Assembly (NCBI GenBank): GCA_028821235.1
Contig: JAPPGV010000081.1
Location: 109,431-173,430, forward strand
Source of the DNA: a bacterium
GTDB lineage: Bacteria > Actinomycetota > Acidimicrobiia > Spongiisociales > Spongiisociaceae
DNA length: 64,000 nt
Direction of reading: 5' to 3'
The notes under the pieces: model-generated
The model's database searches: none
Seen by the model: only the letters and a program-made list of their open reading frames with translations
What the model was told of the DNA's origin: nothing
Part shown: positions 1 through 64,000 of the stretch, piece by piece
Position numbering within the stretch: position 1 is the first letter of the stretch
How the letters are laid out: every line of letters starts with the position of its first letter
Position numbers and translations under genes: made by a program

Positions 1-263
1 TCGGCGTTGTTGGCCGCCAGGATCTGGGCAACCTCGGATGATCCTCCAGTGCCCTGCAGGCTCACATTGAGGCCCTCATCCTCGTAGTAACCGAGGCCTA
101 CGGCGATCCAGTAGCCGTAGCCGAACCCACTCGTCGTTGACAAGGCGAGGTTCACATCTCGGAGTTCCTCATCCTCCGCGCATGCAGCCCCGATCATGGC
201 CAGCACGATCGCAAGCGCCAGTACGACCGACCAGGGTCGGCTCCAGCGGGTAGTTGGTTTCAT
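1..263 (-). CDS. ABC transporter substrate-binding lipoprotein (NMT1/SsuA/TauA-like), 5' part only; gene runs off the window
   Basis: Not in the ORF track (open-ended). My reverse-strand translation from ATG at 263..261: MKPTTRWSRPWSVVLALAIVLAMIGAACAEDEELRDVNLALSTTSGFGYGYWIAVGLGYYEDEGLNVSLQG... It has a signal peptide with a lipobox-like IGAAC and a GGAGGAAGGG Shine-Dalgarno just upstream (266-275). It follows the permease and ATPase genes on the same strand. Confidence 0.7.
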   Translation of the reverse strand, partial: MKPTTRWSRPWSVVLALAIVLAMIGAACAEDEELRDVNLALSTTSGFGYGYWIAVGLGYYEDEGLNVSLQGTGGSSEVAQILAANNA

Positions 264-321
264 ATCCCTTCCTCCTTGTCCGGGCGAGCAGGTGCTCACC
301 ACGATTCTATATGGTGGCCCT

Positions 322-1194
322 TTAGGTGGCCTCTTCAAGATCAACATGCCAGAAAAGCAGCTTCCGCTCCAGCCATGCGGCCACCAGGAACAGCGCCAGG
401 CCGATCAGGGCCAGCATCAGCAGGTACGCGAACACATCGTCGCTGCGGAACTGGAAGGCCGCCGTCTCGATCAGGTGGCCGGCCCCCTCGTTGGTGGCGG
501 TCAACTCGCCCACAATGGCACCGATCAATGCGAAGGTGAGAGCCGCCTTGAGCCCGGCAAACACGGTCGGTACTGAGCTCGGGAGCCGTAGATGACGGAA
601 GGTCTGCCAACGGGTGGCTCTGAGAGATCTCATGAGCAGCCCCGCGTTCTCGTCGATCACCGTCAGCCCGGTGATGGTGTTGATCAGGACCGGGAAGAAG
701 CAGATCGTGGCCGCCAGCGCGATCTTGGAAGCGATTCCGAAGGCGAACCAGGCGATGAACACCGGAGCCAGGGCGACCCGGGGAGTCGACTGGAACAGGA
801 TGATGACCGGGTAGAACGCCTTCCTGAAGGTCGGCACCAGGGCTACGTAGGTACCCAGCAGGAATCCCCCGCCGGCGCCAATGACAAAACCGATAGCCGT
901 CTCCTGGAAGGTGACCCAGAAGTGCCACAGCACGAACCCGGTCGTTATAGCCTCGAAGAAGGCCGGGATTACCTCCGACGGTTTCGACAGCACGATCTCC
1001 GGCCAGAACGACAGACGGGTCCCGGTGATCGCCTCCCAACTGCTGAGAAGCTCCCAGATCAGGCAGATGGCGATCACAACCGAACCCGTCAGAAGGATCT
1101 GGGACCAGAACCCGCGGAAACGGGAGTCCGAGCCGGAGCCTGGCAGAGACCCCACCCCGAGCGTGTCGGCGTCGGACATGCTGTCGGTAGCCAA
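322..1194 (-). CDS. ABC transporter permease (NitT/TauT nitrate/sulfonate/bicarbonate family)
   Basis: 290 aa multi-TM protein with a binding-protein-dependent permease loop (LMRSLRATRWQTFRHLRLPSSVP). It sits 18 nt downstream of the ATPase gene. Confidence 0.85.
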   Translation of the reverse strand: MATDSMSDADTLGVGSLPGSGSDSRFRGFWSQILLTGSVVIAICLIWELLSSWEAITGTRLSFWPEIVLSKPSEVIPAFFEAITTGFVLWHFWVTFQETAIGFVIGAGGGFLLGTYVALVPTFRKAFYPVIILFQSTPRVALAPVFIAWFAFGIASKIALAATICFFPVLINTITGLTVIDENAGLLMRSLRATRWQTFRHLRLPSSVPTVFAGLKAALTFALIGAIVGELTATNEGAGHLIETAAFQFRSDDVFAYLLMLALIGLALFLVAAWLERKLLFWHVDLEEAT

Positions 1195-1212
1195 TCGAGA
1201 ACTCCTTCCGCT

Positions 1213-2019
1213 CTAGAAGAGACCGAGCACTTCGCGGATGTGGTTGACGGTCTCGGTGTACTCTGCCAACCGTCGAGAGCCCGGAACTCTCGGTCTGGGG
1301 AGGTCGACCTCCACCAGATCGAGTATCCGGCCGGGCTTGGTCCCCATCACGACCACCCGGTCCGATAGGAACACCGCCTCCCGGATGTTGTGGGTCACGA
1401 ACACCGTGGTCTTGTGCTCGTGCTCGGCGATACGCGCCAGTTCCGTATTGAGGTGCTCCCTGGTGAACTCGTCCAGGGACCCGAACGGCTCGTCGAGCAG
1501 CATCAGGTCCGGCTCCGAGACCAGCAGCCGGCACAGAGCCACCCGCTGCTGCATGCCACCCGATAGCTCCCGCGGGTAGTGCTGCTCGAATCCTTGCAGC
1601 CGGACCAGCTCGATCACGTCCGCGATCCGTTTCTCCCCGTCCGGCCCCATGGTGCCCTTGATCTCGAGTGGGAGGGAGATATTCCGGATCACGTTGCGCC
1701 ACGCGAAGAGGGTGGAGGTCTGGAACATCAGACCGATCTCCTCGCGGGGCTCCGTCACCGCGCTACCTCCGAGGGAGACGCTGCCCGCCGTCGGGTTGAG
1801 GAGGCCGGCGATGATCTTGAGGAGGGTGGACTTCCCGCATCCCGACGGCCCCACCAGGGTGAGGAACTCCCCCTGCCGGACGTCCATCGACAGGTCCTTC
1901 AGAGCCACCAGCGGCTCGCCGTCCTTCTCGAACACCCGGGTAATGCGATCCACGGCCAGCGCCGGGCTACGGCCCGGGATGTATCTGGGGGACGAGCCGG
2001 TAGTCGGCTCAGTTACCAC
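1213..2019 (-). CDS. ABC transporter ATP-binding protein (NitT/TauT family)
   Basis: Walker A GPSGCGKST, ABC signature LSGGMQQR, Walker B LMLLDEPF. Confidence 0.9.
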   Translation of the reverse strand: MVTEPTTGSSPRYIPGRSPALAVDRITRVFEKDGEPLVALKDLSMDVRQGEFLTLVGPSGCGKSTLLKIIAGLLNPTAGSVSLGGSAVTEPREEIGLMFQTSTLFAWRNVIRNISLPLEIKGTMGPDGEKRIADVIELVRLQGFEQHYPRELSGGMQQRVALCRLLVSEPDLMLLDEPFGSLDEFTREHLNTELARIAEHEHKTTVFVTHNIREAVFLSDRVVVMGTKPGRILDLVEVDLPRPRVPGSRRLAEYTETVNHIREVLGLF

Positions 2020-2105
2020 GCGTCATTCCTCTCATATCGCTGGGGATGGCGCTGTGATGCTAGTAGATCGGCCCGTCAGCTTCCCAAGCCGCGCCGTGAG
2101 TACGC

Positions 2106-3152
2106 TTGCTGCTCGTGGCAGTGTCCGTTCCTCCGGTGATGAGAGCGGCCGAGCTCGTCGAGGGCGGCGCGCTTCGGCTGGTGGAGCGCCCCGTTCCGGG
2201 AGTGCCGGACGGCTGGCTGCCGGTCCGGGTGAGGGCGGCCGGGGTGTGCGGGACCGAGCTCCATTTCCTGGAGGGGCTGCTGGACCCGATGGGCATCCCG
2301 CGGGTGCTCGGCCACGAGATCGCCGGAGAGGTAGACGGCCCTCGGGGTGGATCACCGGGCTCGCGGGCGGCCGTCTACAACGTGATGAACTGCGGTTCGT
2401 GCCGTTACTGCGACACGAACCGGGACCGGCTCTGCTCGCGTTCAAAGGGGATGATCGGGTTCACCGCCGACGGCGGCTTTGCCGAGTACGTGATAGTCCC
2501 TGAGAGAAACCTCGTTCCCCTGCCGGAGACCGTGACGTTCGAGGCGGGTGCGGTCCTGGCCTGTAGCGGGATGAGCGCCGTCCATGCGGTCCGGCTGGCG
2601 GGAATCGGGATCGGCGACCCTGTGGTGGTCAACGGCATCGGAGGAGTCGGACTGATGCTCACCCAGGTGGCGGCCCACGCCGGCGCCACCGTGCTGGCGG
2701 TGGCGGACGACCGGGCCAAGCTGGACCTGGCACAGAACCTCGGCGCCCGGGCCGGCCTCGTCATCGACGATCCGGACGGCTACGAGGCCCTTCCGGCGGA
2801 CGCGGCCCGGATGCTGGGTCGCGCGCCTGACGTGTTCTTCGAGGCCGTAGGGACCCGGGAGACGATGAGAGCCGGGTTCGGCTGCCTCGCTCCGGGCGGT
2901 TCCTTCGTCCAGATCGGGTACACGCGCCAGCCCCTGGACATCCACCCGGGAGCTCTCATCAAGAACGAACTCCGCATCCTCACCTCCGCCGCCGGCTCCA
3001 GGAGCGACCTGGAAACAGCCATCGCGCTGGCCGCACAAGGCCTGCTGAAGACCGTTATCGCCACCCGGACCGACCTTGACGGGCTGGAGGCTGCCATCCT
3101 CAGCCTGAAGGACCGCCGCGTCCTGGGCAGGAACGTGGTGACGTTCGCATGA
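2106..3152 (+). CDS. Zn-dependent alcohol dehydrogenase (MDR superfamily)
   Basis: GHEIAGEV catalytic-Zn motif, CGSCRYCDTNRDRLC structural-Zn cysteines, GIGGVG Rossmann motif. The true start may be the ATG at 2139 (MRAAELVEGG...). Confidence 0.85.
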   Translation: MLLVAVSVPPVMRAAELVEGGALRLVERPVPGVPDGWLPVRVRAAGVCGTELHFLEGLLDPMGIPRVLGHEIAGEVDGPRGGSPGSRAAVYNVMNCGSCRYCDTNRDRLCSRSKGMIGFTADGGFAEYVIVPERNLVPLPETVTFEAGAVLACSGMSAVHAVRLAGIGIGDPVVVNGIGGVGLMLTQVAAHAGATVLAVADDRAKLDLAQNLGARAGLVIDDPDGYEALPADAARMLGRAPDVFFEAVGTRETMRAGFGCLAPGGSFVQIGYTRQPLDIHPGALIKNELRILTSAAGSRSDLETAIALAAQGLLKTVIATRTDLDGLEAAILSLKDRRVLGRNVVTFA

Positions 3153-3214
3153 TCGGGCTTCGCACACTCCGTCGGCGCTGAACTACCCGGACCCCCAAGG
3201 AACCGGTACGCAAG

Positions 3215-4384
3215 TCAGGCGGGGGTCTGGCCCATGGACTCGAGCATGGCCGTGGCCGTCCGGTCGTTGATCGGCCGCGGCACCGGCTGCGGGCCGGGCC
3301 GGAAGTCGCCGGCGGACTTGGCCAGGACAGCCAGCGACCGGGCCTGCAGGGTAAGCCCGAGATCCATGGCCTCGATGGGGTTGCCGATACCCCCGGCGGC
3401 GGCCAGATTGACGATCCGGCCCTTGGCGAGCAAGAACACGGTGCGGCCCCCGGCCAACTCGTGGGCGTACAGCGAGGGGGATACCAACTCTCCGGGTGCT
3501 TCACGCTCCAGGCGGACCACGTCGATCTCGGCGTCGGTGTGGCCGGCGTTGGCCAGCAGAGCTCCGTCGGGCATCGTCTCGATCAACTCGTAGCCCACCA
3601 CCTGCTCGCGCCCCGTGGCGGTGATGACCACATCGGCGCTCCCGACCGCACCAGGCGGAGTATCCACGTCGAAACCGTCCATGGCGGCCTCCAACGCCTT
3701 GACCGGATCGGGCTCCACCGTTACTACATCGGCGCCCCGGTGGCGGGCATACAGCGCGATGCCCCGACCGCACCATCCGTATCCGAACACCACCACCCGC
3801 TTCTTATGAAACGACATGTTGGTGGCCCGCACGATCGCGTCCACCACGGACTCCCCCACGCCGTGCTTGTTCTCCACGATCGCCTTCAGCGGGCTGTCGT
3901 TGATCACGATGACCGGGAATCCCACCGCCCCGGCCAAGCTCTCCCGCAGCCGGAAGGCCCCCGAAGTGGTCTCCTCGGTGGCGCCTTTCGGCGACCGGCC
4001 CGCTCGTACGCACGCCTCTATCAACTCGGCGCCGTTATCCAGCACCAGATCGGGGCGGGCCGCGGCGATCCGGCCGAGATGATTCCCGACCGCGTCCCTA
4101 CCGTCGCCCGGACGGTCGAGCACCTCACAGCCCCGATCGGCCAGCGCCTCGGCGGTACCGAACTGGGTAGTGCCCTCATTGCCCATCGCCACCACCCGGG
4201 CGCCGCCGGCCAGCAGGCCCTCGACCAGCACCGCCGTCTTGGGCTCCAGATGGAGACGGAAGCCGATCGTCAGCCCGTCGAACACCCGCCGCTGTCCCAG
4301 CTCGGCCAGCGCCGCCGCCAGCACCGGCATGCGCCTCCTAGCCCAAGCGATCCGGCCTTCGGCCACCGCCCGCTCACTCACCAC
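3215..4384 (-). CDS. Adenosylhomocysteinase-family protein (short, 389 aa)
   Basis: Similar to SAH hydrolase throughout: ETTSGAFRL, NDSPLK..ENKHG, and the NAD-binding VVVFGYGWCGRGIA. Confidence 0.7.
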   Translation of the reverse strand: MVSERAVAEGRIAWARRRMPVLAAALAELGQRRVFDGLTIGFRLHLEPKTAVLVEGLLAGGARVVAMGNEGTTQFGTAEALADRGCEVLDRPGDGRDAVGNHLGRIAAARPDLVLDNGAELIEACVRAGRSPKGATEETTSGAFRLRESLAGAVGFPVIVINDSPLKAIVENKHGVGESVVDAIVRATNMSFHKKRVVVFGYGWCGRGIALYARHRGADVVTVEPDPVKALEAAMDGFDVDTPPGAVGSADVVITATGREQVVGYELIETMPDGALLANAGHTDAEIDVVRLEREAPGELVSPSLYAHELAGGRTVFLLAKGRIVNLAAAGGIGNPIEAMDLGLTLQARSLAVLAKSAGDFRPGPQPVPRPINDRTATAMLESMGQTPA

Positions 4385-4470
4385 CCGAATACTCCTCCGC
4401 CGGCATCCCCGACTTCCGCGAACCCGCTCTGGCCGCCAGGCGATCTCCTTCCCTCGCTACGGGCGGGAAT

Positions 4471-4848
4471 TCAGGAGGGGATCACCGCTACGAGGTCGAT
4501 CTCGACCATGATGCCGTGGAGGTTGCTGCCCACGGTGGTGCGGACCGGCTTGGGATCGCCGAAGCGCCGCTCGTACACCCGGTTGAACGCGGCGAAGTCA
4601 GCGAGGTCCTGAAGATGGACCGTCGCCTTCACGGCATGGTCGAGGCTGGAGCCCGCTTCCTCGAGAACCGCGCTCAGGTTGTCGATGGTCAACTCCGTCT
4701 GCGCTTCGATCGTGTCGCCGACGATCCGGCCTGTATCCGGGTGGATCGGTCCCATCCCTGCTGTGAATACAAGGTTGCCGACCCGCATGCCCTGCGAGTA
4801 CGGACCTAACGGCGCTGACGCGGCATCGGTGCGGATTTCTTCTTTCAT
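4471..4848 (-). CDS. RidA/YjgF/Endoribonuclease L-PSP family reactive-intermediate deaminase
   Basis: 125 aa; APLGPYSQG...VFTAG...IVGD..EAQT typical of RidA. Lies upstream of, and co-oriented with, the SAHH-like gene. Confidence 0.85.
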   Translation of the reverse strand: MKEEIRTDAASAPLGPYSQGMRVGNLVFTAGMGPIHPDTGRIVGDTIEAQTELTIDNLSAVLEEAGSSLDHAVKATVHLQDLADFAAFNRVYERRFGDPKPVRTTVGSNLHGIMVEIDLVAVIPS

Positions 4849-4963
4849 ATCTGTTCGGTCACTCCCGCGATTCGGTTACTGCGATCGGCTGATGTCCCCC
4901 TACGGGAATCACGGTACCAGTCCCCGGTGTTGCTGCTCCCTCAGCACGGCACGCCTCAACCTG

Positions 4964-5067
4964 TAGGAGGGTGCTGAAAAAGACGGGGATAGCTTGGCCC
5001 GCGATGCTGTGACCGGGGGTCTATTGCTGGGCATCGGGCCAACGGGACATTTCTCAGTACCCTCCTA
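4964..5067. repeat. About 104-nt rod-like imperfect palindrome in the divergent intergenic region
   Basis: Outer arms TAGGAGGGTGCTGAAAAA (4964-4981) and TTTCTCAGTACCCTCCTA (5050-5067) are reverse complements at 16 of 18 positions. The inner arms TTGGCCCGCGATGC / GCATCGGGCCAA also pair. Confidence 0.6.
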
Positions 5068-5138
5068 GGACAGGTGACCGCCGGGGACGTGGTGGCATGC
5101 CTCTTCCATTGGCCCCACCATCACGATATGATGGCCCC

Positions 5139-5498
5139 ATGACCACTAAGACAAGGTATTACAACGCTACCGGACGGGAATTCCTCACCAAGGCCCGAGC
5201 CCACCTGGCCGAAGACGACCTCTTACAGGCCTCGGAGAAAGGCTGGGGTGCTGCTGCCCAGATGGTCAAGAGCGTCGCCGAGGCCGGGGGTTGGCCCCAC
5301 AACGGCCATCACGAACTCTGGCGGGCGGTCAACCTAATCGTCGACCAGACCGGGGATCGCGACATCAGAACCGCCTTCGCAGCGGCCGCAGCCCTGCACA
5401 CGAACTTCTACGAAGGCTGGCTGCCACGCGAGACCGTCGAGGACTACCTCGCCCAGGTCGACGAACTGGTGTCGAAGCTGAAGGGTCTTACTTCCTAG
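5139..5498 (+). CDS. PaREP1/HEPN-like helical protein (orphan)
   Basis: MTTKTRYYNATGREFLTKARAHLAEDDLLQASEKGWGAAAQMVKSVAEA... resembles the PaREP1-type HEPN-like family (ASEK.WGAA core). The ORF-track start at 5097 is also possible. Confidence 0.45.
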   Translation: MTTKTRYYNATGREFLTKARAHLAEDDLLQASEKGWGAAAQMVKSVAEAGGWPHNGHHELWRAVNLIVDQTGDRDIRTAFAAAAALHTNFYEGWLPRETVEDYLAQVDELVSKLKGLTS

Positions 5499-5514
5499 CC
5501 GCGACGGATCGGCC

Positions 5515-7041
5515 TCAGCCGAGCGGACCGGTCGCGGCCTCGACCGCAGCCACCAGGGCCTCGTCCAGGAGAAGCTCCTCGGCCTCCCGGAGCTCCGGCG
5601 ACAGGATGCGATCGGGACCTGCCCCGGGCACGCGGCTTCTCAGCAGCCGGATCGCGGCCGCGGTGCCGGCCGCCGGTTCGAGCGGCGCCCGCAGGTCGAC
5701 GGACCGCGCCGCCGTGACCCACTCGACGGCGAGGATCCGGCGCAGGTTCGCAATGACCACGCGGAGCTTGCGGGCCGCGGACCATCCCATCGACACGTGG
5801 TCCTCCTGCATGGCGGAGGTGGGATATGAGTCGACCGAGGCGGGGGCGGCGAGGCGGCGGTTCTCGGCGCACATGGCGGCCACGGTGTACTGGCCGATCA
5901 TGAGGCCGCTGTCGACACCGGGATCGTCGGCGAGGAACGGCGGGAGCCCGTGGGAGCGGTTGTGATCCAGCAGCCGGTCGAGCCGTCTCTCGGCGACGGC
6001 GCCCACCTCTGCCAGGGCGACGGCCAGGTAGTCGGCCGCGAGCGCGACCGGCGCCCCGTGGAAGTTCCCGCAGGACTCGACGCGACCGTCGGGAAGGACC
6101 ATCGGGTTGTCGATGGCCGAAGCCAGCTCGCGGTCGGTCACCTCCGTAACGAAGGCGAGGGTGTCGCGGGCCGCACCGTGGACCTGGGGCGTGCACCGAA
6201 TCGAGTAGGCGTCCTGGACCTGCAGGTCGCCGCGGCGGTGGCTGGCGACGATCGGTGACCCGGCCAGGACGGCCCGGAGATTGGCGGCACTGGCAGCCTG
6301 GCCGGGGTGGGGCCTCAACGCCTGGAGGTCAGCGGCGTAGGCGCGGTCGGTCGCCAGAAGACCCTCTACGCTGAGCGCCGCCACGATGTCGGCGGCGGCC
6401 AGCAGGTACGAGGCATCGTGAACGGCCAGGCAGAGCATCCCGAGCATCCCGTCCGTGCCGTTGGTGAGGGCCAGGCCCTCCTTCTCGGCGAGGACCACGG
6501 GCGCGATGCCGTTGCGGGCGAGGGCGGCGGTGGCCGCCTCTACCCCTCCGCCGGTCATCACCTCGCCCTCGCCGATGAGGACGAGCCCTACGTGGGCCAG
6601 GGGGGCCAGATCCCCGCTGGCGCCCAGCGAGCCGTGTTCCGGCACCTTGGGAACGATCCCGGCGTTCAGCAGGCTTACCAGCCCCTCCGCGACCAGCGGC
6701 CGCGCCCCCGAATACCCGAGTGCCAGGGTCCGCGCCCGCAGGAACATCATGGCCCTGACCACTTCGGCCTCCGCCGGTGGTCCCATCCCCGCGGCGTGGG
6801 AACGGATCAGCGAGCGTTGCAGGTCGGCCCTCCGCCCCGTCGGGATGGCGGTGGTGGCCAGGGCGCCGAAACCGGTGGTGATCCCGTAGGCCGGGTCACC
6901 TTCGGCCAGTTGCTCCACTACGGAGCGGGCAGCCTTCATGCGCTCCAGGGCGCCATCCGTGAGACGGACTCTCTCGCCCCGGCGGGCAACCCCGACCACT
7001 TCCGGGACCGTCACTCCGGGACCCTCGAGCATGACTGTCAA
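5515..7041 (-). CDS. hutH: Histidine ammonia-lyase
   Basis: 508 aa with the MIO-forming GASGDLAPLAH motif. The start overlaps the stop of the upstream IclR gene by 4 nt. Confidence 0.93.
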   Translation of the reverse strand: MTVMLEGPGVTVPEVVGVARRGERVRLTDGALERMKAARSVVEQLAEGDPAYGITTGFGALATTAIPTGRRADLQRSLIRSHAAGMGPPAEAEVVRAMMFLRARTLALGYSGARPLVAEGLVSLLNAGIVPKVPEHGSLGASGDLAPLAHVGLVLIGEGEVMTGGGVEAATAALARNGIAPVVLAEKEGLALTNGTDGMLGMLCLAVHDASYLLAAADIVAALSVEGLLATDRAYAADLQALRPHPGQAASAANLRAVLAGSPIVASHRRGDLQVQDAYSIRCTPQVHGAARDTLAFVTEVTDRELASAIDNPMVLPDGRVESCGNFHGAPVALAADYLAVALAEVGAVAERRLDRLLDHNRSHGLPPFLADDPGVDSGLMIGQYTVAAMCAENRRLAAPASVDSYPTSAMQEDHVSMGWSAARKLRVVIANLRRILAVEWVTAARSVDLRAPLEPAAGTAAAIRLLRSRVPGAGPDRILSPELREAEELLLDEALVAAVEAATGPLG

Positions 7042-7820
7042 CCCGGCACCGCCAGTCGCGGAAAGAGCGCCAGGGAGGTCATTCGCGCCGCGTCCACCAC
7101 GGCCTCGGCGGTCAGGTCCAGGCGCTCACCCACCAACCTCTCCGCCGGTCCGAGGACCGAGAAGGCGCCCACGACCCCCACCGATCCATGGATGGGCGCC
7201 ACCACCGCGGTCACATCGGGTTCGATGGCGCCCGTGTTGAAGAACGGGACGGGGGGCCGGCCCGGATTCGCCACCTCGTTTGTCAGCGCCTCCCCCAGCG
7301 CCGTTCCTTCCACGGGCACCGACCTACCCACCCATCCGACGTGGCGGATCGCTCTGCGACTCTCGACCGTCGCGATGTAGACGGCCTCGCTTCCATCCCT
7401 GACCGCCAGGTAGGCGGACTCCTCGGTTACCTCGGCCAGGCGCTGCAGGGCCGGCTGGGCCGCCGCCGTGAGCCGGGCGTAGGGGCCCGATTGGAAGGCG
7501 GCCAGGGCGACCCGTACGAAGCTCGGCCCCACCGAGTACCTGCCGAGATCGTCCCGGACCAGGTAGCCGCGGCCGGTCAGGACCCGCAGGTGGCGCAGGG
7601 CCGTGCTCACCGGTATGCCGGTGGCCTCGGCCGCCTCGGTCAAACCGACCGCCCCTCCGGTCACGACCGCATCGAGCAGGCTCAGAACCCTCTCCGCCGA
7701 GCGTGATGCATGAAGCGTCGACCCGGATCCGCGCGAGGACCGAGCGGAGGTCGCGGCCACCCGATCCTGAGACTCTGCTGCTTGCCGGAGTTTCATTATC
7801 TGAAATCTCTTTCTGTTCAT
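7038..7820 (-). CDS. IclR-family transcriptional regulator (likely hut regulator)
   Basis: N-terminal wHTH (SAERVLSLLDAV...LTEAAEATGIPVSTALRHLRVL) followed by an IclR effector domain. The start may be the ATG at 7796, because the first codons fall in an AT-rich promoter-like stretch. Confidence 0.85.
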   Translation of the reverse strand: MNRKRFQIMKLRQAAESQDRVAATSARSSRGSGSTLHASRSAERVLSLLDAVVTGGAVGLTEAAEATGIPVSTALRHLRVLTGRGYLVRDDLGRYSVGPSFVRVALAAFQSGPYARLTAAAQPALQRLAEVTEESAYLAVRDGSEAVYIATVESRRAIRHVGWVGRSVPVEGTALGEALTNEVANPGRPPVPFFNTGAIEPDVTAVVAPIHGSVGVVGAFSVLGPAERLVGERLDLTAEAVVDAARMTSLALFPRLAVPG

Positions 7821-7904
7821 TGACAGGATAGAGCCGGATCAGGTATTATTCAAGGAGCAGTTCGCCCTGCGAGAACCTATCACTTCGGATCGGCGAGGTC
7901 TGCG

Positions 7905-9596
7905 ATGACGGCAATCAGGCACCCCGGTTCAGGCCCGCCGGTGGGAGGTGTCCGCGCCCCGACCGGAACCGACCTGACCTGTCGCGGCTGGCCGCAGGAA
8001 GCAGCCTTCCGCATGCTCCAGAACAACCTCGACCCCGAGGTGGCGGAACGTCCGGACGACCTGGTGGTGTACGGAGGTACCGGACGGGCCGCCCGATCAT
8101 GGGACGCCTACCACGCCATGATCCGGACGCTCACCACCCTCGCCCATGACGAGACGATGCTCGTCCAGTCGGGCAAGCCGGTCGGAGTCCTCCGCACCCA
8201 TGAATGGGCGCCCCGGGTGCTGATCGCCAACTCCAACCTCGTTCCCGACTGGGCCCACTGGGACGAGTTCCGCCGCCTGGAACACCTCGGGTTGACGATG
8301 TTCGGGCAGATGACGGCCGGCTCCTGGATCTACATCGGGACCCAGGGCATCCTGCAGGGCACCTACGAGTGCTTCGCCGCCATCGCCCGGAAACGGTTCG
8401 GGGGCACCCTGGCGGGCACCCTCACCATCACAGCCGGTCTGGGAGGAATGGGCGGCGCCCAACCTCTGGCGATCACCATGAACGGGGGCGTGGCCCTATG
8501 CATAGAGGTAGACCCCGACCGGGCAGAGCGCCGTCTCGAGACCCGTTACCTGGACGTTGTCGCCGACGGTTACACGGACGCCCTCCGCCGCTGCGCGGAG
8601 GCGGTGGCCGCCCGCCGGCCGCTCTCGGTGGGGCTGGTCGGCAACGCGGCGGAACTGCTGCCCCGCCTCCTGGCGGATGGAGTCGCCGCCGACATCGTCA
8701 CCGATCAGACACCGGCCCACGACCCGCTGGCCTACATCCCCGACGGCCTGTCCCTCGAGGAGGCCGACGAGCTCCGGGAGGCCAAACCGGACGAGTACAC
8801 CACCCGGTCTCGAGCCGCCATGGCCACCCATGTCGAGGCGATGGTCGGATTCCTCGACTCCGGGGGGGAGGTGTTCGACTACGGCAACAGCCTGCGGGCC
8901 GAGGCCGATCTCGGCGGGTACGACCGGGCGTTCGCCTATCCGGGATTCCTGCCCGCCTACATCCGCCCGCTGTTCTGCGAGGGCAAGGGACCGTTCCGCT
9001 GGGTGGCCCTGTCAGGCGACCCGGCCGACATCGCGGCCACCGACCGGGCCGTCCTCGAGGAGTTCCCCGACGACGAGGGCCTGCGGCGCTGGATCACGCT
9101 GGCCGGGGAACGGGTCGCCTTCCAGGGGCTCCCCGCCCGGATCTGCTGGCTGGGCTACGGCGAGCGCCACCGGCTGGGACTGCGGTTCAACGACATGGTG
9201 CGGTCAGGAGAGCTGAAGGCCCCCATCGTGATCGGGAGGGATCACCTCGACTCCGGATCGGTCGCCTCGCCGTACCGCGAGACCGAGGATATGGCGGACG
9301 GCAGCGATGCCATCGCCGACTGGCCCCTCCTCAACGCGCTGGTCAACACGGCGTCGGGGGCATCGTGGGTCAGCATCCATCATGGAGGAGGGGTGGGAAT
9401 CGGCCGCTCTATCCATGCCGGCCAGGTGTGCCTGGCCGACGGCACCGATCTGGGGGCGCGAAAGCTGGAACGCGTGCTCCTCAACGATCCGGCCACCGGC
9501 GTCATCAGGCATGCGGACGCCGGTTACGGACTGGCCACCCGAGTTGCCGCCGATCGGGGGGTGCGCATCCCGATGGCGGAAACGGGTGACGCGTAA
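7905..9596 (+). CDS. hutU: Urocanate hydratase
   Basis: 563 aa, urocanase-like throughout, with [15 protein letters not shown] motif. Confidence 0.93.
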
Positions 9597-11137
9597 TGGC
9601 TGCGCGACGTGGCCGGGGCGGGCGCCGTGCCCGCATCGCCGACCGCGGCCCCGCCAACCCCCAGCTTCCGTTCCGGCAGCCGAGGCTCCACTGGCTGCCG
9701 GTCCGGGCCATTCCGGACGACGGTGTCGAAGCCATCCACGAGGCGTCCCTGAAAGTACTGCGCGACGTGGGGATGGACATGCTCCACCTCGAGGCCAGGA
9801 CGCTTCTCGGTCGGGAGGGAGCGGATGTCGATCCCGACTCGGCCCGGGTGCGTTTCGATCCTGAGATGGTCACCGAACTGGTCGGTCACGCACCGCGTTC
9901 GTTCACGCTCCACGCCCGCAACCCCGCCCACAGCATCCGCCTCGGAGGGAATCACCTGGCGTTCGCGGCGGTGGCCAGCCCGCCCCACGTCTCGGGTCTC
10001 GGCCGTGACCGGCGTACGGGAAACCGGGACGACTTCAGGCAACTCGTGCGCCTGAGCCAGCACCTGAACGCCGTGCATCTACACGGTGGGTACCCGGTGG
10101 AACCCACCGACCTCCATCCTTCCGTCCGGCACCTGCACGCCACCCACGATCTCCTCACGCTCAGCGACAAGGCCATCCACACCTACAGTCTCGGCCGGCA
10201 GCGGACCCTAGACACGATCGAGATGGCCCGGATCGCCCGGGCGGTGACCGACGAGGAGCTCGAGTCCCAGCCTTCCCTGTTCACGGTGGTCAACACCTCG
10301 TCGCCGCTGCGGCTCGACACCCCGATGATCGAGGGCATCCTCGAGATGTCGGCCCGCAACCAGCCGGTGGTGGTCACCCCTTTCACCCTGGCGGGAGCGA
10401 TGGCCCCGGTGACCGTCGCCGGTGCGCTGGTCCAGCAGAACGCCGAGGCCCTCGCCGGCATCGCCCTCACCCAGGCCGTCCGGCGCGGAGCGCCTGTGGT
10501 GTACGGCGGGTTCACCTCCAACGTGGACATGCAGTCGGGCGCTCCCGCGTTCGGGACCCCCGAATACCTGCAGGCCGCGCTGGTCGGCGGCCAGCTGGCG
10601 CGCCGCTACGGCCTCCCGTACCGGTCTTCGAACGCCAACGCCTCCAACGCCGTGGACCTCCAGGCCACCTACGAGAGCATGTTCTCGCTGTGGGGAGCGG
10701 TGATGGGCGGCGCCAACCTGGTGATGCACGCGGCCGGCTGGCTCGAGGGCGGGCTGCGGGCGTCCTTCGAGAAGATGGTGCTGGACGCCGACCTGCTGCA
10801 GATGATCTGCACGGCGCTCGAACCACCGGCTACCGATGGCGGTTCGCTGGCCGTCGAAGCCATCGCCGATGTCGGACCGGGCGGCCACTTCTTCGGTACC
10901 GCTCATACCCGGGCCCGCTACCGCGACGCCTTCCACGACCCCCTCCTCTCCGACTGGAGCAACTTCGAGACCTGGGACGAGGCCGGACGGCCCGATCCCG
11001 CCCGGCGGACCGAGACCCTCGCCAAGGAGTTGCTGAGCGCCTACGAGAAGCCCCCGATGGACATCGCGGTCCGTGAAGAACTCGATGACTTCGTCGCCCG
11101 CCGAGCCCGCGAAGGCGGGGTGGCGACCGACTATTGA
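9596..11137 (+). CDS. MttB-superfamily (non-pyrrolysine trimethylamine/quaternary-amine methyltransferase-like) protein
   Basis: 513 aa with no in-frame TAG. The N-terminal RRGRGGRRAR and AIHEASLKVLRDVGMD, and the overall pattern, match the MttB family. Its ATG overlaps the hutU stop (TAATG). Confidence 0.75.
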   Translation: MAARRGRGGRRARIADRGPANPQLPFRQPRLHWLPVRAIPDDGVEAIHEASLKVLRDVGMDMLHLEARTLLGREGADVDPDSARVRFDPEMVTELVGHAPRSFTLHARNPAHSIRLGGNHLAFAAVASPPHVSGLGRDRRTGNRDDFRQLVRLSQHLNAVHLHGGYPVEPTDLHPSVRHLHATHDLLTLSDKAIHTYSLGRQRTLDTIEMARIARAVTDEELESQPSLFTVVNTSSPLRLDTPMIEGILEMSARNQPVVVTPFTLAGAMAPVTVAGALVQQNAEALAGIALTQAVRRGAPVVYGGFTSNVDMQSGAPAFGTPEYLQAALVGGQLARRYGLPYRSSNANASNAVDLQATYESMFSLWGAVMGGANLVMHAAGWLEGGLRASFEKMVLDADLLQMICTALEPPATDGGSLAVEAIADVGPGGHFFGTAHTRARYRDAFHDPLLSDWSNFETWDEAGRPDPARRTETLAKELLSAYEKPPMDIAVREELDDFVARRAREGGVATDY

Positions 11138-11147
11138 GAGGAGTTGC

Positions 11148-11822
11148 GTGAAGCCTGTCCGTTACAGCCCGGCCCGCCTTCGGACCGACGAGAACCCCGC
11201 CGGCCATCCATGCGCGGACCTACTTCACTACGAGGCCGACCTCGCCGTGCTGGACCACCTCCGCCGGGACCTGCGGGCGCTACTCCGCCGCGCCAGGGCG
11301 GGCGAGCTGGAACTCCGCCCGTACGAGATCAGGAACTGGGACGAGGACGGGCTGCGCCGCAGGATCGTCATGTGCGACCCGGCGACCCTGTTGGAGGGCA
11401 CGGATGTCCTCATCGTGGGCTTTCTCGGGAACCGGAGGTCGACCCCGGAGGCCCAGGCGATCGACGAGTTCGACATCGACGTGATCTCCGAATTCCGGCA
11501 GTACCCGGGAATCCTCAGCTACAGCTCGACAGAGAGAACCCCGAAGCAATGGGCGAACCTGGTGGTCCACCAGGAGGTCGGGGACCGTGAGGCCTGGCGC
11601 CACAGCGCGGTTCACGTAGAAGCGGCCGAGGTGCTGTCCCCCGTCGTGTACCACAACGTCCGCATCCACAACGGGCGGCTGCGCGGGGGCCCGATCGGCG
11701 ACGGCCGGGTGACCGTGGACATCAGTAAGTACTGGGATTACGACTCGGACCCGATGTGGCACGCGGTCCGGACACTCCCGGGAGGTATCACATCCGCGGA
11801 GTCCTGGCCGGGCCGGCGATGA
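11148..11822 (+). CDS. Hypothetical protein (possible ABM/dimeric alpha-beta-barrel-like domain)
   Basis: GTG at 11148 preceded by GAGGAG. The ORF-track start at 11073 would overlap the mttB-like gene. No motif recognised. The segment VGFLGNR...YSSTERTPKQWANLVVHQEVGDREAWRHSAVH is ABM/DUF3291-like by eye only. Confidence 0.5.
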   Translation: MKPVRYSPARLRTDENPAGHPCADLLHYEADLAVLDHLRRDLRALLRRARAGELELRPYEIRNWDEDGLRRRIVMCDPATLLEGTDVLIVGFLGNRRSTPEAQAIDEFDIDVISEFRQYPGILSYSSTERTPKQWANLVVHQEVGDREAWRHSAVHVEAAEVLSPVVYHNVRIHNGRLRGGPIGDGRVTVDISKYWDYDSDPMWHAVRTLPGGITSAESWPGRR

Positions 11823-12388
11823 CGGTGAGGCCGATCCTCTCCATAGGCGATCCTGGGCTGCGGGTACGGGCCGGAGAAGTGTCCCGCCGCGACATCTCGC
11901 TCCCGGCGATCCAGGACCTCATCGACGACCTCATCGACACCATGCGGCACGCCAACGGATCGGGGATCGCCGCCACCCAGATAGGCGAGCCCGTCCGGGT
12001 CATGGTGATGGAGGTCGACGACAACCCGCGCTATCCCTACAAGCCGCCCATCCCCCTCACCGTGGCGATCAACCCGGAGTACGACGTTCTCGACGACAGG
12101 ACGGTGATCATCAACGAGGGATGCCTGTCGGTCCCGCTGCGGGGCGACTTGGAACGCCACGTGAACCTCGGCGTCCGCTACACAGACCGCCACGGGACCG
12201 ATCATGAACGAGTCCTGCGCGGCCTCACCGCCGGGACCTGGCAGCACGAGTGCGATCACCTCAACGGCGTCCTGGTGGTCGACCGGATCGACCCCAAGAC
12301 CCTCAGCACCTGGGAGGAGTTCGACCGGCATCACCGTGAGCCCTTCGTGGAGCGCATCACCCGCTTCGTGGCGGAGGTTGGCTCGTGA
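11819..12388 (+). CDS. def: Peptide deformylase-family metallohydrolase
   Basis: All three PDF motifs are present: GSGIAATQIG, EGCLSVP, HECDHLNG. The start ATG at 11819 overlaps the upstream stop (ATGA) and the stop overlaps the hutF GTG (GTGA). Confidence 0.85.
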   Translation: MTVRPILSIGDPGLRVRAGEVSRRDISLPAIQDLIDDLIDTMRHANGSGIAATQIGEPVRVMVMEVDDNPRYPYKPPIPLTVAINPEYDVLDDRTVIINEGCLSVPLRGDLERHVNLGVRYTDRHGTDHERVLRGLTAGTWQHECDHLNGVLVVDRIDPKTLSTWEEFDRHHREPFVERITRFVAEVGS

Positions 12389-13752
12389 GCAGCCGCTACT
12401 GGTGCGAGCTGGCCTGGCTGGGCGGCCCGACGGCCGTCCCCGGCGTGCTGATCGAAGTGGACGGCGACCGCATCGCCGGGGTCTCCCCCGGCCACGCCTC
12501 GCCTCCCCGCGACGCCGTCGAGCTGTCCGGCCTGACCCTCCCCGCGCTGGCCAACGCCCACAGCCACGCCTTCCATCGGGCATTGCGGGGCCGGACCCAT
12601 GGCGGTGAAGGAACCTTCTGGACGTGGCGCGACCTGATGTACGGGGTGGCCGCCAACCTCGATCCGCAGAACTACTACCTGCTCGCCCGGGCGACCTTCG
12701 CCGAGATGGCGCTGGCCGGAATAGGCGTGGTGGGCGAGTTCCACTACGTCCACCACCGGCCCGGAGGGGACCCTTATGACGACCCGAACGCCTTCGGGGC
12801 GAGCCTGGTGGCCGCGGCGCGGGATGCAGGTGTCCGCCTGACCCTGCTCGACACGCTGTACCTGCACGGAGGGTTCGCTCCCTGGTCGGGATCCGGGTAC
12901 GCCCCATTGCGGCCCGAACAGGCCCGGTTCAGCGACAGATCGGTCCATGCCTGGACACGTAGGGTCGACAGCCTCCGGGCGACAGTTCCGGGCCCGGGCA
13001 CCAGGGTCGGGGCGGCGGTCCACTCGGTCCGCGCCGTCGACCCGCCGTCGATCGGAATGGTGGCTCGCTGGGCCAGGGACAGGGCTCTGCCCCTTCACGT
13101 TCACGTCTCCGAGCAGCCGGCCGAGAACGAAGCCTGCCGCGAGGTCCACGGTCGAAGCCCGACGACCGTGCTGTCCGGCGTGGGTGCGCTGGGCTCGGGC
13201 ACCACCCTCGTCCACGCCACGCATCTCTCCGGCGACGACATCGGTCTGATCGGCGCCGCCGGAGCCCACTGCTGCATCTGCCCCACCACCGAGCGCGACC
13301 TGGCCGACGGGATCGGGCCCAGCCAGGACCTGGCCCGGGCGGGGGCGGTCCTCTGCGCGGGATCGGACTCCCACGCGGTCATCGACATCCTCGAGGAGAC
13401 ACGCTCGGTGGAGCTGGGCGCGAGGATCCTGACGAACCGGCGGGGAATCCACCCCATCGAGACCCTCGCCGCCATCGCCACCGTCAACGGGTACCGGTCG
13501 CTCGGTTGGAAGGACGGAGGCGTTATCAAGCCGGGTTATCTGGCCGACTTCACCAGCATCGGGCTGGACTCGGTCCGCCTGGCAGGCATCGACAACCCCG
13601 ACGTTCTCGACGCGGTGATCTTCGCCGGCTCCAGCGCTGACGTTCACAACCTCGTGGTCGGTGGCCGGCCGGTGGTGGTAGGCGGCGCCCACGTGTCGGT
13701 CGATGCGGCGGGCGAGCTCGACTCCGCCATCGCCAAGGTGTTGGCGGCATGA
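12385..13752 (+). CDS. hutF: Formimidoylglutamate deiminase
   Basis: 455 aa amidohydrolase with the HxH motif ANAHSHAF and an N-terminus ([10 protein letters not shown]) typical of HutF. Confidence 0.8.
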
Positions 13753-14930
13753 CGCTGGTGATCGACAACATCGGCGAGCTGGTCACCAACGTCCCCGCGC
13801 TCGGGGCGGGACCGCTCGGGATCGTGGAGAACACTTCGGTGGTGATCGACGGGGACACCGTGGTCTCGGTAGGTGCGGCCGGCGCGGTGGCGGACGAGCG
13901 CCTGGACGCCGGAGGCAGGTGCGTGATGCCCGGGTTCGTCGACTCGCACACCCATCTGGTGTTCGCCGGCGACCGGGCGGAGGAGTTCACGCGGCGGATG
14001 GCCGGGGAGCACTATGACGGCGGAGGGATCCGGGTGACGACCGAGGCCACCCGGACCGCGGGTCGGGAAGCCCTGCGGGCGGGCCTGGCCCGGCGGCTCG
14101 AGGAGGTCCACCGGGCCGGCACCACCACGGTGGAGATCAAGTCCGGGTACGGGTTGTCGGTCGAATCCGAGGCTGCCACCACCTCGCTCGCCGCCGAGGT
14201 CACCCCGGAGAGCACCTTCATGGGCGCCCACGTGGTGCCCACCGAGTACCTGGGCAGGACCGATGAGTATGTCGACCTGGTGTGCGGACCGATGCTCGAG
14301 GCCGTCCTGCCCCACGTACGCTGGATCGACGCCTTCTGCGAGCGCGGGGCATTCGACGCCGACCAGTCGAGGGCGGTCCTCGAGGCGGGCCGCGCCGCCG
14401 GCCTCGGCCTACGCCTCCACGCCAACCAGCTTGATTACGGTCCCGGAGTCCGCCTCGGCGTGGAGATGGGCTGCGCGTCGGTGGACCATTGCACCTACCT
14501 CTCCGACGAAGACATAGAGGCCCTGGCAGCCGGCGATACCGTGGCCACCTTCCTCCCGGCGGCGGACTTCTCCACCCGCCAACCGTATCCCGACGCCCGG
14601 CGGGCCATCGACGCCGGCGTCACCGTGGCCATCGCATCGAATTGCAACCCCGGGTCGAGCTACACGAGCTCTATCTCGTTCTGCATCGCGCTGGCGGTGC
14701 GCGACATGAACATGACCATCGACGAGGCGATCGCCGCCGCCACGACCGGCGGGGCGGCCGCTCTCCGGCGCGAGGACGTGGGCAGGTTGGCGCCCGGCGG
14801 GCCTGCCCACCTAACCATCATCGACGCCCCGAACCGTCACCACCTCGCCTACCGGCCCGGGGTTCCGCTGATATGGCGGACGATCGGCGCCGGCTACGCG
14901 AACCCGGAAGACGACAACGAGAACCCGTAA
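13749..14930 (+). CDS. hutI: Imidazolonepropionase
   Basis: 393 aa amidohydrolase, [14 protein letters not shown], HutI-like throughout. ATGA overlap with hutF. Confidence 0.9.
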
Positions 14931-14945
14931 GAGAAAGGTCAACCC

Positions 14946-16403
14946 ATGAACGTTCCCAACCCCACCGGACACAACCAGTGGTACCCGTTCGCCAACCGCC
15001 CGCTCCCGCCCGATGTCAACGGCCAGTCGGCCAACCCGGCGGCGATACCCGTCTTCGATTCGGCCCCCCTGCCGCGGAGCGCCCGGTTCGTGGTGGTCGG
15101 CGCCGGTGTCCACGGGCTGTCGAGCGCCTACCACTTGGCCATGTACCTCGAGCGATCGGGGAAGGGCAAGGGAAGCGATGTCGTGCTGATCGACAAGCAG
15201 GGACCCGGCGCCGGGGCCACCGGCCTGGCCTGCGGGTGCGTCCGCAACCTCTACATGACCAACGCGCTCCACCCCATCCTGCGCGCCAGCGTGGAGGTGT
15301 GGGAGTCCGATCCCGTGAACTTCGGCTTCCAGCAGGTCGGCTACGTGTCGGTCGGGGAGGCGAACCAGGAGGAGGACTACATCGAGCTCCACGCGTCGCA
15401 GGCCGCGAGCGGGTACCCGTCGGACCTCTACTTCGGATCGGACGCGCATGCGTTCCTGACCGGGCTGTGGCCCGACTTCAAGACCGAGAACTGCGACGTG
15501 GTGCTCCACGAGCGCCGGTCCGGATACGCCGGCACCCATATCGCCGTCTGGGGCCTCGACCAGAAGTGCCGGCAGTGGGGCGTGCAGCGCGTGTACGGAA
15601 CCACGGTCACCGGCTACGAGCGGGATGCCTCGGGATCGGTCACCGCGGTGGAGACCGACCAGGGACCCATATCGTGCGAGCAGGTCGTGGTGGGCGCCGG
15701 CGCGTGGACGCCGCAGCAGTGGGACTGGCTGGGCGGCCCCTCCCACCTCGACGTCCTGTATCCCGACGGGCACATCGAGAAGCAGATGGACATGTGGACC
15801 TACTGGCGCCTCCTGGAAGGCGAGGTCCTCCTCCCCGAGGGCGTGGACTTCCGCACCGCCCAGCACCGGGACTCCCCGGTTCTCCACGTGGAACTGCTGG
15901 ACACGCCGATCTACGGCGAGGACGGAACGATGATCAAGGACCACACCTACGTTTACACGCGCTACGCCGCCGAGCGGGTGGGCGCTCCCGGCCTCCAGGG
16001 CGGCACGATCCCGATCAAGATCGGCCCCCGAGCGGAGGTCGAGCCCTACGGCCATCTCAATGACCTCTACCAGGCGGAATCGTGGTTCGCCGACTACTAC
16101 TGCTCCGCCCTGGGCATGCTGTTCAAGCGCCTCGAGAACCTGCGGCCGTACTTCAAGGACCGCCGCAACGGTGGGATCGGTGCGTTCACACCCGACAACG
16201 TGCCGGTATTCGACCACCTCACGGACAACGCCTGGGTGATCGCCGACTCCAACCATGGTTTCAAGATGATCGGTGTGGGCAAGCTCACCGCTCAGATGCT
16301 CGTGTACGGAGAGAAGCCCGAGGAGTTGAAGCCGTTCACCCTGGACCGGTACCGCACCGGCGGCACCTTCGGCAACCGGAACTCGAACAGTCCTTGGGTC
16401 TGA
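14946..16403 (+). CDS. FAD-dependent oxidoreductase (DAO family, sarcosine/dimethylglycine-oxidase-like)
   Basis: FVVVGAGVHGLSSAYHLA dinucleotide-binding motif; 485 aa. A GAGAAAGG SD lies 15 nt after hutI. Confidence 0.75.
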   Translation: MNVPNPTGHNQWYPFANRPLPPDVNGQSANPAAIPVFDSAPLPRSARFVVVGAGVHGLSSAYHLAMYLERSGKGKGSDVVLIDKQGPGAGATGLACGCVRNLYMTNALHPILRASVEVWESDPVNFGFQQVGYVSVGEANQEEDYIELHASQAASGYPSDLYFGSDAHAFLTGLWPDFKTENCDVVLHERRSGYAGTHIAVWGLDQKCRQWGVQRVYGTTVTGYERDASGSVTAVETDQGPISCEQVVVGAGAWTPQQWDWLGGPSHLDVLYPDGHIEKQMDMWTYWRLLEGEVLLPEGVDFRTAQHRDSPVLHVELLDTPIYGEDGTMIKDHTYVYTRYAAERVGAPGLQGGTIPIKIGPRAEVEPYGHLNDLYQAESWFADYYCSALGMLFKRLENLRPYFKDRRNGGIGAFTPDNVPVFDHLTDNAWVIADSNHGFKMIGVGKLTAQMLVYGEKPEELKPFTLDRYRTGGTFGNRNSNSPWV

Positions 16404-16404
16404 T

Positions 16405-16470
16405 TAGTTTCTAGTTGCTAGTCTGTAGTTGTTAGTTACTAGCATCAACTAGCAACTAGGAACTACCAAT
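16405..16470 (+). repeat. Phased TAG-N4 heptad array plus 11-bp perfect inverted repeat in an AT-rich intergenic spacer
   Basis: TAG occurs at 16405, 16412, 16419, 16426, 16433 and 16440 (exact 7-nt phase), then at 16450 and 16457, with a TAC at 16464. CTAGTTGCTAG (16411-16421) is the perfect reverse complement of CTAGCAACTAG (16449-16459). Confidence 0.9.
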
Positions 16471-16482
16471 CAGGAGAAGGCG

Positions 16483-17232
16483 TTGAGCACCCCGGCAGCT
16501 GGGCCGCTGAGAGCCGCAACCTATCTGGGCGACAACACGCAGCCCATCATGGGCGATCTGGTCGGACACCTGTCGGAGATGACCGGCATCGAGGTGGTGA
16601 TCGACCAGACGGCGGGGAGGACGACCATCGAGGCGCTCCGCCACGCGCCCACGCTCGACCTGGTCTGGATGTGCGGTTACCCGACCGTATCGCTCATCTC
16701 GGCCGGACGGATGTCCCATGCCGTTGTGGGCGCGCCGGTCTTCGCCGGTCACGGAGGACCGGTCTACCACGCGGTAATCGTCACCCATGGGTCCGGACCG
16801 CAATCATTGGGCGCCGCGCTGGAGACCAGGCTGGCCGTGAACGAACTCGAGTCCTGGTCCGGCTTTCTCGGGCTCAAGGCCCATGTCGAGCGATCCTTCC
16901 CTGGTAGGTGGTTCGCCGACCAAGTCGTGGCCGGTTCGCACCGGGCCTCGCTCGCAGCGCTGGCCGACGGGACCTGTGATGTCGCCTCGGTCGACGTGAC
17001 CGTGTGGGAGCACGCGCTGGCCGAGAGGCCGGAGGAAGTGGCGGGATTCCGCGTGATCGACCGCACCGTCGACTGGCCGGCGCCACCCTTCAGCTTGAGT
17101 TCGAAATTGGAGACCGCAACACGCGACAGCCTCACACGAGCGTTGCATGCCCTCGGCCCGGCGGACATCGCCTCGCTGGACGGCGTGGTTCCCGCCGGGC
17201 TCGATCTCTACGAGAACGTGATGCCCGTGTGA
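16483..17232 (+). CDS. PhnD-like periplasmic-binding-protein-fold protein lacking a signal peptide
   Basis: TTG start preceded by AGGAGAAGG; 249 aa. PBP type-2 pattern similar to phosphonate/phosphite-binding proteins, with no hydrophobic N-terminus. Confidence 0.55.
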   Translation: MSTPAAGPLRAATYLGDNTQPIMGDLVGHLSEMTGIEVVIDQTAGRTTIEALRHAPTLDLVWMCGYPTVSLISAGRMSHAVVGAPVFAGHGGPVYHAVIVTHGSGPQSLGAALETRLAVNELESWSGFLGLKAHVERSFPGRWFADQVVAGSHRASLAALADGTCDVASVDVTVWEHALAERPEEVAGFRVIDRTVDWPAPPFSLSSKLETATRDSLTRALHALGPADIASLDGVVPAGLDLYENVMPV

Positions 17233-17235
17233 CCT

Positions 17236-17272
17236 GCTTGCAGTTTGATGTCTGTTGTGTCATTATGCAAGC
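17236..17272 (+). promoter_or_regulatory. Inverted repeat directly upstream of the vapB start (candidate autoregulatory operator)
   Basis: GCTTGCA (17236-17242) pairs with TGCAAGC (17266-17272), flanking an AT-rich spacer and abutting the ATG at 17273. Confidence 0.4.
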
Positions 17273-17509
17273 ATGCCGGTTCAGATAACCGTAAGGGGTG
17301 TCCCGGAGTCAGTCCGCGACGAGCTAGCCGCGAGAGCTGCCCTCAACCGCCAGTCGATGCAGGAATACCTGCGATGCGAGTTGGAGCGCATTGCCTCCCG
17401 ACCATCCCTAGCCACCTTGGTCTCCGAAATACGGCGGCGTAAGGCGGCCGCAGGCACCAGCATTCCAAGTTCGCTGATCATTCAAGAGCGAGACGCGGAC
17501 CGGAAGTGA
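17273..17509 (+). CDS. vapB: FitA/VapB-like ribbon-helix-helix antitoxin
   Basis: MPVQITVRGVPESVRDELAARAALNRQSMQEYLR is an Arc/MetJ-type RHH. The stop overlaps the PIN gene start by 4 nt. Confidence 0.8.
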   Translation: MPVQITVRGVPESVRDELAARAALNRQSMQEYLRCELERIASRPSLATLVSEIRRRKAAAGTSIPSSLIIQERDADRK

Positions 17510-17925
17510 AGGCAGTTGTCGACTCATCGGTGCTCGTGGCGGCGCTGGTGGATACCACTAACGACGGCCTCTGGGCAGAGGAGGTGATCTCGGAGGGTCC
17601 GCTAGCCGCACCGGAACTGGCCCTGGCAGAGGTCACCAACGTCCTTCGGCGGATGGAACTATCCGTAAGGCTCTCAAGTCTTGAAGCCACGGCTTCTCAT
17701 CGCGACCTGCTCAGACTTGACCTGGACTTGTACCCATTCGCGCCGTTTGCCGACCGTGTATGGGCGTTACGCGCCAACCTGACCTGCTACGACGCCTGGT
17801 ACGTGGCGCTGGCCGAAGCGCTTGACTTCCCACTTGTAACCCTCGACCGCAGGATCGGCCGATCCCCTGGACTGCAGTGTGAGGTGGTTCTTCCACAGAG
17901 GCCAAGACCACGAAGCCCGGCATGA
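17506..17925 (+). CDS. vapC: PIN-domain toxin VapC
   Basis: 139 aa; VVDSSVLVAAL N-terminal acidic motif and CYDAWYVALAE, typical of PIN. Confidence 0.85.
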   Translation: MKAVVDSSVLVAALVDTTNDGLWAEEVISEGPLAAPELALAEVTNVLRRMELSVRLSSLEATASHRDLLRLDLDLYPFAPFADRVWALRANLTCYDAWYVALAEALDFPLVTLDRRIGRSPGLQCEVVLPQRPRPRSPA

Positions 17926-17926
17926 T

Positions 17927-19480
17927 TCAAGAGGTCGGTCGAAGTTTGCGCCCGTTCAGCATCGTCCCGATCGGGGTGTAGCGGATGAAGAACCGATAGG
18001 TCAAGAGGAGCAGAACCGTCACGGCCACCGAGATCATCAAGAACTTGACCTCCGCCGGTAGGTTCCAGTCCCTTACGACTGCTTGTGCAACCACCACCAA
18101 CGGAAGGTGGGCGAGGTATAGCCAGTACGACGAGTCGGAGAGAAAGCGGACCCCAGGACGTTCTTCCGCCAGCAGCACCCGGAACAGCCCCATCAGCCCG
18201 AAGCACATCCCCCAGGCGTAGGCCACCTGCAATACGGACGCCGCCGGCCATGAGAAGGCCGCTTCGTCGAAGGTGAAGACCAGCCCGGCCGGAAGCACGA
18301 CCAGGAACGAGACCGGCAGGAAGGCCCACCACGGTCTCCCCACCGTGTCGACCAGCAGCTCGCCGCTGCGCCCCCGGCGCCGGTACATCAGGGCCCCGAA
18401 TGCGAAGAAGGTGGCGTAGTAGGCGAGAACGTGGGGAAGCGGAATGAGGCCATCAGAGGTGTCGGGCCCGAACACCGGATAGACGCCGCCCCCGCCCATG
18501 TACAACTGCGGCACGATCGTGAGGGGAATCATCGACCACATGACCCACCGCGGCCAGGTCGCCTGCCCGGAGCCATGGGGAACCCGGCGGTCCACCGCCC
18601 ACGCCACGATGGCGAAGCCGGCCACCAGCCAGAGGAGGAACCATAGGAACCAGAGATGGAAGAAACGCTGGATCGTGGACAGATCGAGCCGGCCGGACGA
18701 ACCATCGTCCTCCTCCGTCTCTACGGCGCCTGCTCCCCAACCCGGTACCTCCGACCACTCCATCCTTTCAGGGAGCGGGTCGCCTCCTCGGTAGACCACC
18801 AGCAGGTCGGCCGCCGCCTCGTGGCCGAAGTGGAAGGCCACCCCGAGGGGCGTCTCGCCCTCCGAGGCGGTGGCCACCGCCGCCGGCTCGGCCCCGCGCG
18901 AGAGCAGCAGTTCCAACATCTCCACGTCACCGGTCAGGGCGGCCGCGTGGAGGAGGGCCCATCCGCCCGGCTCGCTCCGGAGGTCGGGGTCGAAGCCCCC
19001 GTCCAGAAGCTGCTCCACCCCGGCGACGTCACCGGCGAACACCTTCCCCCAGATGTCATCGTCCGCGACCGGGGCTGCCGGCGCGGACCCGGCCGCCCAG
19101 TCGCCGACGAGACTGGTCAGCGGGACGATCGTGAACATGCCGATCAGGAGCGGGAGCGCCACCCGGCGCAGCCGGTGGTTCAGCAGGGCGCCGAGGCTGC
19201 GGCGCCGCCACAGCAGGGCGGTGAAGAAGCCGCTCATCAGGAAGAACACCGGCATGCGGAAACCGTGGACCGCCCACAGGAACTCGTCGAACAGGCCGTC
19301 GAGGCTCGAGGTGCGGCCCTGAACCCACCAGGGCGCCGGGAAGAACGCTAGCGAGGCGTGCAGGCCGATGCCCAGCAGCATGGCGAACCCCCGCAGAGCG
19401 TCGAGGTCGTGGAGCCGCCGCCGGGGATTCTCCCCCGCATCGACCCCGATCGCTACCGGCCGCGCCGAGGTATCCGCCAT
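17927..19480 (-). CDS. Acyltransferase-3/OpgC-like integral membrane protein with an inserted ankyrin-repeat module
   Basis: N-terminal LDALRGFAMLLGIGLHA acyltransferase_3 signature and about 10 TM segments. Residues around 140-240 carry ANK-like repeats (GWALLHAAALTGDVEMLELLLSRGAEP; ETPLGVAFHFGHEAAADLL). Confidence 0.75.
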   Translation of the reverse strand: MADTSARPVAIGVDAGENPRRRLHDLDALRGFAMLLGIGLHASLAFFPAPWWVQGRTSSLDGLFDEFLWAVHGFRMPVFFLMSGFFTALLWRRRSLGALLNHRLRRVALPLLIGMFTIVPLTSLVGDWAAGSAPAAPVADDDIWGKVFAGDVAGVEQLLDGGFDPDLRSEPGGWALLHAAALTGDVEMLELLLSRGAEPAAVATASEGETPLGVAFHFGHEAAADLLVVYRGGDPLPERMEWSEVPGWGAGAVETEEDDGSSGRLDLSTIQRFFHLWFLWFLLWLVAGFAIVAWAVDRRVPHGSGQATWPRWVMWSMIPLTIVPQLYMGGGGVYPVFGPDTSDGLIPLPHVLAYYATFFAFGALMYRRRGRSGELLVDTVGRPWWAFLPVSFLVVLPAGLVFTFDEAAFSWPAASVLQVAYAWGMCFGLMGLFRVLLAEERPGVRFLSDSSYWLYLAHLPLVVVAQAVVRDWNLPAEVKFLMISVAVTVLLLLTYRFFIRYTPIGTMLNGRKLRPTS

Positions 19481-19485
19481 CGCGT

Positions 19486-19839
19486 TCAGCGCGCGCTTGG
19501 CAGGTCCAAGACCAGCGCTAAGCCCTCCTCAACCATGCGCATCGTCGCCGTATCCAGTCGTTCGACTGATTCGGAGAGATCGGCCTTGTTGAGTGTGACG
19601 AGCTGCGACACGTTCACCACAGAGTCCCTGCCCAGGCCGGATGTCGCCCCCGCTAGGAGAACATTGCCGGGCGCTTCGTCGAGGCGTACGTTCGAGGTGA
19701 TAGCGACCGCAACCACTGTCGCGATCCCACTCCTGTTGAAGCGGTCGCTCGACATGATCAAAACGGGTCGCCGGTAACCCGGTTCGGAACCTACAGGGTC
19801 GCGGAGACTTGCCCAGCGTATGTCGCCGCGGCGGATCAC
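19486..19839 (-). CDS. mazF: MazF/PemK-family endoribonuclease toxin
   Basis: 117 aa; MIRRGDIRWASL...GYRRPVLIMSSDRFN...VVAVAITSN pattern. Confidence 0.85.
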   Translation of the reverse strand: MIRRGDIRWASLRDPVGSEPGYRRPVLIMSSDRFNRSGIATVVAVAITSNVRLDEAPGNVLLAGATSGLGRDSVVNVSQLVTLNKADLSESVERLDTATMRMVEEGLALVLDLPSAR

Positions 19840-20069
19840 CAGCGCTCGTTCAAAGCTCGCCCCTGTGCCTCAAGCAGCTCGTCGGATACCTTCGAGGGCT
19901 CCTCGGAGTACACGGCGTTGAGACGGGCCGTCACCTCCTCGGAGTCCTCCTGAGCCAGCAGACGTTCTAATGCCTCGGCGTACAGACTCGACCGTGAACA
20001 CCGGCGTCGTGCCGCCAGACGTTCCGCCGCTTCGTACACCGTGTCCGGAATGGAGACCGCTATCTTCAT
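19836..20069 (-). CDS. Ribbon-helix-helix (CopG/MazE-like) antitoxin
   Basis: 77 aa; MKIAVSIPDTVYEAAERLAARRRCSRSSLYAEALERLL RHH motif. 4-nt overlap with mazF. Confidence 0.8.
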   Translation of the reverse strand: MKIAVSIPDTVYEAAERLAARRRCSRSSLYAEALERLLAQEDSEEVTARLNAVYSEEPSKVSDELLEAQGRALNERW

Positions 20070-20135
20070 CCTGTCGAGTATAACCGAGTATGACCACGAC
20101 TAGAAGCGCTACAGACAAGGGACGCCAAGGAGCTT

Positions 20136-21983
20136 TCATCCCCATAGCCTGGCCCTCAGGCCGGAGGCGCGCTGGACCGAGCGTTCGATGCCAAGGCGGA
20201 TAGCGGATTCGGGACCGACGACCGTCACGCTCTTGGACGCCCGGGTCACGGCGGTGTAGAGAAGCTCGCGGGTCAGCAGCCGCGACGACTCAACCGGGAG
20301 CGAGACGACCACCTCTTCGAACTGGGAGCCCTGGCTCTTGTGGATGGTCAGGGCATGCACGGTCGTGTGCTCCCCCAGGTAGCCGGGCGGGAAGGAGCGG
20401 ACGCCGCCCCGGTCGAACATGACGCGCATGCCCTCGCCGGCCCGGACCACCACCCCGATGTCCCCGTTGTAGAGGCCCAGGTTGTAGTCGTTCTTGGTGA
20501 TCATCAGCGGCCGTCCGGGGTACCACTCGCCCCGGTACCGGAGGCCGGGGAACCTCTCGTCGAGTGCGCCCTCGATGTCGCGCCTCCACTGCTCGACGCT
20601 GCCCGGACCTTCGCGATTGGCGCACAGCACCGCCATCCCGCCCAGGCGGGCCAGCGCCTCCTCCTCGCCGCCCGGCAGGGATGCCGCCCGCACCAACCCG
20701 GCGCGGTGCTCGGTGACCCGGTCTCGGACCCTCCGGAAGCCGGCCTCGGCCCGGTCCCTCACCCAGTGAAGGCCGTCGACTCCCCGGTCGAGCAACTCCA
20801 TCGCCCGGTCCGGATCAGCGTCCCGGACCGCGTCGGCGAAGTCGGCGATCGGGCCTTGCTCCTCGAAGCGGTGCACCCGCTCCAGCACCACCACGCAGCC
20901 GGCGATCTCGGGTCCGCCCGGAACGGGACTCCCCTGTCCCCGATGGGGCGACCGGGCGGCGGGACCCACTATGTCGGCGAGGACCGTTCCGGCCTCGATG
21001 GACTCCAGCTGGTACGGATCCCCGACCAGCACGAGAGTGGCGTCCGCCCGCACCGCGGCGATCAGCTTGGCGGCCAGCGGCAGCGAGACCATCGACATCT
21101 CGTCGACGACGATGAGGTCGTGGGGAAGCCGGTTCCGCTCGTGGTGGGCGAACCGGCCCCGGCCCCACGCCCACCCGAGGAGCCGGTGGATGGTGCCCGT
21201 CTGGAGCGTCTCCAGCCTCTCCCGGACTATCGGATGCTCCGCCTCGGCCGCGAGCTCGTCGATGACTTCCCCCAGCCGGGCAGCCGCCTTCCCGGTGGGA
21301 GCGCACAGCGCCACCCGCGGGAAGTCCGTGGAGGTCTGGGCCAGGGCGGCCAGCATCCTCGCCACCGTGTACGTCTTGCCGGTGCCGGGACCGCCGGCGA
21401 CCACGGTCAGCTTCCCGGTCAGAGCGTTGACGGCGGCGGCATGCTGGAGGTTCGGCTTGTTGTCGGAGACGGGTGGAAGCAACCCGTCCAGGACCGTCCG
21501 GGACTCCGGGGAGAGGATGGCCCGGGGCACGGCCGTGCGGGTTCGGATCAGGTTGACCACCCGCTCCTCGTGCCGGAAGTAACGCTCGAGGTAGAGGCGA
21601 TCGCCGTCCAGCACGAGAGGCTCCTCTCCCCTGCCGTCGCCGACCATCGCGCTACGCGACACCGCCGCCACCCAGTCCTCCGGATCCGGCCAGGGAAGCG
21701 CCTCCACCACCTCCGGAGGCCGGCCCTCGATCACCATCGCGTCACGCTGCGTATCGAGACGGATGCATACGTGCCCGAAGCGGGTTCCCCGTACGGCCAG
21801 GGCGGCGGCCAGCATCACCGCCTGGTCGGACTCGTCCCACAGGCGGCTGATCACCATCGCTGCGTGGACTTCCAGCGGCGAGAGCGCACCCCCTTCGTTG
21901 AAGGCCGCCAGCAAGCCGGACGCGCCGGCCACGGCCTGCGGTCCGGCGATGGCCGCTTCGAGCCGTCCGGAGGCCACCATCAT
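20136..21983 (-). CDS. recD: Exodeoxyribonuclease V alpha subunit RecD
   Basis: Walker A GGPGTGKT and SF1 helicase motifs. Start chosen at the ATG at 21983 (MMVASGRLEAA...), which overlaps the recB stop (ATGA). The ORF-track extension to 22160 lies inside recB. Confidence 0.88.
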   Translation of the reverse strand: MMVASGRLEAAIAGPQAVAGASGLLAAFNEGGALSPLEVHAAMVISRLWDESDQAVMLAAALAVRGTRFGHVCIRLDTQRDAMVIEGRPPEVVEALPWPDPEDWVAAVSRSAMVGDGRGEEPLVLDGDRLYLERYFRHEERVVNLIRTRTAVPRAILSPESRTVLDGLLPPVSDNKPNLQHAAAVNALTGKLTVVAGGPGTGKTYTVARMLAALAQTSTDFPRVALCAPTGKAAARLGEVIDELAAEAEHPIVRERLETLQTGTIHRLLGWAWGRGRFAHHERNRLPHDLIVVDEMSMVSLPLAAKLIAAVRADATLVLVGDPYQLESIEAGTVLADIVGPAARSPHRGQGSPVPGGPEIAGCVVVLERVHRFEEQGPIADFADAVRDADPDRAMELLDRGVDGLHWVRDRAEAGFRRVRDRVTEHRAGLVRAASLPGGEEEALARLGGMAVLCANREGPGSVEQWRRDIEGALDERFPGLRYRGEWYPGRPLMITKNDYNLGLYNGDIGVVVRAGEGMRVMFDRGGVRSFPPGYLGEHTTVHALTIHKSQGSQFEEVVVSLPVESSRLLTRELLYTAVTRASKSVTVVGPESAIRLGIERSVQRASGLRARLWG

Positions 21984-24900
21984 CGACGCCCTGCGAAGAG
22001 ATCGCTCACAGCCACCACTGCCTGCGAGGGCGGGGACCAGCGCGCCACCCCGCAGCGCTCCCCGTCCATGACCGGGGTGTCGGGACCGATCATGCCCCTC
22101 ACGAACAGGTACATGGAACCGCCGAGGTGGACGGACGGACGGTAGCCGGGAAGGCGCCACTCGAGGTACCGGTGGAGAGCCACCTGGTACAGCAAGGCCT
22201 GGAGCACGTAGTTGCCGTGGTGCATGGAGGCAACGAGCGGGCCGGGCCCGTAGTCGGTCGAGGCGGGCAACTCCCCTGCGGCCGGAAGCGTGTTGGACTT
22301 GAAATCCATCACCACGTAGCGGGCGCCACGGCGGCCTGGAAGCACGGTGACGAGGTCGATCTCGCCGGTCAGGAAGCCGCGGAACCGATGAGGCTCCAGG
22401 TCCCGAAGTCGCGGGAAGTAGCCGCGGTGGGGATCGTCTTCGTCCAGGCGTTCGAGCACGACCGCCGCGATGTCACGCAGGGAGGTGGTCGACGCGGAAG
22501 TACGGAGCGGCAGCTCGAAACTCACCTCCTTGAGGGTCCGCCCCGGATCCAGGTCGCGCAGGGACAGGGCGTCGTCTCCGGGTCCCAGGGGTGTTCGCAT
22601 CGCCGCAGTCATCCCTCCGACGAAGGCATCCGTCTCGAAGTCCCAGGAAGCGTGTCGGGTGAGGTGGGCCAGTTCGGAGCCGATCGCCGCGGAGAGATCG
22701 GGAGAGTCGAAGGGCACGTTCTGGAAGATCCGGTGCACCAGCGACCCGAACCGGGGCCCCCGAGGGAGATCGTCCATCAACAGCCCGCCGCCGGCGCCGC
22801 CCGGCTCGCCGGCGTCCGCCGGCTCATCCACCCGGTCGGGCTCTTCCATCGTGTCCGCCTCCCCGCCCAGGGGACGGTCCGGCGACAAGGACGTGAAGGA
22901 GACCCGCCGCCAGAAGTAGTCGAGGGAACGATCGAGGCTGGCCCGGTCGAGCCGGCCGGGAGTCCGCTGCTCCCCCGTGTACGGCACGGTCGGCTGGGGC
23001 CTGCTCAGGATGGTCTGGCTGATGGTCCCCCAGGAGGCCTCGATAAGCCGCTCTATCCCGCGATCCGCGTCATCCCCGCGACTCAAGAGCCGGTGCAGCT
23101 TCGTCTTGGCCGAGTACTGGGTGTTCTCGATCCACCACACCACCAAGCGGTGCCTGGCCCTCGTCAGCGCCACGTACAGCAAGCGGCCCTCCTCGGCGGC
23201 GTCCTCGTCCATAGCCGCCTCCCGGTGGGACTCGAAGCCGGGAGAGGTGGGACCGCCGACGTCGATGACACGCCGCCGGGGTTGTCCCTCCGGAGCAGGC
23301 TCGGGGTCGTGGAAGACGGGAATCATGGGCTTGATCCGGGGGATGTCCCACAGGTACGGCGCCATCACCACGGGGTACTCCAGACCCTTGGCGGCATGCA
23401 CCGTCAGGACCTGCACCGCCGCCGCGTCGGTGTCCAATCGTCGCTGGCGGGACTCCACGTCCTCTACGTTCGCCTCGGCGTTGCGGGCCGCTTCGTCCAT
23501 TGCAACCTCGATCCACACCACTAACGAGCCGATCCGACCCCTCCGCCAGGCAGCATGCATCTCCTCGGCGATGTGGTTGAGGTCGGTCAGCTCCCTCTCG
23601 CCCTCGAAGCGGGAGAGGATCCGGGCCGTGAGACCCGTGGTCCGGTCGATGTCGGCGAACATCGCCGGCACTCCGCGGTCGTGGAGCAGGCCCTGCCACC
23701 GCAGGAAGTGTTGCTGCAGGTCGAGGATCGTGTCCCCTTCCAGACGTGCCACCTCGGGAAGGTCCTTACCGACGAGCGGGGTGGTGGCCGCCAGGCGCAG
23801 GTAGTCCGCCCGGCTGGGCCGTTCGATCGCAAGGAGGAACCGGCGCCAATGCTCGGCCGCCGGGGTGGCGAACACGCTCCCGGTCCGGGCCACCACCGAC
23901 GGTACACTCGCGGCCGCGAGGGCGTCCCGGATCGTCCCGACCTGCCGCCCCGTCCGGCACAGCACTGCGATGTCCCCCGGTTCGAGTCGGCGCTCCTCAC
24001 CGTCGTTCCCTTCCAGCCAGACCTCATGGTCGAGGAGCCGGACCACCTCCGAGGCCACGTCCGAGGCAACCGCCTCCCGAGCTTCCCTCACGTAGAAGAA
24101 CGGTCTGTATTGCTGGCGCGGCAACGGGAAGTCGTCCGAGAACCGGCGGATCTCCAGGGCTCCACGGACGCCCCGGATCCGGGCGGTCCGGTTCCGCTCG
24201 GATGGCTGCACGCGCCGGTAGCCGATACGGTCGTCTCCGAAGGTGGCTCCTGCCAGCAACGCGTCGAGCGCGTCGATCAGCGGACCGTCGCTCCGCCAGT
24301 TGGTGGCCAGCGTGCGGTGCCCGGAGGGGTCCTCGACGGCCGAGAGGTAGGACTCGATGTCGGCGCCACGGAAGGCGTAGATCGACTGCTTCGGGTCGCC
24401 GATCACGACCAGCCGGGACTCGTCGAACACCGCCCTGAGGATCTGCCACTGGATGGGATCCGTGTCCTGGGCCTCGTCGACCAGGGCGATGGAGTAGCGC
24501 CTCCTCAGCAGATCGCGGGCGCCGGCGCCGACCCGCTCCTCGTTCAGCGCGTCGCGGGCCTCCACCAGGGTGTCATCGAAGGTGACCATGCCTTCAGCCC
24601 AGAGCCGCCGGGAAAGTACCGACTTCATATCCCGGGCCATCTCCGCCCGCACTCTCGCCAGTCCGTCCGCGGAGGCCGGCGCCGGAGTGATCCGGGCATC
24701 CGGGATGGTTACCACGACCTTGCCGATCTGGGCCAGGTGCTCCTGGGTGACCTGATCGAATCTGTCACTCGCCCGGGGAACGGCGAAACGACCCACCACC
24801 AGATCACTGGCGGCCCGGCGCAGCAGCAGTTCGTCTATCTCGCGGGGCTCCATGTCACCGGAGAGCCGTGACCGGAATCCGAGCTTCTCCAGCAACCGGA

Positions 24901-25282
24901 GCGCGAAACCGTGGATGGTGAAGATCTGGGCGCGATCGAAGTGGGTCAGAGCCTCCTCGAGCCGTTCCGAGTATTTCCCCTGCCGGCCGGGGTCGGCGTC
25001 GAGCAGGGCGCTGACGTGGTCGTCGACCGGCCCGACATGTGAACCGCGGAGAGCACTGAGGGTGGTGACGATCCGGCGCCTGACCCGGTCTTTGAGCTCG
25101 GCGGTGGCAGCCCTGGTGAAGGTGACCACGAGGATGCGCTCGAGTGGAAGCCCTTCCTCGGCCACCAGGCGGGTGACCACGGCCGCGATCGTGAACGTCT
25201 TGCCGGTACCGGCGCTCGCCTCGATCACCGTGCGGCCGCCGGCGATCGGCGCGTAGGGGTCGTAACGACCGATCTCGGTCAT
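21980..25282 (-). CDS. recB: Exodeoxyribonuclease V beta subunit RecB (helicase-nuclease)
   Basis: UvrD-like motif ASAGTGKTF and a C-terminal PD-(D/E)xK nuclease (VMDFKSN). Start at the ATG at 25282 (MTEIGRYDPY...), overlapping the recC stop (ATGA). Confidence 0.9.
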   Translation of the reverse strand: MTEIGRYDPYAPIAGGRTVIEASAGTGKTFTIAAVVTRLVAEEGLPLERILVVTFTRAATAELKDRVRRRIVTTLSALRGSHVGPVDDHVSALLDADPGRQGKYSERLEEALTHFDRAQIFTIHGFALRLLEKLGFRSRLSGDMEPREIDELLLRRAASDLVVGRFAVPRASDRFDQVTQEHLAQIGKVVVTIPDARITPAPASADGLARVRAEMARDMKSVLSRRLWAEGMVTFDDTLVEARDALNEERVGAGARDLLRRRYSIALVDEAQDTDPIQWQILRAVFDESRLVVIGDPKQSIYAFRGADIESYLSAVEDPSGHRTLATNWRSDGPLIDALDALLAGATFGDDRIGYRRVQPSERNRTARIRGVRGALEIRRFSDDFPLPRQQYRPFFYVREAREAVASDVASEVVRLLDHEVWLEGNDGEERRLEPGDIAVLCRTGRQVGTIRDALAAASVPSVVARTGSVFATPAAEHWRRFLLAIERPSRADYLRLAATTPLVGKDLPEVARLEGDTILDLQQHFLRWQGLLHDRGVPAMFADIDRTTGLTARILSRFEGERELTDLNHIAEEMHAAWRRGRIGSLVVWIEVAMDEAARNAEANVEDVESRQRRLDTDAAAVQVLTVHAAKGLEYPVVMAPYLWDIPRIKPMIPVFHDPEPAPEGQPRRRVIDVGGPTSPGFESHREAAMDEDAAEEGRLLYVALTRARHRLVVWWIENTQYSAKTKLHRLLSRGDDADRGIERLIEASWGTISQTILSRPQPTVPYTGEQRTPGRLDRASLDRSLDYFWRRVSFTSLSPDRPLGGEADTMEEPDRVDEPADAGEPGGAGGGLLMDDLPRGPRFGSLVHRIFQNVPFDSPDLSAAIGSELAHLTRHASWDFETDAFVGGMTAAMRTPLGPGDDALSLRDLDPGRTLKEVSFELPLRTSASTTSLRDIAAVVLERLDEDDPHRGYFPRLRDLEPHRFRGFLTGEIDLVTVLPGRRGARYVVMDFKSNTLPAAGELPASTDYGPGPLVASMHHGNYVLQALLYQVALHRYLEWRLPGYRPSVHLGGSMYLFVRGMIGPDTPVMDGERCGVARWSPPSQAVVAVSDLFAGRR

Positions 25283-28200
25283 AGCGACTTCTCCACCAGC
25301 AGCGGGAGGATCGGCCCCCACAGCCTCCGGGCGAGGTCCGGGAAGGAACTCCCCTCTAGGGCGGACATGGTCCCCAGGTGCGGGAACAGGAACTCGTTGG
25401 CCGGATCCTTGGCCTCCGGGGAGAAACGGTCCGTCTCCCACGCCTTCTCGGCCTGTTTGCGGGCGCTTCCGAGATCTCCGCCCACCTTCATCTGCCAGTT
25501 GAAGGCCGTTTCGCAGGGCAACGGCATGGGGGCGGTAAGCCCTTCGACGTACAGGTCGACGAGGCCCGACAGCAGACGCTCCGCCCGGTGCCGGCGGCGC
25601 GCCGCGTCACCGCGGATCGGTCCGATCTTCACGCTCCGGAGCTTGTCGCCCCGCAGGTGGCGACCGAGCAGCAACCCTTGCCAGGAGCGGTGCGGGTCCA
25701 GCGCGGACAGGAAGACCATCTGGAGGAAGGCTCTCAGGCGTTGCTTACCCTTGAGCCTCGACGGGGTGACCATGTCCGCCCGGGAGGCGCCTGGATCGGC
25801 CGTTATCACGCCCTCGACCGTGCGCCCGCCCACCCGTACCGCTCCGGCGAACTGCTCGTGCCGCTCCGGGTCGTACCCCACTTCCGTGGCGGCCTCCCAC
25901 AGTTCGAACGCCCGCTGCCGGGCCCGGTCGAGACCTGCCCGCCCGAGGTCGCCGGGGGGCACGGTGTCGCCGGCTCGCTGATGGGCTTCGAGCAACTCGA
26001 TCGGGTGACCCGACAGCAGTCCGGCGAGGAAGCGGTCGGTGACCTGCCACTCCTCCAAGGGGCCGAGTTCGGTGGGCACGGTGTCGTCCGGGATCTCTCC
26101 CTGGCGCGGGATCAGGAAGCCGAGCCTGCTGCGGATGAACTCGCGGGCGGGATGCTCGAGAAAGCGGGCCAAGTCCGCGAGCCGGATCTCCGAGAAGACG
26201 TCGTCCTCGGGGGCGGGCAACAGGAGATGGGGCGCCTCCCCACCGGTGCGATGCTGGACGGCCAGCGACCCCTGGAACTGCATGGGGTCGAACCCCCAGG
26301 GTCCGGACACACCGAGACTTCCCGAGACGAAGTTGGTCTCGCTGAATGCTTGCAGAGGATGGTGGGTCCGGAGGCTCTCGAGACCGGCCTCCCCCGCCAT
26401 GCCGGACAGCACGTCCGCCAACTCGGCGATCGGGACCGCCGGCGGATACTCGGCGTTGGTCAGAGGGTCACGGCCCGAGTACGTGACGATCAGGTGGTCC
26501 CCGGCCGCCATGACCGCATCCAGGAGGAGCTGGCGGTCCTCGGCGCCGCGGTCGGAGTCACCGATGATCTCGTTGTCAACCAGCAGGTCGTCGCCGTCGG
26601 CCCGGCTGCTTCTGGGGAAGCGCCGGTCGTCCATACCGAGCAGGCACACCACCCGGTAGGGCACCGAACGCATCGGAACCAGCGTGCAGACCGTGATGTC
26701 CCCGGTCCTGAAATGCAGGGGGCTCGGCACATCCTCCGACCAGTAGTCCACCACCAACCGGGCTTCCGCAGGATCGAGCAGTGGATCGTTACCGCCGGCC
26801 TCCACCCCCGGGAAGCTCTCCTCGAGCAGGCGCTCCAACTGGCCCCACTGCCACTGGTCGTCCCACGCGGGTGCCGCCAGGAGGCGTACGGCCGCGGCGA
26901 TGGCCGGGCCCCACTCGGAGTAAGGCCGAGGCTCGCCGAGAAGCTCCCGGACCGTGACGATCCGGTCCATGATCTGGGCCAATAGCCCGATCGGCAAAGC
27001 CTCCTGCCCCTCGGCCCCGTCGAGGGGGGCGATCGCGCCGACCACGCGGACGCTGCTGTCCGCGTAGAAGACGCCGGAGAGAGCCCGGTCGAGCCCGCGC
27101 CGCCAGGTGTGGTCCCCCACCCGGCCGGCGTCCCACCGGGCGCGGTGGTCGGCATCGAGGCCCCACCGCACGTTGGTGTCCTCGATCACCGCGGCGATCG
27201 CGTCGGCCGTCTCCTCGTCGAAGCCGAACAGTCGCCGCACCACCGGCATCGCCACCAGCTCGCGGACCGTGCCCGCTTCGAGGCGGTCGCAGGCCAGGTC
27301 GAGGACGATTGCGGCGAACCGGACCAGCGGGTTGGTGGCGGCGGGCGCCCGGTCGGCGATCCGGAGGCGCAGGTCAGGCAGGGCATCCGCGCCGGTATCG
27401 GGTTCGCCGCCACCGGCATGGCCGAGGAACACCGCTTCCAGGAGAGGGGCGAAGGTGCCGAGGTCCGGCGTCATGATGACGACATCGCGCGGTTCCAGCG
27501 TGGCGTCGGCCGCGAGAGCGTGAAGGATGGCGTCGCGAAGGACCTCTACCTGCCGGCGGGCGCCGTAGCAGACGTGGACCTGGACCGACCGGTCTCCGTC
27601 AGCGCCGCCGACCGCGGCAGCGCAGTTGGCGGGAAGGGCGTTGGAGCGGATGTCCTGCTGGAGCCGCCTGAGCAGGGTGGCGGCCGCGGCGGCCGCTGCG
27701 CCTCCGGATGGCCCGCTCGCATGGTCCCGGCTCGCCAGGACCAACTGGAGTTCACGGCTCTCCTGCGCCCAGGAGCGCAGCAGCGGATGCCGAGGCAGGT
27801 GCGCCGTGGGGTCGGACGCCCTTCCCGTTTCGGCACCGACCACGTCCCGTTCCGCAAGGACCGCAGTGTCCTGCCACAGGACGGGGGACGGATGCAACAG
27901 GTGCAGGTGTACATCGCGAGTAGCGGCCAGCGCCTCGAACACCTCGACATCCATCGGGTCCACCGAGGTGAGCCCGTACACGAAGATCCGCTCCGGCAGA
28001 GCCACATCCAGCACACCACTCCGGATCGGCTCCAGGGCCGAAGGGATCAGCTCCGCCAGGCCGGGCGTCCCTATCCGTGCCCGGACCAGCCGCCACAGGC
28101 GCGCCTGCCAGACATCCGCCTCGGGAAGGGCCCCTCCATCGGGTCCGGCATCCTCCCCCTCCATCCAGGCCCGTACCATCTCGGGCCGGCGGCGGGCGTA

Positions 28201-28647
28201 GCGGGTGAACAGTCCGGCGATCTTGCGGGCCGCCCGGAGGCGCTGGCTGTTGCCGAGCGCATCGACTGCATTCGGGGCGTCGATGAAGCGGGCCAGTAGC
28301 CACATCCACGGCTCATCGAGATGATCGTCCACCACCGAGACCACGGTGCGGGTGAGAGCGGGTCCCTCCCAGGCATCCAGCGCCGAGGCCAGCTCGGGAA
28401 CCGCTCTCAGCACGTCCCGGACGAGGCGACGCGGGGAGGGGAACCCAATGTTGGCGCACACGCCGCCGCCGGACGTCCGATCGGCCAATTCAGAGGCGAT
28501 CCGCTGGGTGAGCCAGCGCTCGATACCGCGGGTCGGCACGGCCACCACTTCCTGCGCGAAGGGATCCGCCGGGGGTGACGCCAGCATCTCGCACAACCCG
28601 CCCACCAGCTCGTCGGGATGCGACCCGACGTGGATCAGCAACGCCAC
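25279..28647 (-). CDS. recC: Exodeoxyribonuclease V gamma subunit RecC
   Basis: 1122 aa with a RecC-like N-terminus (MALLIHVGSHPDELVGGLCEML...VVAVPTRGIERWLTQRIA). First gene of the recCBD operon. Confidence 0.88.
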   Translation of the reverse strand: MALLIHVGSHPDELVGGLCEMLASPPADPFAQEVVAVPTRGIERWLTQRIASELADRTSGGGVCANIGFPSPRRLVRDVLRAVPELASALDAWEGPALTRTVVSVVDDHLDEPWMWLLARFIDAPNAVDALGNSQRLRAARKIAGLFTRYARRRPEMVRAWMEGEDAGPDGGALPEADVWQARLWRLVRARIGTPGLAELIPSALEPIRSGVLDVALPERIFVYGLTSVDPMDVEVFEALAATRDVHLHLLHPSPVLWQDTAVLAERDVVGAETGRASDPTAHLPRHPLLRSWAQESRELQLVLASRDHASGPSGGAAAAAAATLLRRLQQDIRSNALPANCAAAVGGADGDRSVQVHVCYGARRQVEVLRDAILHALAADATLEPRDVVIMTPDLGTFAPLLEAVFLGHAGGGEPDTGADALPDLRLRIADRAPAATNPLVRFAAIVLDLACDRLEAGTVRELVAMPVVRRLFGFDEETADAIAAVIEDTNVRWGLDADHRARWDAGRVGDHTWRRGLDRALSGVFYADSSVRVVGAIAPLDGAEGQEALPIGLLAQIMDRIVTVRELLGEPRPYSEWGPAIAAAVRLLAAPAWDDQWQWGQLERLLEESFPGVEAGGNDPLLDPAEARLVVDYWSEDVPSPLHFRTGDITVCTLVPMRSVPYRVVCLLGMDDRRFPRSSRADGDDLLVDNEIIGDSDRGAEDRQLLLDAVMAAGDHLIVTYSGRDPLTNAEYPPAVPIAELADVLSGMAGEAGLESLRTHHPLQAFSETNFVSGSLGVSGPWGFDPMQFQGSLAVQHRTGGEAPHLLLPAPEDDVFSEIRLADLARFLEHPAREFIRSRLGFLIPRQGEIPDDTVPTELGPLEEWQVTDRFLAGLLSGHPIELLEAHQRAGDTVPPGDLGRAGLDRARQRAFELWEAATEVGYDPERHEQFAGAVRVGGRTVEGVITADPGASRADMVTPSRLKGKQRLRAFLQMVFLSALDPHRSWQGLLLGRHLRGDKLRSVKIGPIRGDAARRRHRAERLLSGLVDLYVEGLTAPMPLPCETAFNWQMKVGGDLGSARKQAEKAWETDRFSPEAKDPANEFLFPHLGTMSALEGSSFPDLARRLWGPILPLLVEKSL

Positions 28648-28803
28648 GGTGAGTTGCCAGATCGGTTCAGAGCGTGCGTCCGGTGCAGGTCCTCCACAGA
28701 GGCGAACTTATCACCCGCCACCGACACAATCGCGTTCATCGACAATCTGAGCGAGAAGATCGTGATCCGGATCCCGGCGGGCCTATTCCTGGCCGCAGTC
28801 CGG

Positions 28804-30306
28804 CTAGCTGCCGTGGGGCGCCACCTGTACCTTGGCGGGCATCCGGTCCAGCGAGCGCTCGACTACGGCATCTGCCAGGCCGGCAAATATGCGCTTGTGG
28901 ATGGGCCACAACGCGTACCAGTAGAGGAGGCCCAGAGCACCTGCCGGGTGGAAGTACGCGGCGGTGACCATGCGTGACCCGTCCGCTTCGGGCAGCACCT
29001 CGAACTCGAGGATTGCGGTGCCGGGGAGGCGCATCTCCGCCAGGAGCGTCAGGCGGCGACCCGGCTCGATAGCCACCACCCGCCAGAAGTCGACCGCATC
29101 GCCCACTCGCAACCGGGTCGGATGGCGACGACCCCGGCGCCTACCGACTCCCCCCACCAAGCGATCCAGGATGCCCCGCAGGTTCCACAACGGGTTGGCG
29201 TAATACCAGCCGTTGGTCCCGCCGATGGACGATACGACCTCCCAGACGGTCTCCGGATCGGCTTCGCACACGCGCTCGACCCGCTCGCTGCGGCTGTAGA
29301 AGGAGACGTCCGAGCGATAGTCGCGCATAGCGAAGGAGCCTTCCGTCCAGCGCGCCGGCATCTCGGCATCCTGCTCGGCCTCGAGGGCCGCCCGCACCGC
29401 CTCTTCATAGGTGTGGAGAGGGAGAGGAATCGAGGTGGCCAGGTCGGCATTCGGATCGACGACCAGGTCGTGCCTGAGGCCGTCTATGAGCGGTCTGGCA
29501 ACGCTCGTAGGCACGGCGGTGACCAGGTTCAGCCAGTAGGAGGAGAGGCGAGGGGTGAGGACGGGTACCGGCACGATCAGGAGCCGCTTGCCGATCACCC
29601 TGGCGAAGCCGGTGAGCAGATCCCGGTAGCGCAAGGCCTCGGCGCCTCCGACGTCGTGGATCGGGCTTCCGGACCCTCCCGTCTCCGGAAGCCGGAGCAG
29701 GTACTCGATCAGGTCAGCCAGGGCGATCGGCTGGGTCATGGAGTCGACCCACCTGGGCGTCACCATCACGGGCAGGTGGTACACGAGGTCACGGATGACC
29801 TCGAAGGCTGCCGAGCCCGGCCCCACCACTATCCCGGCTCGGATCTCTATAACCGGCACCGAGCCCGATCGGAGCAAATCGCCGGTCTCCCGCCGGGAGT
29901 CGAGGTGTGCCGAGGCCGCCTCCCGCGGCTGCAACCCGCCCAGGTAGATGATGCGGCCCACCCGGGCGGTCGCGGCAGCATCCCGAACATGGGTCGCCGC
30001 CCGGCGGTCCAGTTCCGGAAAGTCCTTCCCCGATGCCATCGAGTGGATCAGGTAGTAGACAAGCTCGATCCCCTCGAATGCCTGCTCCAGCGACTTAGGA
30101 TCGAGAGCGTCCGCGCGAACCGTCTCCACGCCCTCCCACCCGCGGTCCGCCAGAGCCTCCGGCCGGCGCCCGGCAGCCCGAACCTCATGCCCCCGCTCCA
30201 CCAGCCGCGGGATCAGATGGCTCCCCACATACCCCGAGGCGCCTAAGACCAGCACCCGTGCCACCGGATCCTCCTTACAGCGGTCAGACCAAGCACCGCC
30301 CTCCAT
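28804..30306 (-). CDS. NAD(P)H-binding SDR/NmrA-like domain fused to a DUF2867 (SRPBCC-like) domain
   Basis: VLVLGASGYVGSHL Rossmann motif. The C-terminal WYYANPLWNLRGILDRLVGGVG...FWRVV is typical of DUF2867. Confidence 0.75.
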   Translation of the reverse strand: MEGGAWSDRCKEDPVARVLVLGASGYVGSHLIPRLVERGHEVRAAGRRPEALADRGWEGVETVRADALDPKSLEQAFEGIELVYYLIHSMASGKDFPELDRRAATHVRDAAATARVGRIIYLGGLQPREAASAHLDSRRETGDLLRSGSVPVIEIRAGIVVGPGSAAFEVIRDLVYHLPVMVTPRWVDSMTQPIALADLIEYLLRLPETGGSGSPIHDVGGAEALRYRDLLTGFARVIGKRLLIVPVPVLTPRLSSYWLNLVTAVPTSVARPLIDGLRHDLVVDPNADLATSIPLPLHTYEEAVRAALEAEQDAEMPARWTEGSFAMRDYRSDVSFYSRSERVERVCEADPETVWEVVSSIGGTNGWYYANPLWNLRGILDRLVGGVGRRRGRRHPTRLRVGDAVDFWRVVAIEPGRRLTLLAEMRLPGTAILEFEVLPEADGSRMVTAAYFHPAGALGLLYWYALWPIHKRIFAGLADAVVERSLDRMPAKVQVAPHGS

Positions 30307-30326
30307 AGGGCCCTAAAGCAAAGTCT

Positions 30327-31172
30327 ATGGCCGCGCGGCTTCTAGCCAGACACCGACCTGGACGGCCGATGGACCTCGCGCGCAGACAGGGGACCGGACG
30401 TTACGATTCGAGTAGTGCAAGGACTCGCCGCCCCCGGAGCCCGTTAGTGGCGCTCTCGATCGTCACGTGGAACGTCCAGTGGGCCACGCCCCGCTCGCGT
30501 GCCCCGCACCTTCTGGACCGCATCGATCGCCATGCTCCTGAGGTGATCTGTCTGACCGAGACCCACCACGACCTGCTGTCTCAACGCGGTCACAGCATCT
30601 GCTCCCAGCCCGACTACGGCTATCGGATCACGGATCGCCGGAAGGTGCTGCTTTGGTCAAGGGAGCCCTGGGTGAAAGTCGATTACGCGGGGAACGACGG
30701 ATTACCACCCGGACGGTTCGTGTCCGGTTCCACGCGCACGTCGCTTGGCGACGTCACGGTCGTAGGGGTCTGCATTCCCTGGTTCGGGTCACGGACCGAG
30801 GCGCGGCGTGGTGACAGACGAAAGAAACCCTGGGAGGACCATGGTCGCTTCCTGGACGGACTCCCCCAGGTGCTCGAACGGATCTCGGACAAGCGGGTCA
30901 TCGTGATGGGTGACTTCAACCAGAAAATCGGGCCAGGCAGCCGCGCGCCGGCCAAACTCCGGAGCGCCCTGCGGGAAGCCTTTCCGCCGGGCATGCGGAT
31001 CGTGACCTCGGATATCGCCTTCGATGGACGCTCCTCCATCGACCACATCGCCCTGAGCGCCGATATAGCCGTCGACTCCATGTCGTCGCTCAGCAACCTC
31101 CGCGAAGGGAGAAAGCTGTCGGACCACTTCGGCGTGGCCGCGCACGTATCCGCCCGCGGCCAGGCAACATAG
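30327..31172 (+). CDS. Endonuclease/exonuclease/phosphatase (EEP) family protein
   Basis: EEP motifs in order: TWNVQW, ICLTETH, VMGDFNQ, SIDHIA, LSDHFGV. The true start is possibly the GTG at 30447 (VALSIVTWNV). G+C is visibly lower than in flanking genes. Confidence 0.8.
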   Translation: MAARLLARHRPGRPMDLARRQGTGRYDSSSARTRRPRSPLVALSIVTWNVQWATPRSRAPHLLDRIDRHAPEVICLTETHHDLLSQRGHSICSQPDYGYRITDRRKVLLWSREPWVKVDYAGNDGLPPGRFVSGSTRTSLGDVTVVGVCIPWFGSRTEARRGDRRKKPWEDHGRFLDGLPQVLERISDKRVIVMGDFNQKIGPGSRAPAKLRSALREAFPPGMRIVTSDIAFDGRSSIDHIALSADIAVDSMSSLSNLREGRKLSDHFGVAAHVSARGQAT

Positions 31173-31247
31173 GGCGGGGCTGCGCGATCTGGCGAGATTC
31201 GGGTGTTCTGGCACTGGTGTCGGGATCTGAATCGGGCGATCAGGCCG

Positions 31248-31997
31248 CTATGGGGAACGCGTCGGGCCCTTCGCCCGGCTTACCCGCGACCAAAGAGGAT
31301 CGTGTATGGGAAAAACGTTGTTCACCTGCAACCAATGCTCACTTGGTTCGGAAGGGTCAGGCGACCACGCCCTCGTGAGGCCAACGGCTAGATAGCAACC
31401 TTCGAGCTGTGGCTCAATCGCACGGACAGCAGCGACCTCCGGTGTGGTGTGATCGTTTTTCCACAACCGGAGGTCCGTCACCTTCAGCGATACATAGCCG
31501 ATGTCCGAGTCGGCGAAAGAGCACCTGATCACAGGCCGGTGCATTTCGATGCGCGACTTGATCCAAGCCTTCCGTATCGGCCCGAGCACACCCAGAGAGG
31601 CACCACCCCTGCCTTCCGGCACCGCGGCAGCTGTTCTGCTGGTCCTTCTCAGGTCCGGGCCGAAGATCTTGCTGAGAGAGGACTTCGCGGCACCCTTGAG
31701 CAGCTTGCGAAATGCATCTCTGTCCAGGACCCGAACCGACCTTGCCTTGTACGGCTCGAACTCTACGTCCTCAAGCGCGGGGCGAGCGGGGCGGGGGGTC
31801 GTAGAACCGAGTTCGACCACCTCCCCTAACGAGAACGGTCCCCCTTCTTCCCCCAGGAGACGCCTGTGAAGTTGCTCGGATGGAATGACAGGTCGTATAT
31901 GTGAACCGCTCCCAGTGAGTCCTGCAACACAGATATACGGGAACTTCATTCGCGTGAGGTGGTTAACCGCTATTTTCATGATGGACCTACAGATCAA
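31248..31997 (-). CDS. Uncharacterised protein, possibly dual-OB-fold-like
   Basis: 249 aa (or start at 31979, MKIAVNH...). The N-terminal pattern KIAVNHLTRM..YICVAGL....HIRPV and the later LGVLGP...IRCSF.D.D.GYVSLKVTDLRLW...CYLAVGLTRAW...HWLQVNNV resemble a family I remember as dual OB-containing proteins. This is from memory only. The gene overlaps or abuts the DUF488 gene. Confidence 0.5.
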   Translation of the reverse strand: MICRSIMKIAVNHLTRMKFPYICVAGLTGSGSHIRPVIPSEQLHRRLLGEEGGPFSLGEVVELGSTTPRPARPALEDVEFEPYKARSVRVLDRDAFRKLLKGAAKSSLSKIFGPDLRRTSRTAAAVPEGRGGASLGVLGPIRKAWIKSRIEMHRPVIRCSFADSDIGYVSLKVTDLRLWKNDHTTPEVAAVRAIEPQLEGCYLAVGLTRAWSPDPSEPSEHWLQVNNVFPIHDPLWSRVSRAKGPTRSP

Positions 31998-33096
31998 CTG
32001 CCCTTATGTTCCGCCACTTTCTGTCCAAGTACTCGACTACCAAGCGACGATGGCAGCGTTCAGCAGTAGGCTCGCTGCACAGAAGAGCCACTCGTCTCTC
32101 GGCGAAAAGCGCTCGAGGGATCTCACTCTCGACTGAACGTTCCGACATAAGGTCGAGAAAGTCAGACTCGTATACATCCCAGGCCTTCTCACCGCCCCGG
32201 TAGGCTTTGAGTAGTTCCTTCGTAGGCGCCAACAAGGGTTCATGAACATAGTCGACACCGACCAGCACCCTTAGGAAGTAGCGGAGATCCTCGCGCTTGG
32301 CAAAACCAGCCAACTGTGATGTGTTGTTAACACGGACATCCACGAGCCGCTCAATTCTGTTGTCCTGCAGCTTCGTGAAGAATTCCTCCGCGGACTTTCG
32401 CGTGAAGCCGATCGTATAGATGTCCAAGGATGTCTCAGCGATGCTCGGCTGTGGCGATCGATCCAACCGCGGAACCGGTTTGAACGACCTCCATGGGCTC
32501 ACTACCAACTGGCCAAACAGATCCCGCTGCTCGTAGCGCCCGTCTTCCCAGATCCGGAAGTTCCTGACCTGATCACTGTGCTCCGTGGTTGATCCGATCT
32601 GTCCGTCTTCTTCGAGTCCCTTGCACCGGATGTGGCCCACGCGGAGGCCCTTGAGATCCAGGACGCCGGTGATGAGAAGGTAGCGATGGCAATCAGCCGG
32701 ATCCTCTTCACTGCACATCATGGCCACCCGTGAGAACTCGGCTCTTTGAGTAAGCCGCTCGAGACCGGCACGGAATGAGCCACTTTCAGCCATGCGTCCG
32801 TAGAGAACATGACCATCGGAGTCGTAGAACTCTTCGCCGTCGGGCCTACCACCGAGTTCACTCCCTAGGAAGTCGTACTGAATACCCGCCGCAAGCAGTT
32901 CACGCCTTAGCCTCTCGCGGTTGTATTGCGGATTAAACCTTGAGTAGGGCAAGCTCCTGACATCCGCGACGACCTCGATCCGGTTTTGCCGGAGTAGGCC
33001 CATGAAGACGTCAATGGAATGTGTCGAGTGGCCGATGGACAGTATTCCCGGACCGCCCACCCACGTTGGGTCAGGTTCGTTCATGCAGCACCCCAC
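31987..33096 (-). CDS. Tandem DUF488-domain protein (two DUF488 repeats in one polypeptide)
   Basis: Repeat 1: ILSIGHSTHSID...VADVRSLPYSRFNPQY...MMCSEEDPADCHRYLL. Repeat 2: IYTIGFTRKSAEEF...LVDVRVNNTS...LLCSEPTAERCHRRLV. Both carry the DUF488 hallmark C-E-x5-CHR. The likely start is the ATG at 33084. This is the lowest-GC stretch of the window by eye. Confidence 0.75.
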   Translation of the reverse strand: MGCCMNEPDPTWVGGPGILSIGHSTHSIDVFMGLLRQNRIEVVADVRSLPYSRFNPQYNRERLRRELLAAGIQYDFLGSELGGRPDGEEFYDSDGHVLYGRMAESGSFRAGLERLTQRAEFSRVAMMCSEEDPADCHRYLLITGVLDLKGLRVGHIRCKGLEEDGQIGSTTEHSDQVRNFRIWEDGRYEQRDLFGQLVVSPWRSFKPVPRLDRSPQPSIAETSLDIYTIGFTRKSAEEFFTKLQDNRIERLVDVRVNNTSQLAGFAKREDLRYFLRVLVGVDYVHEPLLAPTKELLKAYRGGEKAWDVYESDFLDLMSERSVESEIPRALFAERRVALLCSEPTAERCHRRLVVEYLDRKWRNIRAVDL

Positions 33097-33178
33097 ACCA
33101 CCCTAGGGCTCTCACACACAGAGTTTCGCTTACCACCACGACACCGACAAAACCACCGGCCGAGCCACTCCCAGAACC

Positions 33179-33568
33179 TCATCCGGACGGCCAGTGCTGT
33201 ACCTCAAGCTCCGTCATCGGAAAATCAGAGACGTTCGCTGTGGCAAGAGTTGCCCCGATCCCGACAGCCGAAGCAGCTATCAAGCAGTCCGCCTGGTGAA
33301 GAGTGATACCGATCTCGGCGAACTCGCGCCGCCATGCGCCGGCACGCTGAGCTTCGGGAGCACGCAGTGGGGCCAAACGGAGGGCTTGGACCAAGCGCTT
33401 CGCGCTCGACTCCTCCTCCGGGTGGAGACCTCGCCAGATCTCCTCGATCGAGATGACCGACACCCACGGCTCCACACCGCGCCGTCGGAGCCCCCTTACA
33501 CGACCAGCGGCAGACCGCCCCCTGAGGGCATCAATCAGCACTGTGGAGTCGATGAGCAGTCGCGACAA
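33179..33568 (-). CDS. vapC: PIN-domain toxin VapC
   Basis: 129 aa; LLIDSTVLIDAL and QADCLIAASAVGIGATLATANVSDF are PIN motifs. Confidence 0.85.
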   Translation of the reverse strand: MSRLLIDSTVLIDALRGRSAAGRVRGLRRRGVEPWVSVISIEEIWRGLHPEEESSAKRLVQALRLAPLRAPEAQRAGAWRREFAEIGITLHQADCLIAASAVGIGATLATANVSDFPMTELEVQHWPSG

Positions 33569-33570
33569 TC

Positions 33571-33810
33571 TCAGCCGGACCGTCGACGATCCCCCCGCCG
33601 TTGGGACCGAACCCAGTTAGCAGGATCTTCGTCCCATTCATGACCAGTATCCGGGATGGTCCCCAAGGAGGCTTCTATCTCGTCCCATCGACGCTCGTCA
33701 TCAAGCCCACGCTGGATCAGAGCGGCGATGAACGCACTACGACGTCTAGGACCAGCCCGCCGGTCGAGATCGGCCACAAGTTCTTCGTCCAAGGTTATGT
33801 GTAATCTCAT
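33571..33810 (-). CDS. vapB: Ribbon-helix-helix antitoxin (VapB/CopG-like)
   Basis: MRLHITLDEELVADLDRRAGPRRRSAFIAALIQRGL RHH motif. It ends 2 nt before vapC. Confidence 0.8.
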   Translation of the reverse strand: MRLHITLDEELVADLDRRAGPRRRSAFIAALIQRGLDDERRWDEIEASLGTIPDTGHEWDEDPANWVRSQRRGDRRRSG

Positions 33811-33834
33811 GTGCTGTACTATACACACAACGGC

Positions 33835-34908
33835 CTAGTCCTGCCGATCTAGTTTGCGGAAGAAGTCGCGATAGACCGCGTCCCTGTCGACGTCGGTGGC
33901 CTCGCTCATCAGCGGCCGGCCGGGCAGGTGGCGCCACTTAAGATCCTCGTCCAGGGTGGGAGTCGGCACGAATGCGGTCGGCACCCAAGTGGGATCGATC
34001 AGCCATGCGAAGTTGATGAAGTCCCAGCACACCCAGGACTGGCCCGGGAAGGGCTCGACGAGCCGTTGCGCCCGGAGGCGGTTGTGCGTGTACAGGTAGT
34101 GGAGGTAGCTGCCGATCTCGCCACGGCCGTCGACCCACCGCTCCGACTCCGGCAACGACATCACGAGTTGCTCTCCGATGTAGTAGCCCGGCAGGTACAG
34201 GAGCGGCACACCCGAGTCGAAGAGCAGGCGGGAGGCGTGCTGGTCCTGCACCAGGTTCATCGAGGGTGAGTTGCTGAACCTCACGAACGTCGGGTAGCCG
34301 GATGTCCAAGACACCACCATCCGGGTGATGATCTCCGGTTCCATCAGCAGCGCCGCGGCGATGTTGGTAACCGCCCCGATCGCCACGACATGGAGCAGCC
34401 GGTCGTCGTCCGCCATGGCGGCCTCGATGATCCGCCGGGCGCCTTCGCTGTCCACGATGTCGTCGGGTGACTCCATGAACCGGTCGGCGCCCCGGAAGGC
34501 CACCCCGTCGGATGACATGCCGAGGCACCCCATGAGGGTGCCGATCTCGGCGAACGACAGCTCCATACCCTCGGCCGTCGTCTCGAATTCGACTTCCTCG
34601 GGCTCGATTCCGGATGCTCTCAGCCGGTGTAACCAGGCAGCGATATCGTCGACCTCCCCGGCGGTCGAGTCGTCGACGTCCGCCCGAGCCGCCTCCAGGA
34701 GAGGCTCCCTGAAGTAAGCCCGCGAGAACGGAGCGGCGACGATGGCTTCGATGTCCAACCGCTCGGGCGACAGAAGCCCCCAGGTGATGGCGAACTGGTC
34801 ATCGACCTCGTTGGCCGCATCGGTATCGATCAAGACCCGAACCCTGCCGGGTTGCGGCGCCAGCATCTCCATGCGCCGCTCGTCGCTGATGTGCGGGAAC
34901 TGTGTCAT
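33835..34908 (-). CDS. Inosine-uridine-preferring nucleoside hydrolase family protein
   Basis: N-terminal VLIDTDAANEVDDQFAI (DxDxxxDD Ca-binding fingerprint); 357 aa. Confidence 0.8.
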   Translation of the reverse strand: MTQFPHISDERRMEMLAPQPGRVRVLIDTDAANEVDDQFAITWGLLSPERLDIEAIVAAPFSRAYFREPLLEAARADVDDSTAGEVDDIAAWLHRLRASGIEPEEVEFETTAEGMELSFAEIGTLMGCLGMSSDGVAFRGADRFMESPDDIVDSEGARRIIEAAMADDDRLLHVVAIGAVTNIAAALLMEPEIITRMVVSWTSGYPTFVRFSNSPSMNLVQDQHASRLLFDSGVPLLYLPGYYIGEQLVMSLPESERWVDGRGEIGSYLHYLYTHNRLRAQRLVEPFPGQSWVCWDFINFAWLIDPTWVPTAFVPTPTLDEDLKWRHLPGRPLMSEATDVDRDAVYRDFFRKLDRQD

Positions 34909-35000
34909 GCGTACTCCCGACCTTATCCGATTACCCCGCCGCCGTGACCCTCAGCGGATACGGTCGATGGCGATGAGCACCCCGGCCTCGGGCACGATGG

Positions 35001-35285
35001 TCATTCCCCGTACAGGCTGATCCGGGCTGCCTCCAACTCCTCTTCGGTGAACGCCCCGTTCTCCTCCTGCCACTCATCGAGCAGTCGGCCGAGGCCCTCC
35101 AGCGCCTCCTGATGCTTCTGAGGATTGTTGTAGAAGTTGTCAGAGTTACTGAGGCTGGCCTGGTGGATCTCCTCCATAGCCGCGGCCGGGTCCGGATCCA
35201 TGTCTGGGTTGGGACCGGCCACAAATATGGCGTAGAGCTTCGGCGCCTCCTCGAGTGCGGGCTCGCTTGCCTGCTTGTTCTCCAT
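35001..35285 (-). CDS. Small acidic hypothetical protein
   Basis: Start taken at MENKQASEP...; 94 aa, rich in Glu and Asp, no recognised motif. Divergent from the Abi_2 gene. Confidence 0.4.
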   Translation of the reverse strand: MENKQASEPALEEAPKLYAIFVAGPNPDMDPDPAAAMEEIHQASLSNSDNFYNNPQKHQEALEGLGRLLDEWQEENGAFTEEELEAARISLYGE

Positions 35286-35407
35286 ACCGGTCAACCTACC
35301 CCATCCTGACACCTCGATGGCGATGGACGGCTCAGAAAGGCGTAACCCCGGCCGTTTGCCGAGGCAGGGACGGTTCCGGGGTCTTCGACGCCTAATGTAC
35401 TCCCGCT

Positions 35408-36091
35408 GTGGGACAGATGTCAAGGGTCAACTACCAGAAGGTCGCCAACCGCCTGACGCGCGACCGGCTCGCCTCTTACCTCAACGCGACCGGGGGCAGC
35501 CTTGGGTATGCCATCGACCTCTACGACTGGAACACCCTGGCGGGCGGTGCCCTGCACGAGGACCTCGGCCGTCTCGAGGTCGTCTTTCGCAATGCGATTG
35601 ACAATGCGCTGATAAGGCACGGGAGGGATCAAGGATGGCAAACGACCTGGTATCGGCGAACAGAACTATTCCCCGGTCAGCTGGCGTCTCGAGCCAGAGT
35701 CGACGTAGACAGGGCTCGCCAACGAGCGACCCAGGGAGGGAGACACCCTGAGGTGCATGGCAAGGTGATCGCCGAACTCGGATTCGGGTTCTGGCGCTAC
35801 CTATGCGAACCGCCGTATCACACTTCGCTATGGGTGCCTGCCCTCACTGCTGCGTTCCCACTACACCCATCGACACCTAACACACGGCGCGTACGGGCTG
35901 AAGTAGCAGATCGTATGCAGCGTCTCCACTTTCTCCGGAACCGGATCGCGCATCACGAGCCGATCCACCGGCGCGACCTGGCTCGCGATCACGCCCAACT
36001 GCTGGAAGTGGTGGGATGGATCTGCTCCGACAGTCGTACCTGGGTCGCCGCGCGAAGCCGAACACCAAGCGTCCTCGCTGCCCGGCCCTGA
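35408..36091 (+). CDS. Abi_2 (AbiD/AbiF-like) abortive-infection family protein with HEPN motif
   Basis: Family-typical N-terminus (RLASYL...GYAIDLYDWNTLAGGALHEDLGRLEVVFRNAIDNAL), ELGFGFWRYL, and a C-terminal HEPN Rx4-6H motif in LHFLRNRIAHHEPI. Confidence 0.75.
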   Translation: MGQMSRVNYQKVANRLTRDRLASYLNATGGSLGYAIDLYDWNTLAGGALHEDLGRLEVVFRNAIDNALIRHGRDQGWQTTWYRRTELFPGQLASRARVDVDRARQRATQGGRHPEVHGKVIAELGFGFWRYLCEPPYHTSLWVPALTAAFPLHPSTPNTRRVRAEVADRMQRLHFLRNRIAHHEPIHRRDLARDHAQLLEVVGWICSDSRTWVAARSRTPSVLAARP

Positions 36092-36131
36092 CCGTCGACA
36101 GCCACTACGGGGACTTGCCTACCCGTGGGGT

Positions 36132-36406
36132 TTAGTCGTCTTCGAGGGTGGCCTCGTCGACCAACAGGGTGACGGCGTTGTTCAGGATCTGGAGGAAGCC
36201 TCCGCCCACTGTGGCCTTGATGCGGTCCTCGCCGGCCTGGATGCTGACCGTCCCGGCGCCGAGGGCGGCCATCACGGGCTCGTGGTTGGCGAGGATGCCG
36301 ATCTCGCCTTCCACCGTCCTGGCCACCACGAACTCGGCCTCGCCGGACCACAGCACGGCCTCGGGGGAGACCACGTCGACCTTCATGGAGGTCGAGGCGA
36401 CTACCA

Positions 36407-36407
<1 letters not shown>
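36132..36407 (-). CDS. atpC: F1 ATP synthase epsilon subunit (short form, beta-sandwich only)
   Basis: 91 aa; VDVVSPEAVLWSGEAEFVVARTVEGEIGILANHEP is a typical epsilon N-domain. No C-terminal helical hairpin is encoded before the stop. Confidence 0.85.
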
Positions 36408-38735
<2,328 letters not shown>

Positions 38736-38744
38736 TCCGGGGCG

Positions 38745-40277
38745 CTACTCCCCTCCCCCGAACGAGTCCTTGAAGGCCGAGATGGCTTCTTCCAGCGCGC
38801 CGGCATCGGGGAGCTTTCCGGTGCGCTTGATGGTGTCGAGCAGGTGGGCGTGCCGGACCCGCACGAACTCCCGCAGCTCCCGCTCGGCTCTCGAGATGTC
38901 CTCGCCGGGGATGTCGTCGAAGAGGCCCTGGGTCACCGCGTAGATGGCCAGCACCTGCTCCTCCACCGGAACGGGGGCGAACTGGGGTTGCTTGAGGACC
39001 TCCACCACCCGGCGGCCCCGCTCCAGCTGGGCCAGCGACACGGCGTCCAGCTCGGAGCCGAACTCGGCGAAGGCCTCCAGCTCGCGGTACTGGGCCAGGT
39101 TGAGCCGGAGCGTCCCGGCGACCTTCTTCATGGCGCCGATCTGGGCGTTGCCTCCCACCCGTGACACCGAGATGCCGGCGTTCATGGCGGGACGGATGCC
39201 CGCGAAGAAGAGGTCGGTCTCCAGGAAGATCTGGCCGTCGGTGATCGAGATCACGTTGGTGGGGATGTAGGCGGACACGTCGTTGGCCTTGGTCTCGATC
39301 AGCGGCAGGCCGGTGAGGGATCCCCCGCCCATCTCGTCCGACAGCTTGGCGCAGCGTTCCAGCAACCGGCTGTGCAGGTAGAAGACGTCGCCGGGGAAGG
39401 CTTCGCGTCCGGGCGGGCGCCTCAGGAGGAGGGAGATCTCACGGTAGGCCACCGCCTGCTTGGACAGGTCGTCGAAGATGACCAGGGCGTGCTGCCCGTT
39501 GTACATCCAGTGCTGGCCGATGGCGGAGCCGGCATACGGCGCGTACATCTGGAGGGCCGGCGGCTCCGAGGCCGCGGCCGTCACCACCACCGTGTAGTCC
39601 ATGGCACCGGCCTCCTCGAGGGCGGCCACCACCTCGGCGACCGTCGATGCCTTCTGGCCTATCGCCACGTAGATGCACTTGACCTCGTCGGGAGTGCCCT
39701 GGAACTGCTTCTGGTTGATGATCGTGTCGACCACGATGGCGGTCTTGCCGGTCTGGCGGTCGCCGATGATGAGCTGCCGCTGTCCCCGACCGATCGGGGT
39801 CATCGAGTCGATCGCCTTGATGCCGGTCTGGAGCGGCTCGGTTACGGGCTGGCGTTGCACCACGGACGGCGCCTGCGTCTCGAGCAGGCGGCGCTCGGTC
39901 GAGGGGATGTCCCCCTTGCCGTCCAGGGGCTCGCCCAGCGGGCCGACCACCCGTCCCAGCAGCCCGTCGCCCACGGGAACCGAGAGGACGCGTCCGGTCT
40001 GGCGGACCGCGTCGCCCTCCTCGATATGGGAGGCGTCGCCCATCAACACCACCCCGAGGTCCTCCTCGTCGAGGTTGAGGGTCACGCCGAGCAGCCCTCC
40101 CGGGAACTCCATCAGCTCCGACGCGGCGGCATTGGGGAGTCCGGAGACCCGGGCCACGCCGTCGGCGACCGAGGTCACGTAACCGACTGTCTCCTGCTCG
40201 AGGCTGGGCGACCAGCTCTCCACATGCTCCCGGAGCGCGGCGGTTATGTCATCGGGACTAATGGTCAGTTGAGCCAT
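38745..40277 (-). CDS. atpA: F1 ATP synthase alpha subunit
   Basis: Walker A GDRQTGKT. Start taken at [10 protein letters not shown]. Confidence 0.97.
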
Positions 40278-40329
40278 CGAATACTCCACTCCTGAATCTC
40301 GGTTGACCTTGTTTCGGGGGCAAGTCCGG

Positions 40330-40863
40330 TCATCCGGCCACCGCCTCGCGTAGGCGTTCCAGACGCTTGCGGACGGAGCCGTCGATCACGGTGTCGCCCA
40401 CCCGGGCCACCAGACCACCGAGGACCGACTCGTCCACCACCACCCGGACCTCCACTTGATTGCCGATCCGCTCGGCCAGGGCCCGGGCCAGGCGATCTAC
40501 GGTCTCGTCATCCAGCGGGACCGCGCTCCGCACCTCGGCGACAGCCCGATCGCGCGCCTCGGCCGAGCGGGCCGTGAACTGGTCGGCTATCGCCGTCAGG
40601 TCCTCGCCCCGACCCAGCCCCACCGCGAAGCTCACGAAGGCGACGGTAAGGCGGTGGGCGCGGGCCGCCAGGAGGTCGTCGATCACCGCCTGCTTGCGTT
40701 CCATGGGCAGGCGGGGGTCGCTGAGGGCCTCCCTCAGGTCCTCGGAACCCTCCAGCGCCCGGGCCACCAGGAACAGTTCGTTCTCGACCCGCTCCAGGAC
40801 GCCCTCGCCGCGGGCCAACTCGAAGATGGCGGCGGCGTAACCCTGGATCCGTGCGTCGGCCAC
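40330..40863 (-). CDS. atpH: F1 ATP synthase delta (OSCP) subunit
   Basis: GTG at 40863 overlaps the atpF stop (TAGTG). The sequence [14 protein letters not shown]...[23 protein letters not shown] is delta-like. The ORF-track extension to 41277 overlaps atpF and is rejected. Confidence 0.85.
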
Positions 40864-41431
40864 TACTTGCTCGACTCCAACTCCGCGAGATAGTCCTCGA
40901 CCAAGCCCATCTGGGCCTCCCGGTCGAGGTTGCGCCCGACCACCTTCTCGGCCAGGTCGACCGACAGGGTGGCCACCGTGGTGCGCGCCTCCGCGAGGGC
41001 GCGAGCGGTCTCGGCGTTCGCCTCGTCGCGAGCCCTGGCCACGATGTCGTCCGCCTCCTGCTGGGCCCGGGCGATCGTCTCGGTACGCACCGACTCGGCC
41101 GCTTGGCGGGCCTCGTCGACGATTCGAGTCCCTTCGTCCTTGGCGCCGGCCAGCTGTTCGCGGTACTGGGAGGCCAGCTGTTCGGCTTCCTCCTTGGTGT
41201 TCTCGGCCGCCTCGAGACGGGACCGCTCGGCCTCCTGGCGGCGGGCAAGCGTGGCGCTCAACGTGGGCACGACCCATCGCCAGACGAAGAAGAAGATGAT
41301 CGCGAAGGCGATGACGCCCGCTATCAATTCCGACATCTCGGGCCGCAGCAGGTCGATCCCGCTGCTTCCCGACTCCTCGGCAGCCACCACCAGGGGCGCC
41401 GCCGCCATATATCGCCTGTTCGAGGTCACCA

Positions 41432-41432
<1 letters not shown>
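40863..41432 (-). CDS. atpF: Fo ATP synthase b subunit
   Basis: 189 aa with one N-terminal TM followed by a long charged helix (RRQEAERSRLEAAENTKEEAEQLASQYREQLA). Confidence 0.9.
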
Positions 41433-41725
<293 letters not shown>

Positions 41726-41779
41726 CTATTTCGTCACTTTGTCGTTAGGCCCGTGCGCCCGTGTCCGGCTCGCTAACCG

Positions 41780-42616
41780 TCAGTGGGCCGGCTCCAGCGA
41801 GGTCTGGATGTAGACCGCGGAGAGCAGGGTGAAGATGTAGGCCTGAAGCACCGCCACCACAAATTCGAAGATCCAGATGGCCAGCCCGAAGGCGAACCAG
41901 ATGACTCCGATACCCGCCTTGAGGCCGATGTCGCCCACGCCGGCCACGAAGAGCAGGCCCGACACGAGCAGCAGGGTCAGCATGAGGTGCCCGGCCACCA
42001 TGTTGGCGAACAGCCGCACGGCCAGGGTCACGGGTCGGAGCACGAAGGTCGAGACGATCTCGATGAGCCCGACCAGCCAGCGCATAGCGATGGGGACCGA
42101 CTTGGGCCAGAGGGCATCGAAGAAGTAGTGCTTGAAGCCGTTCTTGGCGAAGCCAACGAACACGAAGATCACCCAGGTGAGGATGGCCAGGAAGCCGGAC
42201 AGGGCCATCCGCGAGCTGATCGGGAAGTTCACCAACGGAGTGACCTTGAAGAGGTTCCCCACCAGCAGGAAGAAGAAGACCGACAGGAGGTAGGGGAAGT
42301 AGCGCATCCCGTGCACCGGTCCGATCACGCCCTTGGCGATGTCGTCCCGGACGAAGCCCACCAGGCTCTCTATCGCCAACTCGTACTTGGAGGGGACCAG
42401 CTGCCCGCGGCGCAGGCCGAAGTAGAGGAGCCCCAGGACGATGGCCATGGCGGCGAAGATCAGGAAGACGGTTCGGGTGAAATGGAACCCGCCTATCGAG
42501 AACAGCGGCGTGGTGAACTCGAAGAGGCTGTTCACGTCGGTGGGCGCGCATATGACCTCGGCCTCGAGGTCACAGTCGATCGCCAGAATCATCACATCAC
42601 CCATGCGATCGATCAC
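41780..42616 (-). CDS. atpB: Fo ATP synthase a subunit
   Basis: 278 aa polytopic protein with the conserved LRLFANMVAGH Arg motif. Confidence 0.92.
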   Translation of the reverse strand: MIDRMGDVMILAIDCDLEAEVICAPTDVNSLFEFTTPLFSIGGFHFTRTVFLIFAAMAIVLGLLYFGLRRGQLVPSKYELAIESLVGFVRDDIAKGVIGPVHGMRYFPYLLSVFFFLLVGNLFKVTPLVNFPISSRMALSGFLAILTWVIFVFVGFAKNGFKHYFFDALWPKSVPIAMRWLVGLIEIVSTFVLRPVTLAVRLFANMVAGHLMLTLLLVSGLLFVAGVGDIGLKAGIGVIWFAFGLAIWIFEFVVAVLQAYIFTLLSAVYIQTSLEPAH

Positions 42617-43058
42617 TCCTTCCGCTCGCCGTCCCGGCTTTCCACACCTTGCCGGATCTGCTGGCTCGCCGGCTCCCGCGCGCTCCCGCCTCCCAGAGGA
42701 GCAACACCATGTAGGTGGCGATCACGGTCAGCCCGAGCGCCGGACGGTCCACATCGAATAGGGCTGCCACAGCCAGCATCGTTGCCACTATCAGGCCGAG
42801 TCGCGCTACGAACCCGAAGAGGGCACCGGCATGATAGGCCCCGAGCGACACCCTAGCCAACCAGGACATCAGCGCCCCTGACAGCAGGTAGTAGCCGACC
42901 ACCAGGACGACCCCTATGGCCGCGGCCACGGCGCCGTCGAGGCCCCTGAGCAGACCTGCCAGCACCACCGCGACCGGACCCACCACCACGGTGCGGCGCA
43001 GGAGGGATCGCACCAGGTTGAGCTCCACGGGCGGGCGCCCGGCCAGATAGTCCTCCAC
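42597..43058 (-). CDS. ATP synthase protein I-like membrane protein (start uncertain)
   Basis: Four hydrophobic segments, located between the atpZ-like gene and atpB. A GTG at 43058 is proposed; the longer ORF-track form (to 43232) overlaps the atpZ-like gene. Confidence 0.5.
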   Translation of the reverse strand: MEDYLAGRPPVELNLVRSLLRRTVVVGPVAVVLAGLLRGLDGAVAAAIGVVLVVGYYLLSGALMSWLARVSLGAYHAGALFGFVARLGLIVATMLAVAALFDVDRPALGLTVIATYMVLLLWEAGARGSRRASRSGKVWKAGTASGRSDRSHG

Positions 43059-43098
43059 CTCGTGGCGGGTCAGACCCCCGGAGTGCGACGTATGGGTC

Positions 43099-43401
43099 TC
43101 AGCGGCCGGCAACGGGCTGCTTCCCGGTGGGGACCCTGCCCACCATCCACAGGCGATAGAACCCGTTGACGGATCCCAGGACGATGCCGGCCACGATGAG
43201 CCAAGGTTCGGTGTCCAACCATCGATCGGCAAGCCAGCCCAGCAGGGTGCCGGCCATTATCGAACCGAAGAAGGAGCCTCCTGCAACCCATCCGTCGGAG
43301 ACTGCGGCGGTCACCCCGGTGTGTGCTGTCCGGAGGGCGGAACCCTGGGCGGGTCGAGGGATTTCCGCGTGGGAGGAGTGCTGGCCGGCGGACTCGGGCA
43401 T
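43099..43401 (-). CDS. AtpZ/AtpI-like small membrane protein (putative F0F1-ATPase subunit)
   Basis: Start at MPESAGQ...; two TM segments, GGSFFGSIMAGTLLGWLADRWL and PWLIVAGIVLGSVNGFYRLW, typical of AtpZ. First gene of the atp operon. Confidence 0.65.
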   Translation of the reverse strand: MPESAGQHSSHAEIPRPAQGSALRTAHTGVTAAVSDGWVAGGSFFGSIMAGTLLGWLADRWLDTEPWLIVAGIVLGSVNGFYRLWMVGRVPTGKQPVAGR

Positions 43402-43624
43402 CAGCCCGGATGGTAGCCCGCTTGTGATCAGCTTCACAATCAGCAGAGGAGCATAAACCGGGGCTGATCGCCGGTTACGAATAGCCGCTCGACGGGTGCG
43501 GATGGCCAGATTCCAGTCCCGACGTCGATGGACTGAGAACAGCCTACGGGTCGGCTCGGACGGGGTTCGGACCAGGTGACAAACAAACGACAATAATCGT
43601 TTTAGAAGGTTTCATCACCATGAA

Positions 43625-43650
43625 CTTTAGAATATCATGATAATCTAAAG
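43625..43650. promoter_or_regulatory. 26-bp near-perfect palindrome in the AT-rich region upstream of the atp operon
   Basis: CTTTAGAATATCATGATAATCTAAAG equals its own reverse complement except for one central-flank position pair. The core TATCATGATA is a perfect palindrome. It sits in an unusually AT-rich stretch, about 43575-43660. Confidence 0.6.
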
Positions 43651-43715
43651 CTCCACTTTCCGAGCCAGGGCAACCGGGCAGGCCGGTCAGGATGGGTCGG
43701 ATCGAAGACCTGCCG

Positions 43716-43961
43716 TCAGGCGACCGCCAGCCGGCTCACGGGCCGGAGCGTTTCACGGATTAGCGCTACGTCGTCGCTTCCGATCCCCTCAAGGGAGACA
43801 CCTCGGCTCACGAACAGGAACTCGTACGCGAAGACGCGGCCGGAGTGGTCGAGATGGGCGATGCGGGTGTCGTCGAGTCGCCGCCCGCCGGCTTCGCCTC
43901 CGTCAGCGGGGCGCAGCCGCAGGAAGATCGCGTCAGCCTCCGAGTCATAACGAACCTGCAT
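43716..43961 (-). CDS. DUF2283-domain protein (putative antitoxin partner of DUF4258)
   Basis: 81 aa; MQVRYDSEADAIFLRL... is the canonical DUF2283 start. It lies 12 nt downstream of the DUF4258 gene. Confidence 0.75.
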   Translation of the reverse strand: MQVRYDSEADAIFLRLRPADGGEAGGRRLDDTRIAHLDHSGRVFAYEFLFVSRGVSLEGIGSDDVALIRETLRPVSRLAVA

Positions 43962-43973
43962 CCGGCTCTCCCT

Positions 43974-44315
43974 TCAACGGCCAACCCAGTAGACGGTAAT
44001 GACGATACCCGGTCGAGGGCCTGCGGAGAGTACGACATGTAGTGGGCGGCCTTTCACCGTGGATTCATACTCGTGGGCGGTGTCTCCTTCGAACCACCGC
44101 CGTGGACGAGCCAGGACGGTCTCCACCATCTCACGGGTGATTCCCTGCTCGCCCATTCGCCTCAATGCGTGATAGCTGAAGCGGCGTCGCTCTTGGCCGG
44201 ATCCGAGGAATCCAGGTCCTTTGTTCAAGACGGTCTCACGGCCTCTGGGATATCGCGCGGTAATGGCCGAGTGTGGCTGGTATCGCTCATCAGTTGAACG
44301 TACGGTGATCCGCAT
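43974..44315 (-). CDS. DUF4258-domain protein (putative toxin)
   Basis: FSYHALRRMGEQGITREMVETVL matches the DUF4258 HA..RM.eRgI core. The start is uncertain (a TTG further in is possible). Confidence 0.65.
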   Translation of the reverse strand: MRITVRSTDERYQPHSAITARYPRGRETVLNKGPGFLGSGQERRRFSYHALRRMGEQGITREMVETVLARPRRWFEGDTAHEYESTVKGRPLHVVLSAGPRPGIVITVYWVGR

Positions 44316-44368
44316 CCGGCTTCAAGAGGTGTGATTCGCGACCCGGATGCCGGGGAGGGGCGCTGCCA

Positions 44369-44398
44369 CCCAGGGCACTTCCACGATGCTGCCCTGGG
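44369..44398 (-). terminator. Hairpin downstream of glyA
   Basis: CCCAGGGCA (44369-44377) pairs with TGCCCTGGG (44390-44398): 9-bp stem, 12-nt loop. No clear U-tract. Confidence 0.3.
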
Positions 44399-44479
44399 CC
44401 GGCTGCCCTGTGGTGGTTACTCAGTTGAAGTCGCCCTGCCAGGGGCGGAGGGCGAAGTCAGTTACTCCGATGTTGAGTG

Positions 44480-45742
44480 CTAGACGTGGCCGGGGAAGTC
44501 GGGGGGATAGGGAGGGAAGGCCGTGGCCAGCTCCGCCACGTCGCTCTGGACCTCCCCGACTACCGCCTCGTCCGCCCGGTGCCGGAGGGCGCGGGTGATC
44601 AAGGCGGCGATCCGGGCCGCCTCGGCTTCTTCCATCCCGCAGGTGGTGATGCCCGGCGTGCCGATGCGCAGGCCGCTGGTGATGAAGGGCGGCCTCGGGT
44701 CGAACGGGATGCCGTTCCGGTTCAGGGTGATCCCGATCGAGTCGAGCAGGGTCGAGGCCTCCTTGCCGGTCAGATCCTCGTCGATGGATCGCATGTCGAG
44801 CAGCAGCAGGTGGTTGTCGGTTCCGCCTGAGACCACCCGCACCCCGCGTTCGGTGAACGCTCCGGCCATGGCCGAGGCGTTGGCCACGATCTGGTGGGCG
44901 TAGGCCCGGTAGGCGTCCGTCGAAGCCTCTCCGAAGCAGACCGCCTTGCCCGCGATCTGGCTGATGATCGGCCCCCCTTGCATGTCGGGGAAGACCGCCT
45001 TGTTGAGACCGGCTCCGTACTGCTCCTTGGCCATGATCATGCCGCCCCGGGGTCCCCGGAGCGCCTTGTGGGTGGTGGCTGTCACCATGTCGGCGATCGG
45101 CACGGGGTTGGGCGACGCGCCCCCCGCCACCAGGCCGATGAAGTGGGCCGCGTCCACCATCAGCAGCGCCCCGATCTCGTCGGCGATGGACCGGAAGGCG
45201 TCGTAGTCGAGGTGGCGGGAATAGGCGGAGTAGCCGGCAAGGACGATCTTGGGGCGGTGTTCGAGCGCCTTGGCCCTCACCTCGTCCATGTCGATCCGCT
45301 CGGTCTGGCGATCGACCCCGTAGGCCACGAACCGGTAGAGGCGACCGGAGAAGTTCACGGGCGAGCCGTGGGTCAGGTGGCCGCCCTCGGCCAGGCTGAG
45401 GCCGAGCACCGTGTCGCCCGGCTCGAGATGGGCGAAGTAGACCCCCATGTTGGCCTGGGCGCCGGAGTGGGGTTGCACGTTGACGTACTCCGCGCCGAAC
45501 AGGGCCTTGGCGCGCTGGATGGCCAGGCTCTCGAGACCGTCCACCCATTCACAGCCCTCGTAGTAGCGCCGCCCCGGGTAGCCCTCCGCGTACTTGTTGG
45601 TGTAGATCGATCCGCACGCCTCCATGACGGCGGGCGACGCGAAGTTCTCGGACGCGATGAGGTGGATGTGGGTGTTCTGGCGGGCCACATCCCGGCGGAT
45701 GAGCTCCGCCACCTGGGAGTCGACCTGTTCGATCGGTCGCAT
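44480..45742 (-). CDS. glyA: Serine hydroxymethyltransferase
   Basis: LIASENF and the PLP-Lys motif VTATTHKALRGPRGG. Start taken at MRPIEQVDSQVAELI; the ORF-track start at 45823 would add 27 atypical residues. Confidence 0.95.
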   Translation of the reverse strand: MRPIEQVDSQVAELIRRDVARQNTHIHLIASENFASPAVMEACGSIYTNKYAEGYPGRRYYEGCEWVDGLESLAIQRAKALFGAEYVNVQPHSGAQANMGVYFAHLEPGDTVLGLSLAEGGHLTHGSPVNFSGRLYRFVAYGVDRQTERIDMDEVRAKALEHRPKIVLAGYSAYSRHLDYDAFRSIADEIGALLMVDAAHFIGLVAGGASPNPVPIADMVTATTHKALRGPRGGMIMAKEQYGAGLNKAVFPDMQGGPIISQIAGKAVCFGEASTDAYRAYAHQIVANASAMAGAFTERGVRVVSGGTDNHLLLLDMRSIDEDLTGKEASTLLDSIGITLNRNGIPFDPRPPFITSGLRIGTPGITTCGMEEAEAARIAALITRALRHRADEAVVGEVQSDVAELATAFPPYPPDFPGHV

Positions 45743-45926
45743 GTCGGTGATGCCGTCACCTCCGCTCTGGACGCGGTCCCAGGGTACTAGTGCGAAGCCC
45801 GAAACGGATGCTGCAACGGTCATCCGCCGGCGGCCGGCCGTTTGCGGTTGGCAGCTGCCGCGGGACCCCTTTGCGCGGCGTTCGCGGACCCCCCTAGTGT
45901 CTCAACCCGGTGAAGGAACGCACGCA

Positions 45927-47105
45927 GTGATCGACATCAGCGGGCACGTGACCGCGGGCTTCGAGCCGGTCGTCGACGCGTTCGAGGAGAACTTCGCCAT
46001 CCGGGGCGAGGTGGGGGCCGAGTTCTGCGCCTACGTGGGGGGCGAGTGCGTGGTCAACGTCTGGGCTGGGATGGCGACGCCTGAGCGCCCGTGGACACAT
46101 GACACGCTCGTCTTCCTGTTCTCGGTGACGAAGGGGGCGACAGCCCTCGTGGCCCAGGTCCTGGCTGACCGCGGCCTGATGGATCTCGACGCCCCGGTAG
46201 CCGCCTACTGGCCCGAGTTCGCCGCGCAGGGTAAGGACGGGGCGCTGGTCCGGCACATCCTCAGCCACACGCTCGGGCTTCCGTCCTTCCCCGGGTACTG
46301 GGATCTCGTGAGCGGTGACGACACGGCGGGATGGCATCGCACCGATGAGATCGCGGCCCGGCTCGCCGCCGCACCCCTGGCCTGGGAGCCGGGAACCACC
46401 CTCGGATACCACTCGATCAGCTACGGCTGGCTGGTGGGCGAGCTGGTGCGACGGATCGACGGCCGCACTCTCGGGACGTTCTTCGCGGACGAGGTGGCCC
46501 GCCCGCTCGGCCTGGACGTCTGGATCGGGCTTCCCACCGAGCAGCACGGGCGGGTGGCCCGGCTCCTGCACGATCCCGACCCGGCAGCCGACCTCCTGAT
46601 GGCCATCTGGGCACCGGACAATCCCGCCGGTGCCGCGCTCTTCATCGGCCCTGAGCGGCGGAGTTCGGTCGATCTGGCCAACGACCCCGACCTCTGGACG
46701 GCGGAGGCGCCCGCCATCAACGGGATCGGCGACGCCCGGAGCGTGGCCCGCATGTACGCCATGCTGGCCGGGGGAGGCATGCTCGACGGGGTGCGGATCG
46801 TGTCCGAGGAGTCGGTCGTCGCTCACTCGGCCGAACAGGCCCGGGGCATCGATGCCGTATTCGGAGGCGCATCCCGGGTCGCCCTCGGCTACGGCCGCTC
46901 CATCGGTGGCGGCATGTCGCTGGGACCCAACGACGAGGCGTTCGGGATGCAGGGTATTGGAGGCCCCCTCGGCTACGCCGACCCGGTCGCAGAAGTGGGC
47001 TTCGGATATGCCATGAACCAGACGTACATGAATGCGGGCACCGACCCCCGCCCCCGCGCCCTCTCAAACGCGCTGTACGAGGCGATCGCCCGCCAGGGCG
47101 GCTGA
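45927..47105 (+). CDS. Serine hydrolase / class C beta-lactamase-family esterase
   Basis: GTG at 45927 preceded by GAAGGAA. SxxK nucleophile motif FSVTKG. The ORF-track start at 45624 is antisense to glyA. Confidence 0.8.
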   Translation: MIDISGHVTAGFEPVVDAFEENFAIRGEVGAEFCAYVGGECVVNVWAGMATPERPWTHDTLVFLFSVTKGATALVAQVLADRGLMDLDAPVAAYWPEFAAQGKDGALVRHILSHTLGLPSFPGYWDLVSGDDTAGWHRTDEIAARLAAAPLAWEPGTTLGYHSISYGWLVGELVRRIDGRTLGTFFADEVARPLGLDVWIGLPTEQHGRVARLLHDPDPAADLLMAIWAPDNPAGAALFIGPERRSSVDLANDPDLWTAEAPAINGIGDARSVARMYAMLAGGGMLDGVRIVSEESVVAHSAEQARGIDAVFGGASRVALGYGRSIGGGMSLGPNDEAFGMQGIGGPLGYADPVAEVGFGYAMNQTYMNAGTDPRPRALSNALYEAIARQGG

Positions 47106-47133
47106 CACCCGATCCTGGTCCGGCAGCCCGGTC

Positions 47134-48189
47134 TCAGTCGTATTCCACCGTGAGCCGGGGGGTGAGGGGTAGAGCTTGGCAGGTAAGAATCGTCCCTCCA
47201 GAGATGTCGGCGTCGGTCAGGGCCATGCGGGCCCGGAGGTGGACTCTTCCCCGGCGTAGCCTCGCCCGGCAGGCGCCGCAGACGCCTGATTCACACGAAT
47301 AGGGCGGAGTCTCATCGGCAGCCCGCGTCGCGCCCAGCACCGTCTGCCCGGCCGCCACGGGAACGGTAAGGGTCACGCCTCCGAGCCGTACCGTGGCCTC
47401 CGCCGCCACGCCCGCTACCGAGTCGTCGGGTGGCTCCACCGGGCCGTAGCTCTCCATGCGGATGCGCGTGTCCGGTACGTCGATGTCCAGGAGGGCACGC
47501 CGGACGGCGGTGTTCATACGTCCAGGGCCGCACACGTAGTACCGGGTGTCCTGGGCGTACGGCGGATGCTCGTTGATGAAATCGGCCACGCACCTGGCGT
47601 CGATCCGTCCCCGTCTCCAAGGCGCGAGCGACGGTGCCCGGGAGGGGGACGACAGCACGTGCCGGACCCGGAGACGACCGTCCGAGCCCTCCTCCATCCG
47701 GGCCAAGTCCTCATGGAAGATGACCGATCCGGCGTCGACGTTGCCATAGGCCAGCCGGGCCACCGAGTGAGGCTCGGACGCCAGGACGGAGCCGATCATG
47801 GCGAACAACGGCGTGATGCCGCTGCCCGCACCGAAGAAGTAATAGGTGCGCCGGGCCCTGGGATCGGGATCCAGGTAGAAGCCGCCGAAGGGAGGCATCA
47901 CTTCCACCACGTCGCCGGCGGCCACGCGGTCGTTCACGTGATTCGAGACCAGGCCACTCTCGTGCCGCTTGACGGTGACGCGCAGACGTCCGCCCTCCGG
48001 CTTGGCGGAGATCGAGTAGGGCCTCCGTACCTCTTCACCACCGAGGTGAAAGCGCAGCGTGACGTGCTGACCGGCCTTCCAGCGAAAGGCCTCCCGCAGC
48101 CCTTCTGGAACCTCGAAGACCAGGCTGGTGGCCCGCTCGGTCTCGGCCCGGGTCGCCGCTACCCGGAGCCGGTGGAATCCTCCGTCCAC
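47134..48189 (-). CDS. Oxygenase reductase: FNR-like FAD/NAD(P)-binding domains plus a C-terminal plant-type 2Fe-2S ferredoxin domain
   Basis: RPYSIS flavin motif, GAGSGITP NAD motif, and the C-terminal CESGVCGACRARL...C cluster. Confidence 0.85.
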   Translation of the reverse strand: MDGGFHRLRVAATRAETERATSLVFEVPEGLREAFRWKAGQHVTLRFHLGGEEVRRPYSISAKPEGGRLRVTVKRHESGLVSNHVNDRVAAGDVVEVMPPFGGFYLDPDPRARRTYYFFGAGSGITPLFAMIGSVLASEPHSVARLAYGNVDAGSVIFHEDLARMEEGSDGRLRVRHVLSSPSRAPSLAPWRRGRIDARCVADFINEHPPYAQDTRYYVCGPGRMNTAVRRALLDIDVPDTRIRMESYGPVEPPDDSVAGVAAEATVRLGGVTLTVPVAAGQTVLGATRAADETPPYSCESGVCGACRARLRRGRVHLRARMALTDADISGGTILTCQALPLTPRLTVEYD

Positions 48190-49329
48190 CTATCCCTCGA
48201 CCCAGCGCCGCACCAGTTCCTGGTGCTCGCGTACCCCGGCCTCGCCCTCCGAGGAAGGGCCATGCTCGAAGTAGGGGCTCCGGAGGGACCGCTGCTGCTG
48301 CTCGCAGGCGTAGATGTCCTCGGCCATGAAGTCGCCCGAGGCCATGGGGTCGTCTCCATGCCCTTCGAACTTACCGGAGACGCGCCTGGCCCAGAACCGT
48401 CGCGAGCGGGCCGCCTGGCGCGCGAAGGCCCGGTACGGAACGGCGGCCACCCTGGTGCGGATGACCACCCGGGTGCGGTCGGGCGAGATCGGGTTCACGT
48501 GGAACAGGGACCAGGTGCTCTCGGTCTCCGCCAGCCCGATGCCGGGGAAGAGCATCGGCACCCATGCGCCCGCCTGCTCGGCTGGAATCACCAGCGGATA
48601 GGGCGAGTTCTTCTCTACGTCCTTGGCGTAGTCCGGCGCCAGGGGCTCCCAGAACGCGAAGTGCGGGCCGACGAAGCCCGACTCGATGCGCGAGTGGTCG
48701 TACATCCCCAGCGTCCCGGAGTGGAGGTGCGCCAGGTGGTAACCGTCGATGTAGTTCTCGACCACGATCTTCCAGTTGGCCTCGATGGTGTGCTCGGTGC
48801 GCCCCTTCGGGTACTCGGCAAGCTCGTCCACCTCGTGAGGGCCCAGGTGCGGCTCCACCTCGCCGAACCAGTCCATTATCGAACCCGCGTTCTCATCGGG
48901 ATGCACCCATAGCATCCCTCTCCACAGGTCCACCGAGGCCTTCTTGAGGCTGACGCAGTCCAGGTCGACTCCCGGGAACTGGCGCTCCCGGTCCGGCACG
49001 GAGACGAGGCGCCCCTCGAGGTCATAGGTCCAGTCGTGATAGGGGCAGACGATGGCGCGCTGGGTCTTGCCCACCGCCCTCAGCAGCTGCGTCCCCCGGT
49101 GGCGGCAGATGTTGTGAAAGGCCCGCAACCGGCGGTCCCTGCCCATCACGATGAAGATATTGTTGAGCCCGGCCTGCACCGACACGTACTGGCCCGGCTC
49201 GGCCACGTCCTCGGCGAGACCGGCGCAAGCCCAGGTGCGGGAGAAGATGCGCTCCTGCTCGCGGTCGAACCACGCCCTCGAGGTGTAGGCCTCCACGGGC
49301 AGGATGGGCATTCCTCTCCGGTCGGCCAT
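48190..49329 (-). CDS. Rieske [2Fe-2S] non-heme-iron oxygenase, alpha subunit-like
   Basis: Rieske motif CRHRG...CPYHDW and mononuclear-iron ligands ENYIDGYHLAHLH. Directly abuts the reductase gene. Confidence 0.85.
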   Translation of the reverse strand: MADRRGMPILPVEAYTSRAWFDREQERIFSRTWACAGLAEDVAEPGQYVSVQAGLNNIFIVMGRDRRLRAFHNICRHRGTQLLRAVGKTQRAIVCPYHDWTYDLEGRLVSVPDRERQFPGVDLDCVSLKKASVDLWRGMLWVHPDENAGSIMDWFGEVEPHLGPHEVDELAEYPKGRTEHTIEANWKIVVENYIDGYHLAHLHSGTLGMYDHSRIESGFVGPHFAFWEPLAPDYAKDVEKNSPYPLVIPAEQAGAWVPMLFPGIGLAETESTWSLFHVNPISPDRTRVVIRTRVAAVPYRAFARQAARSRRFWARRVSGKFEGHGDDPMASGDFMAEDIYACEQQQRSLRSPYFEHGPSSEGEAGVREHQELVRRWVEG

Positions 49330-49333
49330 CGCT

Positions 49334-49621
49334 CTATCCCAACCAGAGGCGGGCGGTCTCGGGAAAGAGGTCGTAGAAGATGGACAGCGCGGCGACCACC
49401 AGCCACGTCACGCTGATCAGCCAGAACAGGAGAGGGCTCTCATCTTGATCGACGGTCCGCACCACGAAGGCCTGTCCGGTCATGATGCCGAGAACAGCCC
49501 AGTACAGGAAGAAGACTCCCCAGACCCACTGCCAATCCATCCAGGTGGCGATGAGCAGCGCTGCGAGCGCCACCACCGTAGGTAGCTTGGACCGGCTCAT
49601 CCGATCAACGATATAGCTCAT
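49334..49621 (-). CDS. Small membrane protein (3 predicted TM)
   Basis: MSYIVDRMSRSKLPTVVALAALLIATWMDWQWVWGVFFLYWAVLGIMTG...; ends 4 nt upstream of the Rieske gene. Confidence 0.5.
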   Translation of the reverse strand: MSYIVDRMSRSKLPTVVALAALLIATWMDWQWVWGVFFLYWAVLGIMTGQAFVVRTVDQDESPLLFWLISVTWLVVAALSIFYDLFPETARLWLG

Positions 49622-49637
49622 CGCCGGGCCTCTCTCG

Positions 49638-50435
49638 CTAGGTCGCCGCGCCCGCCGGGCGTTCGACGCGGTTGCGGGCCTCCTCGGCAACCGGGGGCGA
49701 GGCCGGGGCCATCAGGGGGGTGATGGCGATCTCGCCCGCATGGTTCACGCCGATGTCGGTGCCGTCCAGCGGGACGTCTCCGAAGTCCTCCTGGTAGTTG
49801 TGCGTGTAGGTCCCGTCCGCGAGCCGATGATGCATCTGCCCATAGGTGACCCGGGCAGGCGGCACCACCCGGCGCGGGGTGGCGAGGTCGGCCTCCCACG
49901 GGAGGTTGACCGTGACCACGTCGGCGGGGAGGTCCGCGTCGAGCAGGTCGCCGAGGATGTCGGCGCAGACCGCGGCCAGGCGCTCCCAGTCCGGTGCGGA
50001 GGCAGCGGATCGCATGATCGGATACCAGGTATGCCAGCGTCCCCGCACCCCGGCGGAGAAGGCCACGGACCGGATCCCGAGTTCCCATCCTTCGAAGGCG
50101 GCGCCGACCGTCCCGGAGCTGATGATGTAGCCGGCGCCGTGGTTGTAGCCGATGTTGATGCCGGAGACCACCAGGTCCGGAGGTGACCCGAAGTACCCGG
50201 CCGCCACCTGCACGGCGTCGGCAGGGGTGCCCGACACGGTCACCACGGTGGCGCCGGCCTGGTCCACTTCGGCCACCTCGATGGGCTCGAAGCGGGTCAG
50301 GGCCTTCCCGATCCAGCTTCGCTGCCCGGCCGGGACCACCGTGCGCACCTCTCCCAGCGACCGGAGGGCGGCGCGGAAGGGTGGGAGGGCGGGGCTGTCC
50401 ACGCCGTCGTCGTTGGTGAGGAGGATCCAGGACAC
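49638..50435 (-). CDS. surE: 5'/3'-nucleotidase SurE
   Basis: N-terminal ILLTNDDGVDSPAL signature. Confidence 0.9.
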   Translation of the reverse strand: MSWILLTNDDGVDSPALPPFRAALRSLGEVRTVVPAGQRSWIGKALTRFEPIEVAEVDQAGATVVTVSGTPADAVQVAAGYFGSPPDLVVSGINIGYNHGAGYIISSGTVGAAFEGWELGIRSVAFSAGVRGRWHTWYPIMRSAASAPDWERLAAVCADILGDLLDADLPADVVTVNLPWEADLATPRRVVPPARVTYGQMHHRLADGTYTHNYQEDFGDVPLDGTDIGVNHAGEIAITPLMAPASPPVAEEARNRVERPAGAAT

Positions 50436-50499
50436 GCGGGCAGGCTAGCCCGCCCCGGACCGGCATCGGGCGTCCGGGGTGGCGTGACGGTCCCGTACC

Positions 50500-50988
50500 A
50501 TGGGGGCCATGGACACCATCAAGGCATCTGCGGTGACCGTGAGCGACGGGGTGACCCACGGGACCCGGGCCGACACGTCCGGCGACGTTCTGGCCGCCCG
50601 GCTCTCCGGCCTGGGCTTCCGGGTCGACCGCCATCTGGTCCCGGACGACCGTGAGGTGATCCAGGAGTTGCTGGCGCGGCTGGCCCCGCGGCGCCGGCTG
50701 ATCGTCACCACCGGCGGTACGGGCTTCGGGCCCAGGGACGTGACCCCGGAGGCCACCGCCGCCCTGATCGACCGTCCGGCCGCCGGCCTGTCGGAGCTGA
50801 TCCGGGCGGAGGGCCTGCGCCACACGCCCATGGCCGCCCTGTCACGCGGCGTGGCGGGCGTGATCGGGGCCTGCCTGGTGGTCAACCTCCCCGGCAGCCC
50901 GAAAGCCGTGACCGAGGGCATGGACGCCCTCGAACCGTTGCTAACCCACATCCTCCAGCTGCTGGCCGGAGACACCGAGCACCGCTAG
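50500..50988 (+). CDS. mog: Molybdopterin adenylyltransferase MogA/MoaB family
   Basis: 162 aa; [17 protein letters not shown] and NLPGSP motifs. Confidence 0.88.
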
Positions 50989-50989
50989 G
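50945..50989 (+). repeat. 45-bp perfect direct repeat, copy 1 (covers the last 14 codons and stop of mog)
   Basis: CCCACATCCTCCAGCTGCTGGCCGGAGACACCGAGCACCGCTAGG, identical to 51683-51727. Confidence 0.95.
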
Positions 50990-51668
50990 AGTCCGGTCCC
51001 AGGGCGAGGAGATTCGACCGGAGCGGCGCCCGACCGGCTAGGGCCATCAGCAGTTCTTCGGCCCGTCCCGTGCGGGCTGCGGCCTCGGTGAGCAACCCCA
51101 GCGCAACCGACAACGCCGACTCGGGTACCCGACCGACCCGGCCCAGCGCCTCCGCTAGATCGAGGGTATGGACCACCAACTCGAAGGTCCTGGTCGGCAG
51201 GTAGTCGGCGAGCCGCATCTCGCCCCACGGCGTACCTACCGGGTGATCGTCGGGCAGCGAATCCACGAAGCGGAAAACACCGTCCACGACTCCGGCCACA
51301 GCCGTTGACACGTCCTCGCCCAGGGCGGCGGCGGCGCCAGCCGCGCCCTCGGCAATGGCGTCATGGATGCTTGTGTCCTTCAACGCTTCGCAGAAGTAGT
51401 CCGCCGGGCGGGCCAGCCGAGCCGGTATGCCGGACTCACGGCCCGCACCGTGCTCTACGGCGAGGAGAGCGCGGCAGGTGTGCCCGATCAACTCCCGAAC
51501 GCTCCACACCCCCAACCCCGGATCGTCCATCGCATGCGGCGGTACCCGACCGACGGTGTCCACGAAGAAGATCCCGGCCTCGCGGAAGGCCCTTCGACTC
51601 TGATCGATGTCCAGTGTGGACCCCACCCACGTCATGGTAAACCCGCGTGGCTGCCTTTCATCAGCCAT
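50985..51668 (-). CDS. DinB/mycothiol-dependent maleylpyruvate isomerase N-terminal-domain family protein
   Basis: [14 protein letters not shown] and the overall helical pattern are typical of the DinB_2/MDMPI_N family. The start is MADERQ (51668) or MTWVG (51635). The first 15 codons of the ORF-track form are antisense to repeat copy 2. Confidence 0.7.
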
Positions 51669-51682
51669 CGAGCCACTGCTGC

Positions 51683-51727
51683 CCCACATCCTCCAGCTGC
51701 TGGCCGGAGACACCGAGCACCGCTAGG
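51683..51727 (+). repeat. 45-bp perfect direct repeat, copy 2 (orphan mog 3' end)
   Basis: Identical to 50945-50989 and followed by a hairpin at 51728-51749. Confidence 0.95.
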
Positions 51728-51749
51728 GGGACACCCTCATCAGGGTCCC
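51728..51749 (+). terminator. Hairpin after repeat copy 2 (probable original mog terminator)
   Basis: GGGACACCCT-CATC-AGGGTCCC stem-loop with a 2-nt bulge. No U-tract. It lies between convergent genes. Confidence 0.3.
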
Positions 51750-51752
51750 GAG

Positions 51753-52118
51753 CTAGCTCACCCGACGCAGGTAGCGCCTGGCCCGAGGGGTCGCCTCCCG
51801 GCTGAGACAGTCACTCGTCCTTCTCGCGTCGTAGAGCCGGAACAGGTCCTGCTGCCCCTGTTCGAGGATCTCCAGCCTGTCGACGATCTGGGCATGGCTG
51901 TCGATGAGCCACCGTACGTCCTCAACCAGCTTCTTCTGGGTTGCGGTGATTCTCCTCTGACCTGAAGCAAGCTCCTTCTGACCCTCGACAAGCTCTTTCT
52001 GACCCTCTACGAGCTTGGCTACCTGCTCGACCATCACGGCCTGGAACTCGAGGTGCTTCCCTCCTTGGGTGACGAGTTTGCCGACGATCTCGTATAGCGT
52101 GCGGATATGTTCGTCCAT
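51753..52118 (-). CDS. Coiled-coil hypothetical protein
   Basis: Start at MDEHIRTLYEIV, preceded by GGAGGGGG. Heptad-rich, with the tandem duplication VEGQKEL-VEGQKEL. Lower GC than neighbouring genes. Confidence 0.5.
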   Translation of the reverse strand: MDEHIRTLYEIVGKLVTQGGKHLEFQAVMVEQVAKLVEGQKELVEGQKELASGQRRITATQKKLVEDVRWLIDSHAQIVDRLEILEQGQQDLFRLYDARRTSDCLSREATPRARRYLRRVS

Positions 52119-52233
52119 CGTCGTACCCCCTCCGAATATAATCTTATCTAGCCTCGTCAGCAGGCTAGCAGACGTGCGTGACACGTGAGCCGACCGCCGA
52201 GGTGCGTCGGTTACGGTCTCTGAGTCTCAACCT

Positions 52234-53031
52234 TCAAGGGGCTATGCGGTGGGGGTGGGTGTAGAGGTTGAAGCCGCCTGGCCGGACGAAGCCCGCCACG
52301 GTCAGGCCCAACTCGTCGGCGAGATCCACCGCCAGGGAGGAGGCGGCCGAGACGCCGGCCAGGACGCTGATCCCGGCGACCGCCGCCTTCTGCACCAGCT
52401 CGAACGAGACCCGGCCGGAGACGGTGACGACCAGCTCCCCGATCGGCCAGCGGCGGCACGAGAGATGGCCGACCAGCTTGTCCATGGCGTTGTGCCGGCC
52501 CACGTCCTCGCGGGCGCCCAGGAACTCGCCCTCGCCGGTGAACGCGGCGGCGGCGTGGAGCCCCCCGGTGGCGTCGAACCCCGCCTGGGCCGAGCGCATC
52601 GACTCCATGAGGTCCTGCAACAGGCCGGCAGGGATGACCGGGCCGGCCGGGAGGGGCGGCGCCGCCACGCGGACCGCATCGATGGAGGCTTTCCCGCACA
52701 CCCCGCATGAGGAGGTGGCGTAGAGGTTGCGGCGAAACTGCTCCTCATCGACCCGGATCCCCTCGGCCAGGACCAGGTCGTAGCGTCCAGCCCCGTCCAG
52801 GCCCGGCAGCGCCTTGACCTCGGCCAGCTCCTTCGGGTTCAGGATGATGCCCTCGGTGAGGGCGAAGCCCCGGGCCAGCTCCTCGTCATGACCCGGAGTC
52901 CGCATCAGGACCGCGATCGGGACTCCCTGGAGCCGGAACTCGACCGGCTCCTCGGTCGGCAACAGGTCGCTGAGCGCCGCTCGACCCTCGTCGCTGACGC
53001 GGAGGACGGGGCGGGATGAACTGGCTGACAT
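52234..53031 (-). CDS. fdhD: Formate dehydrogenase accessory sulfurtransferase FdhD
   Basis: 265 aa; SSCGVCGK catalytic-loop cysteines and EDVGRHNAMDKLVG motif. Confidence 0.9.
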   Translation of the reverse strand: MSASSSRPVLRVSDEGRAALSDLLPTEEPVEFRLQGVPIAVLMRTPGHDEELARGFALTEGIILNPKELAEVKALPGLDGAGRYDLVLAEGIRVDEEQFRRNLYATSSCGVCGKASIDAVRVAAPPLPAGPVIPAGLLQDLMESMRSAQAGFDATGGLHAAAAFTGEGEFLGAREDVGRHNAMDKLVGHLSCRRWPIGELVVTVSGRVSFELVQKAAVAGISVLAGVSAASSLAVDLADELGLTVAGFVRPGGFNLYTHPHRIAP

Positions 53032-53174
53032 GTGCTCCCTCGTGCCGGAGTCGTGACTGGGGTCGTGCCTCGGTTCCCTTGATTATCGCGGAGCCGGCGA
53101 TCCCGAGGCTGCTGTCAGCGGACGAGGCCGGTGGCCCGCCTACTTGTCACGGTGTTTCGGTACCGTGGTGACCC

Positions 53175-54866
53175 GTGAACCGTAAAGAGACGATCGCTAT
53201 CGCGCTGGTGGCGGCCGCCATCGCGTCCGCGTGGGTCTGGCGGGCCTTGGTCACGGACCCTCCCGGCTCCGTGACACCGGCGGAGGCGTCCGCCTCGTAC
53301 TACCCGGACGAGACCGTCGCCTACGCATGGCTGGACCTGGGGACTGGAGAGAGCCCATCCGGGATCATTCCTCTCCTGTTGGATCAACTCGATGACCTCG
53401 GAGGGGTCGGCGGGCCGGCAGGCGAGGGAGACGGACCTCTGCCCGACGCCATCGGCACCATCCTCGGGGAACTGGGCACCTGGATAGGGACCGAGGTGTC
53501 AGCGGCGCTGGTCGACCTGGAGGACGGTGGGGTCGGCCTGGCGGTCACCGTGGGCGTAAGCGACGGGGACGCGGCCGCCGAGTTCCTGCAGAGTTGGCTC
53601 CGGAAGCAGGAGGAGAGGGCGTCCACCTCCTTCGAGCGCAGAGTCGTCAATGATGCCGTCATCTGGGTGGGAGGCGGCAACGGGTGGATGGAGGAACAGG
53701 CTTACGCCCAGGCCGGGGACTTCCTGCTCTTCGGCACCGACAGCGGGCTGCTTGAAGAGATACTGGAGAGGATCGACGGCCATCATCCCGAAACCCTCGC
53801 TTCCACCGGGCGTTTCGGAGAGGCACGGGGGGCGGCGCGCGACGGGCGTTTCGCGTCGGCGTACGTTGACCTGGACTGGCTCGCCGGCCGGATGGGTGAT
53901 CCCGATCGCAGCCCCTGCCCGGGAGTTCCGTTCGACAGGCCTGAGTGGTTGATGGTCTCGGCCGATTGGGTCGGTGACGGTCTGGTGGTCGACCTTGCCA
54001 CGCCGGACATAACCAGCTGGTGGACCGATACCTCGGCCGATGTCACGGATGCCATCGTCCCGGCCGATGCGTTGGGGTTCGTCTCCGTCGGGTTCGATCC
54101 CGACATCGACCGCTGGCGGGAAGTCCTGGGCGGGTGCGACATAGCCGGTCTGATACCGGGTGGATACCTGTTCGACCCGCCGCCAGGGGACGGCACGAGC
54201 GGGCTCGATCAGGGCGCCACGCTGGCCGATGCCCTGGACCTCGCCCTGGGATTCGTGGATCTCGGCACCGGGCTCGACCTAGAGGCGGACCTGTTCAACC
54301 ATCTGCGCGGCCAACTGGTCATAGCCGCCCACAGCCCGGACCGCGAGGGCTCCTCCGTAGAGGTGGTGGCCGCGCTGTCCTACCGGCCCCTGTCCGCGAA
54401 CACCCTCGCAGGGACGATCGACGGCATCGCGGGCGGCGTCACCTCGCTGACGGGGGTGTCCCTGCACCAACTCGACCTGGGCGCCGGCCGACCTGCGCGC
54501 GTGATGGAGGACGGGACGCCCTCCCTCGGATACCTCCTCCATGGCGGGTTCCTCACGTTCGGAACCGATACGGACGCGCTCGAGACCACGGTGGCCGTCC
54601 AGCAGGGAACGAGAGAGCGGGTGTCCGACACCGATCGGTACCGCCGGACCGTGGAGCACATCTCCTACGACCCGCTGCTCCTGGCCTACGTCGACCTTGC
54701 GAGCGTCATTGCCCGGATAGGTCCCGCCGGGATGGGGTCGGATGACGGACTGCTCTCGATGCTGTCACGGTGGCTGGGCCCGATGGCTCTGGCCGTGGGA
54801 ACCGACGGCGACTACAGCAGGGCCACCCTCGTACTTACCCTCCAACCATCCACCAACCCTGTGTAA
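53175..54866 (+). CDS. Membrane-anchored hypothetical protein (possibly DUF3352 family)
   Basis: GTG start and a single N-terminal TM (IAIALVAAAIASAWVW). 563 aa, acidic, Gly/Asp/Leu-rich. The family assignment is by eye only. Confidence 0.45.
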   Translation: MNRKETIAIALVAAAIASAWVWRALVTDPPGSVTPAEASASYYPDETVAYAWLDLGTGESPSGIIPLLLDQLDDLGGVGGPAGEGDGPLPDAIGTILGELGTWIGTEVSAALVDLEDGGVGLAVTVGVSDGDAAAEFLQSWLRKQEERASTSFERRVVNDAVIWVGGGNGWMEEQAYAQAGDFLLFGTDSGLLEEILERIDGHHPETLASTGRFGEARGAARDGRFASAYVDLDWLAGRMGDPDRSPCPGVPFDRPEWLMVSADWVGDGLVVDLATPDITSWWTDTSADVTDAIVPADALGFVSVGFDPDIDRWREVLGGCDIAGLIPGGYLFDPPPGDGTSGLDQGATLADALDLALGFVDLGTGLDLEADLFNHLRGQLVIAAHSPDREGSSVEVVAALSYRPLSANTLAGTIDGIAGGVTSLTGVSLHQLDLGAGRPARVMEDGTPSLGYLLHGGFLTFGTDTDALETTVAVQQGTRERVSDTDRYRRTVEHISYDPLLLAYVDLASVIARIGPAGMGSDDGLLSMLSRWLGPMALAVGTDGDYSRATLVLTLQPSTNPV

Positions 54867-54875
54867 GGTAAGCCC

Positions 54876-54963
54876 TCACACACGGGAGCCCGGGAAGGGC
54901 TGAGAGGGAGACTGCATCTCCGACCGTAGAACCTGATCCGGGTAATACCGGCGAAGGAAGTGA
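54876..54963 (+). promoter_or_regulatory. TPP (THI-box) riboswitch
   Basis: GGGCTGAGAGGGAGACTGCATCTCCGACCGTAGAACCTGATCCGGGTAATACCGGCGAAGGAAG matches the conserved CUGAGA ... ACCUGAUCYGGRUAAURCCRGCGNAGGGA core. A downstream CCTCCC (54970-54975) can pair with the GGGAGG SD (54991-54996) of thiB. Confidence 0.9.
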
Positions 54964-55004
54964 TCTCGCCCTCCCGAAACCCCACAAGGCGGGAGGTTGC
55001 GCGC

Positions 55005-56054
55005 ATGAGAAGACTAGGGATCGTGCTGGCGGCGCTGATGCTCGTCGCGGCCGGGTGTGCCGATGACACGCCCGAGGACGAGGGGCCCCAGACCATCCGG
55101 CTGGTTACCCACGACTCGTTCTACGTCAGCGAGGGCACGCTGGAGCAGTTCGAGGCGGAGACCGGCCATACGGTCGAGCACCTGGAGGCCGGCGATGCCG
55201 GCACGATGGTGAACCAGGCGGTGCTCACGAAGGACAACCCGGTGGCGGACGTGATGTTCGGGATCGACAACACCTTCCTGGGCCGCGCGCTTGCCGAGGA
55301 CCTGTTCGTGGAGTACGAGTCGCCGGGACTCGCCGACGTCCCCGACTCCTTGAAGCTGGACTCCCGGGTGACGCCGATCGACTTCGGCGATGTGTGCCTC
55401 AACTACGACATAGCCGGGCTGGCGGGGATGGGCCTCGAACCTCCCTCGACGCTGAGGGATCTGACCAGGCCGGAGTACGCCGGGCTGCTGGTGGTGGAAC
55501 ATCCGGGCACGTCGTCCCCGGGCCTGGCCTTCCTGCTGGCGACCGTCGCCACCTTCGGCGAGGACGGCGACTATCCGTGGCAGAGCTTCTGGTCGGACCT
55601 GGTGGCCAACGATGTGCTGGTCACGGCAGGTTGGGAGGACGCCTACTACGGATCCTTCTCCGGCGGGTCGGGGGAAGGGGACCGTCCTATCGTGGTGTCG
55701 TATGCATCCTCCCCGCCGGCCGAGGTCATTTACGCAGACCCGCCGGTCACCGAGGCGCCCACCGGTGTGGTATTGGCCGGCTGTTTCCGCCAGATCGAGT
55801 TCGCCGGCATCCTGGCGGGGACACCGGTCCCCAACGCGGCCCGGCAACTGGTCGACTTCATGCTCGGGCTCACCTTCCAGGAGGACATCCCACTCAACAT
55901 GTTCGTGTTCCCAGCCAACGAGAAGGCCGAGCTGCCCGACGAGTTCGTCCGGTACACCGAGATACCCGACGACCCGGCCGCCGTCGCTCCCGAGGAGATC
56001 GACGCCAACCGTTCCAGGTGGATCGAGGAATGGATCGAGGTCGTAGCCTCCTGA
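55005..56054 (+). CDS. thiB: Thiamine ABC transporter substrate-binding lipoprotein
   Basis: MRRLGIVLAALMLVAAGCADD lipoprotein signal. Iron/thiamine-type SBP fold pattern, downstream of the TPP riboswitch. Confidence 0.85.
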   Translation: MRRLGIVLAALMLVAAGCADDTPEDEGPQTIRLVTHDSFYVSEGTLEQFEAETGHTVEHLEAGDAGTMVNQAVLTKDNPVADVMFGIDNTFLGRALAEDLFVEYESPGLADVPDSLKLDSRVTPIDFGDVCLNYDIAGLAGMGLEPPSTLRDLTRPEYAGLLVVEHPGTSSPGLAFLLATVATFGEDGDYPWQSFWSDLVANDVLVTAGWEDAYYGSFSGGSGEGDRPIVVSYASSPPAEVIYADPPVTEAPTGVVLAGCFRQIEFAGILAGTPVPNAARQLVDFMLGLTFQEDIPLNMFVFPANEKAELPDEFVRYTEIPDDPAAVAPEEIDANRSRWIEEWIEVVAS

Positions 56055-57664
56055 AGTCCGGCGCCGGACGGTGGCTGGTCGCCGTCCCGCTCGTCTTCTT
56101 CGGGCTGTTCTTCGCGTACCCGCTGGTGCGGGTGGTGCTGCGCAGCCTTACCCTGGACGGGCAACTCGACCTGTCGCCCTTCGTGGAGATCGCCACCAAG
56201 GGCTCGCTGCGGCGGGCCGCCTGGTTCACGGTCTGGCAGGCCACGGTCTCCACTATGGCCACCCTGCTGTTCGCCCTACCGGGCGCCTACGTCCTCTCCA
56301 GGTACTCGTTCTTCGGCAGGAGGTTGCTGAGGGCGGCGGTGACGGTCCCGTTCGTATTGCCTACGGTGGTCGTGGGTGCCGCCTACCTGGCTCTTCTCGG
56401 ACCCGGTGGGCCGCTAGGGGTGGACCTGCGCCAGACGGCCTGGGCGATCCTCATCGCCCACGTGTTCTTCAACTACGCCGTGGTGGTCCGCATCGTGGGC
56501 AGCTTCTGGGAGCTCGTCGATCCGAGGCTCGAGGAGGCGGCCCGGGCGTTGGGCGCCAACCGGGCTCGGGCGTTCCTGACCGTCACGCTACCCCTCCTGC
56601 TCCCCTCGATAGCGGCGGCCGCCTCCATCGTCTTCCTGTTCACCTTCACGTCGTTCGGGGTGGTGCTGATCCTGGGGGGTTTCAGCTACGCCACCATCGA
56701 GGTGGCGGTCTGGCGGGAGGCCACCATCAACCTGGACCTGGCCGCCTCGGCTGCCCTGGCGCTGGTCCAGATGGCAGGTGTGGCTACGGCACTGTGGGCG
56801 TACACCCGGCTCCAGCAGCGGCACGCCCGGCGCCTCCCCCTGCGTTCGAGCCGAACCGTGGCCCGCCACCCCGCCACCCCGGGTCAGTTTCTGGTCGTGG
56901 GAGGGACCATCGCCTCGATGGTCCTCTACCTGGGCGCCCCGATCGGCACGCTGATGTGGCGATCGCTGCGCACGTCGGCCGGGCCGGGTCTGGACCACTA
57001 CGCGAGCCTGGTCCGAGGCGCTACCCCCTTCGTCGATCCTGCCGAGGCGATCGTGAACTCGTTGTGGTTCGCAGCGGCCGCTGTGGTGCCCGCAGTGGCG
57101 GCCGGGCTCGTCGCGGCCGTGGTCATCGCGCGGCGCCCCGGCCGGTTGGGCGCGCGGCTCGACACCTTCCTGATGCTCCCGCTCGGCACGTCGGCCGTCA
57201 CGATCGGCTTCGGGTTCCTGGTCGCCTTCGACTGGCCGGTGGATCTCCGTACCTCGATCTGGCTGATACCCCTGGCCCATTCGGTCGTCGCGGCGCCGTT
57301 CGTGATCCGCACCGTGACCCCGGTACTCCGGTCGGTGCAGCCCCGCCTCCGCGAGGCGGCGGCCATCCTCGGAGCCTCGCCCCGGCGGGTCTTCCGGGAG
57401 GTGGAGTTGCCGATCATCAGCCGGGCAGCACTGGTCGGGGCCGGTTTCGCCGCGGCCGTCTCACTCGGCGAGTTCGGCGCAACCGCCTTCCTCATCCGGC
57501 CCGGCCGGCCGACCATCCCGACCGCGATCTTCCGCCTGCTCGGCCAGCCGGGAGCGGCCAACCTCGGGCAGGCGCTGGCCCTGAGCACCGTCCTGATGCT
57601 CCTCACGACAGTGATAATCATGGCCATCGACCGCTACCGGGTCGCTGGGCTCGGGGAGTTCTGA
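56030..57664 (+). CDS. thiP: Thiamine ABC transporter permease (duplicated 6+6 TM)
   Basis: About 544 aa with two permease repeats. The start at ATG 56030 is approximate. The ORF-track extension back to 55394 overlaps thiB out of frame. Confidence 0.85.
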   Translation: MDRGRSLLKSGAGRWLVAVPLVFFGLFFAYPLVRVVLRSLTLDGQLDLSPFVEIATKGSLRRAAWFTVWQATVSTMATLLFALPGAYVLSRYSFFGRRLLRAAVTVPFVLPTVVVGAAYLALLGPGGPLGVDLRQTAWAILIAHVFFNYAVVVRIVGSFWELVDPRLEEAARALGANRARAFLTVTLPLLLPSIAAAASIVFLFTFTSFGVVLILGGFSYATIEVAVWREATINLDLAASAALALVQMAGVATALWAYTRLQQRHARRLPLRSSRTVARHPATPGQFLVVGGTIASMVLYLGAPIGTLMWRSLRTSAGPGLDHYASLVRGATPFVDPAEAIVNSLWFAAAAVVPAVAAGLVAAVVIARRPGRLGARLDTFLMLPLGTSAVTIGFGFLVAFDWPVDLRTSIWLIPLAHSVVAAPFVIRTVTPVLRSVQPRLREAAAILGASPRRVFREVELPIISRAALVGAGFAAAVSLGEFGATAFLIRPGRPTIPTAIFRLLGQPGAANLGQALALSTVLMLLTTVIIMAIDRYRVAGLGEF

Positions 57665-59460
57665 TGCTCGAGATCACCGGTATCACGCTGGACTACGGGA
57701 AGCACCGCGCCCTGGACGGCATCGACCTGTCGGTGGGGTCCGGGGAGGTGATGGCCGTACTGGGGCCGTCAGGCTCGGGGAAGTCGAGCCTCCTGCGGGT
57801 GATCGCCGGCCTCGAGAAGCCCGCAGCAGGGCGTATCGAGTTGGCGTCGCGCGACATCACCCGCGTCGACGTTCACCGCCGGGGGGTGGGCCTGATGTTC
57901 CAGGACTACGCGCTGTTCCCCCACCTGAACGTGACCGAGAACGTGACCTTCGGACTCCGGATGCAGGGAAGGGACCGGCGGGCCATCCGCGAACGGGTGG
58001 AGGAGGTGCTCTCGTGGGTCGACCTCGCCGACTACGGCGACCGCGGAGTCGACTCCCTCTCGGGTGGCGAGCAGCAGCGGGTCGCCCTGGCCCGGTCGCT
58101 GGCGCCCGAACCGGCCCTCCTGATGCTCGACGAACCGGTGGGCGCCCTTGACCGGGCCCTGCGCGCCCGCCTAGTCCCGGAACTGTCCGAACTCCTGCGC
58201 CGGATAGGCATCACGGCCCTCTACGTCACCCACGACCAGGACGAGGCGTTCGCAATCGCCGACCGGGTGGCGATCCTGCACCGGGGCCGGATAAGGCAGG
58301 TCGACACCCCTGAGCGACTCTGGAGCCGCCCGGCCACCGAGTTCGTGGCCCGCTTCCTCGGGTTCGAGAACTTCGCCGATGTAGCGGTCGAGTCCGGTTC
58401 CGCCACCTCCCAGTGGGGCGCCATCCCCACGCACCTTCCGGACGGCCGCCACCGGGTGGTCATCCGGCCTGATGGCGCTGCCTTGAGCCCGACCGGGAGC
58501 CTGGCCGGGACGGTGGACTCGACCACCTTCGTGGCCGGGCAGTCCCGTGTGGAGGTGGACTGCTCCGGTCATCCTCTTGTCGTCCAGACCGCGGGCACCG
58601 GGCCTCCCAGGGGGACCCGCCTGCTCGTGGAGATAGACCCGGAGAGGGTTGTCGCCCTGTCCGAGCCGGCCCATCCCGCCGACGCTCCCCGGGCGCGGCT
58701 CGAACCGGTGGCCTCGGGTCCCGTGCGTGACCGGGGGTTGCCGCCGTCCCCCAACGGGGCCTCCTCGTTCCACGTGTGGTGGGAGGTTCCCGACACTCCC
58801 CTGGCCTCGGTGTCGGTGATCCTGGAGGTCCTGAAGCCGCCGGAGGTCAGCCGCCTGGCCTTCTTCGCGCTCCAGGCATCCTTCTGGACGCCCGGCCGCC
58901 ACCAGGGAGGCGCCCACACCGGGATCCAGTGGAATCCCCGCCATCCCGGGAGCCTGGCCGTCAACTGGGGTGGATACGACCGCGATGGCGCCATCCTGCC
59001 GGGAACCGAGTCGTCCCTGCCGTCCACGCCCCTCGACCCGAACACCAGGGACTTAGCCTGGGCGCCCGGTGCGCGCTACCGCCTCACCATCGGACCTTGC
59101 GCCCCCGGCGTCCAGGGCCCGAGCCGGTGGCCGGCCCGGATCGAGGGCCTCGACACCGGCGAGGACGTGGTGGTGCGCCACCTCCTGTGCGAGGGCGACC
59201 ATCTCCGATCGCCGATCGTGTGGTCCGAGCTCTTCACCCGGTGCGACGACCCGCCGATCGAAGTACGGTGGAGCCGGCCGTCCGCGTTCGGCCTCGATGG
59301 CGAGCCCGTCCCGGTGGACCGCGGTCGCGTGACCTACCAGGCCTACGATGCCGGCGGGTGTACGAACACCACGGTCGAATCGGACGAGGTCGGCATAGTG
59401 CAGCGATCCGGCTGCGAGAGACGGACCGCCCACGACACCCTGGTCGGCTGGAGGACATGA
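57664..59460 (+). CDS. thiQ: ABC transporter ATPase (ThiQ/PotA-FbpC-like) fused to a C-terminal domain of about 260 aa of unknown function
   Basis: ATG at 57664 overlaps the thiP stop (TGATG). Walker [10 protein letters not shown], signature LSGGEQQR, Walker B LMLDEP, then a TOBE-like segment. After that comes an uninterrupted in-frame extension (FHVWWEVPD...[26 protein letters not shown]...) running to the thiD start. Confidence 0.8.
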
Positions 59461-60254
59461 CAGATACCCCCAAGACGGTGATGACGATCGGCGGCAGCGA
59501 CTCCGGTGCCGGCGCCGGGATCCAGGCCGACCTCAAGACGCTGTCGGCGCACCGCGTGTTCGCCACCACGGTGATCACCACCGTCACCGCGCAGAACACC
59601 CGGGGCGTCACCAGGGCCGAGCAAGTGCCCGTCAAGATGATCTCCTCGCAGTTGGAAGCGGTCGCTTCCGACCTTCCGCCGGACGCCACCAAGACGGGTC
59701 TGTTGGGCCGGGCCGAGGTGGTCCGGCTGGTGGCGGAACAAGCGGCCCGGCTGCCCAACCTGGTGATCGATCCGGTCCTGGTGGATCGGGACGGGAGGTC
59801 GCTGGCGGATCGATCCACCGTCGCCGCCTACCGCGAAGCCCTGATCCCGGCGGCCCGCCTGGCCACCCCCAACCACCGGGAGGCGGCCCTGCTGGCCAGC
59901 CGACCCGTCGAGAACGAACGCGACCAGCGGGCCGCGGCGGAGTACCTGGCCCGCACCACCCGGACGCCCTTCCTGGTGACCGGCGGCCGGATGGCTGACG
60001 ACAAGCCTCTCCTGGACGTGTTCTCGGACGGGATCCGGACCCATGCCCTCCCGGGACGCCGGGTGCGGTCGCGGAACGTCCACGGAACCGGGGATGCCCT
60101 CTCGGCCTCCATAGCGGCCCGCCTGGCCACCGGCGCCGACCTGATCGTGGCCATCGCCGACGCCCGAGCCTGGGTGTCGCGCGCCATCACCGGCGCCGCC
60201 GGATGGGACCTGGGCCGCGGCGAGGGCCCCATCGACCACTTCGGCTGGACGTAG
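59457..60254 (+). CDS. thiD: Hydroxymethylpyrimidine/phosphomethylpyrimidine kinase
   Basis: [22 protein letters not shown]-terminal signature. ATGA overlap with the upstream gene. Confidence 0.92.
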
Positions 60255-60293
60255 CCGGGAACAGCCCGACCGTCATACATATATTCTGAACGC

Positions 60294-60545
60294 ATGACAG
60301 TGCTCAGTTTCCGTGTGGATGACGAGGAGGCCGCCGAGGTCCGGCGGTGGGCGGATCGTCTCGGCACCACCAGCTCGGGGGTGATCCAGGAGTCGCTCCG
60401 TAGGCACCTGGCATGGCTCGCCTCCGTAGAGGACGCCGACCTTTGGAAGGAGCAACCGCTCACGCCCGACGAGTCGGAGATCGGTCGGATCGCCGATTGG
60501 GGAGTGGCGGACGACTGGTCCGATTGGGTCGATGCGGCGCGGTGA
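60294..60545 (+). CDS. Ribbon-helix-helix antitoxin (MazE-like)
   Basis: 83 aa; LSFRVDDEEAAEVRRWADRLGTTSSGVIQESLRRHL RHH motif. 14-nt overlap with the downstream MazF-like ORF. Confidence 0.7.
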   Translation: MTVLSFRVDDEEAAEVRRWADRLGTTSSGVIQESLRRHLAWLASVEDADLWKEQPLTPDESEIGRIADWGVADDWSDWVDAAR

Positions 60546-60747
60546 GATCTGGTTCGCGGCTACCCCGGGAGGCGACCGCCCGGACTTGGCGCTGACACGG
60601 GATCCGGTAGCGGACCGCACCGGCTCGGTTGTCGTCGTCGCGCTCGCGCGAACCCGTCGGAAGACGCCGTCCGGTGGTCTAGTGGTCTGTCTGTGGAATG
60701 GCGGTGTGGTTTGGCGAGGCAGCGGTGTTCCTCGCAAGGCCCGCTGA
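60532..60747 (+). pseudogene. MazF/PemK-like toxin, apparently truncated or decayed
   Basis: The N-terminus MRRGEIWFAATPGGDRPDLALTRDPVADRTGSVVVVALARTRR is MazF-like, but the ORF stops at 71 aa (typical MazF is about 105-120 aa) and the tail loses family resemblance. Confidence 0.45.
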
Positions 60748-60853
60748 CGAAGGCGTACCCGCAGGGTACGTTGAGGAAGCGGAACGCAGCGACGGGGCGC
60801 CGATGGCCGCCAGGGCACCCGGTTGTTCGCAGGCAGATCACTAGCCTTGGCCC

Positions 60854-61867
60854 ATGCGGGCTTGGGTTTTGAACGACACGCGGGGGCCTTCCTCCTACAC
60901 CCTGGGGGAGGTGGACACGCCCAGCCCCGGGCCGGGCGAGGTGAGGGTGAGGCTGGTGGCGTCCGCGCTCAACCGCCTCGACCTGTGGATGTCGATGGGC
61001 CTACCCGCGCCCAAGCACTTCCCTCACGTGGCGGGCGGGGATGGCGCCGGGGTGGTCGACGCGGTGGGTGACGGGGTGGACGGATTGGCGCCGGGCGCCG
61101 AGGTGATCGTCAACCCGAGCCTCGGCTACGCCCCCACCACCGGCCACATACCCTTCAGCGGGAAGCTGGGGGTGCTGGGCGAGCACTCCTGGGGAACGCT
61201 GGCCGAATACGTCGTAGTTCCGGCCACCAACGTCGTGCCCAAGCCGGCCCACCTCCCCTGGGACCGGGCGGCGGCCTACGGGCTGGCCTACTCCACCGCC
61301 TACCGGATGCTGCGCCGGGCCCGCCTCTGCGGCGGGGATCTGATGCTGGTAGTGGGGGTCGGCGGGGGGGTCAGCTCGGCCGGGCTGATGATCGGCCGGC
61401 TGATGGGCGCCGAGGTCTACGTCACCTCTCGTAGCCCGGCCAAGATCGAACGGGCCGTACAGCTCGGCGCGGCGGGTGGGTTCGCCTCCGGAGGGGATTT
61501 CTCCAAGGAACTCCGGCAGGCCGCGGGACGGCAGGCCGAGGTGGTGTTCGAGAACGTCGGGCCCGCCACCTGGAGCCAGTCGATGCGGTCGTTGGCGCCG
61601 GGCGGCCGGCTGGTGACCTGCGGATCCACCAGCGGCCCCAAGGTGGAGGTCAGCGTCCCGCCGCTCTTCTTCCGCCACCTGGAGATCATCGGCTCCACCA
61701 TGTTCGACCACGAGGACTTCGCCCGGGTGACCGAGTGGGTGGCCGGCGGCGATCTGCCGGTTCTAGTGGACAGCGTCTACCCGTTCGAGCACCTGCCGGA
61801 GGCATTGGGCCGGATGAAGGCCGGGGATCATCAGGGCAAGCTGGTCATCGAAAGGAGCGGAACGTGA
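60854..61867 (+). CDS. Zinc-binding dehydrogenase / quinone oxidoreductase-like (MDR superfamily)
   Basis: 337 aa; [26 protein letters not shown], and the GVGGGV Rossmann motif. Confidence 0.8.
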
Positions 61868-62775
61868 CTGACAAGCCTGCGATCGGCTGGGTCGGAACCG
61901 GAGTGATGGGCGTCTCCATGTGCGGGCACGTCCTCGACGCCGGATATCCGGTGACGGTGACCACCCGCACCAAGGCCAGGGCCGCGAACCTCATCGCCCG
62001 CGGCGCCACCTGGGCCGCCACCCCCGCCGAGGTGGCCGCGGCGTCGGACATGTCCTTCGCCATCGTCGGCTTCCCGGAGGATGTCCGCCAGGTGTTCCTC
62101 GGCCCGGACGGCCTGCTGGAAGGCGCCTCGGCCGGCGACGTGCTGGTGGACATGACCACCTCCGAGCCCGCCCTCGCCATCGAGATCGCCGCCACGTGCG
62201 CCGAACGGGGTGTGGAGGCCATCGACGCCCCGGTGAGCGGGGGTGACATAGGCGCCCGCAACGGCACATTGTCAATAATGATCGGCGGCGACCCGGACCC
62301 TGTGGAGCAGGTGCGGCCGGTGTTCGAGACCATGGGCAAGACCATCATCCGCCAGGGCGGGCCGGGCGCCGGCCAGCACACCAAGGCGGTGAACCAGATC
62401 CTGATCGCCACCGGCATGATCGGGTTGTCCGAGGCGTTGCTCTACGGCCAGCAGGCCGGACTCGACCTCGACACGGTGATGGGGTCGGTCAGCGGCGGCG
62501 CGGCCGGATCGTGGTCGCTGTCGAACTACGGTCCCCGGATGCTCGGGGGCGACTTCGAGCCGGGCTTCTTCGTGGATCACTTCGTCAAGGACATGGGGAT
62601 CGCCCTGAGGGAGGCCGCCTCCATGAAGCTCCCGGCGCCCGGTCTGGCCCTGGCCCACGAGCTCTACGTATCGCTCCAGGCCCAGGGGCTGGGGCGCAAG
62701 GGCACCCAGTCGCTCATCCTGGCCCTGGCCCGCCTGGCGGGGGTGGAATGGGACCCATCCGAGACGGAGACCTGA
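61864..62775 (+). CDS. NAD(P)-dependent beta-hydroxyacid dehydrogenase (3-hydroxyisobutyrate dehydrogenase family)
   Basis: GTG at 61864 overlaps the upstream stop (GTGA). [13 protein letters not shown] dinucleotide fold and the DAPVSGG motif. Confidence 0.85.
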
Positions 62776-62789
62776 GCGGAGTCGAGACG

Positions 62790-64000
62790 ATGGCACCGAC
62801 CCCGGCGGATCTCCCCGGACAGTCCGACGTTCCCAATGTCCTGGCCTCCCGCTACGCCGGCCGCGAGATCCGTCGCCTCTGGTCACCGGTGGGCCGGGTG
62901 GTCATGGAGCGGGAGCTCTGGGTAGCGGTCCTCGAGGCCCAGATCGAACTGGGAGTGCCGGTGCCCGAAGGAGTGGTCGACGACTACCGGGCGGTCATCC
63001 ATCAGGTCGACCTGGCCTCGATCCGGTCGAGGGAGGAAGCCACCCGTCATGACCTGGCGGCCCGCATCGGGGAGTTCTGCGGGCTGGCGGGCCACGAGCA
63101 CATCCACAAGGGACTCACCTCCCGGGATGTCACCGAGAACGTCGAGCAGATGGTGGTCCGGCGGTCGCTCGAGACGCTGCGGGACAAGACCGTGGCGGTG
63201 CTGGCAGCCCTGGCGGGCCGGGCGGTCGAGTACCGGACAACGGTCGTGGTGGGCCGCAGCCACAACGTGCCGGCCCAGCCCACCACCGTGGGGAAACGTC
63301 TTGCCTCCGCCGCCGAGGAGACCCTGGCCGCATACCGGCGGGTCGAGACCCTGATCGCCGGCTATCCCCTGAGAGGGATCAAAGGCCCGGTGGGGACCCA
63401 GCAGGACCTCCTGGGCCTGTTCGGTGGTGACGAGGAGGCGGTGGACCGGTTCGAGGAGAAGGTGGCGGATGGACTGGGGTTCTCCCGGCGCCTGACCTCC
63501 GTGGGGCAGATCTATCCCAGATCGCTCGACCTGGAGACGGTGTCCGCGCTGGCCCAGCTGGCGGCGGGCCCCTCCAGCCTGGCCACCACCCTCCGGCTGA
63601 TGGCCGGCGCCGACCTGGTCTCCGAGGGTTTCCGGTCCGGCCAGGTGGGATCATCGGCCATGCCCCACAAGACCAACATGCGGACCTGCGAGCGGATCAA
63701 CGGGCTGGCCGTGGTTCTGGGCGGGTACCTCGCCATGGCCTCGGGCCTGTCAGGGCACCAGTGGAACGAGGGTGATGTCAGCGACTCCGTGGTCCGCCGG
63801 GTGATGCTCCCCGACTCCTTCTTCGCCGCCGACGGGTTGATGGAGGCCACACTGCACGTGGTCCGGGACATGGCGGTGTTTCCCGGCCGCCTGGAGGAGG
63901 AAATGGCGGCCGAGCTGCCCTTCCTCTCCACGACCCGGGTCCTGCTGGCGGCGGTGGCGGCGGGGATGGGCCGCGAGCAGGCCCACCGGGTCATCCAATC
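62790..64000 (+). CDS. purB: Adenylosuccinate lyase, 3'-truncated by the window edge
   Basis: Not in the ORF track (open-ended). My translation from ATG 62790: MAPTPADLPGQSDVPNVLASRYAGREIRRLWSP...GRSHNVPAQPTTVGKR...GSSAMPHKTNMR (fumarate-lyase signature). Confidence 0.88.
   Translation, partial: MAPTPADLPGQSDVPNVLASRYAGREIRRLWSPVGRVVMERELWVAVLEAQIELGVPVPEGVVDDYRAVIHQVDLASIRSREEATRHDLAARIGEFCGLAGHEHIHKGLTSRDVTENVEQMVVRRSLETLRDKTVAVLAALAGRAVEYRTTVVVGRSHNVPAQPTTVGKRLASAAEETLAAYRRVETLIAGYPLRGIKGPVGTQQDLLGLFGGDEEAVDRFEEKVADGLGFSRRLTSVGQIYPRSLDLETVSALAQLAAGPSSLATTLRLMAGADLVSEGFRSGQVGSSAMPHKTNMRTCERINGLAVVLGGYLAMASGLSGHQWNEGDVSDSVVRRVMLPDSFFAADGLMEATLHVVRDMAVFPGRLEEEMAAELPFLSTTRVLLAAVAAGMGREQAHRVIQ

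Follow-up and report, generated by a model that had tools for sequence, protein, structure and literature searches.

The HutF branch of histidine utilisation requires an N-formylglutamate hydrolase, and to our knowledge the organisms that have HutF without an FGase-type HutG so far have no validated enzyme for this last step. Peptide deformylases (PDFs), whose defining reaction is the hydrolysis of formyl amides, are regarded as enzymes with one purpose, the maturation of proteins, and as a target for antibiotics, whereas the M20 enzymes are general N-acyl-amino-acid hydrolases. In Pseudomonas, HutG acts after HutF and completes a Hut pathway of five steps, and mutation of hutG results in poor growth on histidine (PMC12772324). 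An M20 protein of Streptomyces avermitilis, proposed from its context as an "alternative N-formylglutamate deformylase", was inactive as a deformylase when assayed (PMC3223725, Table 3 case 20). We found an M20 peptidase gene overlapping the start of hutF in the actinomycete Nonomuraea, and fusions of HutF to M20 in the oomycetes Phytophthora, Pythium and Lagenidium. An earlier note on the DNA studied here proposed a different candidate for this step, a PDF homologue encoded immediately upstream of hutF.

The window, i.e. the whole 64-kb stretch of DNA that we analysed, encodes HutH, HutU, HutI and HutF, each of which scores above its NCBIfam equivalog cut-off. The histidine ammonia-lyase gene hutH (5515..7041, minus strand; PF00221, E 3e-182; TIGR01225, 643 bits for a cut-off of 539) is transcribed divergently from the others. 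It adjoins a gene encoding an IclR-family protein (7038..7820, minus strand; HTH_IclR and IclR_C domains), which is likely the regulator of the cluster and whose position next to hutH/hutU is kept in most of the 80 related loci described below. Upstream of hutU lies a sigma-70-like promoter match (7820..7849, plus strand; TTGACA-18-TATTAT, 11/12, a match to the consensus only). It stands alone among promoter-like matches between positions 5000 and 18000, where we found no terminator-like site, hence none inside the operon. The plus-strand genes start with hutU (urocanate hydratase, 7905..9596; TIGR01228, 891.6 bits for a cut-off of 375), followed by a gene of the MttB family, a 224-aa ORF that we call ORF X (11148..11822), the PDF-like gene (11819..12388), hutF (formimidoylglutamate deiminase, 12385..13752; NF006681, 572.8 for a cut-off of 362; TIGR02022, 444.1 for 413) and hutI (imidazolonepropionase, 13749..14930; TIGR01224, 343.4 for a cut-off of 298), whose start overlaps the hutF stop (ATGA). 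The PDF-like gene is joined in the same way to both of its neighbours. Its TGA stop (12386-12388) overlaps the GTG start of hutF at 12385 (ctcGTGAgc), which agrees with the earlier reading of this junction, and the ORF upstream ends in a TGA that overlaps the ATG start at 11819 (cgATGAcg). This second overlap had also been read correctly; the upstream gene, ORF X, is not a hut gene.

The ORF at 11819-12388 (plus strand) translates into a 189-aa protein that matches the Pep_deformylase profile PF01327 over positions 2-153 of 156 (E 3.4e-39; 134.4 bits, for a gathering cut-off of 22.8). The translation and the alignments confirm that it belongs to the PDF family and has all three catalytic motifs. 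When aligned with the E. coli and Leptospira PDFs, motif 1 reads G47-S48-G49-I-A-A-T-Q54 (11957..11980, plus strand). Motif 2, E100-G-C102-L-S104 (12116..12130, plus strand), contains the metal-binding Cys and is invariant in the 74 sequences of our alignment A1. Motif 3, H143-E-C-D-H147 (12245-12259), provides the metal-binding His residues and the catalytic Glu, and closes the stretch G139-T140-W141-Q-H143-E144-C-D-H147 (12233..12259, plus strand), which opens with a Gly-Thr pair to which we return below. The three motifs are invariant among the 74 relatives, and the metal ligands (Cys102, His143, His147) and the catalytic residues Gln54 and Glu144 are so both in this diverse set and in all the fusion proteins described below. 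In these motifs, ligands and catalytic Gln/Glu the protein is like bacterial Def, with E. coli as the reference. Its AF2 model (pLDDT 95.2, pTM 0.91) has PDFs without exception as best Foldseek matches, and superposes on the Leptospira PDF 1sv2 with TM-scores of 0.87/0.95 and an rmsd of 1.0 Å. The profile match, the motifs and the alpha+beta fold place it structurally in the PF01327 superfamily. It falls below the cut-off of the peptide-deformylase equivalog TIGR00079 (98.6 vs 103.95 bits) and above that of the looser NCBIfam subfamily model NF001159 (131.7 vs 125). The PDF of Leptospira interrogans (LiPDF; PDB 1sv2/1y6h) has the fold and a RYP... insertion loop in common with the window protein. 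Its identity to the latter, 41%, and the retention of all ordinary PDF catalytic residues are, together with the score above the NF001159 cut-off, a counterpoint to reading this protein as a replacement of HutG, and it may have ordinary PDF activity. Finally, the protein differs from Def in a long and highly conserved C-terminal helix (residues 165-187).

The residues around the active site differ from those of housekeeping enzymes. The Met-binding S1' pocket of PDFs is lined by positions 44, 125, 129 and 132 (PMC5071857). We define here a HutF-associated PDF subfamily by Ala or Ser at position 44, Gly128-Thr129, an NPRYPYKP loop and a C-terminal T-W...F...R helix (E. coli numbering), all of which are present in the window protein (S48, G139-T140, N69PRYPYKP76, T164-W165, F168 and R179). 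Its Ser48, Gly139 and Thr140 are the equivalents of E. coli Ile44, Ile128 and Cys129; canonical PDFs have Ile or Val at position 44, and Ser48 is Ala in most relatives. Ala or Ser occupies position 44 in all 117 sequences resembling the window protein, in the 119 resembling another relative, P0123, and in 14 fused sequences. The same sequences have Gly128-Thr129 with three conservative exceptions (Ala128 three times, Ser129 once), and only 7 of them lack the exact RYPYKP loop. The 61 other close PDF representatives, which are not associated with HutF, have Arg, Val, Ile or Ala at position 128 and Val or Ile at position 129. The hydrophobic S1' pocket of housekeeping Def (the equivalents of Ile44, Leu125, Ile128/Cys129 and His132) is altered in the family of the window protein, which has Ser/Ala, Gly and Thr at positions 44, 128 and 129 and a loop that is fixed as NPRYPYKP. 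The alignments thus bear out the expectation of a group of hut-linked copies whose S1' residues have changed. In the Acidimicrobiia form, we identified no obviously cationic pocket residue for the glutamate carboxylates, which speaks against the HutG-replacement reading; residues that might contact them are Arg108, Lys75 and Tyr74 of the loop, Thr140 and, in the fusions, His at position 125.

The association with hut genes extends far beyond this window. The order hutU-PDF-hutF-hutI is found in 79 of 80 genomes of related Acidimicrobiia species, whose PDF-like proteins are 66-96% identical to that of the window, and the 4-nt overlap between the PDF stop and the hutF start ([A/G]TGA) is kept in 72 of the 80. 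Complete chromosomes with the locus include OZ241858.1, OZ253564.1, OY760694.1, NZ_OZ244781.1 and OZ242187.1. The PDF homologue is thus a translationally coupled member of the hut operon, as the earlier note had claimed from a single locus. Around the relative P0123 the order is hutF-hutI-PDF-hutH, and overlapping genes in the order hutF-hutI-PDF occur in a more distant lineage, in a 6.3-Mb genome that has a TonB-dependent receptor gene among their neighbours and does not look actinobacterial. The linkage is not universal. One orthologue (66% identity) is a stand-alone gene that has no hut or fmt gene as a neighbour, and two relatives bearing the signature, both on short contigs, adjoin a DUF6918 or a PLP-enzyme gene without hut genes. 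Like hutG, the PDF-like gene co-occurs and clusters with hutF, as part of a Hut pathway of five steps. It has neither the association with fmt nor the stand-alone constitutive expression of Def (EC 3.5.1.88): Def is encoded with fmt or alone, and the window gene in a catabolic operon.

In some protists, the two proteins are fused. We identified at least 15 clusters of proteins of 640-736 aa in which PF01327 is followed by the HutF amidohydrolase domain. They were found in transcriptomes of choanoflagellates (Stephanoeca, Acanthoeca) and of the chrysophyte Paraphysomonas, as well as on metagenome contigs with eukaryote-type neighbours. One of these fusions is labelled "formimidoylglutamate deiminase" in one source. 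Their PDF domains are 42-50% identical to the window protein and carry the same signature (GAG, NPRYPYKP, AGT and a C-terminal ..TW..F..), with His instead of Leu at position 125, so that two predicted activities are combined in one polypeptide. We considered whether these long proteins could be frameshift artefacts and rejected this explanation, given their presence on 6 and 11 contigs, the complete ORFs in the transcriptomes and the eukaryote-type contigs. Artefacts probably do explain many of the fragmentary chimeras of PDF, HutF and HutU that occur among the representatives. The M20 candidate is backed by genomic evidence like that for the PDF form, but it has a different fold and its fusions have the order HutF-M20 rather than PDF-HutF. 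In Nonomuraea it takes the place of the PDF gene in the slot before hutF, which speaks for the HutG-replacement reading. That this earlier context-based candidate for the same step was inactive in vitro (PMC3223725) is a further counterpoint to the HutG-replacement reading.

We then searched for other genes that could provide the missing step. Pfam scans of about 55 ORFs over the whole 64-kb window revealed no FGase/HutG (PF05013), no member of the arginase family and no M20 peptidase, in agreement with the claim that the window has neither HutG nor an arginase-type gene. They also revealed no formyltransferase (fmt) and no second deformylase. The 189-aa protein itself matches only PF01327 and is not a homologue of the HutG/FGase family. 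Clustering and Pfam annotation of the genes conserved around the 80 loci yielded a prephenate dehydratase, an MBL-fold protein, a kinase and others, and among them no amidohydrolase candidate for HutG. Searching the 80 loci with the M20 part of the fusions from oomycetes gave only weak matches (~25% identity) in three loci of Ilumatobacteraceae, ~8 kb away, which we consider unrelated. We also rejected an Azospirillum locus, the best annotated match of the hutF query in the plasmid collection, as a reference for FGase-type HutG, since its hutF-like gene lies beside an agmatinase gene and an M20 gene with no hut cluster. Concerning housekeeping enzymes, a tblastn search of the window and of 1.6 Mb of related loci retrieved no other PDF-like sequence, and there is no recognisable Acidimicrobiia housekeeping def among the 150 closest representatives at 50% identity.

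Considering these results, the 189-aa protein is probably a PDF-fold N-formylglutamate deformylase and a non-orthologous replacement of HutG. At the level of sequence, the proposal made in the earlier note is supported by the conserved operon, the other gene orders, the fusions, the altered pocket, the score below the TIGR00079 cut-off and the lack of an alternative in the window and among the conserved neighbours of the 80 loci. We infer the substrate and the reaction as follows. HutH, HutU and HutI would convert histidine to N-formimino-L-glutamate, which HutF would convert to N-formyl-L-glutamate and ammonia. The PDF-fold enzyme would then hydrolyse N-formyl-L-glutamate to formate and L-glutamate (EC 3.5.1.68), a metal-dependent hydrolase having been recruited as the fifth enzyme of five-step histidine utilisation. 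Catalysis would rely on a metal bound by Cys, His and His, an activated water and the Gln/Glu pair, as in PDFs acting on formyl-Met peptides, and by analogy with Def the metal-activated water is expected to attack the N-formyl amide. The difference would be in the substrate, a free N-formyl amino acid in place of the nascent peptide. The changes from Ile44 to Ala/Ser, from Ile128 to Gly and from Cys129 to Thr, together with the NPRYPYKP loop and, in the fusions, the change from Leu125 to His, may have refitted a site made for a Met side chain and a peptide backbone so that it accepts a free N-formyl amino acid whose side chain carries a carboxylate. The protein would thus share with HutG (PF05013; EC 3.5.1.68) the position in the pathway, the proposed reaction and the genomic tie to hutF, without any relationship to it in sequence or fold.

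With somewhat more reserve, we favour extending this reading to all proteins with the GAG, NPRYPYKP and AGT motifs. They would be a widespread and unrecognised branch of the PDF fold acting on a small metabolite, and a third, non-orthologous form of N-formylglutamate deformylase. It would supply the final step of the HutF branch not only in Acidimicrobiia but also in one or more other lineages of bacteria and in several groups of protists, where a bifunctional protein with HutF would convert formiminoglutamate to glutamate, ammonia and formate. We found no paper reporting a PDF-fold N-formylglutamate deformylase, or any link between PDF and Hut, in the literature searched, which fits the claim that such an activity and pathway variant are unreported for this fold; a search on Poriferisodalis returned nothing relevant. 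If this reading is correct, it would provide what is, as far as we know, the first metabolic role for the PDF fold and a natural example of the retuning of its S1' pocket, and it would fill a hole in the textbook histidine pathway. New names would then be needed for thousands of Acidimicrobiia genes annotated as peptide deformylase, among them those of abundant sponge symbionts, and for the protist fusions labelled "formimidoylglutamate deiminase", and counts of def paralogues would have to be re-read.

The first alternative is that the protein is a PDF-fold amidase of the Hut pathway with another substrate. It could act directly on N-formimino-L-glutamate, or deformylate or deacylate another histidine-derived compound, leaving N-formylglutamate to an unlinked enzyme. 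Genomic context points to a functional coupling with HutF rather than to a given reaction, the inactivity of the M20 candidate could mean that this step is less well understood than assumed, and the extra genes in the operons of sponge symbionts (the MttB family, ORF X and a DAO-family oxidase) suggest modified histidine substrates. However, the linkage of PDF to hut genes persists in lineages that lack these three genes, direct hydrolysis of formiminoglutamate would make the always adjacent or fused HutF redundant, and PDF chemistry is the hydrolysis of N-formyl amides, of which the product of HutF is one. We therefore regard another substrate as unlikely.

A dual-function enzyme, acting both as general PDF and as N-formylglutamate deformylase so that one gene serves both purposes in reduced symbiont genomes, seems quite improbable. 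The catalytic machinery is indeed fully kept and stand-alone copies exist. Yet, the uniform and strongly conserved changes in the pocket suggest specialisation, organellar ribosomes are an unlikely target for a domain that in eukaryotes is fused to HutF, and the genomes with a hut-linked PDF, at 2.5-5 Mb, are not strongly reduced.

We consider it very improbable that the protein is an ordinary housekeeping deformylase whose place in the hut operon reflects inherited synteny without functional meaning. This would be consistent with the canonical fold and the full set of catalytic motifs, with the score above the NF001159 cut-off, with the stand-alone orthologue and with the lack of a second def in the window and in the 1.6 Mb of related loci. 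Synteny does not account for the recurrence of the hutF linkage in other gene orders and in an apparently non-actinobacterial genome, nor for the fusion of the same subfamily to HutF in eukaryotes, and the hydrophobic S1' positions are altered throughout the HutF-linked set. There is no fmt nearby, and the gene apparently depends on the promoter of hutU, next to the gene of an IclR regulator, which would be odd for an essential gene. Furthermore, five PDF homologues are encoded on one actinomycete chromosome from the plasmid collection, so multiple copies of def are normal in the phylum. A last possibility is that the protein retains the PDF fold without being a catalyst and acts as a partner or regulator of HutF. 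Its close coupling to HutF, both physical and genetic, is all that speaks for this, and the invariance of the metal ligands and of Gln54/Glu144 in the 74 relatives and the fusions, unexpected for a pseudo-enzyme, makes it hardly credible.

The other genes of the operon vary between lineages. The MttB-family gene (9596..11137, plus strand; PF06253, E 1.5e-188) encodes a homologue of the non-pyrrolysine methyltransferases that scores below the cut-off of the TMA-methyltransferase equivalog (300 vs 525). It is present in only 12 of the 80 loci (L001-L012) and is a lineage-specific insertion outside the core, together with which ORF X was inserted. The latter starts with a GTG preceded by GAGAGGAG. 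It has no sequence match in Pfam (even at E 10), NCBIfam or PDB, and its single-sequence AF2 model (pLDDT 35) is unusable. We considered ORF X as a hidden general replacement of HutG and rejected it, because it is absent from most hut-PDF loci. Downstream of hutI, two accessory genes follow on the plus strand. The first encodes a DAO-family FAD oxidoreductase resembling sarcosine oxidase beta and N-methyltryptophan oxidase (14946..16403; PF01266, with weak NCBIfam matches) and is found at this place in most sponge-associated loci. The second encodes a periplasmic substrate-binding protein of the Phosphonate-bd family (16483..17232; PF12974, E 3.4e-23), and such a gene follows hutI in locus L099 too.

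The presence of a peptide-deformylase (PDF) homologue in this hut operon is real. The gene (11819-12388, + strand) encodes 189 aa, and its product covers the whole Pfam Pep_deformylase profile (E 3.4e-39). In line with the earlier note, which had described a PDF-family ORF with three catalytic motifs and stop/start overlaps at both ends, the translation contains G47SGIAATQ54, E100GCLS104, and H143ECDH147, the ATG overlaps the TGA of the preceding ORF (ATGA), and the TGA overlaps the GTG of the next gene, hutF (GTGA). The AF2 model (pLDDT 95.2) has the canonical PDF fold with a longer C-terminal helix and superposes on the Leptospira PDF at TM 0.87/0.95 (rmsd 1.0 Å); by this predicted structure the protein belongs to the PDF superfamily. 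It exceeds the looser PDF subfamily cut-off and does not reach that of the TIGR00079 equivalog.

On the - strand, the cluster starts with hutH (5515-7041) and an IclR-family regulator (7038-7820). These are followed on the + strand by hutU (7905-9596), an MttB-family gene (9596-11137, a non-pyrrolysine methyltransferase homologue of 513 aa), ORF X (11148-11822, 224 aa, no assigned family), the PDF homologue, hutF (12385-13752), hutI (13749-14930), a DAO-family flavoprotein (14946-16403, an FAD oxidoreductase weakly resembling sarcosine oxidase beta and N-methyltryptophan oxidase), and a substrate-binding protein (16483-17232). The products of hutH, hutU, hutF, and hutI exceed their NCBIfam equivalog cut-offs. 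The only sigma-70-like match between 5000 and 18000 (TTGACA-18-TATTAT, 7820-7849) lies just upstream of hutU, no terminator-like site was found in the same interval, and neighbouring genes from hutU to hutI either overlap or are separated by about 10 nt. Hence, the PDF homologue looks like an internal gene of a single hut operon, where the earlier note had placed it, with the correction that the gene just upstream is ORF X and not a hut gene. Pfam searches covering the entire 64 kb (about 55 ORFs) returned no FGase-type HutG, arginase-family formiminoglutamase, M20 peptidase, fmt, or other def, which agrees with the earlier claim that HutG and an arginase-type formiminoglutamase are missing from the window, and tblastn found no second PDF-like sequence there.

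When one genome of each GTDB species was scanned, 80 loci were found, all in Acidimicrobiia, with PDF homologues 66-96% identical to that of the window. The arrangement hutH(-) IclR(-) hutU(+) PDF(+) hutF(+) hutI(+) was recovered by tblastn with the window proteins in 79 of them, and the PDF stop overlaps the ATG or GTG start of hutF in 72. Between hutU and the PDF gene, the 11 loci nearest the window (L002-L012, the sponge-symbiont subclade) share a lineage-specific insertion of the MttB gene and ORF X that no other locus has; outside these, hutU and the PDF gene are 2-250 nt apart in all but two loci. Clustering of all other ORFs of the 80 loci revealed no conserved neighbour fit to replace HutG. 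In the sole exception (L080, 10001-10573), a hut-type PDF of the same length class (66% identity) stands alone: sortase, cupredoxin, DUF2254, and Nuo51-like genes surround it, and both hut genes and fmt are missing. Together with two relatives on short contigs, this copy shows that not every copy lies beside hut genes.

We aligned the HutF-associated proteins with the E. coli and Leptospira PDFs (conventional E. coli numbering). They retain Gly43, Gly45, Gln50, Glu88, Gly89, Cys90, Leu91, His132, Glu133, and His136, and differ by Ile44 to Ala (Ser in the window's subclade), Glu87 to Asn, Ile128 to Gly, Cys129 to Thr, and Ile130 to Trp, Tyr, Phe, or Leu. An insertion loop nearly always reads NPRYPYKP, and conservation is unusually high along the C-terminal helix (T164, W165, F168, R179, I180). 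Ala/Ser44 occurs in all 117 window-like, 119 P0123-like (a cluster described below), and 14 fused sequences, as does Gly128-Thr129 bar three conservative exceptions (Ala128 in three, Ser129 in one), while 61 other close PDF representatives have Arg, Val, Ile, or Ala at 128 and Val or Ile at 129. In solved PDFs, the Met side chain occupies a hydrophobic S1' pocket made up of the equivalents of 44, 88, 125, 129, and 132, and the backbone of residue 44 holds the first peptide bond (PMC5071857; see also PMC4964514).

An exhaustive search through 1.84 billion representative proteins yielded 58 matches at E<=1e-30. The cluster representative P0123 (52% identity to the window protein) is found on short contigs ordered hutF-hutI-PDF-hutH, and its named relatives are again Acidimicrobiia/Actinomycetota. 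P0419 is part of an overlapping hutF-hutI-PDF set on contigs of 5.0-6.3 Mb; on the 6.3-Mb contig a TonB-dependent receptor gene adjoins the locus, so this genome does not look actinobacterial. Outside Acidimicrobiia, the subfamily is represented by this one lineage and by eukaryotic fusions. PDFs bearing the residue 44, 128-129, and loop signature also occur at about 50% identity on short contigs lacking hut neighbours (L085/L086, P0126; L087, P0127), with DUF6918 alongside or with an overlapping gene for a PLP-dependent (PALP) enzyme, and other contexts or substrates may exist for the subfamily. A 70%-GC marine contig (L088), probably eukaryotic or poorly assembled, carries a signature PDF (P0155, 257 aa), hutU- and hutI-like pieces, a Beta_elim_lyase fragment, and a PI3/PI4-kinase domain gene.

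Several PDF-HutF chimeras were found among the representatives, many of them probably frameshifted operons. From P0173 (659 aa) we traced a coherent family of real gene fusions, each with a PDF domain at the N-terminus and a HutF domain at the C-terminus; it comprises at least 15 clusters of 640-736 aa that share 55-70% identity among themselves. Members occur in choanoflagellate (Stephanoeca diplocostata, Acanthoeca spectabilis) and chrysophyte (Paraphysomonas) transcriptomes, and on marine metagenome contigs with eukaryote-type neighbours (EF-hand, ankyrin/LRR, Oscp1, full-length ABC transporter, Na/Ca exchanger), the same protein recurring on 6 and 11 contigs from different samples. The fused PDF domains have all the features listed for the HutF-associated proteins, plus His at position 125.

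The M20 peptidases show parallel arrangements. An M20 candidate for the N-formylglutamate deformylase, proposed from context, was invalidated when the Streptomyces avermitilis protein proved to lack deformylase activity (PMC3223725, Table 3). This leaves the last step of the HutF branch with no assigned enzyme where FGase is absent, which raises the value of a chemically apt candidate. The idea of M20 as an alternative HutG is revived by oomycete proteins of about 830-860 aa (Phytophthora, Pythium, Lagenidium, Globisporangium; P0291, P0303, P0327, P0340, P0346, P0381, P0385, P0387) with HutF N-terminal and M20 C-terminal. In Nonomuraea, an actinomycete, the hutF start is overlapped by an M20 gene in the slot of the PDF gene in Acidimicrobiia. 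Five PDF homologues are encoded on the same chromosome, with identities to the window protein of 37% at most. On an Azospirillum ramasamyi plasmid (L090, NZ_CP029832.1), an annotated formimidoylglutamate deiminase lies between genes for an agmatinase and an M20 "acetylornithine deacetylase", and other hut genes are lacking. It may belong to a guanidino or formimino-compound pathway and be mis-annotated as HutF.

Hydrolysis of a formyl amide is exactly the chemistry of the PDF active site. Since HutF produces N-formyl-L-glutamate, and a formyl-amide hydrolase is needed to end the five-step pathway (PMC12772324), we infer that the window protein is this deformylase. It probably hydrolyses N-formyl-L-glutamate, which would yield formate and glutamate at the unchanged Cys/His/His metal centre, the pocket substitutions presumably fitting the site to a small dicarboxylate. 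Operon membership, translational coupling, linkage in different gene orders, fusion to HutF, and the parallel M20 arrangements all argue for this function, and these comparisons support the earlier reading of a putative functional replacement of HutG by a protein outside the HutG/FGase family. Full-text searches turned up no paper connecting the PDF family with histidine utilisation or N-formylglutamate; the proposal would give a known fold a new function within an established pathway. Genomic context demonstrates coupling but not the reaction, which leaves some room for a different Hut-related substrate, an unlikely one in our view. An enzyme serving both as general PDF and as N-formylglutamate deformylase is compatible with the lack of a second def in the 64-kb window, and we regard it as improbable. 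A pure housekeeping Def, kept in the operon by synteny alone, is very improbable: it is hard to square with the fusions, the differing gene orders, and the uniform pocket changes, and the window protein departs from housekeeping Def in the three features tested (equivalog score, hydrophobic pocket, and fmt or stand-alone context). A non-catalytic partner of HutF is contradicted by the invariant catalytic residues and barely credible.

The accessory genes may have another role. The DAO-family oxidoreductase follows hutI in more than 45 loci (most Poriferisodalis, Aldehydirespirator, and Spongiisociaceae) and is absent from other Acidimicrobiia hut clusters. With MttB, ORF X, and the binding protein, it hints, speculatively, at catabolism of an N-methylated histidine derivative, e.g., histidine betaine; no corrinoid-protein gene was seen in the window. 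In L068 (3624-4918), an ORF X homologue (51% identity) adjoins Phosphonate-bd-type binding-protein genes upstream of hutH, without MttB, so ORF X may belong with the transporter rather than with MttB. Elsewhere in the window, near glyA (44480-45823), a Rieske/ring-hydroxylating oxygenase alpha subunit is paired with a ferredoxin-NAD(P) reductase (FAD_binding_6/NAD_binding_1/Fer2; 47134-49329), a layout resembling that of quaternary-amine monooxygenases of the glycine betaine or carnitine type.

The window has a GC content of 67.7% and comes from a sponge-associated, Spongiisociaceae-like group of Acidimicrobiia. Ankyrin proteins are typical of sponge symbionts, and one of 517 aa, combining Acyl_transf_3 with ankyrin repeats, is encoded between PIN-domain and PemK-family toxin genes immediately after the hut cluster (17506-19839). 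A RecBCD-type set (RecD-, UvrD/RecB-, and RecC-like) and an F1Fo ATP synthase operon (20136-28647 and 36132-42616, respectively) are ordinary housekeeping genes and confirm that the window is chromosomal.

What the first reader, a model, noticed from the sequence alone, without database searches (positions are those of the whole stretch)
30327..33096. Lower-GC three-gene island: EEP nuclease, dual-OB-like unknown protein and tandem-DUF488 protein next to VapBC (candidate uncharacterised conflict or nucleic-acid-targeting system)
Seen in sequence: between the recCBD-linked SDR gene and a VapBC pair, G+C drops visibly (most clearly 31.2-33.1 kb). Three genes sit here. (a) An endonuclease/exonuclease/phosphatase-fold protein with all catalytic motifs intact. 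(b) A 249-aa protein with no motif I can name securely, whose pattern (YICVAG...HIRPV; LKVTDLRLW; HWLQVNNV) recalls proteins described as dual-OB. (c) A 369-aa protein made of two complete DUF488 repeats, each keeping the C-E-x5-CHR motif. Genes (b) and (c) overlap or abut on the minus strand and so probably form an operon; (a) converges on them. Established: DUF488 has no experimentally defined function, and single-domain versions (YeaO-like) are the norm. Inference: a duplicated DUF488, an OB-type nucleic-acid binder and a phosphodiesterase-fold nuclease, in a compositionally foreign patch flanked by TA and Abi genes, look like a horizontally acquired defence or DNA/RNA-processing module rather than housekeeping.
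Basis: partly seen in the sequence, partly recalled or inferred. Interest (0 to 1): 0.82.

Follow-up and report, generated by a model that had tools for sequence, protein, structure and literature searches.

The report
Conserved DUF488–DUF488–DuOB cassette, fused variant
Two of the three genes form a widespread but untested bacterial cassette (two DUF488 enzymes plus a double-OB nucleic-acid-binding protein, the two enzymes fused here), already catalogued by computation as a probable nucleic-acid-processing or defence module; the neighbouring nuclease gene is an unrelated passenger.

Summary
Window 31.2-33.1 kb is the lowest-GC stretch of the 64 kb. It carries an EEP gene, a dual-OB (DuOB) gene and a tandem-DUF488 gene.

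The functional unit is not the three genes. Of 160 DuOB loci from more than 10 phyla, 134 had enough flanking sequence to judge. In 130 of them the order is N-type DUF488, then DUF488-N3a, then DuOB, on one strand and tightly coupled. No locus outside the window's own lineage has the EEP. That EEP family has its own cassette elsewhere, or sits alone in mobile or defence contexts.

The window's 369-aa protein is a lineage-specific in-frame fusion of the two DUF488 genes. It arose by tandem duplication of their conserved out-of-frame overlap.

Both DUF488 domains keep the CxEx5CHR motif. DuOB keeps about 12 near-invariant polar residues and folds as two OB barrels.

The components are already in Pfam (DuOB, DUF488-N3a). 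The two DUF488 halves match two of the three models of PADLOC's untested candidate PDC-M45.

Evidence for a defence role is mixed. For: low GC, patchy spread, fast divergence in Acidimicrobiia. Against: stable vertical inheritance among metabolic genes in Rubrobacteraceae, and adjacency to RecBCD or RecQ in some lineages.

Verdict: a real, known-by-computation, experimentally uncharacterised module.

The parts
31987..33096 (-). Fused DUF488(N-type)-DUF488-N3a gene. 369 aa from GTG 33096; more likely 365 aa from ATG 33084.
   Evidence: Pfam DUF488 2.9e-46 with two stretches. DUF488-N3a 6e-17 on residues 287-359. PADLOC PDC-M45B 3e-66 on the N half and PDC-M45C 1e-66 on the C half. The same fused gene occurs in independent assemblies L082-L084 and L087. 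AF2 pLDDT 83.8.
32647..33048 (-). N-type DUF488 domain (residues about 17-150), with motif C128-S-E130-EDPAD-C136-H-R138 at 32683-32715.
   Evidence: Pfam DUF488 5e-23 and nothing more specific. The motif is present in 74 of 74 N-type orthologues. 60-70% identical to stand-alone N-type proteins of about 205 aa.
32494..32640 (-). Beta-rich C-terminal extension of the N-type paralogue (residues about 153-201).
   Evidence: AF2 strands 153-161, 167-173, 180-182, 187-191 and 197-201. H155, I156, R157, G160 and F180 are >=90% conserved in orthologues.
32425..32508 (-). Fusion junction: a tandem duplicate of the ancestral overlap between the N-type and C-type genes.
   Evidence: Copy 1 is read in the N frame: SPWRSFKPVPRLDRSPQP, compare L002 SPWRSTRSVSRRSPPP. 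Copy 2 is the old ribosome-binding site plus start codon, now read through as ..AETS-L(TTG)-DIYTIGFT. The DNA aligns to L002 9539-9590. pLDDT is below 50 at residues 214-220.
31990..32427 (-). C-type DUF488 domain (DUF488-N3a subclade; residues about 224-369), with motif C340-S-E342-PTAER-C348-H-R350 at 32047-32079.
   Evidence: Pfam DUF488-N3a 48.5 bits alone against a cutoff of 27. The motif is present in 75 of 77 orthologues.
31248..31979 (-). DuOB (dual-OB) gene, 243 aa. It starts 7 nt after the DUF488 stop codon.
   Evidence: 562 homologues, most carrying PF22557. 1382 50%-identity clusters at E<=1e-3. AF2 pLDDT 93.2, all-beta with two barrels. The best Foldseek matches are tandem-OB ssDNA binders: POT1, TEBP, Teb1, LEF-3. 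Spacing.
30447..31172 (+). EEP-fold nuclease/phosphatase gene (241 aa; longest ORF from 30327). It converges on DuOB and is not part of the conserved cassette.
   Evidence: Pfam Exo_endo_phos 7e-15. 0 of 160 DuOB loci outside this lineage carry a homologue. Different partners elsewhere.
33179..33828 (-). VapC (33179-33568) and RHH antitoxin (33571-33828). Directly upstream on the same strand, 94 nt from the DUF488 start.
   Evidence: PIN 8.7e-11; RHH weak. Present at the same position in L002 at 81-83% identity and in L082 and L087 at 96-98%. Absent from all other DuOB loci, so this neighbour is specific to the lineage.
25279..28647 (-). recC, part of recCBD; context only. In relatives it lies immediately downstream of DuOB.
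   Evidence: In L002 and L008, DuOB is followed by RecC after about 300-400 nt on the same strand. In the window the SDR-DUF2867 gene (28804-30306) and the EEP lie in between.

Best explanation
Window 31248-33096 (minus strand) encodes one copy of a conserved three-component module, here carried on two polypeptides. The components are an N-type DUF488 enzyme, a DUF488-N3a enzyme and a DuOB protein.

Shown:
- The three genes are inherited as a rigid, translationally coupled unit across more than 10 phyla.
- Both DUF488 paralogues keep the full CxEx5CHR motif.
- The two DUF488 genes have fused independently in several lineages, including this one.
- DuOB is a stand-alone two-OB-barrel protein with about 12 near-invariant polar residues.

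Inferred:
- The two DUF488 domains form a heterodimer.
- They carry out cysteine-dependent phosphoryl transfer, as a phosphatase or phosphotransferase of the rhodanese-phosphatase type.
- Their substrate is a terminal phosphate or sugar-phosphate of a single-stranded nucleic acid.
- DuOB holds that end, and may also contribute catalytic residues.

The most likely biological role is an accessory nucleic-acid end-processing or end-modification system used in conflict with mobile elements. A DNA-maintenance role is nearly as plausible.

The adjacent EEP gene, the VapBC pair and the PD-T4-5-like gene are independent tenants of the same variable chromosomal region. They are not components of the module.
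For: Gene order and coupling.
- N-type, then C-type, then DuOB on one strand in 76 of 80 genome loci. The same order holds in 54 of 54 metagenome loci with enough upstream sequence.
- The gap from the C-type stop to the DuOB start codon has a median of 10 nt and is at most 30 nt in 99 of 129 loci.
- The N-type and C-type genes overlap out of frame in 124 of 129 loci.

Active-site conservation and fusion.
- The motif is present in 74 of 74 N-type and 75 of 77 C-type orthologues.
- 75 of the 120 best hits to (c) are fused proteins at 50% identity or less. The window's N half is 60-70% identical to unfused proteins, so its fusion is an independent event.

Folds.
- DUF488 domain-level Foldseek matches: the PTP-fold phosphatase SsoPTP (probability 0.95) and a tetrapyrrole-methylase-like domain.
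- DuOB AF2 model has pLDDT 93. Its best PDB and viral matches are all tandem-OB ssDNA binders.
- Residues T9, C17, R29, E70, D71, S128, D169, R171, R203, H215, Q218 and N220 are >=95% conserved in 257 DuOB sequences.

Hints of a conflict role.
- PADLOC candidate models PDC-M45B and PDC-M45C match at 1e-66. These candidates were derived from genes embedded in BREX, DISARM or type I RM loci (bioRxiv 10.1101/2024.01.29.577857).
- The cassette occurs in only 189 of 185,579 species genomes, scattered over many phyla.
- The cassette has lower GC than its flanks (43 of 68 loci, Wilcoxon p=0.003; all Acidimicrobiia loci).
- Window versus L002: cassette proteins are 54-68% identical while flanking RecC, NH-like and VapC are 82-91%.

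The EEP is excluded.
Against: - No biochemical or genetic data exist for any member. No relative has a solved structure.
- The Foldseek similarities are weak: E about 2e-3 and TM 0.24-0.35 for DuOB; TM about 0.48 for DUF488 against the PTP fold.
- The motif is C-x9-R, not the canonical PTP C-x5-R.
- I could not map the invariant DuOB residues onto the model because no coordinates were available. 'DuOB is catalytic' therefore rests on conservation alone.
- PADLOC component PDC-M45A was not found in the window, in 28 DuOB proteins or in 132 neighbouring ORFs.
- In 15 Rubrobacteraceae species the cassette has fixed metabolic neighbours. It diverges at the same rate as they do, 74-80% against 78-83% identity.
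- Immediate neighbours across phyla are heterogeneous, with no recurring defence gene.
- The cassette carries no obvious toxin or effector.
- No copy was found in 2.9 million viral contigs.
Confidence: 0.45

Rival explanations
1. DNA-maintenance accessory. The cassette processes DNA ends (3' tails, blocked or phosphorylated termini) in cooperation with double-strand-break helicases (RecBCD, RecQ). It is a stably inherited repair factor, not an immune system.
For: - DuOB is directly followed by recC on the same strand in L002 and L008. recC lies within 2.6 kb in L007 and within 2.6 kb in the window.
- A full-length RecQ (DEAD, Helicase_C, Zn-bind, RQC, HRDC, HTH_40) is the immediate neighbour in 9 Planctomycetota loci, in two orientations. 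It is also close in Ktedonobacterales L012 and metagenome locus L126.
- ParAB lies upstream in L086. A ComFC-like gene lies beside an orphan DuOB in L054. ScpB and SMC_N-type genes occur among the neighbours.
- Rubrobacteraceae, a radiation-resistant group by established knowledge, keep the cassette vertically at flank-like rates.
- The structural similarity of DuOB is to proteins that bind ssDNA ends.
Against: - The helicase adjacency is confined to about 3 lineages. No RecC and only one RecQ appear in 80 metagenome loci.
- The cassette occurs in only about 0.1% of species, which is odd for a repair function.
- In Acidimicrobiia it diverges about three times faster than recC.
- The category 'DSB helicase' was chosen after looking at the data.
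Confidence: 0.25
2. Sulfur-relay or other thiol-based nucleic-acid modification. The rhodanese-like DUF488 cysteines and the invariant DuOB Cys17 pass a persulfide (or another group) to a base or backbone position of DNA or RNA held by the OB folds. This would make the cassette a modification system, not an end phosphatase.
For: - Each DUF488 domain has two invariant cysteines, and 99% of 257 DuOB sequences keep Cys17.
- By established knowledge the rhodanese-phosphatase superfamily includes sulfurtransferases.
- One JGI product name reads 'putative nucleic acid modification protein with dual OB domain'.
Against: - No cysteine desulfurase, ATP-pyrophosphatase or SAM enzyme recurs next to the cassette.
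- Domain-level fold matches are to phosphatases, not to rhodaneses.
- No data on modification are available.
Confidence: 0.1
3. RNA-end repair or processing coupled to the VapC toxin. The cassette heals or modifies RNA ends made by the PIN ribonuclease encoded immediately upstream.
For: VapB-VapC-DUF488-DuOB lie on one strand with gaps of 2, 94 and 7 nt. The VapBC position is conserved in L002, L082 and L087. OB folds also bind RNA.
Against: No VapBC homologue sits beside the cassette in any of the other roughly 150 loci. No ligase or kinase partner is present. VapBC pairs are common autonomous elements.
Confidence: 0.07
4. One reading: the EEP nuclease, DuOB and tandem DUF488 together form a single three-gene defence system.
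For: The three genes are adjacent in the window and in same-lineage contigs L082-L084 and L087. All three lie in the lower-GC region.
Against: - The EEP is absent from 160 of 160 other DuOB loci.
- The EEP is on the opposite strand.
- In L090 it sits on the other side of a lone N-type DUF488.
- At 66-67% identity it is the middle gene of a different cassette, a 358-aa unknown plus EEP plus an EEP-like protein (L088, L089).
- In L091 it is solitary among HNH, PLD, AbiEii and IS genes.
- Between the window and L082 the EEP is 78% identical while the cassette is 97-99%.
Confidence: 0.03

Closest known systems
DUF488-N3a / DuOB gene neighbourhood. Sources: Pfam PF22751, PF22752 and PF22557. [quoted passage not shown] That paper is not held in the library.
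   Same: The domain families and the pairing are the same. The C half scores as DUF488-N3a. Homologues of (b) score as DuOB. The predicted role is nucleic-acid end processing or modification in conflicts.
   Different: The two DUF488 genes are fused here. The partner DUF488 is a generic, motif-intact DUF488, not the 'inactive' N3i subclade. The window's DuOB itself falls below the Pfam model. This kind of system is a computational prediction only; nothing about it has been tested.
PADLOC candidate PDC-M45, one of 145 untested 'phage defence candidates' found by guilt-by-embedding (bioRxiv 10.1101/2024.01.29.577857).
   Same: Components B and C match the two halves of (c) at 3e-66 and 1e-66.
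   Different: Component A was not found in the window, in 28 DuOB proteins or in 132 neighbouring ORFs. No DuOB matches any PADLOC model. The defining cassette is FAM_01974>>FAM_00888>>FAM_01897, and I could not recover what family A is.
Single-domain DUF488 proteins, YeaO-like (PF04343).
   Same: Same domain and same CxEx5CHR motif.
   Different: Here two diverged paralogues, 27-31% identical to each other, are obligately paired and coupled to a DuOB gene. The N-type paralogue has an extra beta-rich extension.
PTP-fold / rhodanese-phosphatase enzymes, for example SsoPTP (PDB 7mpc, 2i6i).
   Same: A Rossmann-like alpha/beta domain with a nucleophilic cysteine and an arginine in a loop between a strand and a helix. 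Foldseek probability 0.87-0.95 at domain level.
   Different: No sequence similarity. The loop is C-x9-R with a second cysteine. TM is only about 0.45-0.48.
Tandem-OB ssDNA end binders and SSBs: POT1, Oxytricha TEBP-alpha, Teb1, baculovirus LEF-3.
   Same: Two consecutive OB barrels. These are the best Foldseek matches in both libraries.
   Different: E is only about 1e-3, TM 0.22-0.37 and identity 7-12%. DuOB carries an invariant set of Cys, His, Asp, Glu and Arg residues that is not typical of passive ssDNA binders. This is an analogy, not membership.
ExoIII/APE1-type EEP nucleases (this comparison concerns gene (a) only).
   Same: The EEP fold and its catalytic motifs are intact.
   Different: Far below the Xth equivalog cutoffs: 27 bits against 99. 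It belongs to a distinct family of about 242 aa that is 63-85% conserved across Acidimicrobiia and Chloroflexota and has its own cassette partners.

Membership tests
DUF488 (PF04343) | HMM score above the gathering cutoff of 22.2 bits | tested here: met
   157.5 bits for the whole protein. The N half alone scores 82.5 bits and the C half 78.9 bits.
DUF488 (PF04343) | Conserved C-x-E-x5-C-H-R motif | tested here: met
   C128/E130/C136/H137/R138 and C340/E342/C348/H349/R350 are present. The motif is kept in 74 of 74 and 75 of 77 orthologues.
DUF488-N3a (PF22751) | HMM score above the cutoff of 27 bits | tested here: met
   The C half scores 48.5 bits alone and 62.5 bits within the whole protein. 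The N half scores only 17.4 bits, so only the C-terminal domain is a member.
DUF488-N3i (PF22752, 'inactive' subclade) | HMM score above the cutoff of 27 bits, and loss of the catalytic motif | tested here: not met
   The best score is 14.2 bits, on the C half. Both halves keep the motif.
DuOB (PF22557) | HMM score above the cutoff of 27 bits | tested here: inconclusive
   The window protein gives no hit even at E<=10. It matches P0004 at E=5.8e-76 and 55% identity, and P0004 scores 48.7 bits. Most of the 562 homologues carry PF22557. Membership therefore holds by transitive homology, not by the model itself.
DuOB (PF22557) | Two OB-fold barrels in one domain | tested here: met
   The AF2 model (pLDDT 93.2) is nearly all beta, in two blocks of strands. 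The best Foldseek matches are all tandem-OB proteins, though weakly.
DUF488 + DUF488-N3a + DuOB conserved neighbourhood | The three components are adjacent, on one strand, in the order N-type, C-type, DuOB | tested here: met
   The window has this order, with the first two genes fused and a 7-nt spacer before DuOB. The order holds in 130 of 134 evaluable loci.
PADLOC PDC-M45 | All three component models (A, B, C) present | tested here: not met
   B matches at 3.2e-66 and C at 1.4e-66. A is absent from the 8 proteins of the region, from 28 DuOB proteins and from 132 neighbouring ORFs.
Experimentally validated anti-phage defence systems | A match to a validated system model, or demonstrated protection | tested here: not met
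   No validated PADLOC model matches (a), (b) or (c). The PDC systems are untested by their authors' own statement. Protection itself cannot be tested with these tools.
Defence-island resident | Recurrent co-location with known defence genes across lineages | tested here: inconclusive
   In the window's lineage: VapBC, a PD-T4-5-like gene, and HsdR, DUF6119 or HEPN_Swt1 in sister strains. The immediate neighbours of 76 loci are heterogeneous; the helicase-type PADLOC hits are housekeeping RecQ. Rubrobacteraceae loci are metabolic. No background-corrected enrichment test was possible.
PTP / rhodanese-phosphatase superfamily | Canonical C-x5-R P-loop on a Rossmann-like fold | tested here: inconclusive
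   Fold-level matches to SsoPTP have probability 0.87-0.95 and TM about 0.45. The loop is C-x9-R, and a profile search finds no PDB relative. That the superfamily includes DUF488 is recalled from the literature, not tested here.
POT1/TEBP telomere-end-binding proteins | Homology, or a close structural match to the tandem OB DNA-binding domain | tested here: not met
   Foldseek E=1.9e-3, TM 0.22-0.30, 7-9% identity. No sequence match. The resemblance is in architecture only.
EEP superfamily (PF03372), gene (a) | HMM score above the cutoff of 24.5 bits, with catalytic Asn, Glu, Asp-x-Asn, Asp and Asp-His | tested here: met
   55.7 bits over the full-length profile. The motifs are read in the translation.
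Exodeoxyribonuclease III (TIGR00633 / TIGR00195) | Equivalog score cutoffs of 99 and 182 bits | tested here: not met
   27.3 and 22.2 bits.
VapBC type II toxin-antitoxin (neighbour) | A PIN toxin preceded by a small DNA-binding antitoxin | tested here: met
   PIN scores 42.9 bits against a cutoff of 23.6. The antitoxin shows weak RHH/MazE-like matches. The two genes are 2 nt apart. The NCBIfam VapC equivalog cutoff is not reached (36 bits against 80).

The most novel reading that the evidence does not exclude
The DUF488-DUF488-DuOB cassette is a previously unrecognised bacterial machine that works on nucleic-acid ends. A POT1-like double-OB subunit captures a single-stranded DNA (or RNA) terminus. 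A heterodimeric cysteine phosphotransferase then chemically caps, uncaps or tags that terminus. The output is read by, or protects against, end-dependent machines such as RecBCD and RecQ. That would be a new biochemical principle, shared between DNA maintenance and anti-phage conflict.
Probability: 0.15. Interest if true: 0.8.

Novelty: new member of a known kind. Interest (0 to 1): 0.42.

Why it matters
DUF488 is a large family with no assigned activity, and DuOB has never been studied experimentally. This work narrows what needs testing.

- The unit is three components, not the EEP.
- Both DUF488 active sites are conserved.
- The two DUF488 proteins very probably form a heterodimer, because independent fusions exist.
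- DuOB looks more like an enzyme or a specific end-reader than a passive SSB.
- The cassette exists in a cultured organism, Rubrobacter marinus.

If the activity turns out to be a new kind of DNA or RNA end chemistry, it would assign a function to two orphan families. It might also add a new defence or repair principle. If it turns out to be an ordinary phosphatase, the finding is routine annotation.

Tried and rejected
1. EEP as a component. Rejected on synteny.
2. Programmed -1 ribosomal frameshifting as the reason for the conserved -1-frame overlap of the two DUF488 genes. Only 8 of 124 loci have a canonical X_XXY_YYZ heptamer in the last 150 nt of the N frame. Rejected. The overlap is better explained by coupling plus the sequence constraint from the C-type N-terminus.
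3. The fusion as an assembly or sequencing artefact. Rejected, because the same fused ORF occurs in JGI, ENA and Logan assemblies.
4. The 207-aa and 273-aa genes called upstream in public assemblies as extra partners. These are shadow ORFs lying over VapBC.
5. DuOB as PADLOC PDC-M45A. 0 of 28 DuOB proteins hit any PADLOC model. The supplement of the PADLOC candidate paper did not reveal what family A is.
6. Phage origin. There is no DuOB in 2.9 million viral contigs and no PHROG hit for DuOB or the EEP. Some phage proteins do contain DUF488.
7. Mobile-element borders. No tRNA, integrase, flanking repeats, Rfam elements or convincing terminators were found.
8. Sequence searches against the PDB gave nothing for any of the three proteins.
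9. Literature. Full-text searches for DUF488 found no functional study. The key comparative-genomics paper could not be read.
10. Domain fusions of DuOB as a clue to function. Nearly all of the best 150 representatives are stand-alone proteins. A few carry a short HTH-like tail with no Pfam match.

Full report
**1. Observation.** They are an EEP-fold gene on the plus strand (30327/30447-31172), a gene of 249/243 aa (31248-31997/31979) and a gene of 369/365 aa (31987-33096/33084), the last two on the minus strand. The 1-kb GC of the window averages 0.677 (sd 0.031). Its minimum, 0.558, falls at 31901, inside the tandem-DUF488 gene. GC3 is 0.66 for both minus-strand genes. It is 0.83-0.93 for RecC, the SDR gene, the nucleoside-hydrolase-like gene and the ATP synthase genes. 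The EEP is only mildly deviant (GC3 0.79). Pfam confirms the EEP at 7e-15 over the full profile. It also confirms two DUF488 domains at 2.9e-46, the second of the DUF488-N3a subclade. Both CxEx5CHR motifs are present. Homologue alignments place the start of (b) at ATG 31979, 7 nt after the stop codon of (c). The start of (c) is probably ATG 33084 and that of the EEP 30447.

**2. Identity of (b).** The protein has no direct Pfam, NCBIfam, PADLOC or PHROG hit. It does have 562 homologues, and most of them carry PF22557, 'Dual OB-containing domain' (DuOB). One has the JGI product name 'putative nucleic acid modification protein with dual OB domain'. P0004 is 55% identical to (b) and scores 48.7 bits on the DuOB model. 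An exhaustive profile search finds 1382 clusters at 50% identity. Nearly all are stand-alone proteins of about 235 aa that begin exactly at the conserved Met1. The AF2 model is confident (pLDDT 93.2, pTM 0.90) and nearly all beta. Its best matches are all tandem-OB ssDNA binders, but only weakly. In the PDB these are POT1, Oxytricha TEBP-alpha and Teb1 at E about 2e-3 to 7e-3, then LEF-3 at 1.7e-2, with TM 0.23-0.35. Among viral models they are LEF-3 and phage SSBs. In 257 DuOB sequences, T9, C17, R29, E70, D71, S128, D169, R171, R203, H215, Q218 and N220 are >=95% conserved. That pattern suits an active site or a specific ligand pocket better than passive ssDNA coating.

**3. The conserved unit.** A scan of one genome per species (185,579 genomes) found 189 DuOB relatives. 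The 80 best come from Acidimicrobiia, Rubrobacteria, Planctomycetota, Chloroflexota, Thermodesulfobacteriota, Nitrospirota, Acidobacteriota, Armatimonadota, Dormibacterota, Calditrichota and Proteobacteria. I searched their six-frame ORFs with the window's proteins. In 76 of 80 loci an orthologue of the N half of (c), an orthologue of the C half and DuOB lie in that order on one strand. Two of the four exceptions are cut by contig ends. The other two, L023 and L054, are orphan DuOB genes. A metagenome scan gave the same order in 54 of 54 loci with enough upstream sequence. The gap between the C-type stop and the DuOB start has a median of 10 nt. Both paralogues keep the complete motif, in 74 of 74 and 75 of 77 orthologues. 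Neither is therefore a degenerate partner. Pfam's 'inactive' N3i model does not match either half.

**4. The EEP is not part of it.** No EEP homologue lies within 8-10 kb of DuOB in any of the 160 loci. It accompanies the cassette only in contigs of the window's own lineage (L082-L084, L087). In a related Acidimicrobiia MAG (L090) the order is RecC, SDR, a lone N-type DUF488, EEP, VapC, VapB, NH-like. There the cassette is degraded and the EEP is on the other side. The EEP family is large, with 1500 hits, and is 63-85% identical across Acidimicrobiia, Dehalococcoidia and other Chloroflexota. In L088 and L089 it is the middle gene of a different cassette: a 358-aa protein with no Pfam match, the EEP, and a second EEP-like protein of about 300 aa. 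In L091 it is solitary among HNH, PLD-like, AbiEii, IstB and T5orf172 genes. Between the window and L082 the EEP is 78% identical while the cassette is 97-99%. It is an independent, mobile tenant of the same region.

**5. The fusion.** The two DUF488 genes are separate in all 130 other loci. In 124 of 129 loci the C-type gene is in the -1 frame of the N-type gene, and the N-type stop lies 61 nt (61 loci) or 85 nt (14 loci) past the C-type start. In the window this overlap segment has been tandemly duplicated. Copy 1 is read in the N frame (SPWRSFKPVPRLDRSPQP; L002 has SPWRSTRSVSRRSPPP). Copy 2 is the former ribosome-binding site and start codon, now read through as ...AETS-L-DIYTIGFT. The result is one in-frame protein that keeps both the N-type tail and the full C-type N-terminus. 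The same fused gene appears in independent JGI, ENA and Logan assemblies, so it is real. Fused tandem-DUF488 proteins are also common elsewhere: 75 of the 120 best hits are fused, at 50% identity or less. The window's N half is 60-70% identical to unfused proteins, so fusion happened more than once. One distant fused gene is followed by DuOB (L086) and another is not (L085). Repeated fusion is classical evidence that the two paralogues act as a heterodimer. Programmed frameshifting is not a good explanation of the overlap, since only 8 of 124 loci have a slippery heptamer.

**6. Structure of (c).** The AF2 model (pLDDT 83.8) shows two alpha/beta domains joined by a beta-rich extension of the N-type paralogue and a disordered linker. 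Whole-chain Foldseek hits are uninformative: they are to tandem Rossmann-like proteins such as KaiC, with TM about 0.2. Domain-level hits include the PTP-fold phosphatase SsoPTP (probability 0.87-0.95) and a tetrapyrrole-methylase-like domain. This fits the published placement of DUF488 in the rhodanese-phosphatase superfamily. I recall that placement from Burroughs & Aravind 2023 and could not read the paper here. No relative has a solved structure.

**7. Context and evolution.** In the window's family (sponge-associated Acidimicrobiia; L002 is labelled Candidatus Spongiisociaceae) the arrangement is NH-like ... VapB-VapC-DUF488-DUF488-DuOB-RecC-RecB-RecD. It is conserved in L002 and partly in L008. 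The window's lineage has additionally inserted the SDR-DUF2867 gene and the EEP between DuOB and recC. Against L002 the flanks are 81-91% identical (RecC 82, NH-like 91, VapC 83, VapB 81), but the cassette proteins are only 54-68%. The cassette has lower GC than its flanks in every Acidimicrobiia locus. Over all loci it is lower in 43 of 68, by 0.02 on average (p=0.003). These features, and the presence of the cassette in only about 0.1% of species, suit an accessory and possibly conflict-related module.

Other evidence points the other way. Fifteen Rubrobacteraceae species share the same metabolic flanking genes. Their cassette proteins diverge no faster than those flanks, 74-80% against 78-83% identity. 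The immediate neighbours of 76 loci fall into 505 mostly singleton clusters, with no recurrent defence gene. No copy is found in 2.9 million viral contigs.

A recurrent neighbour does exist in some lineages. A full-length RecQ abuts the cassette in 9 Planctomycetota loci, in two orientations. It is also near in one Ktedonobacterales locus and one metagenome locus. Together with the recCBD adjacency this is suggestive. It is confined to about three lineages, and I chose the category after seeing the data.

**8. Relation to catalogued systems.** PADLOC's candidate models PDC-M45B and PDC-M45C match the two halves of (c) at about 1e-66, and PDC-M19A matches more weakly. The PDC set comprises 145 untested candidates. 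They were derived from genes embedded in BREX, DISARM and type I RM loci (bioRxiv 10.1101/2024.01.29.577857). PDC-M45 is the cassette FAM_01974>>FAM_00888>>FAM_01897. Component A was not detected in the window, in 28 DuOB proteins or in 132 neighbouring ORFs. Formal membership is therefore not met, and what A is remains unknown. The Pfam families DuOB, DUF488-N3a and DUF488-N3i show that curators have already recognised this association.

**9. Mechanism.** The following is shown: a rigid, translationally coupled triad; two intact Cys/His/Arg motifs; recurrent fusion of the two enzymes; and a two-OB protein with an invariant polar constellation. The following is inferred. A DUF488 heterodimer performs cysteine-dependent phosphoryl transfer, or less likely sulfur transfer. 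Its target is the terminus of a single-stranded nucleic acid presented by DuOB. I rate the biochemical outline at roughly 0.55. For the biological role I give about 0.45 to conflict with mobile elements, 0.25 to DNA maintenance linked to RecBCD or RecQ, and 0.1 or less to each of a thiol-relay modification and VapC-linked RNA-end processing.

**10. Verdict.** The unit was mis-delimited, because the EEP is a bystander. The 'duplicated DUF488' is a fusion of two old paralogues. The kind of system is already catalogued computationally, so this is a new member (a fused form) of a known but uncharacterised kind. Interest is moderate. The value lies in the sharpened, testable definition of the module, not in a new discovery.

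Noticed in passing
L002-L171 (for example L002 9554-9614); window 32425-32508: The N-type and C-type DUF488 genes overlap out of frame in 124 of 129 loci across phyla. The C-type gene is in the -1 frame, and the N-type stop is exactly 61 nt (61 loci) or 85 nt (14 loci) past the C-type start. In the window this overlap was resolved by tandem duplication, which created the fusion. Why such a long overlap is so stable is unexplained. Canonical frameshift signals are absent.
   Followed up: yes
L088 3909-6701; L089 2038-4784: The EEP family of gene (a) is usually the middle gene of another conserved cassette: a 358-aa protein with no Pfam match, the EEP (242 aa), and a second weakly EEP-like protein of about 300 aa. 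Neighbours include IS110, HEPN/NTase, PIN and AAA_33 genes. The family is 63-85% identical across Acidimicrobiia and Chloroflexota, which suggests recent inter-phylum transfer, possibly among sponge symbionts.
   Followed up: partly
window 30447-31172 compared with L082 10808-11533: Between the window and same-lineage contig L082 the EEP is only 78% identical. The adjacent DUF488/DuOB/VapBC genes are 96-99% and RecC and SDR are 91%. The region is a mosaic, pointing to recombination or allelic replacement.
   Followed up: no
L002 8140-8961; L082 8177-8961: Public gene calls place 273-aa, or 207-aa plus 54-aa, opposite-strand 'genes' over what is in fact a VapB-VapC pair that is 81-98% identical to the window's. 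These are shadow-ORF miscalls in high-GC MAGs.
   Followed up: yes
window 35001-36091: There is a second lower-GC patch between the conserved NH-like gene and the ATP synthase operon. It holds a 140-aa protein with no family match and a PD-T4-5-like/Abi-like protein (PADLOC 5.5e-16). In sister strains this slot holds HsdR + YgjP-like + DUF6119, or HEPN_Swt1 + DUF5343. It looks like a variable hotspot for defence-type genes.
   Followed up: partly
window 16483-17925: Another low-GC patch (about 0.60-0.63) holds a phosphonate-binding-protein-like ORF and a second PIN-domain (VapC-like) gene at 17506-17925.
   Followed up: no
P0368, P0389, P0416, P0489 (DuOB relatives): A few DuOB proteins carry a C-terminal tail of 60-160 aa. 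The tail has a shared motif, W-(T/S)-x2-E-E ... G-R-x3-I-x-S-R-L-x-x-L-(G/E)-L, that looks like a small helix-turn-helix. It has no significant Pfam match.
   Followed up: partly
L018, L026, L027, L029, L039, L055 (downstream); L074, L076, L079 (upstream, divergent); L012; L126: A full-length RecQ helicase is the immediate neighbour of the cassette in Planctomycetota, in two orientations. It is nearby in a Ktedonobacterales contig and in one metagenome contig. In Acidimicrobiia the neighbour is recCBD instead.
   Followed up: partly
L054 4395-6459; L023 9314-10702: Orphan DuOB genes without DUF488 partners exist. One sits directly after a ComFC-like gene (double zinc ribbon plus phosphoribosyltransferase). 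The other sits after a TrkA gene.
   Followed up: no
L090 6168-7729: In a related Acidimicrobiia MAG only the N-type DUF488 remains, next to SDR and RecC, with the EEP on its other side. This is apparent decay of the cassette at the same locus.
   Followed up: no
window 31248-31979: The Pfam DuOB model misses the window's protein, and also P0001 and P0003, entirely, even though they are clear family members. PADLOC has no model that detects any of 28 DuOB proteins. Automated annotation will under-call this component.
   Followed up: yes
window 33835-34908: The nucleoside-hydrolase-like gene next to VapB is unusually conserved, 89-96% identical in relatives whose RecC is 65-91%. It matches the IU_nuc_hydro model over only part of the profile and lies far below the equivalog cutoffs. 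It is a conserved core gene of unclear specificity.
   Followed up: no
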